Shown here: positions 1 through 32,000 of the stretch, piece after piece | Layout of the letters: each line of letters starts with the position of its first letter | Numbering within the stretch: position 1 is the first letter of the stretch | Source: Acaryochloris marina MBIC11017 | GTDB taxonomy: Bacteria > Cyanobacteriota > Cyanobacteriia > Thermosynechococcales > Thermosynechococcaceae | Length of the DNA: 32,000 nucleotides | Assembly: GCF_000018105.1 (NCBI RefSeq) | Contig: NC_009925.1 | Location: 4,470,001 to 4,502,000 of the forward strand | Direction: 5' to 3' | Made by a program: the position numbers and the translations under genes | Notes under the pieces: generated by a model | The model's input: only the letters and a program-made list of their open reading frames with translations | Told to the model about the DNA's origin: nothing | The model's database searches: none

Positions 1-848
1 ATAATTTTACGAATGTCGGCTTCAATTACCTCTTTATTGTTCAGTGGGGATGGCAAAGTACCGGAGCCGGTGCTGCTACAGCTCTGAGCCAATATCTAAT
101 GCTGGGGGTAGGATTAGCCTTGATAGGTAGAGATATCTCCTGGCCTCAACTCCAAACGGTCTGGCCCCAAGTGCTTCAAGGAACAGCGCTTCGGCAAACA
201 TTGACCTTCAATCGAGACATCTTAGTACGAACCTTTGCCCTGATTTCTACGTTTGCCGTATTTACCAACTTAAGTTCTGACCTAGGTACAGATGTCTTAT
301 CAACCAATACCTTGCTGTTACAGGTGGTCACCCTTGCATCCTACTTTATCGATGGCATCGCGTTTGCGATGGAAAGTGTAACGGGGGTTCTGAGCCAGCA
401 AAATCAACCTCAGCGTTTGCGGCAGCTGCTGACCTTATCAGGTTTTACCAGCGTTGGCTTAGGGGTTGGTTTCGCCTTAGCGTTCTATCTATTCCCTCAA
501 CCGCTATTTAGTCTGCTCACCCATCATCCAGAAGTTTTGGCCCAGGTCAATCAGTATGTGGTTTGGCTTCTGCCTGTATTGGGTTTCGGTGCGATTGCGT
601 ATTTGTTAGATGGTTATTTTCTAGGCTTAACAGCGGGCCAACACCTTCGCCATTCTGTATTAATCGCCACATTGTTTGGGTTCCTTCCTCTAGCAATAGC
701 GTCATGGTATTGGCAGCAAGTTCACTTGCTCTGGTTAGCGCTAGCTCTATTTATGGGCAGCCGGGCCATTGTCATGGTCATCCAAGTTCCTCGGTCACTC
801 AAGCGTGCCCATGGAACACCTGTTGTTCATTCTGGTCAAAAAGGGTAG
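1..848 (+). CDS. MATE-family (DinF-like) efflux transporter, C-terminal part. The ORF is open to the 5' window edge.
   Basis: The frame of ORF 99..848 has no stop back to nt 3, so the gene starts upstream of the window. It has multiple hydrophobic helices, and 'YFIDGIAFAMESVTG' resembles the DinF/MATE 'FLDGFAFAAE' region. Confidence 0.7.
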   Translation, partial: NFTNVGFNYLFIVQWGWQSTGAGAATALSQYLMLGVGLALIGRDISWPQLQTVWPQVLQGTALRQTLTFNRDILVRTFALISTFAVFTNLSSDLGTDVLSTNTLLLQVVTLASYFIDGIAFAMESVTGVLSQQNQPQRLRQLLTLSGFTSVGLGVGFALAFYLFPQPLFSLLTHHPEVLAQVNQYVVWLLPVLGFGAIAYLLDGYFLGLTAGQHLRHSVLIATLFGFLPLAIASWYWQQVHLLWLALALFMGSRAIVMVIQVPRSLKRAHGTPVVHSGQKG

Positions 849-913
849 GGACCCTCTGCTATGGATCTGGCGAGCCTCCCGGTTACTGACGGATAGAGTC
901 CAGGACGTACCCC

Positions 914-1387
914 ATGTTCAGAAAAACTCTGCTGGCTTGTTTTCTCACCCCCATCGGCCTCATCCCATTCCTTCAACCTCAAGCTGCTTGGGCCTGTAGC
1001 TGTATGCAAAGTACACCAGAAGAGCAGATGGAACAGGCGGATGTAGTGTTTACAGGGCGAGTAATTGATCGGAAGATGAAGGCCATTGAGACTCAGCCGT
1101 TTGGTGGTCGTACCTGGGTGCAATGGACTTTTGAAGTGGAATCAGATCACAAAGGATCTGTATCTGAACAAGTGACGGTTGAGAGTGCGTCTAATAGTGC
1201 GGCCTGTGGGATTAATTTTCAACTCGGAGAGCGCTTTCAGGTGTTCGCCAATCAGAACAAAACAGCTCTAAGGGCTTCTCTCTGTTCCGGCACACGAGCT
1301 TTGAGAGATGGTCAACAAGAGCAATCTCAGGCACCATCCCCATGCGCAGGTGGGCATGGGAATAGGGCACCTGAAGCGACAAACTGA
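914..1387 (+). CDS. Secreted TIMP-like / NTR-module protein (bacterial homolog of the tissue inhibitor of metalloproteinase N-domain)
   Basis: ATG start. The signal peptide MFRKTLLACFLTPIGLIPFLQPQAAWA ends in AxA and is followed directly by CSC. 'CSCMQSTPEEQMEQADVVFTGRVI' parallels TIMP-2 '[24 protein letters not shown]'. 'SAACGINF' and 'SLCSG' lie where the TIMP disulfide partner cysteines sit. Confidence 0.6.
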   Translation: MFRKTLLACFLTPIGLIPFLQPQAAWACSCMQSTPEEQMEQADVVFTGRVIDRKMKAIETQPFGGRTWVQWTFEVESDHKGSVSEQVTVESASNSAACGINFQLGERFQVFANQNKTALRASLCSGTRALRDGQQEQSQAPSPCAGGHGNRAPEATN

Positions 1388-1407
1388 TTCGATGGTCAGT
1401 TTTCCTC

Positions 1408-4029
1408 TTATTTCAATTGAGCTAAAAGCTGCTTCTGAGCATCATCCAAAGCATCTGCTAATTTACTTGGATCCCGTCCGCCTGCTTGAGCTAAGTTGGG
1501 ACGACCGCCGCCGCCGCCGCCGCATTGTTTTGCGATCGCACCCACAAACTTCCCAGCCTGCAGGCCCTGTTCAATCACCTTCGGACTAAATGCTGCCACC
1601 AAACTCACCTTGCCTTCCGCAGGTACAGACCCCAGAACCACCGCACCTTCACCCAGTTTTTGAAGTAGCCTTCCTGCAGCCGTTTTCAAGGATTCGGAAT
1701 CAACCCCTTCCAGTTGAGACACCAAAACTTTAACCTCGCCCGCTGGTTCCGCTTGGTCTAGAAGCTGTTCAGATTTAACTAACGCTAACTGCGCTTTTAG
1801 GGTATCCAATTGTTTTTGAGCCGTTTTTAGGTCCGCTTGTAGTGTCGTGATTCGCTCTGGCAGTTCTTCCGGCTTCGCTTTAAACCGATCGCTCAAATCC
1901 CGAACCACAGCATCCCGAACATTTAGATACTCTAGGACAGCAGGGCCAGCAATAGCCTCAATCCGACGCACACCTGAGGCCACACCTGCTTCCGTCACGA
2001 TTTTGAACAGGCCGATTTCCGACGTATTCTTCACATGGGTGCCGCCACAGAGTTCCATAGACACCCCCGGCACATCCATAACCCGTACTTCCGCCCCATA
2101 TTTTTCGCCAAACATAGCCACAGCCCCTTTGGCCTTGGCCTCCGCAATGGGCATCACTTCCGTTTCAGTGGTATGGGCTTCAGCAATCCAGGTATTGATT
2201 TGGGTTTCAATTTCCTGAATCTGTTCAGGGGTGACCGCCTGATTGTAGTTAAAGTCAAACCGCAAGCGATCAAAGGCCACAAGGGAACCGGCTTGGCCGA
2301 TGGATTCATCGACAATATTTTTCAAGGCCGCTTGCAACAAGTGAGTAGCCGTATGATGGGCTTGCACTTGGCGACGGCAAGCCAAGTCAATCTGAGCTGT
2401 TAGCTTATCGCCTACTTCCAAAGTGCCCCGCTCAATCCGACCATAGTGAATAAAGATGTCCGATTCTTTCTGAACATCTTCGATCCGCACCACCACATCC
2501 TTGCCATTGAGATAGCCGCGGTCACCAATTTGTCCCCCAGATTCGGCATAGAAAGGAGTTTGATCCAGAGCAATTTGCACCTCAGAACCTGCCGAAGCTT
2601 GATCAACGGTTTCTCCCTTCACCAGCAGAGCAGCCACTTTAGCTTTTGCAGAGAAATCGGTATAGCCCAGGAAGTCTGTGGGATGAACGGTGGCAGCTAA
2701 TTGTTCCAACGCACTTTGTACCGTTAGATCAATGGTCTTATGGGCACTACGACCGCGATCTTGCTGTTCTTTCATGGCTTTAGCAAAGCCGTCTTCATCG
2801 ACCGTTAGCCCTTGCTCTGCAGCAATTTCTTGGGTCAACTCTAGGGGAAAACCATAGGTGTCATATAGGTCAAAAGCGTCTTTCCCTGAAATCTGCTTGG
2901 GCTTTTTCGCCATGATTTCGCCTAGCAGCTTTTCACCCCGATTCAAAGTCTTGAGGAACTGCGCTTCTTCCCGCTCCAATTCTGTTTTGATGATTTTTTC
3001 CCGTTCTCGCACCTCAGGATAAGCAACTTCCAGAGACGCGATGGCTGTTTCCGCCACTTGGGTAATAAAGGCCCCGTCAATGCCAATCAGTTGACCATGA
3101 CGGACCACTCGCCGTATCAACCGTCGCAGCACATAACCCCGCCCCACATTAGAGGCGGTAATCCCATCGGCAATCATCTGCACCACGGACCGCACATGAT
3201 CGCCCACCACTTTTAGGGACGTTTTGGTCTTCGCCTTGCTCTTCTTATATTTAATACCTGCAATTTTGGCAGCGGTTTCAATAATCGGAAAGATCAGATC
3301 TGTCTCATAGTTATTAGGCACCCCTTGCAGGATCTGGGCCATCCGCTCCAGTCCCAAGCCCGTATCAATATTCTTGTTCTTGAGAGGGGCCAGCTTCCCG
3401 TCACTATCCCGGTTGTATTCCATAAACACCAGGTTGTAGTACTCAATAAACCGGGTGTCATCCTCTAGATCAATTTTGTCGTCCCCTTTCTCGGGATAGA
3501 AGTCGTAATACAACTCCGAACAAGGGCCACAGGGGCCAGTCGGCCCTGAAGCCCAAAAGTTATCCTCGGCTCCCATTCGCTGAATCCGATGTTCGGGGAT
3601 ACCAATTTTGTCCCGCCAAATGGCAAAGGCTTCGTCATCTTCTTCAAATACGCTAGGCACGATGCGTTCGGGAGGGAGCTTGTAGACTTCTGTGGAGAGT
3701 TCCCAAGCCCAAGCGATGGCTTGTTCTTTGAAGTAATCTCCAAAGCTAAAGTTGCCCAACATTTCAAAATAGGTGTGATGTCGAGCGGTTTGCCCCACGT
3801 TCTCAATATCGTTGGTGCGAATACATTTTTGGGAGGTGGTGGCTCTGGGCACTTCGGCTTCTCGTTGGCCCAAGAAGATCGGCTTAAAGGGCAACATCCC
3901 AGCAATCGTCAGCAGGACAGTCGGATCTTCGGGCACCAGGGAGGCGCTAGGCAGGATTTTGTGGCCTTTGGCGGCATAGAAGTCGAGAAAGGTTTGTCGG
4001 ATTTGAGCACCGCTAAGAGACGCAACCAT
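1408..4029 (-). CDS. alaS: Alanine--tRNA ligase
   Basis: 873 aa with an ATG start. Class II AlaRS N-terminus '[32 protein letters not shown]', editing-domain 'HTATHLL' and 'CGGTHV' motifs, and a C-terminal Gly-rich DHHA1 tail. Confidence 0.97.
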
Positions 4030-4233
4030 AAATCTAAAGGAACAACTCGATTAATACGTATATCAATCATGCCCTGTCCTGACTGCTTTGTGCAGGGGCT
4101 AACTAATAATGCCTAAATGCTCAACCATTCACTTATTTATTCACAAAGGTAGTCTTGGAATACCTAGACGCTATTCTATATAAAATTTTCAATGTTTTAA
4201 TCTTGTAGCTTAGTAAATGCTCTACTACGAAAA

Positions 4234-4923
4234 ATGCCTAATCCAAAACTGTCTTCCTTCGCAAATATTTCTCTTCTAGAAAGATTAACAAAACAAGATA
4301 TATTTAAAACTTTCTTAAATTTAGCGCTTTACTTATCTTTTATTCTTCCGTTGTCAGAAAAAATCCACTTCCCAGATATCAATAGTCCTTGGAAGGATTT
4401 TACGCGTGAGATAGCTCTTATTTTTCTCTTATCAGGCTTTGGTTTTAGCTACTGGATATCCGGATTCTATATTAGATTCTGGCTCATATCTATAAGAATA
4501 GAACTAGAATTCAGAATCAAAATCATTGGATCATCACTAGGGGTACGCTCCGATCAAGATAAATCGCCAATGGCCATATATGTCAGAAATACTGACTTTT
4601 TAATGATGTCTGACATTGTCTCTTACCTTTCAAAAAATGAAAATAAATTCCTGGAAAAAATATATGAAGAAAGGCTAGAGATGAATAAAAAATATAGACT
4701 TAATAAAGAAAATACTGTTACTACCTTAACCTTGTGTTTACTTCATTGGTATTTCAAAAGTGAATTGTTTTTATTTTTTGTAAAATACACTCCTGATTTT
4801 TTGCCAGCTATTGTTCTAAGTATGCTTCTTTGGGCATCTGCTGAACCTTTTCCTGAAGGTAATAACTATTTTCATGTCCCAGGGAATCCTATACGAGATT
4901 CAAAGAGCAGAAAACAAAGTTAA
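4234..4923 (+). CDS. Hypothetical integral membrane protein in an AT-rich islet (orphan)
   Basis: 229-aa ORF with an ATG start and about 4 predicted hydrophobic helices. I recognise no family motif. The coding sequence is about 27-28% G+C by hand count of two 60-nt lines, against about 50-60% in flanking genes. Confidence 0.5.
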   Translation: MPNPKLSSFANISLLERLTKQDIFKTFLNLALYLSFILPLSEKIHFPDINSPWKDFTREIALIFLLSGFGFSYWISGFYIRFWLISIRIELEFRIKIIGSSLGVRSDQDKSPMAIYVRNTDFLMMSDIVSYLSKNENKFLEKIYEERLEMNKKYRLNKENTVTTLTLCLLHWYFKSELFLFFVKYTPDFLPAIVLSMLLWASAEPFPEGNNYFHVPGNPIRDSKSRKQS

Positions 4924-5000
4924 TTACATTATGATTTCGGTGAAATTGTATCTACTTTAAACTCTAGGACTGTTTCAAGTTCACTAGAGCTAAATCAACT

Positions 5001-5023
5001 ACCCCGCTGCAAAAAGGCGGGGT
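5001..5023. terminator. Stem-loop ACCCCGC-N9-GCGGGGT between the convergent 4234..4923 (+) and msrB (-) genes
   Basis: Perfect 7-bp GC-rich stem with a 9-nt loop, 78 nt downstream of the + gene stop. There is no clear U-tract on either strand. Confidence 0.35.
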
Positions 5024-5321
5024 ATGGAAGATGTTTCATACCAATTTCGTGTGGAGATAGACTGTTTGACTCCAATGATTGGCATATCTTCAATGCTTTC
5101 GATGAACTATACAGGTCATTTAATTGGGTAATTGGTATCACTTCCAATCCGTAAGGTTGGACTATAATTCCTGTTCTTAGTTGCAAGCAACAGGAAATTT
5201 ACCTTGCCTAGATTCAAAAGTGCTGAAAACTTGATAGTCGTACAAAGTATTTATAAGGATCGACACACGTAAGAATGGTAGCTCTAAATTTTCTCTCAGG
5301 AATTTGAAAGTATCTGAGATT

Positions 5322-5825
5322 TTAAGTCGATTCCCCTGGCACAAACTTTAGAGATACGCCGTTCATACAATAGCGTTTTCCAGTCGGCCTAGGCCCATCA
5401 TTAAAAACATGACCTAAGTGTCCACCACAGCGACGACAGTGAACCTCAGTACGAGGCAACACCAGAACATAATCCGTTGAAGTGTCTACCGCTCCTTTGA
5501 TAGGTGCATAAAAGCTGGGCCAGCCTGTCCCGCTGTCAAACTTAGTTGCAGAGGTAAACAGAGGTAAATCACACCCTGAACAACGATAAAGCCCCTCGCC
5601 ATATTCCTTATCTAACAGGCTACTCCGGGGACGTTCTGTTCCTTTCTCTCGCAGAACATGGAACTGCTCAGGAGTGAGAGTTTGGCGCCACTCTTCTTCT
5701 GTTTTAGTGACTTCAAATACTTCAGCAGCCATCGCCTTGCCAGATAACCACTTGGGTAAAAAACTCGAAAACCCTGTTGTTCCCATAACTACTGTTCCTA
5801 CCTTCAGTAAGGCTCTTCTTTTCAT
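5322..5825 (-). CDS. msrB: Peptide-methionine (R)-S-oxide reductase MsrB with an N-terminal twin-arginine-type signal peptide
   Basis: Two zinc CxxC pairs ('CSGCDLPLF' and 'CRRCGGHLGHVF') and the catalytic 'RYCMNG'. The N-terminus 'MKRRALLKVGTVVMGTTG...AMAA' looks like a Tat/Sec export signal. ATG start. Confidence 0.93.
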   Translation of the reverse strand: MKRRALLKVGTVVMGTTGFSSFLPKWLSGKAMAAEVFEVTKTEEEWRQTLTPEQFHVLREKGTERPRSSLLDKEYGEGLYRCSGCDLPLFTSATKFDSGTGWPSFYAPIKGAVDTSTDYVLVLPRTEVHCRRCGGHLGHVFNDGPRPTGKRYCMNGVSLKFVPGEST

Positions 5826-6030
5826 AATTCGATCTCTGAACTAATGTGTCACAGCCCGTCCTAAAACAACGACTCGACCCATTTTTCAGGATAAACGAAA
5901 TCCTCCTAACACTGGTCTAGATATTTCAAGAAACGCGATACCTCAGGGGGTTGATACCACTGTCTAGACTGATTCATCCATCAAACTTGCTTTGGGCAAC
6001 CTTCTACAAGCATGAGAAACGAATCGAAAC

Positions 6031-6067
6031 TTGCTAAATCATACTCATAACGAGTATGATTTAGCAA
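6031..6067. repeat. Perfect 16-bp inverted repeat TTGCTAAATCATACTC-ATAAC-GAGTATGATTTAGCAA
   Basis: I checked 6031-6046 base by base as the exact reverse complement of 6052-6067, with a 5-nt loop. It lies in the 770-bp divergent intergenic region between msrB and the ABC exporter. Confidence 0.8.
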
Positions 6068-6219
6068 AGGCGTTGTCATAACGACTGTGTATCACACCCA
6101 AAACATACAGATCACCTAAACGAATTATCTGCCAACACTAACCGCTGGTTTAACCTGCCTCATTATCAATAGCCATGCTACTTATTCGTTCTCACTAATT
6201 GGTCAACTGAGGAGGAGCA

Positions 6220-6402
6220 ATGTTTACTCCCTTATTCTCGACTGCTATTTCCCTACATTTAGCTATCCCTTCGCCAACTCAGGGTCGCCCTCAAAAGTTA
6301 GGAGCTATTGAGCTCATCACGTTCGGTCTATTGCTATTTGGGATTAAAGTGACTTCTAATCACGTAGCCAATTTGTTGCTGAACCAGTTTATTAGCGGGT
6401 AG
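6220..6402 (+). CDS. Possible small membrane protein (60 aa)
   Basis: ATG preceded by a strong Shine-Dalgarno GGAGGAG at 6211-6217. One hydrophobic helix, 'AIELITFGLLLFGI'. No recognisable family, and short ORFs are often spurious. Confidence 0.3.
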   Translation: MFTPLFSTAISLHLAIPSPTQGRPQKLGAIELITFGLLLFGIKVTSNHVANLLLNQFISG

Positions 6403-6596
6403 ATATCCTGAAAAAGATCAAGGCCATACAGTAAGCAGACTGGTCTTAGTTGTGATATCTGTGACTTTTCGATTGGCTTGGAAACCTATCCAGAGACAAC
6501 AGTAAAACATCTGTGCAGAAAATTGTATTATGATGTAGTATGCGATAGGAGCCTGCAAATAGAGAAATTTTCACAGCAGGTCAAGTTTTCCACCTC

Positions 6597-8414
6597 ATGG
6601 CCAGCTACAAAGATATTGTCCGATACTATCGGCAATACTGGGGGATTTCTTTGCTCAGCATTGCCGCTGCCAGCCTGTTTGAAGTGATTGATCTGGTGGT
6701 TCCTTACGCCATTGGTCAAATCCTCAACGTGCTGTCCAGACAGCCTTTGGATGCCCCCCTGCAAGCCTTAATCGCTCAAATTTCAGCGATCACCCGTTTA
6801 CCCATCAACCGTTCCCTATCCTTGTGGACGTTGCTCGGTATCATCTTTGTGGTGACGGTGGTGCGGGCTCCGATTCAACCCTGGATTGGTAGCTGGTTTC
6901 ATTGGGCGATACCGTTAAGGGCAAAACGAGATCGCACACGACAAGTCCTCAAAAAAATCCTCACTCTGCCCTTAGATTTCTACGATGAAAACAATCCTGG
7001 GCGTATTGCAGGCCGGGTCGCTAGGGGCGTAACAAACCACACCTGGACCTATCCCGAAATTGCTGGACAGTTCATTCCCAAGCTCATGCGAGTTCTGGGT
7101 ATTTTCATCATCATTGGTTTGATTGAGTGGCCCATCGCCATCATTTTTCTGATCTCATTTATCGTCATTTTCACCTTTAGCCTGTGGGACTTACGGTTAC
7201 TGATCAAGCGAGAAGAAGTCCTGGATCGCTATATCGAAAATACCGAGAGTCGCACCTCAGAAATCATTACCAATATCAAAACCGTCAAAGCATTTGCTAC
7301 AGAAGCTGCCGAACTAGAACGCCAGCAGCAGCGGCTTGATCGTGAAATGCAGGTGGTTCTCTTCCGCATTCACAAAGGCTATGTCAAGCTTGCCACCTGG
7401 CAACGAACCATAGTACAAGCTTGTGTGTTTGGAGTTTTGACGCTGACTCTGATTGCAACAGTCCGGGGCGATATTTCTCTGGGACACTTTGTCACCACGC
7501 TGACTATCTCCAGCATGGCCTATGCCGAAATTGAGCCCTTAAGTATGGTGGCCGAAATCTTTGCTCGTCGCTATGCCTCCATGTTGCGACTCCATGAATT
7601 TATGCAGCAATCCGATGGTGCGGATGCATCCAGTCTCAGTCAAGAGCCAGTCCACCAAAATCCCTATCGGTTCTCTGGCCATCTGGAATTGCAACAGGTC
7701 AGCTTTGGCTACGATCCAAAGCAACCCATACTACAAGATATCAATCTGACCATTAAGCCACGCCAAACCGTTGCCCTGGTTGGACGTTCAGGCTCGGGGA
7801 AATCCACCTTAGTCAAACTCCTATTTCGCTATTTCGAACCCCATGCAGGACAGATCCTCATGGATGGTCAAGATATCCGATCGCTGGATGTGAGCCGATA
7901 TCGCCGCCGATTAGCCATCGTTCATCAAGATGTTGATATCTTTAACGGCACCATTCTCGAAAATCTCATCTATGGGAATCCCACCGTCAGTTTTGAGCAA
8001 GTTCAATCTGCCTGTGCCATTGCCAAGGTAGAGGAGTTTGTCCACCAGCTTCCTCAAGGCTATGCCACTGTTGTGGGAGAGCGAGGGGTTAGACTATCAG
8101 GCGGGCAACGCCAGCGCCTGGGTATTGCTCGGGCCTTGATTGTCAATCCAGATGTTCTGGTTTTTGATGAGGCAACCTCTAGCCTTGACTATGAGTCGGA
8201 ACGCACGATTCAACTCGCCATGCGTTCTCTTCTCGGAACGCGAACGCTAATCATTATCGCCCACCGCCTGAGCACCGTCCGGGAGGCAGATCAAATTGTT
8301 GTTCTTGATCAAGGCCGGATTGCAGAGGTGGGAAACCATGATCAACTGCTGCACCAGGGCGGCATTTACCATCGGCTCCATACTCTGCAAGAAACAGGTG
8401 AGTTGCGGGTATAG
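6597..8414 (+). CDS. ABC transporter, fused permease/ATPase (type I exporter, MsbA-like)
   Basis: 605 aa with an N-terminal 6-helix TMD. Walker A 'GRSGSGKST', signature 'LSGGQRQR', Walker B 'LVFDEATS' and H-loop 'IAHRL'. Confidence 0.92.
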   Translation: MASYKDIVRYYRQYWGISLLSIAAASLFEVIDLVVPYAIGQILNVLSRQPLDAPLQALIAQISAITRLPINRSLSLWTLLGIIFVVTVVRAPIQPWIGSWFHWAIPLRAKRDRTRQVLKKILTLPLDFYDENNPGRIAGRVARGVTNHTWTYPEIAGQFIPKLMRVLGIFIIIGLIEWPIAIIFLISFIVIFTFSLWDLRLLIKREEVLDRYIENTESRTSEIITNIKTVKAFATEAAELERQQQRLDREMQVVLFRIHKGYVKLATWQRTIVQACVFGVLTLTLIATVRGDISLGHFVTTLTISSMAYAEIEPLSMVAEIFARRYASMLRLHEFMQQSDGADASSLSQEPVHQNPYRFSGHLELQQVSFGYDPKQPILQDINLTIKPRQTVALVGRSGSGKSTLVKLLFRYFEPHAGQILMDGQDIRSLDVSRYRRRLAIVHQDVDIFNGTILENLIYGNPTVSFEQVQSACAIAKVEEFVHQLPQGYATVVGERGVRLSGGQRQRLGIARALIVNPDVLVFDEATSSLDYESERTIQLAMRSLLGTRTLIIIAHRLSTVREADQIVVLDQGRIAEVGNHDQLLHQGGIYHRLHTLQETGELRV

Positions 8415-8418
8415 TCCA

Positions 8419-8462
8419 GTCTCTGGCTCTCTTTCCCTAGCAAGGGTAAGAGAGCCAGAGAC
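8419..8462. terminator. Long hairpin between the convergent ABC exporter and the 8486..9811 gene
   Basis: GTCTCTGGCTCTCT (8419-8432) is the exact reverse complement of AGAGAGCCAGAGAC (8449-8462). An inner CCCT/AGGG pair extends the stem. It starts 5 nt after the ABC stop codon. No U-tract, so it may be a non-canonical terminator or an RNA-stabilising element. Confidence 0.45.
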
Positions 8463-8485
8463 CACAGCAGGAAATTGATTAAGGG

Positions 8486-9811
8486 TCAGTCTCTAGAAAA
8501 TTGGTAAAAACTCTGTCCCTTTGGTTGCCTACTAGAAGCCACTGTGACCTTTGAAGCATGCTCAGGTGTAAACTCAACAGCCTGGGTATCAGAATGATCT
8601 AATTTGACTACAGGTCGATCTGATGGTGGCAGAATGTGGGTTGCCTTTAACTCAGGTACATAGGTTTCATAGGGATGAAAGGGCTTCAAAATTAGAAATG
8701 AATAAAAAGTTGAAGCCCCTAATAACGTCGGCCAAAAAATCAGTTTGGGAATGATGTTGTCTTCATAGGAAATGAACTTGAACTGGCTGGAATACTTATC
8801 ATGAGTAAATAAGTAGGCATCCACTGCCACCCCGAGTAAAGCCGTATACATGGCCAGATAGAAATACTCTATATAAATAATTCCAGATCCTGGAAACTCT
8901 TGCCGAATCTGAATATGGGCAATCAGCACAACGAAGAATAATGCTGAACATACCCCCAACACTCCAGAGGTATTGAAGCCAAAAATATCTGCTTGCCCTT
9001 CCCTAGCAGTGATAGTCAGCAATGTCGCAAACAATAAAATGGCTGAAATCAGCAGTGGAACTAAGTTGACAATAAAGGCCCCTAAAAATTCTCGTCTAAG
9101 CACAATATTGAAATAGAGTTCTGGTGTTTCTGGCAAGGGTTTGTCCAAGCCAAAATCCATATCATACCGGGGCGTTTTGAAGTCAAAAAATGTCTCTTCG
9201 ACTTTCCAATCCCCCAGCACAATACTTTTATCAAATCCAAAGGCATCTCCAGGTTGAGTGGACGAATAAGCCTTGAGATCGGGAACCAGGACGTTACTTC
9301 GACCAAAGTCTTTACCCCAAATTCGGATCCAAACGGTTTTGTGGTCTAGCGGGTATTTTTGATAGTTAAAGCGCTGCTTTAAGGTTGATTCAAAATACCA
9401 ACCAATCACCTCTTCTTGATCATTAATGTCACGTCGATAGGCTTGTTGGGGTTCTAGATTCTCACCCGAATCAACGGCTTCTGGCAATATAAACCCAACC
9501 GGCACGTCCTGGTCGGCAGGAATATCGGCAAAGACTGATTTATTATACTTCTGCCAAATATAGCCTGTGATATTTACTTCAGTAGCATTGTTGAACTTGA
9601 GAGACTGTAAAAAGACCCCTGTTGGAATCGCATCAGATTCTTTGAGGGATACCCCACGCTTTTTTAGGTGGGGAATAATCTCGCCTTCCTTTGCAAGCTG
9701 CTCTAAGTTGGGCTGATACGAATGATCAATCCGAAACCACATCAGACCAATCAGCACGATAAAGAAAATTGAGGTCCCTGAAGAAATCCACCACCAGCGT
9801 TTTGTATTCAT
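8486..9811 (-). CDS. Membrane protein resembling a prokaryotic pentameric ligand-gated ion channel (Cys-loop superfamily)
   Basis: The listed ORF starts at TTG 9820, and the in-frame ATG at 9811 (MNTKRWWW) is more likely. Layout is an N-terminal anchor, a ~215-aa extracytoplasmic domain and 4 TM helices. 'YQKYPLDHKTVWIRIW' matches the FPFDxQxxxLxF Cys-loop signature. Pre-M1 'IVLRREFLGAFIVNLVPLLISAILLF' carries the conserved Arg and M1 Pro. The post-M2 segment is 'EFPGSGIIYIEYFY'. Confidence 0.45.
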   Translation of the reverse strand: MNTKRWWWISSGTSIFFIVLIGLMWFRIDHSYQPNLEQLAKEGEIIPHLKKRGVSLKESDAIPTGVFLQSLKFNNATEVNITGYIWQKYNKSVFADIPADQDVPVGFILPEAVDSGENLEPQQAYRRDINDQEEVIGWYFESTLKQRFNYQKYPLDHKTVWIRIWGKDFGRSNVLVPDLKAYSSTQPGDAFGFDKSIVLGDWKVEETFFDFKTPRYDMDFGLDKPLPETPELYFNIVLRREFLGAFIVNLVPLLISAILLFATLLTITAREGQADIFGFNTSGVLGVCSALFFVVLIAHIQIRQEFPGSGIIYIEYFYLAMYTALLGVAVDAYLFTHDKYSSQFKFISYEDNIIPKLIFWPTLLGASTFYSFLILKPFHPYETYVPELKATHILPPSDRPVVKLDHSDTQAVEFTPEHASKVTVASSRQPKGQSFYQFSRD

Positions 9812-10000
9812 CACTTGCAACCGTTCAAGTTCAGTAGAATCGTGCCACTAAGCGGAAGTAACAGGAATTCTACTAAAGTCGAAGGGCTTGTATTGGCCTG
9901 GTGACGTTGAACGTGGCTTCCCAGTGCATCTAAAGTGCCAGTGAGCAGCCAATCTCAAAGGCTAGGAACTATGGGCCAGGGATTCTCCTCTTTCACGCAC

Positions 10001-10037
10001 TAAAAAAGCAGGATTTCCAATGAAAGGAAATCCTGCT
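10001..10037 (-). terminator. Rho-independent terminator of the petCA operon
   Basis: 12-bp perfect stem (10007-10018 / 10026-10037, AGCAGGATTTCC/GGAAATCCTGCT) with a 7-nt loop. On the minus strand TTTTTT (complement of 10002-10007) follows it. It lies 30 nt downstream of the petA stop. Confidence 0.8.
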
Positions 10038-10066
10038 GATTTCAAAGAAATGAATCGTGTGATGTG

Positions 10067-11014
10067 TTAGAAGTTCATTTCGGCAGCTTGGACTTTCTCG
10101 ACTTGCTTCTTCTTTAGAACCAGAAGTGTTTGAGAAATCATAATGGCTGAGAAGAAGACCATCAACCACTTAATCCGAGTGCCACTCTGCAACACAATTT
10201 CGGTATCTTTTTGACCAAAACCACCCACATTGGGGTCAGAACTGAGGGGGGCACCATCAGCCACAGCCTGTCCTTCTGAGACCACAACTTCTAAACCAGC
10301 GGGAATCGACTCAGTGACGGTCTGACCATCATTAGTGGTGATGGTCACGGAATTTTCACTGACGCTGCTGACTAAACCGGCAGCAGGAGAAGTAACGGCA
10401 TTGACGTTCGTCTTGTCACCTGTGGGATAAATCTGACCACGCCCACGGTTACCACCTGCATGAACAGAGTATTTGCCAAAGTGGATATTGGGATCTGTTG
10501 CTGGGTCAGGAGAAAGGACGGGGAAGATAATTTCCTGGTGGTCAGCACCCGATAGAGGGCCGACGACGATTACATTATCCGTATCAGGCTTGTACTTCTG
10601 GTAAAAGACGCCGTTAATCTCTTCCTTCATCTTTTCAGGAATCCGATCATCGGGGGCAATTTGGAAGCCATCGGGCAGCATCAGAACTGCACCAACATTT
10701 AGAGGACCTAGGTCACCGCTACCTAGGACTTGCTGGGCATCCGTGTCATAAGGAATTTTGATAACGGCCTCAAACACTGTATCGGGTAGGACGGCCTGGG
10801 GGACTTCTACTTGGGTGGGCTTAGCTGCAAGGTGGCAGTTAGCACAAACAATACGACCGTTGGCTTCTCTAGGGCTATCGTAGGCTTGTTGAGCGTAGAT
10901 TGGAAAAGCCTGAGCAGCTTGGGGTAAGGAAAAGACGCTAGTGACGACAAGGAAGAGCGCAGCCAGGAGGCGAAGGCTCTTTTTCGTCAAGACGGATAAA
11001 AGGCTTTGCTTCAT
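10067..11014 (-). CDS. petA: Apocytochrome f
   Basis: Signal peptide followed by the mature N-terminus 'FPIYAQQAYDSPREANGRIVCANCHLA' (heme CxxCH), and a C-terminal TM anchor. ATG start. Confidence 0.97.
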   Translation of the reverse strand: MKQSLLSVLTKKSLRLLAALFLVVTSVFSLPQAAQAFPIYAQQAYDSPREANGRIVCANCHLAAKPTQVEVPQAVLPDTVFEAVIKIPYDTDAQQVLGSGDLGPLNVGAVLMLPDGFQIAPDDRIPEKMKEEINGVFYQKYKPDTDNVIVVGPLSGADHQEIIFPVLSPDPATDPNIHFGKYSVHAGGNRGRGQIYPTGDKTNVNAVTSPAAGLVSSVSENSVTITTNDGQTVTESIPAGLEVVVSEGQAVADGAPLSSDPNVGGFGQKDTEIVLQSGTRIKWLMVFFSAIMISQTLLVLKKKQVEKVQAAEMNF

Positions 11015-11087
11015 TAGTCTATCAATTGAAACCTGACAAGATGTGACGGGGCAGAAGGGATAAATCAGCTTAAACGTTCAAGGAAAC

Positions 11088-11627
11088 TTAGACCCACCAG
11101 GGATCCTTATCTGTACGGAAATCAGTTTCTGTCCAGGTTGTGAACACCAGCTTGCCATCTACATCTTCTGCATGAACGAGGGCCAAAGATAATGGTGCAG
11201 GCCCTCGCACCACCTTGCCGGTTGAATCATACTGTGACCCATGACAAGGGCAAATATATTTGTTTTGGCCTGCATTCCAGGGAACAACACAACCCAAGTG
11301 AGTACAGACCGCATTTAGACCATAGTCTGCGATCTCATTGCTATCTGTGACAACAACGTAGGTTGGATCTCCTTTGAAACCTTGGGTTAAAGTGCGGTCA
11401 CCCGGGCTATGTTCTGCCAAAAACTCACTGACCACAACGTCGTTACCAAGGGCGTCTTTGGCGTTCAGCCCACCCCCAGATCCTCCACTCGAAGGAGGAA
11501 TAAAGTACCTGACGACAGGGTATAACCCACCTAACGCGGTGCCGGTAATTGCACCAAAGGTCAGCAAATTCATAAATTGACGCCGCCCCATATCGGGGAC
11601 GTCAGAAGATCCAGAGACTTGAGCCAT
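11088..11627 (-). CDS. petC: Cytochrome b6f Rieske iron-sulfur subunit
   Basis: Tat-type 'RRQFMNLL' and Rieske boxes '[10 protein letters not shown]' and 'CPCHGSQY'. It lies directly upstream of petA. Confidence 0.97.
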
Positions 11628-11936
11628 GATTTACGGTGATGTTACTGATGTAATGGACAGCATTAGAGCCTGACCCTATGGAATTGCTCATGCTCGGAAT
11701 AGTGTATTCCTAACTCAGAATTGATCTGTGATCGATGACTGAGTTAAAGACATGTTGCAAATCACCATCAGGTGTCATAACATTTCTTGACATTATTATC
11801 ACACTTGATGAGCCCGTATTTCATACGAAATGTAAATTCATTGCGGCCAATCCCAGGATCTACCTTATCTGTGAGCTTGCTTCTCCTTCCCAGGACAGGA
11901 CAGAATAGAGACTTCACAGACATGGGATGAAGGCGG

Positions 11937-12254
11937 ATGACCGGCGAAGAACTGCATCAACTCCTGATCAATAAATGGGGGCGGTCTTACGATATTCAGC
12001 TGCGCCGCACCCAAGGCAAAATCTTTGTTCAAGTCATGTGGCGCTATCTAGAACAAGCTTCATTTCCCATGTCAGAACCCGAATATTTTGAGCATTTAGG
12101 TGCGATCGCAACCTATATACGGGGGTGGGATGCGGTCCAGCAAGTCGAAGAATATATTCAAGCCACGAAACAAAGGCCCCGGTTGGGGAAAGCCGTCAGC
12201 ATCCCCCTAGAACTGGGTGGGAGGACCTCTGAATGGCTGCTGGAGCAGTTCTAG
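11937..12254 (+). CDS. Small conserved cyanobacterial/plastid-type protein (DUF3067-like)
   Basis: 105 aa with an ATG start. 'WGRSYDIQLRR...VQVMWRYLEQASFP' matches my recollection of the DUF3067 family. The family name is from memory only. Confidence 0.5.
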   Translation: MTGEELHQLLINKWGRSYDIQLRRTQGKIFVQVMWRYLEQASFPMSEPEYFEHLGAIATYIRGWDAVQQVEEYIQATKQRPRLGKAVSIPLELGGRTSEWLLEQF

Positions 12255-12260
12255 TCTCGA

Positions 12261-13046
12261 CTAGTGGCCCGTCAGTATGACTAAACCAATGCCCCCGAAA
12301 TAGAGGCCCACTACAGCGCCCCCCAGCAAGCTTTGGGTCAGGGGATCCGTTGAGGGGGTCAGTACTGCACCCAGGATGGCAGCGCCCAGAATCACGTATC
12401 GCCACCCAGACAACATTTGGCGACTGGATACAATGCCCGTGAGTCCTAATAGAAGCTGGATCACGGGAATCTGGAAAGCAATCCCCGTACTGAACAACAG
12501 CAGCAAGACGAATTCAAAGTAGCGATCAATCGACCAAAGCTGCTCAACCACATCTCCACCGTATTGGATGAAGAAATTGAGGGCTGCTGGAATCAGGGCC
12601 ACATAGGCAAATAAGATTCCCACAAAAAAGAGCACGGAGGAACCGAGGACAATCGGACCTAACAGCCGCCGTTCCGAACGGGTCAATCCCGGCAACACAA
12701 ACTGAATAATTTGGTACAGGATAAATGGGCTGGCTACCAGAATGCCGCTATAGGCAGCGACTTTGAGGGAGACAAAGAAGTATTCTCCAGGTGCGAGCTG
12801 CAGAAATTTAACCCCTTGAGCTGGGCGCTCTAAAACTTTGACGATTAAGTTGACCTTAAAGAAGCAACCGACGATTGCGATCGCAACCGCGATCAGCGCA
12901 TAAAAAATTCGAAAACGCAGTTCCTCTAAATGCTCGAACAATGACATTTCCACATCATTAAGCCCATCATCTGGCTGGATGTCGGCATCCGTTGGGGCCT
13001 TGGAGGGTGCTGTTTCTAGGTCAGAAGGAGTCACAGGCAAGCTCAA
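12261..13046 (-). CDS. tatC: Sec-independent (twin-arginine) protein translocase subunit TatC
   Basis: '[23 protein letters not shown]' plus six TM helices. The listed start is TTG, so the exact start is uncertain. N-terminal acidic extensions are typical of cyanobacterial TatC. Confidence 0.92.
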
Positions 13047-13167
13047 GCGATTAATTCAATCCCCATTATAGTTTTGTGAAGGGGAACGCTCCGGTTAATT
13101 CCGTAGTTGACGAATATCCAAATTTGCATAAGGTTAAAGTGAGTCACCCAGTAGTGAGAAATCAGCC

Positions 13168-13578
13168 ATGATTGATCGGCTATTACCTCTATTCGCTAGA
13201 GGGTTTCTATCGGCAGTTTTTATCCGTTCCGGCGTTGCTCACTGCTTCAATTTTGCAGGGACTCAACAAGCAATCACTAGCAAGGGGCTTCCTGCTGGTT
13301 TAGCCCTCATCATGGCCATTGGAGCGGTCTTATTGTTGCTGGGCGGGGGGCTATCTGTCCTATTTGGCTTGAAAGCGCGTTGGGGTGCGATCGCATTGAT
13401 CGTTTTTTTAGTGCCTGCGACGTTGATGTTCCATCTCAACCTGGCCGATCAAATGGAACAAATCCAGTTCTTCAAAAACATGAGTTTAATCGGTGGGCTT
13501 CTGCTCCTCGCTCAACACGGACCCGGTCGATACAGTTTTGATAATCAAGAACTGCGTCGGAGCTATGGAAAATGGTAG
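13168..13578 (+). CDS. DoxX-family membrane protein
   Basis: 136 aa with 4 hydrophobic helices. 'FLSAVFIRSGVAH' and 'MFHLN...FFKNMSLIGGLLLL' are typical of DoxX. Confidence 0.65.
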   Translation: MIDRLLPLFARGFLSAVFIRSGVAHCFNFAGTQQAITSKGLPAGLALIMAIGAVLLLLGGGLSVLFGLKARWGAIALIVFLVPATLMFHLNLADQMEQIQFFKNMSLIGGLLLLAQHGPGRYSFDNQELRRSYGKW

Positions 13579-13660
13579 GTTAAACTCGTGTAGAGACTGA
13601 GCGCTTCAATTCCCTCACCGTCCCATTCCCATTTTGTAACGACTGCATTAGGTCAAATCC

Positions 13661-14410
13661 ATGACCAAAGTTTCATCTCTCCCTCAAAACATATGGCATT
13701 GGTTTGCCGACCATGTGATTTCACCTGTGAGACACACACTCTTGTCTGACTTGGCGGCTAGCGTGTTGGTTCAACTGAAACAGTTTGTTCATCGCTGCTC
13801 TCAAGGGATTAGTCGGCAGGGACTAGGGGTTTGGGTCGTGGCCCTCACGGGTGCATTCTGCCTTATGGCTTGGAACGGGATGTTACTGATTGCTCTATCC
13901 ATAGGCATCGGGACAGCACTGCTCATCCAACAACAGCTGGCAACCCCACTCTTCGCATGGTCTGCCGTTGTCAAATGGTTATCTAGCTCTCACTCCACCA
14001 CTGTTATAGCTATTGCTGGTGGCCTATTGTCCTTAACTGCTAGTTATTTAACCTTGCAAATCTGGCAAGACACGAATAGCTTTGGACTCGCGTTCGCCAT
14101 TCTGTTGCAGGGACTAGGTTTGTTAGGGGTTCTTGGTCTCTTTGGCTGGCAACTCCTCAAGCAAGAAAAGGGGCATCCCCCCATCAGCCAACTTGATGGT
14201 TGGATCAATCATTTGACTGCCCTCGATCCACTCAAACGACTGATTGCCGTTCGGAGAATTTGTCACTATCTTGAATCATCCCCCTTCAATGATATTCAAG
14301 CCCAAGAAATACGAGAGTATTTACAGTTGCTGCAAGAGCAAGAGCAAACCCCCTCGATCCAGAAGGCGATCTCTCAGGGGTTAGAGATAATCGATTTCTC
14401 CTTACAGTAA
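13661..14410 (+). CDS. Hypothetical membrane protein with a soluble helical C-terminal domain
   Basis: 249 aa with an ATG start, about 4 TM helices and a helical tail ('LDPLKRLIAVRRICHYLE'). No recognised family. Confidence 0.5.
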   Translation: MTKVSSLPQNIWHWFADHVISPVRHTLLSDLAASVLVQLKQFVHRCSQGISRQGLGVWVVALTGAFCLMAWNGMLLIALSIGIGTALLIQQQLATPLFAWSAVVKWLSSSHSTTVIAIAGGLLSLTASYLTLQIWQDTNSFGLAFAILLQGLGLLGVLGLFGWQLLKQEKGHPPISQLDGWINHLTALDPLKRLIAVRRICHYLESSPFNDIQAQEIREYLQLLQEQEQTPSIQKAISQGLEIIDFSLQ

Positions 14411-14471
14411 GTTGCCACTGCCTGCAGCCACCCTATCTTTTCTCAGGGAGTAGCTGCAATCAAAATACACG

Positions 14472-15227
14472 CTATTTTGTAGCTGCAGGTGGCTCAGCCG
14501 CATTAGGATCCTTACAGGCTGGATTATAGCTATAGGCTGTTTTCCAATTACTGACTGTCTTCTTATTAATCGGAATCAAGATTTTATTGCCGTTGGAAAG
14601 AGTAAGTCGAGCCCGAGTTTCTTTGAGGGGGGCCTGAGACAGAAGACTGGCAATACCCGAATCAACCACAAAGATATTGCGCGTCATATACCAAGTACCG
14701 CTGGTTGTTTTATTCCCAAAGAAACTGGTATTTGTATAGTCTTGGGAAAAAACTTTTGGCTGAGATGCCGACTGAGGCGGTAGTTCAACCAGCTGACCGC
14801 CAATTCCAAGTTCTAGTAAAGTGGGTATGATTGCCGTGGGATCCACACGCCCTTGAGCGGGGGCATGTTGAATAATCATTTCTACAAAACAGCCTTCGAT
14901 TTTACTGCCCCATAGGGAGATAAATGCGCTGCGTCCTGGAGCTGGCTTACGGGAACGGCCGAAAATAGACCCGTCTAAGTCATTGCCAACAAGATGCCGA
15001 TCGGCGGTTACTTTGCCTAAGGGTGTATCAACTAAACTCTCTCGGATATCGACGGTTTTCTTAAAGGGGAGTTTTTTGCCTCCCCACTGCAATCCTTGAG
15101 TCGTGGTCAAATTATCTTCATAAATGGCGTCATCTTTTCCCGCTAGAGCGACATCTGCAGTCATTGAGCCAGCAAAAGTCAAGCTAACGGCGGTAAAACC
15201 TACAAGAGCTGATTTTTTTAAAGTCAT
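14472..15227 (-). CDS. Secreted hypothetical protein
   Basis: The listed ORF starts at TTG 15236, and the in-frame ATG at 15227 gives MTLKKSALVGFTAVSLTFAGSMTADVALA, a signal peptide. No recognised domain. It lies 56 nt (counting from the ATG) downstream of the S1 protease gene on the same strand. Confidence 0.55.
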   Translation of the reverse strand: MTLKKSALVGFTAVSLTFAGSMTADVALAGKDDAIYEDNLTTTQGLQWGGKKLPFKKTVDIRESLVDTPLGKVTADRHLVGNDLDGSIFGRSRKPAPGRSAFISLWGSKIEGCFVEMIIQHAPAQGRVDPTAIIPTLLELGIGGQLVELPPQSASQPKVFSQDYTNTSFFGNKTTSGTWYMTRNIFVVDSGIASLLSQAPLKETRARLTLSNGNKILIPINKKTVSNWKTAYSYNPACKDPNAAEPPAATK

Positions 15228-15282
15228 TTTGATCAATTAAGCGAGGTAGAGAGTTTTAAAAATCTATTGAATAACGGTAGAC

Positions 15283-16185
15283 CTAGCATCGACTGCCTGC
15301 ACAGACGGGAGATTGGCCAGTTCCTTTCGGACGAATCGGTTTGGGGCGTGAGGGGAGCCGTGGTGTTCCTGTCGGCGTCGTGGATGTGGGCTGGAAGCCA
15401 GGAGGTTGGACCGCAGGAGTTTGCTGTTGAGCGGTAGGCGTCGGCTTGGGAGTTGGCGGTTTAGCCGTGGGCTGGGCTTTAAAATCTAGTTTTATTCCCA
15501 CTTTGGGGGCGATAGATAAGAACGTTTTGATGGGAATTCCTAGGTTCAAACCTGCTTTCACTTGCACATCACCCTGGACATCCGTTTCTGCTCGACCATG
15601 GATACCCACTAATTCACCGTTGGTATTGAGGACAGGACCTCCACTCATGCCTTTACGGGTAATGTTGGTATAAATCAGGGAATATCCGTCTTTTGCTTTG
15701 GGATTGACCCCCGATACTTTGCCATCGGTAAATTGGAAAATCCGATTTTCAATCGCTTGGCCTGGATCGGGATAGCCAGCGGTATAGACCACTGAACCAA
15801 TTCCTGCTTCTTCGGACTTCGCTAGCTTGGCACTCATGTAGTTTTTATCGCTAGTAAAGGTCACCACTGCTAAATCAACACCGGGGAATTTCTTCACCGT
15901 TTGATATTTCACCGGATGTTTTTTCCCGTCTTGGGTGACAACATGATATTCAAAATCCGAATGTCTAACGACATGTTCTGCCGTTAGCACCGTATAGGTT
16001 TTATCTTTCTTGTTGATGATTACCCCAGACCCTGGATAATCACTAGCAATCAAAACAGTAAAATTCTTAGCACTTTTGCCAATTTGGCTAGATGGCAAAC
16101 TCAAAGCAACCTGCGTTTGTAGACAAACAACGCTTGCTGTCAGCATTCCACCCAAAACTACCGTTGGATTATTGTTAAAGCGCAT
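15283..16185 (-). CDS. Secreted trypsin-like (S1/chymotrypsin fold) serine protease with a Pro/Thr-rich C-terminal tail
   Basis: Signal peptide and a catalytic triad context of 'LTAEHVV' (His), 'VDLAVV' (Asp) and 'GMSGGPVL' (Ser). The tail is 'KPPTPKPTPTAQQQTPAVQPPGFQPTSTTPTGTPRLPSRPKPIRP' and ends in CAGSRC. Confidence 0.8.
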   Translation of the reverse strand: MRFNNNPTVVLGGMLTASVVCLQTQVALSLPSSQIGKSAKNFTVLIASDYPGSGVIINKKDKTYTVLTAEHVVRHSDFEYHVVTQDGKKHPVKYQTVKKFPGVDLAVVTFTSDKNYMSAKLAKSEEAGIGSVVYTAGYPDPGQAIENRIFQFTDGKVSGVNPKAKDGYSLIYTNITRKGMSGGPVLNTNGELVGIHGRAETDVQGDVQVKAGLNLGIPIKTFLSIAPKVGIKLDFKAQPTAKPPTPKPTPTAQQQTPAVQPPGFQPTSTTPTGTPRLPSRPKPIRPKGTGQSPVCAGSRC

Positions 16186-16380
16186 CGTTTTTGCCCACTT
16201 ACCTTAGAGAAATCATACTCAAGGTCTCCAAGAACTTCAATGATGATGCCTTCCTTAAGAAAAAACTGATCAAGGAAATGTCTCAATTTTCTGGACTTAA
16301 GATGACACTGCACCAACCTCTAACCCAAAGGATTTAGCAATCCACTTTTGGGTGAGTTTACTGAAAGTAGCATCACAATT

Positions 16381-17103
16381 ATGGACGAACGGTTTACGGT
16401 TGAGGTCATTTCCCACACCCCCAATCCCCAGCAGATTACCTATGCTGCCATGCATCAGGACTATGCTGAACAGTTGGTCGTGACGGATCGGAATCAATGG
16501 CCCGAAGAAGCGAAATGCGGAGAGTTGGTGATTAAGAATCTGCTCCAAGGCAATCGTGGACATTATGGCCCCCTGGAGCATCCTCAAATCGTGCTCAACT
16601 TTGGCTATTTCCCCCACAGCACCATGCAACAAATGCGGACCCATCGAAATGTATCTTTCGATGTGCAGTCCTTCCGATACACAGGGCAACGAATTTTAGA
16701 TGTGGTAGCTGGCACCCAAGAACTAGAAGATGTTTTCTACTTGCGTCCTGTGGGCACCTACACCAATCGCCAGGGTAAAAAGTATGACTATAGTCTGGAG
16801 CAACGCCAGCAAGATGTAGACTGGTGCCGCCAGGCCTGCCAACGCTATGCCGAAAGAATTGACCAGGGATTAGCAGAAGAGCATGCTCGGGGACTTATTC
16901 CCTTTGATGTCCGCCAGCATTGGGTGATGAGCGCGAATGCTCGATCCCTGATGCATCTACTAGATATTCGCGGTAAGTACGATGTCCAGATGGAAACGCG
17001 GGTGATGACGGAGCTGATGTTTACTCAGTTTCAGCAGTGGATGCCAGAGGTGGCTGCTTGGTATGAGAAGACCCGCTGGCGCAAGGGACCTTTAGCCCCC
17101 TAA
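16381..17103 (+). CDS. thyX: FAD-dependent thymidylate synthase ThyX
   Basis: ThyX motif 'THRNVSFDVQSFRY' (RHRxxSxxxxSxRY type). The listed ORF starts at TTG 16348, and the ATG at 16381 (MDERFTVEVI) is the likely start. Confidence 0.9.
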   Translation: MDERFTVEVISHTPNPQQITYAAMHQDYAEQLVVTDRNQWPEEAKCGELVIKNLLQGNRGHYGPLEHPQIVLNFGYFPHSTMQQMRTHRNVSFDVQSFRYTGQRILDVVAGTQELEDVFYLRPVGTYTNRQGKKYDYSLEQRQQDVDWCRQACQRYAERIDQGLAEEHARGLIPFDVRQHWVMSANARSLMHLLDIRGKYDVQMETRVMTELMFTQFQQWMPEVAAWYEKTRWRKGPLAP

Positions 17104-17177
17104 TGATCGTCAACTGGATCTTGTTGCATGGTCCCATGTACAACGGTGCTATTGATTCCCCCAGTGAAAGGTCCTCC

Positions 17178-18413
17178 ATGTCTAAGGTTCATGTGCAAGT
17201 GTTGCGGATGGTGGGAGTTGCGATCGCAACTCCAATCCTGACCTTATCCACCGCCGAAGCCAAGCTAGAAAACAGTCACAAGGCGCTGGTTGATCAAGCC
17301 TGGCAAATCGTTCAGGAAGAATATGTCGACCGCACCTTCAATCAGCAGGATTGGCAAGAAGTCCGCCAAGACTATTTAAGTCGTTCCTATACCTCCAAGC
17401 AGGACGCCTACGTCGCTGTCAGCAAAATGGTCAGGAAGCTGCAAGATCCTTACACCCGCTTTCTCACCCCCGATGGCATCAAGGATCTCGTCGATAATGT
17501 GTCAGGTGGATTTATTGGTGTGGGTGTCACCGTCTCCCTTGATCCCTTAACCCGAGAGTGGCAGGTGATCGAAACTGTAGCGGACTCTCCTGCTGATGCG
17601 GCTGGCATTCAACCTCAAGATATTGTCGTCAGCATCAACGGCACCCCGACCTCAGAGATTAACCCCCGTCAGGCCAGCGAATATATCATTGGTGCCGTGG
17701 GGAGTAAGGTCACCGTCCAGATTCGCCGAGGCAAAGAATTTTCCCGCTATAAGCTGGTGCGGGAGAAGATTGATGTCAATCCCTTGGTCTATGAAGTGCA
17801 GGAAACGTCGAAAGGGAAAGTCGGCTATATTCGGATGCCGGTTTTCACCACCAAATCGGCAAAAGCGATGAAAACAGCCCTGACGGATTTAGAGAAGCAA
17901 CAGGTCAAAGGGTATGTCCTTGATCTACGCCAAAACCCTGGCGGCGTCTTTGATGCCAGTATTGACATTGCCCGCATGTGGATGGGAAAAGACCGCTTAA
18001 TTTCTAGTGTGGATGAAAAAGGTAAAAAACAAGACTTTTTTGCCTATGGCCCCGTCTTGACCAACAAACCCCTGGTGATTTTGATCGATGAAAAATCCGC
18101 CAGCGCCAGTGAAGTGTTAGCTGCTGCGCTCCAAGATCACAAACGGGCTCAGCTCGTCGGCACCCCTACGTTTGGTAAAGGGGTGGTTCAAGTCCTCAAA
18201 AGTCTTGAAGATGGCTCTGGATTGGTGGTCACCGTCGCGAAGTACTATACGCCCAAGGGTAAGAATATTAACCAGATTGGTATCAAGCCTAATATTTTTG
18301 TCAAAAGTGAGGAAGGCAAACCTTTTAAGCCGCAACCTGGCCAGGTTTTACCACCGGAATCCGATCCTCAATATACTCGGGGGCTCAAGGTCCTAACGAA
18401 AAAGTTGAAATAG
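17178..18413 (+). CDS. Carboxyl-terminal processing protease (S41 family, CtpA/B/C-type) with a PDZ domain
   Basis: PDZ 'GGFIGVGV' and catalytic Ser/Lys context 'DEKSASASEVLAAAL...TFGKGVVQ'. The in-frame ATG at 17178 gives MSKVHVQVLRMVGVAIATPILTLSTAEA, a signal peptide, which is preferred over the listed 17103 start. Confidence 0.88.
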   Translation: MSKVHVQVLRMVGVAIATPILTLSTAEAKLENSHKALVDQAWQIVQEEYVDRTFNQQDWQEVRQDYLSRSYTSKQDAYVAVSKMVRKLQDPYTRFLTPDGIKDLVDNVSGGFIGVGVTVSLDPLTREWQVIETVADSPADAAGIQPQDIVVSINGTPTSEINPRQASEYIIGAVGSKVTVQIRRGKEFSRYKLVREKIDVNPLVYEVQETSKGKVGYIRMPVFTTKSAKAMKTALTDLEKQQVKGYVLDLRQNPGGVFDASIDIARMWMGKDRLISSVDEKGKKQDFFAYGPVLTNKPLVILIDEKSASASEVLAAALQDHKRAQLVGTPTFGKGVVQVLKSLEDGSGLVVTVAKYYTPKGKNINQIGIKPNIFVKSEEGKPFKPQPGQVLPPESDPQYTRGLKVLTKKLK

Positions 18414-18443
18414 CTATAAAAAAAGCTAGCGATTTGCTAGCTT
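18414..18443 (-). terminator. Stem-loop with a U-tract on the minus strand. Possible bidirectional terminator for ctpA and the ilvA-lrgAB transcript.
   Basis: AAGCTAGC (18423-18430) / GCTAGCTT (18436-18443), an 8-bp stem with a 5-nt loop. The A-run at 18418-18424 reads as a U-run after the stem on the minus strand. It lies immediately after the ctpA stop (18411-18413). Confidence 0.5.
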
Positions 18444-18712
18444 CTACAGAATCAGTCACGTTGTATCTCATTTCGAGGAAGCCAAACTGCGCGTTCCCAG
18501 TTGTGCAGCAGGTAAATGTAACATTCCTCACATTTTCTATCGTAATGTAACAACAAACACAAAAGTTGATACATAAACCTTTACGTTCTGAGGGTGATAC
18601 CTCATAAATTTTGTTTATGAGTAATATTGATAATTGCCGAAAACAATCGCTTCAAGGTGAAGTTAGCGTCACATCTAGGGGATGATCAAAGATAAACTCA
18701 CCCGACACCCGT

Positions 18713-19444
18713 TTAAGCGTCCAGATTTAACATTCGTAACAGCCAGGGTAACAGAGCAGCAGAGACAAAGGCTGATAAAGCCATCCCTAGCCCTGAAAAG
18801 GCTCCCATTTCCCCACTCACCTGAAAGGCCCGTGCCGTGCCGATGCCATGGGATGTAATCCCCATAGCAATTCCTCGGACGCTATCGTCTCGGATGCCCA
18901 GCCAACGGAAGATAGGGGTCCCCAAGGTAGCGCCAATAATGCCCGTCATCACTACTAAAACCGCCGTTAAGGAGGGGAGGCCACCGATTTTCTCAGTAAT
19001 CCCCATGGCTACAGGTGCCGTAACGGATTTGGGCGCTAGGGACAGGAGGGTTTGGGGCGTTGCACCTAGGAGTGCAGCAGTTGCGATCGCACTCAGCGCT
19101 GCGGCACTGATGCCTACCATTAAGGCCAAGGTAACCGGTAGCCATAGTCGTCGTAATTTAGCCAATTGCTTATAGAGAGGAATGGCCAGGGAGACCGTCG
19201 CTGGTCCCAGCAAAAAGTGCACAAATTGCGCCCCTTCAAAATAAGTGAAGTATGACGTCTTAGTGAGGGATAACAACCCAATTAGCAACGCCACTGCAAT
19301 AGCCACCGGGTTCAACAGCGGATGCCCTTTCCCCCATCGGTATATTCTATAGGCCATTTGATAAGCCGCTAGGGTAATGCTCAAGCCCAACAAAGGTGAA
19401 GCAGCTAAGTACACCCAGATTTCTGTCAAGTTTGATTTAGGCAT
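18713..19444 (-). CDS. lrgB: LrgB/CidB-family membrane protein (PLGG1-like)
   Basis: 243 aa, polytopic and Gly/Ala-rich. 'GITSHGIGTARA' is typical of LrgB. Its ATG overlaps the lrgA stop by 8 nt. Confidence 0.85.
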   Translation of the reverse strand: MPKSNLTEIWVYLAASPLLGLSITLAAYQMAYRIYRWGKGHPLLNPVAIAVALLIGLLSLTKTSYFTYFEGAQFVHFLLGPATVSLAIPLYKQLAKLRRLWLPVTLALMVGISAAALSAIATAALLGATPQTLLSLAPKSVTAPVAMGITEKIGGLPSLTAVLVVMTGIIGATLGTPIFRWLGIRDDSVRGIAMGITSHGIGTARAFQVSGEMGAFSGLGMALSAFVSAALLPWLLRMLNLDA

Positions 19445-19799
19445 CGGAGCGTCTCCTCAGGGTCAATACCTTACTCGCCACCTGCATGGTCCAGGCCGAC
19501 ACCATTAACGTCACCACCGTACTCACCAATAAGGCCACCAGAATCGCCCATCCTTCACTGCGAATTCGCTGAAAGTGAACCATCACCCCCACCCCAGCGG
19601 GCACAAACAGTAATGATAAATGGCTCAATAACGTTGTGGCCGCCTTCTCCACATCTTCCGGGATTTTGCCCAGCATCATCAGCGTCAGCAATAGTAAGAA
19701 CATGCCTACGACCGGCCCTGGCGTTGGTAAATTCAGCAGCAGCACCAATACTTCTCCTAATAGCTCATAGAGAAGCAGCACCAGAAAACCCGTAATCAT
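19437..19799 (-). CDS. lrgA: LrgA/CidA-family small membrane protein
   Basis: 120 aa with 4 TM helices. It lies directly upstream of lrgB and overlaps it. It starts 3 nt after the ilvA stop. Confidence 0.8.
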   Translation of the reverse strand: MITGFLVLLLYELLGEVLVLLLNLPTPGPVVGMFLLLLTLMMLGKIPEDVEKAATTLLSHLSLLFVPAGVGVMVHFQRIRSEGWAILVALLVSTVVTLMVSAWTMQVASKVLTLRRRSDA

Positions 19800-19802
19800 A
19801 AT

Positions 19803-21317
19803 TTATCCCAGAAAGAGCTGGTAGGCAGGGTTTTGACTTTCGTCAGAATAGGGATAGCCCAGGGTATCCAAGAAGGATTGCCATTCATTCATTTCGTCAG
19901 GAGGGACCTGGGTTCCGACGACGATACGCCCATAATCCGCGCCATTATTTCGGTAGTGAAATAAGCTGATATTCCAATCGGGACTCATACAGCCTAAAAA
20001 CTTCGTTAGGGCACCTGGCCGTTCCGGAAACTCGAATCGGTAAAGTAATTCATTGCCAGCCATGGGCGATCGGCCCCCCACCATATGTCGCAGGTGCAGC
20101 TTCGCTAATTCGTCATCCGTGAGGTCCAAGGTTTTAAACCCTTGTTCTTCCAAGGCTTGGGCAATGTGGGCCGCATCGGCCCGGTTTTGAATTTGTACAC
20201 CGACAAAAATATGGGCTTCCTGACGATCGGCAATCCGATAATTGAACTCCGTCAAATTATGGTTGCCGAGACAGGCGCAAAACTTACGAAAGCTTCCGCG
20301 CTCCTCAGGGATGGTAACGGCAAAGATCGCTTCTCGTCGTTCTCCTAACTCAGCCCGTTCAGCGACAAAGCGAAGCCGATCAAAATTCATATTGGCACCG
20401 CAGGCTAAGGCAACTAGGGTTTGGTCCTGGAGTTGCTCCCGCTCAATATAGGCTTTGGCGCCCGCCACTGCCAGAGCCCCCGCTGGCTCCAGAATAGAAC
20501 GGGTATCTTCAAAGACATCTTTAATGGCCGCGCAGGTATCGTCCGTATTCACGAGGACGATTTCATCGACATATTTCTGGCAGAGGCGAAATGTCTCTTC
20601 GCCCACTTCTCGGACCGCCACCCCATCGGCAAATAGCCCAACATGGGAGAGCCGCACCCGCTTGCCCACCTGCAAGGACTGATGCATGGCTGCCGCATCT
20701 ACGGGTTCGACCCCAATAATCCGAATATCGGGACGCAATCGCTTGATATAGGCCCCAATCCCAGAAATTAAGCCACCCCCTCCAATGGCAATAAAAATGG
20801 CATGAATCGGCTTTTGATATTGGCGCAAAATCTCCATGCCAATGGTGCCTTGGCCTGCAATTACATCCGGGTCATCAAAGGGATGGATAAACGTCAGCCC
20901 TTTTTCTGTTGAGAGCTGCCGGGCATGGGCATAGGCGTCGTCATAGGTATCTCCGAAAAGGACCACCTGGCCTCCTCGGGCTTTGACGGCATCAACTTTG
21001 ACTTTGGGCGTGGTCACGGGCATCACAATCAACGCCGTTGTGCCCAATTGGCGAGCCCCTAAAGCGACGCCCTGGGCATGGTTGCCTGCAGAAGCCGCAA
21101 TCACCCCTTGATGCAGTTGATCCGGGGGCAGCTGAGCCATCTTGTTATAAGCACCCCGCAACTTAAAGGAAAACACTGACTGCATATCTTCTCGCTTGAG
21201 GAGAATACGATTGTGCAAACGGTCGGATAGACGGGGGGCCAATTCCAGTGGACTTTCCTGTGCCACATCATAGACCCGTGCTGTCAGGATGCGTTCAAGG
21301 TAATCTGGATGACTCAC
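19803..21317 (-). CDS. ilvA: Biosynthetic threonine ammonia-lyase (threonine deaminase)
   Basis: 504 aa with the PLP-lysine motif 'FSFKLRGAYNKM', glycine loop 'GGGGLISG' and two C-terminal ACT-like regulatory repeats. Apparent GTG start. Confidence 0.95.
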   Translation of the reverse strand: MSHPDYLERILTARVYDVAQESPLELAPRLSDRLHNRILLKREDMQSVFSFKLRGAYNKMAQLPPDQLHQGVIAASAGNHAQGVALGARQLGTTALIVMPVTTPKVKVDAVKARGGQVVLFGDTYDDAYAHARQLSTEKGLTFIHPFDDPDVIAGQGTIGMEILRQYQKPIHAIFIAIGGGGLISGIGAYIKRLRPDIRIIGVEPVDAAAMHQSLQVGKRVRLSHVGLFADGVAVREVGEETFRLCQKYVDEIVLVNTDDTCAAIKDVFEDTRSILEPAGALAVAGAKAYIEREQLQDQTLVALACGANMNFDRLRFVAERAELGERREAIFAVTIPEERGSFRKFCACLGNHNLTEFNYRIADRQEAHIFVGVQIQNRADAAHIAQALEEQGFKTLDLTDDELAKLHLRHMVGGRSPMAGNELLYRFEFPERPGALTKFLGCMSPDWNISLFHYRNNGADYGRIVVGTQVPPDEMNEWQSFLDTLGYPYSDESQNPAYQLFLG

Positions 21318-21413
21318 GGGGCTACCGATCTAAAAGCGAAAGATTAACTCTACTGTACGCTTTCTTACAACCGAAATACGAGTCCTATGGTCGAGGTGAT
21401 AACAAGTATTAGG

Positions 21414-22046
21414 TTAGAGCTGCCCTAACAACTGGGGCAGATTCACAATCTCAGGAAACTTGGTGATCACTTGAGAGCAGGATTGGACAAACCCTTTGAT
21501 CCATTTTTGAGCCAGCTCTTTTTGCTGTTCGTCTAGGGCTTGGGCCGGATCGGCTGCATAGGTAACGGGTTGCGATCGCTGAATTTGAAACTGTTCAAAC
21601 CAGTCGCTTTGAGGGCGGGCGGCCTGTAAATAATTAGTAGTAATCGCTGCACCTAAAAAAGTAGTGCTACTCTCTTGGAGCTGATTCAAAATTTTAAGCA
21701 ATACATCCACTGTAACCGTAGGTTTAGGCGGACTGGCAGCTGGTGCAGGCTGAGGAGCATTTGCACCTTGATCCGAGGCTGAAGATTCCCCCAAAATTGC
21801 AAAGATCCGCTGTTCAACCTCTTTTAATTGGGGCTGAGGGGTAAACGATTGTGCAGTTAACCCTTGGTGATACTGAACGAGGGTCTCTAACTGCCGGACC
21901 ATCAGATCAATTTCTCCCCCACTATAGAGGCTCTTTAAGACCTGCTCGAGATCCATAAAGGTGGAAAAGTCATCGCCCATATCCTCTACTTGCGATAAAT
22001 ACGGATCTTTCTGCCGATACAGCTTCCGTATGTAGTAATTGGTCAT
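21414..22046 (-). CDS. Hypothetical protein with a central Pro/Ala-rich linker
   Basis: The listed ORF starts at TTG 22088, and the in-frame ATG at 22046 (MTNYYIRKLY) is more plausible. No recognised domain. It is divergent from the V4R operon. Confidence 0.5.
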   Translation of the reverse strand: MTNYYIRKLYRQKDPYLSQVEDMGDDFSTFMDLEQVLKSLYSGGEIDLMVRQLETLVQYHQGLTAQSFTPQPQLKEVEQRIFAILGESSASDQGANAPQPAPAASPPKPTVTVDVLLKILNQLQESSTTFLGAAITTNYLQAARPQSDWFEQFQIQRSQPVTYAADPAQALDEQQKELAQKWIKGFVQSCSQVITKFPEIVNLPQLLGQL

Positions 22047-22683
22047 GGGTGAAATCTTGGTGGGCACAATCGAACCTTTACTGCGCAAATAAGGTCAAAG
22101 AAGTAGATTATAAGGTGAAGCTCCTTTATTTAGGTTACACATTTTTTCAGATTGATCAGACACTAAAACAACCGCTAGTGAAAGAAAAAAGTGCCTGGAG
22201 GTCAAAACTCGAGAAAACGGAATTGTTGGGCTGAACGAAGACGTTCGAATTTATACGAAAATAGAATAAAAGGACTGCAAATCCGTAATTTCACCGATTT
22301 AGCCGCATCGATGAATATGTAATCCTAGTAAATATTATTTACAAAAAAATATTTTTTCATTGTTTGCATAACCAGGCTTCTTAGACTTTAAAATGCGGCT
22401 CAAAAGTGAATATTCAAATCCAGTGAGTGATGCTTTGCATATACGACTTATGGGTATTCTGCTAAACGTGTGTTTTCCACAGACAAAATCTGCATCATTA
22501 AATCTGCCTGATGAGTAGAATCGAACTTTAAAAAGGGGCATTCTTTAGATAGACAAAGTTCTCTGCACGGTTCGCGATTCCAGAGGACACTTGTTGGCTT
22601 ATCAGTCTTAGGTCCATTTGAGCCTTTGCTAAGTAACGAATGCCCATTCGTCATTGAAATTACATAAAAAAGGGTTAGTCTCA

Positions 22684-23397
22684 ATGGTTTTTACACCAGC
22701 TGAAACCGCTACCAGTGTGCCTGTAGGTAATACTGGTCGTTCATTCAAGCAATCGTACCCTCACAAGCTAAATCACTACCGCTTTGAGGATTTCTTTACC
22801 TTCAATCATTCAAAAGGCACTATCGATGATTGGCATGAATCTCGCAATATTCTGGCGAGTGAAGATTTTATTGTGGCCCTGATCGAAGGTTTAGAACAGG
22901 AAGTCGGTAGTGCTTCAACGGTCGTGATGTATAACATCGGCCAAGAGTGGGGCAAGCAAGATGCGGTCTTTTTCCAAAATTGGTTTGAAGCCCAATTCCA
23001 ACAATCTCTGCGCAAATGCCGCCCCTCTCTTGCTTTAGAAGCCTGGTGGTGGCCCTTTACTAGCCAAGGCTGGGGAAACTGGGAAGTTGATTTGGATAAT
23101 CAGCAAAACGGTTTTATGTTTATCAACATTTTCGATTCTGCGGTTGCTCGCACCCTTGGAGATGTCGGCAAGCCCGTCTGCCATATCTATGCAGGTTTAT
23201 TCGCCGGTTTCTTCTCCCACCTCGTGAATAAAGAACTGAGCTGTATCGAAACCCAATGCTATGCCATGGGAGAAACCTACTGTAAGTTTTTGCTGGGTAA
23301 ACAAGATCGCATTGATGCCGCCACCTTTTGGCAAAACGAAGGAGCTACAGCCCGAGATATTGAAACTAAGCTGCAGGGTGGAGAATATCTATCGTGA
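22684..23397 (+). CDS. V4R (4-vinyl reductase / BchJ-like) domain protein, paralog 1
   Basis: The ATG at 22684 is preferred over the listed TTG at 22654. C-terminal V4R signature 'PVCHIYAGLFAGFFSHLVNKELSCIETQCYAMGETYCKFLLG' (C..aG...G....E..C...G...C.F). The N-terminal part 'RNILASEDFIVALIEGLEQEVGSASTVVMYNIGQEWGK' is as in BchJ/XylR-N type proteins. Confidence 0.75.
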   Translation: MVFTPAETATSVPVGNTGRSFKQSYPHKLNHYRFEDFFTFNHSKGTIDDWHESRNILASEDFIVALIEGLEQEVGSASTVVMYNIGQEWGKQDAVFFQNWFEAQFQQSLRKCRPSLALEAWWWPFTSQGWGNWEVDLDNQQNGFMFINIFDSAVARTLGDVGKPVCHIYAGLFAGFFSHLVNKELSCIETQCYAMGETYCKFLLGKQDRIDAATFWQNEGATARDIETKLQGGEYLS

Positions 23398-23747
23398 ATA
23401 GTTGGAAATATCTAACAGTTCGTGAGTTCTTAGAAGGATATAACTGGTCAGGAGAATCCATTCTCCAAGCTGACCCTATCCCTGAGGCAAGTGAGTCTAT
23501 TGCGTGGCAACGTCAGACGGTCCAGACATTTTTCAGTCAATTCAATTGGACAGGACGCCTGATAGAGAAACCAATGATGGTTGCTACCGCTCCATCCTTC
23601 TCTACACGTTTAAATGTGCAGGCATTTTTTCAGCATTTTATCTGGGAGGGGCAACCTAATATTGCAGCGATGCCCAGCATTCCCTCATCATCCCCAATCA
23701 CCCTTGAGGATGATCTGAATCTAAATGACTTCTCCGATATGTTTTGA
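23394..23747 (+). CDS. Small protein with a triple Trp-containing repeat (V-x-x-F-F/L-x-x-F/Y-N/I-W-x-G)
   Basis: The GTG start overlaps the upstream stop (GTGA), and GGTGGAG lies 10 nt upstream. The repeats are 'VREFLEGYNWSG' (aa 9-20), 'VQTFFSQFNWTG' (43-54) and 'VQAFFQHFIWEG' (75-86). The tail is acidic. Confidence 0.6.
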   Translation: MNSWKYLTVREFLEGYNWSGESILQADPIPEASESIAWQRQTVQTFFSQFNWTGRLIEKPMMVATAPSFSTRLNVQAFFQHFIWEGQPNIAAMPSIPSSSPITLEDDLNLNDFSDMF

Positions 23748-23755
23748 GGATTACC

Positions 23756-24241
23756 ATGCAATCGAACTTTGAAGATTATCTGCGGGCCGCAGAAGATCAC
23801 TACTTACAGACCCCAGAAATGAACGGTTTCAAACAGCAGGTCGATGCTTTGCAAGATCGACTGGCCCTTTATGAAACCTTACGAGATCAAGAACTGATTA
23901 TTTTTCAGGCCATTGCCGATCAGTTAAACAAGGAGACCTTCTCTAATTCCCAATCTGATCAGGAGAAGGTGTTTACCCACTGGATGTCGGTGTTGCGCTA
24001 TAGCGCCATGGCCATGCTCACGGATCAACCTCAAACCCTTACCATCCAACTGAGCTGGCTGAAGGATGTGGTTGGTGACAGTGAATTTACTGCCCTCCAC
24101 CAGAAGATCAGTGAGCTGCTGCACGCGAGTTTGAGTTCTGTCTTATCGGAGAGCCAACTTGCCTCGCTTGAGCCATTTTTAACGGAGGCAAATCGCACTC
24201 TGGTCGGCCAAAGCAGCCCCGAATTAGCAATGTTGAGTTAA
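23756..24241 (+). CDS. Phycobiliprotein-fold (globin-like, PF00502-type) protein lacking the chromophore Cys
   Basis: ATG at 23756 with TGAGGA 5 nt upstream (the listed TTG at 23744 is rejected). It is 161 aa and all-helical. 'AAEDHYLQTPEMNGFKQQVDALQDRLALYETLRDQELIIFQAIADQL' aligns with the phycobiliprotein X-Y-A-B helices. The Cys-x-Arg-Asp position reads F-T-H-W. Confidence 0.55.
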   Translation: MQSNFEDYLRAAEDHYLQTPEMNGFKQQVDALQDRLALYETLRDQELIIFQAIADQLNKETFSNSQSDQEKVFTHWMSVLRYSAMAMLTDQPQTLTIQLSWLKDVVGDSEFTALHQKISELLHASLSSVLSESQLASLEPFLTEANRTLVGQSSPELAMLS

Positions 24242-24259
24242 TGACCAGAGGAAATAAAT

Positions 24260-24931
24260 ATGATTGCTGTTGAAGAATTAATTGGTCAAAACCACATCCC
24301 AGGTAATTTCTTTGCCCCTGAAGTCTATGTGCAAGGAGATACCGAACTAGGGCTAATCGAGAATCGGGAAGGATCTCGCCTCATTGCCCTTCCGGACACC
24401 CTACTCAAATCTTTATACAGTAGCTTAGAACATGAGGTCGGTCCTGCTGCCGATTTAGTTCTACTGCAATGTGGTCGTTGGTGGGGCAAGAATTTTTACC
24501 GCCGATTTGCATCAGAAGTCAGCGACTACTATGGAAAGCCCTTGGCAGAGATGGAAATGGTGGAATTCCTACAGTCCTTTAAGGAATGCTGGAAAACCTA
24601 TGGCTGGGGCCTAATCGATTTTGATTTTAGTCACCACCACCAAGGATTTTTGGTGATCACGACCCAGAATTCGGCGTTCGCCCAGGGCCGGGAAACAGGA
24701 GATAAGCCGTCTTGCTTCGTCGAAAGGGGGCTCCTGAGTACCTTTTTTAGCCAACTGACTGGCCGAGAGTTAGACGGCGTGCAAACATCCTGTGAGTCAA
24801 TGCAAGCCGATTGCAATCGCTTTATTCTAGGCCTACCTGAGCGCATGAAAGCAGCTGAAGCTTGGGTCAAAGAAGCTCAGGATCATGACACTATCCTTGC
24901 TCGGTTATGTGATAGCCAAGCTACAGGGTAA
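24260..24931 (+). CDS. V4R (4-vinyl reductase / BchJ-like) domain protein, paralog 2
   Basis: ATG with AGAGGA upstream. 'PSCFVERGLLSTFFSQLTGRELDGVQTSCESMQADCNRFILG' is a V4R signature. N-terminal 'SRLIALPDTLLKSLYSSLEHEVGPAADLVLLQCGRWWGK' parallels paralog 1. Confidence 0.75.
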   Translation: MIAVEELIGQNHIPGNFFAPEVYVQGDTELGLIENREGSRLIALPDTLLKSLYSSLEHEVGPAADLVLLQCGRWWGKNFYRRFASEVSDYYGKPLAEMEMVEFLQSFKECWKTYGWGLIDFDFSHHHQGFLVITTQNSAFAQGRETGDKPSCFVERGLLSTFFSQLTGRELDGVQTSCESMQADCNRFILGLPERMKAAEAWVKEAQDHDTILARLCDSQATG

Positions 24932-24979
24932 ACCAATGTTGATGCAGTTGATGAGTATTCCACTTTGGAGAAGTAAGCA

Positions 24980-25462
24980 ATGGCCAAAATAGTTAGGTTA
25001 GATCCGATTGGTCAAGAAACAAGCGTGCCGACCAACGATAACTTGCTGTCAGCATTGCTTAAGAACGAGTTGAAAGTCCTCCATGAATGTGGCGGACGTG
25101 GGATGTGTGCAACCTGCCATATTTTCATTAAGGATGGCATGGAGCATTTATCTCCCATGAGTCGCCGAGAACGGCGGACTTTAGGGGTGATCACGACCTG
25201 CAAACTGAATTCTCGCCTCGCTTGTCAAAGCAAAGTCATGGGGGAAGGCGTCGTAGTTGAACTCCCGGCGGGTATGTACCTCAGTGATGTCAGTGACATC
25301 GAGAGCTTAATCGGACGTCGAGCGGAAGAGAATATCCTTCATCCTCTGGATGGTCGGGTCTTAGTTGAAGCTGGAAAGCTGATTACCCGGTCCATGATCA
25401 GCCAACTGGAAGAAACTCGCAGTGATGTGTCCACTCACTTAGCTAATTCACAACTTGTATAA
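24980..25462 (+). CDS. 2Fe-2S ferredoxin-domain protein with a ~70-aa C-terminal extension
   Basis: Cluster ligands 'CGGRGMCATCH' (C-x5-C-x2-C) plus 'LACQ' about 35 residues later. The ferredoxin domain covers about aa 1-95. I do not recognise the rest, 'SDVSDIESLIGRRAEENILHPLDGRVLVEAGKLITRSMISQLEE'. Confidence 0.8.
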   Translation: MAKIVRLDPIGQETSVPTNDNLLSALLKNELKVLHECGGRGMCATCHIFIKDGMEHLSPMSRRERRTLGVITTCKLNSRLACQSKVMGEGVVVELPAGMYLSDVSDIESLIGRRAEENILHPLDGRVLVEAGKLITRSMISQLEETRSDVSTHLANSQLV

Positions 25463-25489
25463 CAACAGATTTTATCTGGGGGAAATAAT

Positions 25490-25957
25490 ATGCTGTCACA
25501 ATTGAAGCGACTGAATATTGAAACAGATGGTCGCTATGCCACTGAGGCAGATCTAGCCTTTTTGAAGTCCTACTTGCAATCCGTGCGCGACCGTATTAGC
25601 GCCTATGAAAAGATTAGAGATGCTGAAGATGCAATTACGGATCAAGCAGACGAAGTTTTAATGGCTGCAGATCCCAAGGTTTTTCATAAGGGGTCGCAGG
25701 ATTATTCCGAAACGTGTCGCCGAGATCGCAGAAACACATTGCGTCATGCCGCAGCAGCCATGCTATTTAACGATTTAGACCGCCTGCGAGATGGCCTCCT
25801 ACTCTGGCAAAGAACCATTGTACATGCCGTCAAGGATGAGCAGGCCTCTGCCCTGACTTGGCAAGAGATGCCGGGGGTATTGAAAGACCATCTATCCGAT
25901 GAGGAAGCAGAGTTAATGATGCCTGCGCTCCGCCTCAATCAGGCCTTATTAAATTAA
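25490..25957 (+). CDS. Phycobiliprotein-fold protein retaining the Cys-x-Arg-Asp bilin-attachment motif
   Basis: 155 aa. 'ETDGRYATEADLAFLKSYL' matches 'DAEARYLSPGELDRIKAFV' of ApcA. 'SETCRRDRRNTLRHAAAAML' matches '[20 protein letters not shown]'. Cys76 (codon 25715-25717) aligns with chromophore Cys81/84, and Arg78-Asp79 align with the bilin-contacting Arg/Asp. Confidence 0.6.
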   Translation: MLSQLKRLNIETDGRYATEADLAFLKSYLQSVRDRISAYEKIRDAEDAITDQADEVLMAADPKVFHKGSQDYSETCRRDRRNTLRHAAAAMLFNDLDRLRDGLLLWQRTIVHAVKDEQASALTWQEMPGVLKDHLSDEEAELMMPALRLNQALLN

Positions 25958-26002
25958 TCATTACAGAACCATTATTGAGCGTTTTTAGGGTTTCTAGAAA
26001 TT

Positions 26003-27019
26003 ATGTCAGCCTCACAAAATACACCCGGGAGTAACAGTAGCTCCCATTGGCTTGATCTTGCTGAATCATTGGCGGTTATTGCCGCCATCAGTGGCTCGGT
26101 AGCCGCCATCGTCGTAGAACAAATCGCTGTTGCTTCGATCCCTTTGGCCCTATCTGCCACCCTAGGACTGGCCAATCGTCGACGTCAAATTGGCGCATTC
26201 CAAGATCAACAACGGATGGAAATGGCGCATTTGCTCCAACAGAACCAAGCGGATTTCCAAGCTCAGTTAGACCCAATTAAGCAGGCCAGTGAAGGGGTAC
26301 AGTCTCAAATTGAGCATCTCACCAAGCAGGATACTCAAACCGTACAAACGATTGCCACCCTCAATACTCAGACTGAAAAACTAGAATCAACTATTGCATC
26401 CCTGCAAAACAATCACAAGCAAGGGGAAGCAACAGTCATCTCCTTGGGTGAGCAAAGCCAAGCCACTCAAGCCCAGATGGAGGAGTTGGCAACTCAGGTG
26501 CAAACCATACAAGCTGCGATTGCAGAACTGCAATCTTCGGCTACAGACCTAGGAAGTCAGGTGGAAGATCAAAAGAGTAGTGCCCAATATCTCGCGGCTC
26601 AGACAGAAGGGGTTGAAGAACTGGTTGATATCCTGCGAGAGATTGATGCCCTCACCCAAACCATTTCAGCCCATCCCAACGTGGCCAAGCATTTCTTTGA
26701 TCGAGGGATGACCCGTAAGCGCCTGCAGCGACTTGAGGATCAGCGCGTAGCCATGGAAGATTTTTCCCAAGCTATCCGCTTAGAGCCCACCTTCGCCCAT
26801 GCCTACTATGAGCGTGGGTTACTGAAATCTGAATTTGGTCATAAACAGCATGCTGTCGATGATTTGCGCACCGCGGCTAAGTTCTATTTTGATCAAGGGG
26901 ACTTAACCCAGTACGAGAAGGCCCGAGAGTTGAGTCAAGAGATTCACGACCTAATTGCCGGGTCTCCCTCCCCAGAAGAGGAAACCGAACAGTTCTTGAT
27001 CGAGAACCTGTTCGGTTAA
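26003..27019 (+). CDS. Membrane-anchored coiled-coil protein with C-terminal TPR repeats
   Basis: The N-terminal hydrophobic hairpin is 'LAESLAVIAAISGSVAAIVVEQIAVASIPLALSATLGLA'. A ~150-aa Gln/Thr-rich heptad region follows ('QTVQTIATLNTQTEKLESTIASLQ...'). The C-terminus has TPR-like repeats ('AMEDFSQAIRLEPTFAHAYYERGLLKSEFGHKQHAVDDLRTAAKFY'). Confidence 0.65.
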   Translation: MSASQNTPGSNSSSHWLDLAESLAVIAAISGSVAAIVVEQIAVASIPLALSATLGLANRRRQIGAFQDQQRMEMAHLLQQNQADFQAQLDPIKQASEGVQSQIEHLTKQDTQTVQTIATLNTQTEKLESTIASLQNNHKQGEATVISLGEQSQATQAQMEELATQVQTIQAAIAELQSSATDLGSQVEDQKSSAQYLAAQTEGVEELVDILREIDALTQTISAHPNVAKHFFDRGMTRKRLQRLEDQRVAMEDFSQAIRLEPTFAHAYYERGLLKSEFGHKQHAVDDLRTAAKFYFDQGDLTQYEKARELSQEIHDLIAGSPSPEEETEQFLIENLFG

Positions 27020-27048
27020 AGCCAACGCTTTTATCTCTAAACATCCAT

Positions 27049-27080
27049 TGCCCGTAGCGCTGATTTTACTGCTGCGGGCA
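27049..27080 (+). terminator. Hairpin terminator candidate downstream of the seven-gene operon
   Basis: 10-bp stem TGCCCGTAGC / GCTGCGGGCA (one G-U pair) with a 12-nt loop, followed by GTGTGTTG. It lies 30 nt after the 26003..27019 stop, between convergent genes. Confidence 0.5.
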
Positions 27081-27099
27081 GTGTGTTGAGCAACCCTCA

Positions 27100-27603
27100 C
27101 TACTGAGTTGCTGCCTGAGCAAACTTAGCGAGCGCTTGCTCAATTTTGGTCAACACCGCGTCACAGCCCTCTAACTGGTGACGTTGTGCCAAATATTGAG
27201 GGTTGTTATAAAACAGCCAAACTTTGCCTGTTTTATCTTCCCGAATCAGCGCCTTTTGGGGTAAATCAATGGCTGCGGTGGGACTGCATTGCATCAGCGG
27301 TGTGCCCACCTTAGGATTACCAAACACCACCACTTCCGTGGGGGGCAGAGATTTGCCGACAGACTGAGCCCCAGCTGCATGATCAATCCGGGTAAAGACC
27401 GTCATACCTTTGCTCTTTAACACCGTAACCAGCCGATCTGCAGTGATGGGCACTGAATATTGGCTTTCCACATGAATTAACCCTTGCTCGTCCGCCATTT
27501 CAGCCGAATGCTCAGAGTCAGATTCTGCCATGGCTAGATGAGGAACCGCTCCCAACGATAAACAGCAGGTACAGCCCATCAGCAATAACAGTCTCGACAA
27601 CAT
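27100..27603 (-). CDS. Exported DUF302-domain protein
   Basis: Signal peptide MLSRLLLLMGCTCCLSLGAVPHLAMA. 'TVFTRIDHAAGAQSVGKSLPPTEVVVFGNPKVGTPLMQ...AAIDLPQKALI' matches the DUF302 pattern as I recall it. Confidence 0.65.
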   Translation of the reverse strand: MLSRLLLLMGCTCCLSLGAVPHLAMAESDSEHSAEMADEQGLIHVESQYSVPITADRLVTVLKSKGMTVFTRIDHAAGAQSVGKSLPPTEVVVFGNPKVGTPLMQCSPTAAIDLPQKALIREDKTGKVWLFYNNPQYLAQRHQLEGCDAVLTKIEQALAKFAQAATQ

Positions 27604-27664
27604 ATCCCTTCCTCAAAACAGCTTTCTTTTTCAAGCAGTCAATAACTAGTTGCTTTTATTCTTA

Positions 27665-28240
27665 TTAGCGTCCCATATTTCGCTTTAATTCTTCAAATTC
27701 GGCATCCCGTTCCCAGTTCTTAAATTGTTCTTCCAAGGGATCCGGATCACTCAGAGAGATCCGCTTATACCAACCTTTCGAGGGATCGGACGGTTGTTTT
27801 GATGAGGGATTGGGCTGAGGCTTCCGAGGGGTTTGCTTAATTTTTTCCTTTACCTCCTTTTGACGAATTTGAATTTTTTCTAGCAATGCCTGGGTTTGCT
27901 GGAGGCGTGTTTTGGTCACTTCCATTTGTCCCCACTGCTGGTTCCCTTGACTGAGCAATGAGGCTTCTCGTTCTTTGGCGGCAGTGGCTAAGTCCTGGCG
28001 TCCGGCTCGCTCCGCTTTCTTCACACGCTCATGCCAGCGCTGAATTTCATTGGCAGTGGCTAAAATAGCGTCTTGTTGGCGTTTTTCTTCCGCTTGTAGA
28101 TCAGTCAGTAACTTCATCGTTTTGACTTCTTGCTCGCGGATATTATCAGCAAGAACCTGTAACTCCAGGTGTGGATGGGCTCGGAGAAATTCTTCGAGCT
28201 GTTTTTCGAGAAAGCGGCTTACATCATCAAACACGTTCAT
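27665..28240 (-). CDS. Coiled-coil protein with PspA/IM30-like features
   Basis: The ATG at 28240 (MNVFDDVSRFLEKQ) is preferred over the listed TTG at 28246. 'NEIQRWHERVKKAERAGRQDLATAAKEREA' parallels Vipp1/PspA 'NEINKWQRNAQLALQKGDENLARQALERK'. The basic/Pro-rich tail ends in 'WERDAEFEELKRNMG'. Confidence 0.4.
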   Translation of the reverse strand: MNVFDDVSRFLEKQLEEFLRAHPHLELQVLADNIREQEVKTMKLLTDLQAEEKRQQDAILATANEIQRWHERVKKAERAGRQDLATAAKEREASLLSQGNQQWGQMEVTKTRLQQTQALLEKIQIRQKEVKEKIKQTPRKPQPNPSSKQPSDPSKGWYKRISLSDPDPLEEQFKNWERDAEFEELKRNMGR

Positions 28241-28360
28241 CGTCAAAGCCTCAGTAACATCTGGCTTGAGTCCACTGTTCTGAGTGTGTCATATTTTCTC
28301 AGCGGTGGTCAGCTCCCTTCAGCATTCCCTTTTGATGTCTTTCGTCCTGCAGCAACAGGG

Positions 28361-29500
28361 CTAAACCACGCTTACTAAGGACTGCTCCCGTAACTGCTCG
28401 ACAATGGACCAATACCAATCCATGTTACTCAACAGAGCATAGGTAATGAATTTGAGGTTATCGGGATGTTCGGTAAATTGAGGACTAAAATCAGTTCCTA
28501 AGAGTTTATGGGGGTTGCCCCAGGTATGGACGACATAGTTTTGAATCTCTTCTGGTACTTCAGATTCAACGATGATCGGCTGACAGTCCGAGGGCAACAA
28601 TGCCTCGATTTGACCAATCATGGTGCGAATGGCAGTGGGTTGCCCTTGGCCAATGTTGTAGACCAAGTCTGAGATGTTATTAATCTGAGGGCGAGGCTTA
28701 GGCAACGTTAATAAGTACAGTAAGGCGCGGGACACTTCCGCAGCAAAAATCGTATCGCGGGTCTGTTCTCCGGGGGAAAACTGACCTTGACGTCCCCAAA
28801 GTTCAAAGGGGGTCTGCTCTAAGCTATGCCACAAAATCTGCGTATATAGATTGCCAAACTTGCCCTTATGCTGCTCTGTTACGCCATAGATAGAGAAAAA
28901 TCGGCAGATTTGAACCGCTAAGTCGTTGCATAGGGCTTGCTGGATGGCCATATCTTCCATCATCAGCTTGGCGGCTTCATAGAGGGAGGCAGGCCACACG
29001 CGCTGATCCTCAAGGGACGGGCGTTTTTTGCACAGACTGCTAGTGGAGGCAAAAATCAAGCGGATATTTTCAGCAACACACCATTCCAGAACCGTTTTCC
29101 AGCTATCGACTTCATCTAAGACCTCTTCCAGGGTATGGAAGTGGGGCACACTAGAGCGCCCTCCCACAAAAATGACCATATCTGGCTGGGTGCCGGGATT
29201 AAGAGCATAGTCTTTGTGGCAGCGGGTATCCACTTGGTCTCTCAGAATAGCTGGTAAATTTTCCCGCCTACCCAGGCGTAAATCATCGTTGATGGTCAGG
29301 TGATCCAAGGGATAGCCAAATTCATAGAGCTTGGTCACCAGGTGGGAACCCACCTGACCGCAGCCTCCCATAACGCAAATGCGTTGAGACTGCAGCGCTT
29401 GAATCGCTAGTCGATGGGGATCATTAAGGGTTTTGTTGACATACCAATCTTGAATATCCTGAGCATTCAGATCAAAGCGGTCTAGGGGAAACGGTGACAT
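28361..29500 (-). CDS. NAD-dependent epimerase/dehydratase (extended SDR) family protein
   Basis: Rossmann motif 'VMGGCGQVGSHLV' and catalytic 'YEAAK' (YxxxK). It has a ~40-aa N-terminal extension before the Rossmann fold. Confidence 0.72.
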   Translation of the reverse strand: MSPFPLDRFDLNAQDIQDWYVNKTLNDPHRLAIQALQSQRICVMGGCGQVGSHLVTKLYEFGYPLDHLTINDDLRLGRRENLPAILRDQVDTRCHKDYALNPGTQPDMVIFVGGRSSVPHFHTLEEVLDEVDSWKTVLEWCVAENIRLIFASTSSLCKKRPSLEDQRVWPASLYEAAKLMMEDMAIQQALCNDLAVQICRFFSIYGVTEQHKGKFGNLYTQILWHSLEQTPFELWGRQGQFSPGEQTRDTIFAAEVSRALLYLLTLPKPRPQINNISDLVYNIGQGQPTAIRTMIGQIEALLPSDCQPIIVESEVPEEIQNYVVHTWGNPHKLLGTDFSPQFTEHPDNLKFITYALLSNMDWYWSIVEQLREQSLVSVV

Positions 29501-29663
29501 GGGAGAACAGGGGTTGCTCTTGGCACTATACAGAGAATTTTGGCTTTATGGCGTTTTGGGCTGTGTTCTGGAGTGTACCCTACGCAAGGTTGTCAATTCG
29601 CGTTTAATCTGATGAATTGCACAAAACGCTACGTTCCGTTATACATTCCCTGGAACAGTAATG

Positions 29664-30665
29664 CTAGGTGTCAAGATGAGCTGTAAATTCAGCTAGTTTC
29701 TGCTGCCAGAACTGGGTCGGTTTTCCTTCTGGAAAATATTGGCTGATATAGTCATAGCCATTTTGTGCCAGGGTATTTCTTAAGGTTTCATTTTCTAGCT
29801 GGAAAAGACACTGTACTACTTCTTCAGGGGTCTCTCCCGTCAGGGCTGTTTTGCCCTGTTCCATACAAAAATTAGCCCCTCGTGCCGTTTTGCCGACCAC
29901 AACTATTCCCGCTGCCATGGCCTCTTGAGGCGGTAAGGCGCATCCTTCAAAATTGGCCGAGGCCAGGAAGGCTTGAGGACGACGGAACTGCTGCCCTAGG
30001 GCCTGTAGGGAAATCCCATCAATCAATTCAAATCGCCAAAAACTTCCGCCTTTTTGCTGATAAAGGGTTTGGGTGTCTAGGATAAAGTCTTTTCCTTTGC
30101 GGGGAAAGGCAAACAACAATCCCTGTTCTCGCTGGGCTTGGGGGATAAAGGGAAACAGTTCTGTATCCACAATATTGGGGACGATTTCTGCCGGTTTACC
30201 TGGGTAGGTCTGGGCGCAAACCCCCTGCATCAAGTCTGAGTCGGTCCAGAGGAGAACGCGATCACTACGGTAGTCGAAATCGGTCTTGGTTTGGAGCGGG
30301 GATTGTTCATAGGCGATCGCAACCCCATCTACATCCTTAATCAACTGGGTGGCATAATCGGGCACCAGGCAAATATCCTCGGGCTGTCGATCTTGCCAGG
30401 CGATAAAGGGCAATGGGCGCTTCACCCCAAACACATCTCCATAATTATCTTGACCACTCATGGTCGCTAGCACAGCATCCGCACCACATTGGCGGGCCAC
30501 CCAACAATGACGCATGATATTCAGGGTGCCGCCATAGACTTCCGTTACATATAACCATCGCCGGAGAGACCAATTGGCTGACGTGGGTTTGCGGGACAGG
30601 GTCGTCTCTAGCTTTTCCCAGAACCACCCTTGCTTTAAATCTGGAATTAAAAAGACGATGCGCAT
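29664..30665 (-). CDS. Glycosyltransferase (GT-B fold, GT4-like)
   Basis: EX7E motif 'EGCALPPQEAMAAG' in the C-terminal half. ATG start, 38 nt downstream of the aminotransferase gene. Confidence 0.7.
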   Translation of the reverse strand: MRIVFLIPDLKQGWFWEKLETTLSRKPTSANWSLRRWLYVTEVYGGTLNIMRHCWVARQCGADAVLATMSGQDNYGDVFGVKRPLPFIAWQDRQPEDICLVPDYATQLIKDVDGVAIAYEQSPLQTKTDFDYRSDRVLLWTDSDLMQGVCAQTYPGKPAEIVPNIVDTELFPFIPQAQREQGLLFAFPRKGKDFILDTQTLYQQKGGSFWRFELIDGISLQALGQQFRRPQAFLASANFEGCALPPQEAMAAGIVVVGKTARGANFCMEQGKTALTGETPEEVVQCLFQLENETLRNTLAQNGYDYISQYFPEGKPTQFWQQKLAEFTAHLDT

Positions 30666-30703
30666 GACGGATAAAATGCCGTAAAAGAGCAGAATCAGGT
30701 CAG

Positions 30704-31879
30704 TTAGGCCGCGATTGCCGAGGTATCTAAACTTTGGTGGACTGCCGCCACAACATCCTCAACATCTAGGTCGTTCAATTTAGCGGACAAGGGAATGCTA
30801 ACGGTTTGTTGGCCAATGCGGGTGGCATGGGGATAGTCCTGAGGTTGCCAGCCAAACCGGTGTTGATAGTAGGGATGCTCTGGCAGGCTTAAATAGTGAA
30901 CGCCAGTACCAATATGTTGGCGATGCATGGCAACCAGGAACTGGTCACGACTAATCCCCGTTTGGCTTTCATCAATGAGGAGGGTATAGAGGTGATACCC
31001 ATGCACCGTGTTTGGGGCTGGGGGGGTGGGCAGGGTGAGGGGCAGATCGGCCAGCGCCTGATTGTACTGCTGCCAGATCTGCTGCCGTCTATTCCAATAG
31101 GGGGTGACCCGTTGGAGCTGGTGAATCCCGATGGCAGCCTGAATATCCATCATGTTGTACTTAAACCCTGCTTCTACCACTTGGTAATGGTTATAGCCAT
31201 CATCACTAAAGCGCTTCCACGCATCTTGGCTCATGCCGTGGAGAGCCAACACTTTAATCCGATCTGTATCTTCCTGGGTTTGGGTGAGAATCATGCCCCC
31301 CTCCCCCGTCGTAATGTTCTTGGTGACGTAGAAGCTAAAGCAGCCAAAGTTGCTAAAGGTTCCGGCTTTGCGTCCTTGATATTCTGTCTCAATGGCATGG
31401 GCGCAGTCTTCGATTAGCACCAAGCTATATTGCTCTGCTAAAGCACAAAGGGCATCCATCTCGCAGGGACGACCGGCAAAATGGACGGGAATAATGGCTT
31501 TGGTGCGATCGGTAATTTTGGCTTCGACCTGAGCTGGATCGATATTCATGGTCTCCGGATCGACATCCGCCAAGACTGGGACACCCCCTGCATGGATGAT
31601 GGCATTGGCCGTGGCACAGAAAGTTAACGGCGTAGTGATCACCTCATCGCCGGGATTGAGACCCGCTGCCAACAGGCTTAGGTGTAAAGCAGCAGTACAG
31701 GAATTGACTGCGATCGCATGTTGGCTACCTTTATAGGTGCAAAAATCCTGTTCAAACCGCATCACTTTCGGGCCAGTCCCCAACCAGCCCGTTCGCATGC
31801 TAGCCATGACTTCTTGCATTTCCGCTTCTTCAATAGCGGGAGAACCAAATACCAAAAATTGGTCTTTTGAACGGGGCAT
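30704..31879 (-). CDS. DegT/DnrJ/EryC1/StrS-family PLP-dependent sugar aminotransferase
   Basis: The N-terminus is 'FLVFGSPAIEEAEMQEVMASMRTGWLGTGPKVMRFEQDF'. The PLP-lysine context is 'FSFYVTKNITTGEGGMI'. The ATG at 31879 is preferred over the listed GTG at 31888. Confidence 0.9.
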   Translation of the reverse strand: MPRSKDQFLVFGSPAIEEAEMQEVMASMRTGWLGTGPKVMRFEQDFCTYKGSQHAIAVNSCTAALHLSLLAAGLNPGDEVITTPLTFCATANAIIHAGGVPVLADVDPETMNIDPAQVEAKITDRTKAIIPVHFAGRPCEMDALCALAEQYSLVLIEDCAHAIETEYQGRKAGTFSNFGCFSFYVTKNITTGEGGMILTQTQEDTDRIKVLALHGMSQDAWKRFSDDGYNHYQVVEAGFKYNMMDIQAAIGIHQLQRVTPYWNRRQQIWQQYNQALADLPLTLPTPPAPNTVHGYHLYTLLIDESQTGISRDQFLVAMHRQHIGTGVHYLSLPEHPYYQHRFGWQPQDYPHATRIGQQTVSIPLSAKLNDLDVEDVVAAVHQSLDTSAIAA

Positions 31880-32000
31880 GCATCTCACTCTCTTAGAGGA
31901 TTTAGGTTAGTCTCGCGGCAACGAAATCATCAAAGAATTGTGTTGAAGGATCAACAGTATTCTCCATACTGTAATATTCCCCATTGCAGTACAGCAGCCT

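Follow-up and report, generated by a model that had tools for sequence, protein, structure and literature searches.

Gene content and flanks of the locus

The DNA analyzed here (the window) is a 32,000-nucleotide stretch of Acaryochloris marina MBIC11017 that carries, by ORF calling, a compact set of seven genes on the forward strand (Table 1). An earlier note, made from the letters of the window alone, had described seven same-strand genes with short spacers, and the ORF coordinates confirm both: from g1 to g7 the spacers are -4, 8, 18, 48, 27, and 45 nt. Purine-rich SD-like sequences, reported in that note for most of the genes, are found ahead of g2 to g6, with a weaker one ahead of g1.

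Table 1. Coordinates of the genes and flanking features in the window
Feature	Positions	Strand	Description
up1	21414-22088	-	Divergent upstream neighbor, 224 aa
Intergenic region	22089-22683		595 bp, AT-rich, between divergent up1 and g1
g1	22684-23397	+	V4R clade-A protein, Slr0144 type, 237 aa
g2	23394-23747	+	Small Trp-motif protein, Slr0145 type, 117 aa
g3	23756-24241	+	Cys-less phycobiliprotein-like globin, Slr0146 type, 161 aa
g4	24260-24931	+	V4R clade-B protein, Slr0147 type, 223 aa
g5	24980-25462	+	Adrenodoxin/ISC-type [2Fe-2S] ferredoxin, Fed5/Slr0148 type, 160 aa
g6	25490-25957	+	BBAG-type phycobiliprotein paralog, Slr0149 type, 155 aa
g7	26003-27019	+	Membrane-anchored coiled-coil/TPR protein, Slr0151 type, 338 aa
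Hairpin	27046-27083		Between convergent g7 and DUF302 gene

The region ahead of g1 has the AT richness (36.3% GC, compared to 47.7% for the window) and approximate length (about 600 bp) proposed for a leader, but it separates two divergent genes and thus is not only a leader. Alignment with Acaryochloris relatives (L001 to L003) reveals conserved blocks at 22132-22143, 22533-22558, and 22642-22655 and in the SD region; a consensus promoter scan of the region returned no match on the forward strand. The hairpin predicted 3' of the cluster is real, with a core stem (27046-27059/27070-27083) of -26.5 kcal/mol (z = -4.72) that none of 200 shuffled sequences equaled in stability. A canonical terminator is absent from the consensus scan results, and the hairpin went unlisted because no T-run follows it. 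Possibly, it serves as a bidirectional terminator for g7 and the DUF302 gene.

Protein families encoded by the cluster

Matches to Pfam, profiles, and structures uphold the domain assignments made from the sequence (two V4R proteins, two globins, a 2Fe-2S ferredoxin, a Trp-motif protein, and a membrane/coiled-coil/TPR protein), with profile searches recovering V4R for g1 and g4, Fer2 for g5, PF00502 for g6, and g3 via its ortholog profile. The g1 product (Pfam V4R, 2.5e-23) is 63% identical over its full length to a 241-aa V4R protein of Synechocystis sp. LKSZ1 and 62 to 91% identical to its orthologs across 80 loci. The g4 product (Pfam V4R, 2.1e-11) shares 52% identity over its full length with the 221-aa V4R protein of LKSZ1 and only 28% with the clade-A one. 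An AF2 model of g1 (pLDDT 71, pTM 0.72) compares with the phenol-sensor domains of PoxR, MopR, and DmpR at TM 0.5 to 0.6, and the invariant residues C166, E189, C192, and C200 align with the C/E/C/C of MopR/PoxR.

This superposition and the motif in common could indicate that the V4R proteins are signaling ligand sensors, in the manner of XylR/DmpR/MopR or MsvR, and that the cluster is a regulatory module. The same reading could draw on the Ser/Thr kinase that follows the cluster in many genomes, and on the finding that Fed5 phosphorylation in Synechocystis requires SpkG. However, neither V4R protein is fused to an AAA+, HTH, or other output domain (Pfam, NCBIfam), and their NCBIfam scores for MsvR and MobR fall far below cutoff. 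There is also no kinase gene in the window, as had been observed earlier for the locus, although this does not hold for the family, as an SpkG-like kinase gene lies directly 3' of the TPR gene in about 30 related loci. We regard a signaling role as quite unlikely.

The GTG start codon of g2 lies inside the stop of g1 (GTGA), and this 4-nt overlap is kept in nearly all loci. The small protein contains three V-x-x-F-[FL]-x-x-[YF]-[NI]-W-x-G repeats and ends in ...LNLNDFSDMF; a C terminus of the form [LF]-S-[DQ]-L-F (a ...DLSDLF tail) occurs in 74 of the 80 loci. Neither Pfam nor NCBIfam contains a match to it, its single-sequence AF2 model is uninformative (pLDDT 37), and its positional counterpart in LKSZ1, a 125-aa protein, shares 31% identity with it (1.5e-12).

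The two globin families are clear paralogs (hhalign probability 99.4%, E value 5.8e-21). The g6 product matches PF00502 at 6.5e-15 and is 45% identical to a 167-aa LKSZ1 protein. Its CXRD motif is C76-R-R-D79, and its profile aligns with PDB allophycocyanins (3e-10) such that the Cys falls on the chromophore Cys of their TCLRD motif. In an alignment of 70 orthologs, which includes the window and LKSZ1 sequences, the Cys is present in 46, the Arg in 59, and the Asp in 69; thus, about one-third of the orthologs do not have the motif Cys. The g3 product is 41% identical to a 168-aa LKSZ1 protein and contains no Cys. Alone, it reaches only 0.0029 against PF00502 (18 bits, under the Pfam cutoff of 22.2), and its ortholog profile matches allophycocyanin/phycocyanin (ApcB/CpcB) chains in the PDB at 6.9e-6. 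Opposite the CxRD residues of the g6 family lies an H-W-containing stretch of g3 in which W76 and R81 are near-invariant.

Given the PF00502 matches (clear for g6, weak for g3), allophycocyanin chains as the best PDB matches, and the label apcA attached to the g6 homolog in some Acaryochloris genomes (PMC6002478), the globins might be taken for divergent light-harvesting allophycocyanin subunits and the cluster for a variant antenna operon. This is highly improbable and is already contradicted. The g6 product scores far below the NCBIfam equivalog cutoffs for ApcA (25.5 versus 270 bits) and ApcB (22.7 versus 228 bits), g3 has no chromophore Cys, and the window has no linker or lyase gene, in line with what had been noted previously for the locus. 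A published phylogeny separates the slr0149-type globins from the light-harvesting clade, and the fluorescence of BBAGs is weak (PMC10151467). Partensky et al. explicitly rejected the apcA annotation (PMC6002478).

The g5 product matches Fer2 (Pfam, 7.3e-11) and an fdx_isc-like family (NCBIfam), with E. coli Fdx (1I7H) and putidaredoxin as the best PDB matches, and is 66% identical to a 160-aa LKSZ1 protein. Both the cluster Cys residues and a C-terminal extension of about 60 aa (aa ~100 to 145) are conserved across 68 orthologs. Among the seven products, only that of g7 has a hydrophobic segment (aa 18 to 54, KD19 2.05), which is followed by a Q/A/T/E-rich middle and sub-threshold Pfam TPR matches at aa 239 to 293. 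It aligns over aa 1 to 317 of 338 with the 313-aa TPR protein of LKSZ1 (29% identity, 6.7e-30). The TPR protein Slr0151 is described as transmembrane in its N-terminal region (aa 1 to 61; PMC4853703), and two of its primer-derived fragments, HLFNRKQ (aa 62) and the C-terminal TAANLFG, match LANRRRQ and IENLFG of g7.

Relationship to the slr0144-slr0151 operon

Products of g1 to g7 all find their best matches, over full length and position for position, at the LKSZ1 locus, with identities from 63% (g1) to 29% (g7). The order there (V4R-125aa-168aa-V4R-Fer2-PBP-Fer2-TPR-Pkinase) is the published layout of slr0144-slr0152 in Synechocystis sp. PCC 6803. Based on sequence comparison, the seven-gene locus is the ortholog of slr0144-slr0149 plus slr0151, with the link to PCC 6803 drawn through the LKSZ1 locus, the two Slr0151 fragments, and published descriptions. 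Published names for this cluster are the pap (photosystem II assembly protein) operon, cluster e*, and the cyanobacterial BBAG cluster. The Fed4 and kinase genes are present at the LKSZ1 locus, whereas the version in the window is minimal, without the plant-type ferredoxin Fed4 (slr0150) and without the kinase SpkG (slr0152). Cluster e*, the variant without Fed4, has been catalogued for A. marina (PMC4284462), and homologs of slr0144-0149 and slr0151-0152 have been reported in Acaryochloris (PMC6002478).

The earlier note knew of no described system that combines these parts. That statement was wrong: the combination of V4R, globin, ferredoxin, Trp-motif, and TPR proteins is not new, because the genes are an Acaryochloris-type copy of a published operon (pap, cluster e/e*, or BBAG cluster; slr0144-slr0151/0152), a named and partly characterized system. 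The genes do co-occur across cyanobacteria, a point that the note proposed to check. Among 80 related loci, 62 from other cyanobacteria had enough sequence for gene order to be judged, and in 60 of these the order g1 to g7 is collinear. A Fed4-like gene between g6 and g7 is found exactly in the Chroococcales/Pleurocapsales-type loci.

Function of the cluster

The function of the cluster is contested between published studies. In Synechocystis the genes form one transcriptional unit, TU2264 (PMC4195498), and the literature ties the slr0144-slr0151 operon to PSII assembly and repair. As reported in PMC4853703, the operon proteins stabilize PSII intermediates, are present in PSII preparations, and respond when lumenal PSII subunits are lost (Wegener 2008), and Slr0151 has CP43 and D1 as partners and a role in PSII repair (Yang 2014). 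Deletion of the operon lowers PSII activity (PMC9145668). Slr0144 to Slr0149 co-fractionate and co-purify with tagged Slr0149, with the interactions validated by AP-MS (PMC9880817). The idea, put forward in the earlier note, of a cofactor-binding complex that the last gene product tethers to a membrane and that has a dedicated ferredoxin agrees with this work on the orthologs (PMC9880817, PMC4853703, PMC10151467).

By analogy with the orthologs and from the anatomy of the Acaryochloris locus, we propose that the seven genes are co-transcribed and that g1 and g2 may be translationally coupled. The soluble products (two V4R proteins, the CXRD globin, its Cys-less paralog, and the adrenodoxin-type ferredoxin) would form one complex, in which the V4R pair may offer a MopR/PoxR-like pocket for a putative small hydrophobic ligand and the CXRD globin would be a putative bilin binder. 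The Slr0151-type TPR protein would keep the complex at the thylakoid membrane. Probably, a bilin or other tetrapyrrole is bound or redox-processed with electrons from the ferredoxin. Taken jointly, we consider orthology to the pap/BBAG operon and this mechanism to be quite probable.

The first role proposed for the cluster was in PSI assembly (Singh 2004, as reported in PMC4853703), and the genes could instead constitute a PSI or iron/redox homeostasis system, regulated by iron and oxidants, with two Fe-S-dependent steps. In the account of PMC4853703, the Synechocystis cluster was found through its down-regulation by iron depletion and oxidative stress (Singh 2004), and later work detected Slr0151 together with PSI complexes (Kubota 2010). 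Low iron, Cd, and high light down-regulate fed4 and fed5. However, neither Fed4 nor Fed5 is essential in Synechocystis, neither mutant shows an iron or oxidative-stress phenotype, and later genetics and interactions (CP43/D1 interaction, D1 replacement defect) favor PSII (PMC4853703, PMC9145668). We find this explanation unlikely.

Less probable than our proposal, but to be taken seriously, is that the cluster is a bilin-handling or -sensing module, a remnant of an ancestral cluster for bilin biosynthesis that encoded a heme oxygenase, a pre-PcyA reductase, an Fe-S protein, two V4R proteins, and a BBAG. The link to PSII would then be indirect, via regulation of tetrapyrrole flux or because the PSII phenotypes come from the TPR protein only. 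Rockwell et al. trace the cyanobacterial Fe-S, V4R, and globin (BBAG) proteins to such pre-PcyA clusters, and consider that the PSII phenotypes possibly result from slr0150-slr0152 and not from the V4R/globin/Fe-S core. Bilin binding via CXRD is shown for BBAG-1 and BBAG-3, relatives of the cyanobacterial BBAGs (PMC10151467), and the g6 motif is aligned with the phycobiliprotein chromophore Cys. A g5-type ferredoxin would, on this reading, supply a heme oxygenase or bilin reductase. However, the window contains no HO or FDBR gene, and the Wegener 2008 results, as relayed in PMC4853703, place the operon proteins with PSII. In addition, the TPR gene follows g6 in 60 of the 62 loci, which favors one functional unit over chance adjacency.

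What the present analysis adds to the published picture is minor: the 4-nt overlap of the V4R-A and small-protein genes, the C-terminal tail of the small protein, and the upstream neighbor up1, a conserved divergent gene that the earlier note did not mention. The up1 product has no family match in Pfam or NCBIfam, and no homolog of its domain was found at the LKSZ1 locus. Homologs are the immediate 5' neighbors of the V4R-A gene in 32 of the 80 loci. At some loci they are full length and divergent; others are co-directional and have in common only the C-terminal ~95 aa, which follow pentapeptide repeats.

Identity of the cluster

We conclude that the observation made earlier on this locus is confirmed, that the interpretation placed on it is partly supported, and that the cluster itself is already known. 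The earlier note had held that no described system combines these parts, a claim to novelty that falls on the note's own terms, as the cluster corresponds to a named, published system, the pap (photosystem II [PSII] assembly protein) operon, or "cluster e*". The physical description was accurate: the seven same-strand open reading frames (ORFs), here g1 to g7, lie where they had been placed, with intergenic spacers of -4, 8, 18, 48, 27, and 45 nt, and purine runs resembling Shine-Dalgarno sequences precede most of their starts. Profile searches also recovered the domains that had been proposed, V4R in g1 and g4, Fer2 in g5, and PF00502 in g6.

Positions of the cluster genes and associated features in the window
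Feature	Position	Strand	Description
up1	21414-22088	-	224-aa ORF upstream of the cluster, no Pfam/NCBIfam family
g1	22684-23397	+	ORF (V4R-A)
g2	23394-23747	+	ORF (small Trp-motif protein)
g2 C-terminal tail	23703-23744	+	conserved DLSDLF-type end
g3	23756-24241	+	ORF (Cys-less globin)
g4	24260-24931	+	ORF (V4R-B)
g5	24980-25462	+	ORF (ferredoxin)
g6	25490-25957	+	ORF (BBAG globin)
g7	26003-27019	+	ORF (TPR protein)

Relatives of g1 were found in 427 genomes, scanned as one genome per species; counts of loci below use the best 80 of the 427, and these 80 are all cyanobacteria. The locus of Synechocystis sp. PCC 6803, with proteins BAA18544-BAA18551, is neither among these best 80 loci nor among the best 120 protein matches. 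A published slr0151 primer had no match in metagenome contigs, and a TPR ortholog from Chroococcales matched only 26 proteins, none from Synechocystis. Synechocystis sp. LKSZ1, the locus of which was reached via a profile of ferredoxins like Fed4 (the plant-type ferredoxin slr0150), served as a proxy for PCC 6803. The order there is V4R (241 aa), 125 aa, 168 aa, V4R (221 aa), Fer2 (160 aa), Phycobilisome (167 aa), Fer2 (103 aa), TPR (313 aa), and Pkinase (627 aa), and each of g1 to g7 matches the position-equivalent gene over essentially its full length. Identities are 63% for g1 (to the 241-aa V4R protein, versus 24% to the 221-aa one), 31% for g2 (125 aa; 1.5e-12), 41% for g3 (168 aa), 52% for g4 (to the 221-aa V4R protein, versus 28% to the 241-aa one), 66% for g5 (160 aa), 45% for g6 (167 aa), and 29% for g7 (313 aa; 6.7e-30).

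Every structural hallmark of the cluster from the first V4R gene through the TPR gene has its counterpart here: one clade-A (Slr0144-type) and one clade-B (Slr0147-type) V4R protein (g1 and g4), a Slr0145-type small protein directly after V4R-A (g2), a globin of the slr0149 type (BBAG, a phycobiliprotein paralog; PMC10151467) with a second of the slr0146 type (g6 and g3), an adrenodoxin-like [2Fe-2S] ferredoxin, Fed5/Slr0148, encoded after V4R-B and before the second globin (g5), and, as last structural gene, that of a TPR protein of the Slr0151 type whose N-terminal part includes a membrane segment (g7). Gene order and domain content are thus those of slr0144-slr0152 in PCC 6803, in which Slr0144 and Slr0147 are the sole V4R proteins (PMC13326532), slr0148 and slr0150 encode the adrenodoxin-like Fed5 and the plant-type Fed4 (PMC4284462), and slr0152 is the kinase SpkG (PMC11863333). 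On sequence comparison, the PCC 6803 step of the orthology runs by proxy, through LKSZ1.

Unlike the PCC 6803 operon, the window has no Fed4 gene separating the TPR gene from that of the second globin, and no SpkG gene downstream. No Fed4-like gene was matched in the window, where the spacer between g6 and g7 is only 45 nt, and no SpkG-type kinase (variant e') was matched anywhere in it at 1e-8. Among the best 80 of 427 genomes, a plant-type ferredoxin of about 106 aa sits between g6 and g7 only in loci of the Chroococcales/Pleurocapsales type, and a Ser/Thr kinase lies directly 3' of g7 in about 30 related loci; neither occurs in the closest relatives of the window. The same form was catalogued by Cassier-Chauvat and Chauvat, who called the locus "cluster e" and its Fed4-less variant "e*" (PMC4284462). 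Their e* contains 4VRa, ApcB-like, 4VRb, ferredoxin, ApcA-like, and TPR genes without Fed4, as here; it is listed for A. marina MBIC11017 itself, in which three of five fed5 copies lie in e*. Partensky et al. (2018; PMC6002478) corrected the "apcA" annotation of the globin in the Acaryochloris cluster, noting that homologs of slr0144-0149 and slr0151-0152 flank it in Acaryochloris spp. In RCC1774 they found a slr0152 homolog nearby, whereas the window and the three loci closest to it contain none.

The origin of the core has also been described. Rockwell et al. (2023) derived the cyanobacterial Fe-S/V4R/globin core from bilin-biosynthesis clusters of nonphotosynthetic bacteria, and pre-PcyA-type bilin clusters are under further study (PMC13446030). 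Those clusters share with the present one an Fe-S protein, a clade-A and a clade-B V4R protein, and a CXRD globin. In contrast, their heme oxygenase and ferredoxin-dependent bilin reductase are absent here, and the cyanobacterial cluster adds the Slr0145-type small protein, the second, Cys-less globin, and the TPR membrane protein. The cluster was named in 2008 and catalogued across cyanobacteria in 2014, its presence in Acaryochloris was recognized in 2018, and its evolutionary origin was traced in 2023; as a discovery in this window it carries little weight.

V4R proteins, globins, and ferredoxin

The V4R proteins g1 (237 aa) and g4 (223 aa) match Pfam V4R and carry no further domain. An AlphaFold2 (AF2) model of g1, of moderate quality (pLDDT 71, pTM 0.72), superposes on the sensor domains of PoxR, MopR, and DmpR (Foldseek; about 200 residues, TM 0.5 to 0.62, E 8e-6 to 2e-4), with Bet3/TRAPP and MJ_1460 as more distant structural matches. 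The likeness extends to a C-x22-E-x2-C-x7-C set, in that the invariant C166, E189, C192, and C200 of g1 align with the C/E/C/C set of MopR and PoxR, positions that we take to be the zinc ligands of MopR. However, sequence identity to these sensors is just 16 to 22%, and their sigma-54 AAA+ and DNA-binding (HTH) output domains are absent from g1 and g4; NCBIfam MobR scores 12.8 bits (cutoff 999). A reading of the locus as a signaling module is contradicted by this lack of output domains in Pfam and NCBIfam. Nor is either protein BchJ, the bacteriochlorophyll 4-vinyl reductase (TIGR02019): the cutoff is 74.3 bits, g1 reaches 25.7 bits in a match confined to its V4R segment, and g4 has no match.

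The claim that two of the products have the phycobiliprotein fold holds, by a different route for each. g6 matches PF00502 at 6.5e-15. g3 alone falls below the Pfam threshold and has no NCBIfam match; its ortholog profile matches allophycocyanin and phycocyanin chains in PDB (6.9e-6), and its family aligns with that of g6 at 99.4% probability, so that the two are paralogs and both belong to the fold. In g6, C76-R-R-D79 (CXRD) aligns with the chromophore-site TCLRD of an allophycocyanin-family chain; g3 is without any Cys. The globin-like fold is shared with the light-harvesting ApcA, ApcB, and CpcB, but g3 and g6 score far below the Apc/Cpc equivalog cutoffs (for g6, 25.5 bits versus 270 for ApcA and 22.7 versus 228 for ApcB), and there are no linkers or lyases here. 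Published slr0149-type globins, moreover, form a clade separate from the light-harvesting phycobiliproteins and are weakly fluorescent (PMC10151467). The scores and the separate clade contradict the alternative that this is a variant antenna operon.

The ferredoxin g5 is of the adrenodoxin/ISC type (Fer2 in Pfam, fdx_isc-like in NCBIfam), with Escherichia coli Fdx and putidaredoxin as its best PDB matches. Past its Fer2 domain, about 60 aa form a conserved C-terminal extension. The extension is strongly conserved (residues ~100 to 145 of g5, window 25277-25414, reading IGRRAE.NILHP...LVEAGKLITRSM) and has no family match.

Conservation, the small protein, and proposed function

The closest relatives among the best 80 of 427 genomes are Acaryochloris metagenome-assembled genomes (MAGs), with g1 86 to 91% identical. 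The gene-neighborhood comparison proposed earlier bore out the co-occurrence of the V4R, globin, and ferredoxin genes across cyanobacteria: the order g1 to g7 on one strand is kept in 60 of the 62 loci that extend far enough, the TPR gene being linked to the core just as regularly (60/62). This near-constant linkage is somewhat at odds with Rockwell et al. (2023), who found the genes adjacent to the Fe-S/V4R/globin core often absent, although our sample is biased toward the closest relatives of g1. Two Thermosynechococcaceae MAGs carry two loci each, L005/L009 in JBHJNL01 and L007/L008 in JBAUJD01; the cluster is complete in L008 and L009 and near-complete in L005, and L007 lies on a truncated contig. 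The paired loci point to duplication of the cluster, as published for Acaryochloris. An insert separates the V4R-B and ferredoxin genes in a few loci, of 5.6 kb in L037 (~12250-18050) and of 1 to 2 kb in L005 and L006.

A further recurrent element is up1: in 32 of the 80 loci a homolog directly adjoins the V4R-A gene on its 5' side. These homologs have full length and a divergent orientation in loci of the Acaryochloridaceae/Thermosynechococcaceae type, and are co-directional in those of the Pleurocapsales/Chroococcales type, where only the C-terminal ~95 aa are common, behind pentapeptide repeats. Possibly, up1 corresponds to the gene called "ho" in the literature on "cluster e."

In Synechocystis, slr0144-slr0152 form one transcriptional unit (PMC4195498), named the pap operon by Wegener (2008), as cited in PMC4853703. 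Interactions among Slr0144-Slr0149 have been validated by co-fractionation and affinity purification-mass spectrometry (PMC9880817), the products of the operon are counted among PSII assembly factors (PMC9145668), and Slr0151, a TPR protein of 320 aa that has a transmembrane region at its N terminus (PMC4853703), interacts with D1 and CP43, and PSII repair requires it (Yang 2014, as cited in PMC4853703). Orthology and co-linearity, the Synechocystis complex, the membrane anchoring of the TPR protein, and the PSII assembly/repair phenotype are thus established, here or in the literature. The transcript, the complex, and the PSII phenotype are known from Synechocystis alone, and the Acaryochloris window contributes tight spacing and a conserved overlap. 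By extension, the products of g1 to g7 would form a complex acting at PSII assembly sites, in which the V4R pair g1/g4 might have a pocket like that of MopR and bind a small hydrophobic ligand there, g6 would bind bilin through C76, possibly in an alpha/beta-like dimer with the Cys-less g3, and the ferredoxin g5 would supply electrons. It is possible instead that the cluster has a photosystem I/iron role, or that it is a bilin module with merely an indirect link to PSII; the literature is divided between these readings and a PSII role.

The small protein g2, built with three VxxF[FL]xx[YF][NI]WxG repeats, has no family match in Pfam or NCBIfam; a single-sequence AF2 model was uninformative (pLDDT 37). 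The 4-nt overlap of g1 with the next small ORF recurs in nearly all of the best 80 loci, and the protein ends in L-x-L-x-[DN]-[LF]-S-[DQ]-L-F-COOH in 74 of 80, with near-variants in 2 more. g7 is the sole product with a hydrophobic segment (aa 18 to 54), followed by a Q-rich helical region, with a coiled coil longer than in its LKSZ1 counterpart, and TPR repeats. Its orthologs share a [VL]xxLF motif near the C terminus (g7 C terminus at 26999-27016). The published slr0151 primers translate to HLFNRKQ (residue 62) and a C-terminal TAANLFG, and LANRRRQ and IENLFG of g7 match these.

The LF ends of g2 and g7 may represent one docking motif common to both proteins, whose partner may be the TPR domain. 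An adaptor g2 could be translationally coupled to the V4R-A protein g1, and, by analogy with the EEVD tails that dock into the TPR domains of Hsp70/90 co-chaperones, its tail could dock into the Slr0151-type TPR domain. Such docking could tether the V4R/globin/ferredoxin complex at PSII assembly sites. We nevertheless consider it unlikely that the full scheme is correct, with g2 as an adaptor docked through its tail into the TPR domain of g7, the complex tethered to PSII sites in this way, and up1 as an eighth component. Neither the g2-adaptor nor the up1-component idea was found in the publications consulted on the cluster. The g1/g2 overlap, the g2 tail, the persistence of the TPR gene next to the core, and the recurrent up1 offer handles for pull-down and mutagenesis in a model strain and leave the classification unchanged.

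Flanks and surroundings

Upstream of g1, the AT-rich leader described in the earlier note stands as to its composition (GC 36.3% over 595 bp, versus 47.7% across the window) and not as to its nature: the stretch parts g1 from a divergently oriented gene and is therefore a divergent intergenic region, not a leader alone. The closest Acaryochloris loci conserve three blocks within it, AGGTTACACATT (22132-22143), AAGGGGCATTCTTTAGATAGACAAAG (22533-22558), and GCCCATTCGTCATT (22642-22655), which are candidate promoter, operator, or 5'-untranslated-region elements. A consensus scan detected neither a plus-strand promoter ahead of g1 nor a canonical terminator downstream of g7, and visual inspection of the region upstream of g1 for an HLR1 repeat of the RpaB type gave only poor matches. 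The hairpin reported 3' of g7 is real, with a core stem at 27046-27059/27070-27083 (-26.5 kcal/mol, z = -4.7), and no T-run lies 3' of it. Scans of the window with Rfam and for tRNAs gave no match.

The neighbors of the cluster are housekeeping and photosynthesis genes (alaS, petC-petA, tatC, an S41 peptidase gene, lrgAB, and ilvA), and the window carries an ordinary, chromosomal copy of a cluster that is already known. Downstream, a DUF302 gene lies between g7 and a minus-strand ORF (27665-28246) of the TIGR04376 family (3.3e-74), a hypothetical family with a relative in TIGR04375, the "hercynine metabolism protein"; a TIGR04376 homolog is syntenic in the related loci L002 and L003. A 444-aa ORF without a Pfam or NCBIfam family (8486-9820, minus strand) adjoins petA/petC (10067-11627). 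The low-GC stretch at 4001-5000 (32 to 34% versus 48%) contains an ORF of 229 aa (4234-4923) that neither Pfam nor NCBIfam recognizes, and may be foreign or fast-evolving DNA. Finally, a 157-aa plus-strand ORF (914-1387) has a weak Pfam match (1.6e-5, barely over the gathering score) to TIMP, tissue inhibitor of metalloproteinase, which is unusual in a cyanobacterium.

Follow-up and report, generated by a model that had tools for sequence, protein, structure and literature searches.

A predicted Slr0149-like globin with a Cys-x-Arg-Asp site in a conserved seven-gene cluster of Acaryochloris marina MBIC11017

Introduction

The proteins closest to the one described here were grouped by Rockwell, Martin & Lagarias 2023 (PMC10151467), who defined the "bilin biosynthesis-associated globins" (BBAGs). 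In that scheme, slr0149-type proteins form the cyanobacterial BBAG clade, which descends from globins of the pre-PcyA clusters and is the sister of the light-harvesting phycobiliproteins; the presence of a CXRD motif in cyanobacterial BBAGs was recorded in the same work. Bilin binding has been demonstrated only for the non-cyanobacterial BBAG-1, BBAG-2 and BBAG-3, which bind bilins in E. coli without lyases, and the resulting adducts combine a low fluorescence yield (3-7%) with a phycobiliprotein-like CD signature (PMC10151467). BBAG-1 and BBAG-3 carry the CxRD motif, and their adducts were characterised after acid denaturation, BBAG-1 being poorly chromophorylated; BBAG-2, in which the CXRD motif is absent, also binds biliverdin (PMC10151467). 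The function of slr0149-type proteins was described as non-essential and possibly not conserved (PMC10151467). What remains of the gene set through which cyanobacteria acquired PcyA is believed to survive as the slr0144-slr0149 cluster.

In Synechocystis sp. PCC 6803, slr0149 lies in the pap operon, for which later papers cite Wegener et al. 2008 and which extends over slr0144-slr0152. The operon has been tied to the assembly and repair of PSII and, on some evidence, to PSI, and its expression goes down in iron limitation and oxidative stress and up in carbon-rich conditions. The clearest PSII phenotype in the operon is that of the TPR protein Slr0151, and the link of the operon to PSII or PSI may rest mainly on this protein. 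Slr0148 is Fed5, an adrenodoxin-like, dispensable ferredoxin (PMC4284462), and V4R domains bind small hydrophobic ligands, chlorophyll precursors being suspected among them. As for Acaryochloris spp., Partensky et al. 2018 stated that the genes annotated as "apcA" are slr0149 homologues, that they adjoin homologues of slr0144-0148 and slr0151-0152, and that an allophycocyanin alpha subunit is an unlikely product of these genes.

We have analysed a window of 32,000 nucleotides of A. marina MBIC11017 DNA. The original prediction, made from the sequence of this window, had singled out the open reading frame 25490..25957 as an orphan phycobiliprotein-like gene whose product keeps a Cys-x-Arg-Asp chromophore site, and a nearby frame, 23756..24241, as a paralog that has lost it.

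Identity and Fold of the 155-aa Globin

The product of the 25490..25957 gene is 100% identical to ABW29446/WP_012164761 of A. marina MBIC11017, a protein that UniProt names "Allophycocyanin alpha subunit ApcA" and that NCBI now names "globin family protein". The Pfam profile PF00502 (Phycobilisome) matches it over nearly the full length, positions 5-148 (of 155) of the profile corresponding to residues 9-147 of the 155-aa globin, with a score of 55.9 bits (E 6.5e-15) against a gathering cut-off of 22.2 bits. An AF2 model calculated from an alignment of 36 homologues consists of seven helices (mean pLDDT 87.2, pTM 0.79), and in a Foldseek comparison this model superposes over 150-160 columns on chains of ApcF and of allophycocyanin alpha/beta, with TM 0.79-0.84. 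In the AF2 monomers of both globins of the window (the 25490 and 23756 products), the N-terminal helices have pLDDT values of 54-66. Sequence identity between the 155-aa globin and solved phycobiliproteins is 18-23%. The likeness to ApcF/beta-18, CpcB and ApcA extends to the fold, the N-terminal X-Y helices, the helix-E Cys-x-Arg-Asp and the LR[YH] that comes after it; the protein differs from the antenna subunits in that every NCBIfam equivalog cut-off is missed about tenfold and in that its gene is not part of an alpha/beta antenna operon.

Close homologues, 83 in number, are about 155 aa long each. Slr0149 of Synechocystis sp. PCC 6803 belongs to the same family, as do the proteins encoded by three Synechocystis-genus loci of our survey (L032, L055 and L062); the orthologues from this genus have 155-156 aa, are 40-45% identical to the A. 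marina protein and carry the CXRD motif in the form TEICRRD. Judging from these comparisons, the 25490..25957 product is almost certainly the A. marina MBIC11017 copy of Synechocystis Slr0149.

The Cys-x-Arg-Asp Site

Codon 76 of the gene is TGT (25715-25717) and is followed by CGC CGA GAT, which encode R77, R78 and D79; Cys76 is the sole cysteine of the protein. It had been proposed from an alignment made by eye that Cys76 falls on the bilin-attachment cysteine of phycobiliproteins, with Arg78 and Asp79 on the Arg/Asp pair that contacts the chromophore. When the protein was compared by phmmer with PDB chains, ETCRRDRRNTLRHAAAAM fell on the chromophore-site stretch of ApcF and on the equivalent stretches of ApcA and CpcB. 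This register was reproduced when a profile of 36 family sequences was aligned with ApcF, A. marina CpcB and C-PC beta (E ~1e-8). Both procedures thus agree on the cysteine column in ApcF, CpcB and ApcA, and the Arg78/Asp79 pair keeps the same register in the HMM and profile alignments. In composition-preserving shuffles of the 155-aa globin, a CxRD occurred anywhere in the protein in 0.9% of cases and at the aligned column with a frequency of 7.5e-5; because the motif is so rare in shuffles, we consider it inherited and not a coincidence. The HMM match, the alignments, the fold match and the rarity in shuffles together bear out the alignment of Cys, Arg and Asp that had been made by eye.

In all alignments, a deletion of 4 residues relative to canonical phycobiliproteins lies directly N-terminal to Cys76. 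As placed by the phmmer and profile alignments, the deletion takes out the turn that bears Arg77/Arg78 of the beta subunits. In C-PC beta subunits, these two arginines have a role in propionate contact.

Conservation of the site was followed in 80 Slr0149-like proteins, namely those encoded in the 73 loci of the survey described below and the window's own. Aspartate is present in 80/80 and arginine in 77/80 (96%), whereas positions that flank these two columns vary; cysteine is present in 51/80 (64%). The remaining 29 proteins carry Trp (10), Phe (9), Tyr (6), Ala (2), Thr (1) or Ser (1) in place of the cysteine; orthologues from Xenococcus PCC 7305 (L014) and Altericista CCNU0014 (L060) are examples with an aromatic residue. 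Complete CxRD is retained in Acaryochloris, Synechocystis and Thermosynechococcus. The near-invariance of Arg and Asp therefore argues for a conserved ligand contact, and since Cys is replaced in 29 of the 80 proteins, covalent attachment cannot be the conserved function of the Slr0149-like family. As read from these alignments, covalent attachment appears to be lineage-specific and the Arg-Asp pair to be the conserved feature of the family. Where a bulky aromatic residue stands in place of the cysteine, it could fill part of the pocket.

The Cys-Less Paralog

Homologues confirm that the gene for the second globin starts at ATG 23756, as had been proposed. Its product is an exact match to ABW29443 and contains no Cys at all. 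Taken singly, this protein matches PF00502 marginally (E 0.003); the profile is matched by 20/23 members of the Slr0146-like family, with a best E of 4.9e-13. An hhalign comparison of the Slr0146-like and Slr0149-like family profiles gave a probability of 98.3% and an E of 1.4e-14 over 149 columns. The AF2 model of the 161-aa globin has a pLDDT of 81.6, and its top Foldseek matches, at TM ~0.6, come without exception from phycobiliproteins or from the PB domain of ApcE. By profile comparison and predicted structure, then, the 23756..24241 product is a true phycobiliprotein-family relative. The family to which it belongs is small: a profile search with Slr0146-like proteins through 1.84 billion representatives retrieved 258 proteins at E ≤ 1e-3.

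The loss of the chromophore site from this protein, as originally predicted, is seen in every alignment, Cys, Arg and Asp all being absent. The more specific claim that F-T-H-W stands opposite C-R-R-D is upheld by hhalign, with a one-residue gap (F73 = Cys76), but BLASTP and the profile alignment to PC-beta both put V-F-T-H opposite C-R-R-D, one residue off the F-T-H-W register. Because these methods disagree, the register of the paralog is uncertain by one residue. His75 (161-aa numbering) is found at the Asp79 column in all alignments. Among the Slr0146-like partners, this His is present in 50/58 and the Trp next to it in 56/58, and an N-terminal AEDHYL motif is invariant. In the BLASTP alignment, five Slr0146-like partners, from Snowella and relatives, have a Cys at the canonical-Cys column.

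A Conserved Seven-Gene Cluster

The features of the locus are listed in Table 1. Seven co-directional genes follow each other with a spacing of 8-48 nt where they do not overlap, and the gene of the CxRD globin is the sixth. It had been called an orphan; this description has to be given up, since the gene is a member of a conserved seven-gene operon. The TPR gene closes the cluster at 27019; beyond it, the genes lie on the opposite strand.

Table 1. Features of the globin locus in positions of the window
Feature	Coordinates	Strand	Remarks
V4R-domain protein, Slr0144-like	22654..23397	+	PF02830 E 2.7e-23; cluster gene 1; start codon uncertain
Small Slr0145-like protein, 117 aa	23394..23747	+	4-nt overlap with upstream gene; position by phmmer
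Slr0146-like degenerate globin	23756..24241	+	161 aa; ABW29443; hhalign and AF2/Foldseek
Second V4R-domain protein, Slr0147-like	24260..24931	+	PF02830 E 2.1e-11; synteny
Adrenodoxin/ISC-type 2Fe-2S ferredoxin, Slr0148 (Fed5)-like	24980..25462	+	PF00111 E 7.3e-11
Slr0149-like globin (cyanobacterial BBAG)	25490..25957	+	155 aa; ABW29446/WP_012164761
Cys76-Arg77-Arg78-Asp79 codons, CxRD motif	25715..25726	+	codons read; aligned to Cys81/82/84-x-Arg-Asp of ApcF, CpcB, ApcA
Coiled-coil and C-terminal TPR protein, Slr0151-like	26003..27019	+	last cluster gene; TPR and coiled-coil matches; synteny

The 117-aa Slr0145-like protein has no match in Pfam or NCBIfam. It contains repeated motifs of the FFxxFNW[DET]G type and an acidic C-terminal tail. 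By phmmer, most loci of the survey have a protein of this kind in the corresponding place, and so have L075 and L077, and 93-aa ORFs at the Slr0145 position in L078 and L080 show the same motifs by eye. The ferredoxin has a C-terminal extension and scores 54.5 bits with TIGR02007 (fdx_isc), under the cut-off. The TPR matches of the 26003..27019 product are likewise all under the Pfam cut-offs, the best being TPR_9 (E 6.5e-6, 26.5 bits vs 35); the same product has long coiled-coil matches, and most loci have its gene downstream of the Slr0149-like one.

A survey of one genome per GTDB species yielded 73 loci, all of them cyanobacterial to judge by their titles except for one MAG labelled Gracilibacteria. 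The order V4R-145-146-V4R-Fdx-149-TPR is present in ~50 of the 73, Synechocystis spp. included, and most of the others are truncated by contig ends. The gene order is thus common to the Synechocystis pap operon and the window, the difference being that the window cluster is without the plant-type ferredoxin slr0150 and the Ser/Thr kinase slr0152; a seven-gene core without these two genes is the arrangement seen most often among the 73 loci.

BBAG-1 and BBAG-3, encoded in the pre-PcyA clusters of non-photosynthetic bacteria (PMC10151467), have the globin/phycobiliprotein fold and the CXRD motif in common with the 155-aa globin, and their clusters contain two V4R genes and a 2Fe-2S ferredoxin gene, as does the window. 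An example is L076, where the order is Fer2-V4R-145-like-globin(CTRD)-V4R-ParA-kinase ... HO, so that a lone CxRD globin occupies the Slr0146 position, whereas in the window the CxRD globin comes after the ferredoxin. The BBAG-1/BBAG-3 clusters also differ from the window in that they encode a bilin reductase, a heme oxygenase or both; in the window, genes for HO, PcyA or a lyase were looked for and not found. Nor does the window hold apcB, the neighbours of the 25490..25957 gene being V4R, ferredoxin and TPR genes. A promoter and terminator scan of positions 22000-27300 left the + strand empty and gave a lower number of sites than shuffled sequence did, a result that is uninformative for cyanobacterial promoters.

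Pairing of the Two Globins

Both the Slr0146-like and the Slr0149-like gene are present in 57 of the 65 loci with enough upstream flank. Six of the eight exceptions are of the Thermosynechococcus type, in which one V4R gene is accompanied by two tandem Slr0149-like genes, both with CRRD. The surroundings of a few distant family members were also inspected. In L075, the neighbours of an Slr0146-like gene are V4R genes and a kinase gene, and a search of 7 kb around it found nothing Slr0149-like. Two further arrangements bring the two kinds of globin together: in L078/L079, which are cyanobacterial and have a PBS linker gene adjacent, a globin with CxRD and a degenerate one without the motif are immediate neighbours, and L080/L081 contain a second such neighbouring pair in the opposite order. 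The pair of a CxRD globin and a degenerate globin therefore recurs in at least three cluster layouts and is not universal. The idea of an asymmetric pair, in which one subunit can be chromophorylated, is favoured by this recurrence of competent and degenerate globins side by side.

In Synechocystis, a proteome-wide complex map gives interactions among Slr0144-Slr0149 as validated; its AP-MS pull-down with Slr0149-GFP brought down Slr0146 with 7 PSM, Slr0144 with 6, Slr0147 with 6 and Slr0145 with 2. None of these four proteins appears in the passages of the control list that were consulted. Slr0146-like and Slr0149-like proteins are thus plausibly physically associated. Both V4R proteins come down with Slr0149-GFP beside Slr0146, and a specific 146/149 heterodimer is a tentative reading, somewhat less likely than not. 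A far-reaching version would make this heterodimer obligate and anciently asymmetric: the Cys-less subunit, with its His-Trp and AEDHYL, would bind a second tetrapyrrole, such as heme or a chlorophyll intermediate, which the V4R proteins would supply, and the pair would sense or pass on two ligands and in this way tie PSII assembly to the status of both bilin and chlorophyll. We regard this elaboration as improbable.

Proposed Role and Alternative Readings

The explanation that we prefer, and consider likely as a whole, is that the 25490..25957 product is an Slr0149 orthologue, i.e., a cyanobacterial BBAG encoded in a pap-type operon, which acts as a bilin-binding member of a non-antenna complex. 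Phycocyanobilin, the linear tetrapyrrole available in A. marina, would be bound in the canonical helix-E pocket of the 155-aa globin, with Asp79 directed to the pyrrole nitrogens and Arg78 to a propionate. A thioether to Cys76 would form without a dedicated lyase, as in BBAG-1 and BBAG-3. The globin would be part of a soluble or thylakoid-associated complex with its Cys-less paralog, the two V4R proteins, the Slr0145-like protein and the adrenodoxin-type ferredoxin. Such a complex might handle or report tetrapyrrole status, as a carrier or sensor with no part in light harvesting, and it could influence PSII assembly and repair via the TPR protein. Bilin binding by the 25490..25957 product is somewhat more probable than its absence, and covalent attachment via Cys76 in vivo is a nearly even matter that leans slightly to the negative; low fluorescence is to be expected by analogy with the BBAGs studied in E. 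coli. Points that weigh against this explanation are the restriction of demonstrated bilin binding to non-cyanobacterial BBAGs, the replacement of the cysteine in 29 of 80 orthologues, the deletion in front of Cys76, the lack of HO, pcyA and lyase genes in the window and the possibility that the photosystem link belongs mainly to Slr0151. We infer the role of the partner and the step that would lead from the ligand to PSII.

The database names offer a different reading, that of an allophycocyanin alpha subunit belonging to a vestigial Acaryochloris phycobilisome core. UniProt, GenBank and RefSeq label the protein or its close paralogs as allophycocyanin (alpha subunit ApcA), and the fold and the CxRD site are indeed common to ApcA and the 155-aa globin. 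However, the protein reaches 25.5 bits with the NCBIfam equivalog NF058521, for which the cut-off is 270 bits, it is just 18-23% identical to solved phycobiliproteins, and four residues are missing beside the chromophore Cys. No apcB is adjacent, and the V4R/ferredoxin operon in which the gene lies is kept across cyanobacteria that also have a true apcA. Weak fluorescence of the related BBAGs (PMC10151467) speaks against an antenna subunit as well, and the assignment was explicitly rejected by Partensky 2018. The NCBIfam score, the genomic context and the work of Partensky 2018 lead us to rule out the ApcA annotation of 25490..25957, and we consider it exceedingly improbable that the protein serves in this way.

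Two other readings leave the protein outside the antenna and assign less importance to the cysteine. In one of them, what the family has conserved is the ability to hold a tetrapyrrole non-covalently, be it bilin, heme or a chlorophyll intermediate received from the V4R proteins, and Cys76 is a lineage-specific extra. The optional nature of the cysteine, found in just 51/80 orthologues next to a near-invariant Arg and Asp, makes this a serious alternative. It agrees with the binding of biliverdin by BBAG-2, which has no CXRD motif (PMC10151467), and with the suspected affinity of V4R domains for chlorophyll precursors among small hydrophobic ligands; in addition, the His-Trp of the partner (50/58 and 56/58) and its invariant AEDHYL could serve a different ligand. 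Against it stand the retention of full CxRD in Acaryochloris, Synechocystis and Thermosynechococcus and the adducts of the CxRD-bearing BBAG-1 and BBAG-3, which were characterised after acid denaturation. On balance, we think it rather unlikely. The other reading dispenses with a chromophore altogether: the globin would serve a PSII-assembly complex as scaffold or structural subunit, with Arg and Asp needed for folding or protein contacts. The dispensability of the cluster, the conservation of the Slr0146-like partner despite complete loss of its site and the poor chromophorylation of BBAG-1 (PMC10151467) could all be explained in this manner. What it does not explain is that the invariant Asp and near-invariant Arg occupy exactly the two chromophore-contact columns while the flanks vary, nor that bilins are bound by BBAG-1 and BBAG-3 of the sister lineages (PMC10151467), so that we hold a scaffold role to be very unlikely.

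The bilin-binding, non-antenna role that we prefer is close to what had been predicted, a phycobiliprotein relative with a bilin site and a role outside the antenna, and it agrees with the view of the cyanobacterial BBAGs set out in PMC10151467. The CxRD finding is correct and already known: the motif was published in 2023, and the placement of the Acaryochloris genes in the slr0149 family dates from 2018. New here are the optional Cys combined with a near-invariant Arg-Asp, the recurrent pairing of a competent with a degenerate globin, and the location of the CxRD globin at the Slr0146 position in the HO-containing cluster L076. These comparative points refine an obvious experiment and do not open a new field. 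A practical consequence is that ABW29446 and the plasmid paralogs are not to be read as allophycocyanin alpha subunits, which bears on models of the Acaryochloris antenna.

Extra paralogous clusters were also seen on Acaryochloris plasmids.

Variant clusters and the possible ancestry of the two globins

The heme-oxygenase cluster of a Logan contig (L076) comprises genes for Fer2, V4R, a Slr0145-like protein, a globin with the Cys-x-Arg-Asp (CxRD) bilin-site motif, V4R, a ParA-like ATPase, a Ser/Thr kinase and heme oxygenase, the kinase being similar to that of Synechocystis slr0152. As can be seen from this layout, the sole CxRD globin holds the Slr0146 position, an arrangement that points to Slr0146 as the positional descendant of an ancestral bilin biosynthesis-associated globin and to Slr0149 as the duplicate.

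The reduced clusters of Thermosynechococcus and relatives have one V4R gene and, after it, two Slr0149-like genes in tandem, each bearing the CRRD motif; no Slr0146-, Slr0147- or Slr0148-like genes were found nearby. In four Snowella/Merismopediaceae loci (L023, L024, L034 and L036), the Slr0146-like site reads C-L-C-H-W, with one Cys falling in the column that is matched to the canonical chromophore Cys by BLASTP and profile alignments. Thus, the “degenerate” Slr0146-like partner is not universally Cys-less.

Paralogous clusters are also carried by conjugative Acaryochloris plasmids, namely pREC3 and a second plasmid, NZ_AP026077.1, in the order V4R, Slr0146-like, V4R, 2Fe-2S and “allophycocyanin”; the last name is a misannotation of the plasmid Slr0149-like genes, as it is of the copy in the window. 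IS110 and IS21 elements come after the plasmid-borne clusters.

Coordinates of the clusters and small genes compared
Feature	Locus	Position	Strand
Paralogous cluster	L074, A. marina MBIC10699 plasmid pREC3	265565-268873	
Heme-oxygenase cluster	L076, Logan SRR8389941 contig	5091-11888	
Reduced clusters	L008-L013, Thermosynechococcus and relatives	~4.7-6.5 kb within each locus	
Slr0145-like small protein	window	23394-23747	+
Slr0145-like counterpart	L075	6622-6942	
Slr0145-like counterpart	L077	1657-1974	
Slr0145-like counterpart	L078	6090-6371	
Slr0145-like counterpart	L080	492-773	
224-aa ORF, immediately upstream of seven-gene cluster	window	21414-22088	-

Small genes in and beside the cluster

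The Slr0145-like small protein had no match in Pfam and NCBIfam scans. Proteins of this type (93-117 aa) have an acidic tail, L[DN]DFSD[LM]F, at the C terminus, and an FFxxFNW[DET]G-like motif occurs in them two or three times. Their gene lies between the first V4R gene and a globin gene in all cluster architectures seen, the heme-oxygenase-containing one included. In the published Slr0149-GFP pull-down, Slr0145 is among the recovered proteins (2 PSM).

The 224-aa ORF, likewise without a match in Pfam and NCBIfam scans, has homologues adjoining the cluster, on variable strands, in ca. 22 of the 73 cyanobacterial loci and may be an unrecognised accessory gene.

Other features of the window

A 157-aa ORF (914-1387, +) has a Pfam hit to TIMP (tissue inhibitor of metalloproteinase), a domain unusual for a cyanobacterium, at 25.2 bits, marginally over the gathering score of 23.1 (E 1.6e-5). 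Between alaS and msrB, a 229-aa ORF (4234-4923, +) without a match in a Pfam scan lies within a stretch of low GC content (4001-5000; 0.33 vs. ~0.48 elsewhere) that may be foreign DNA.
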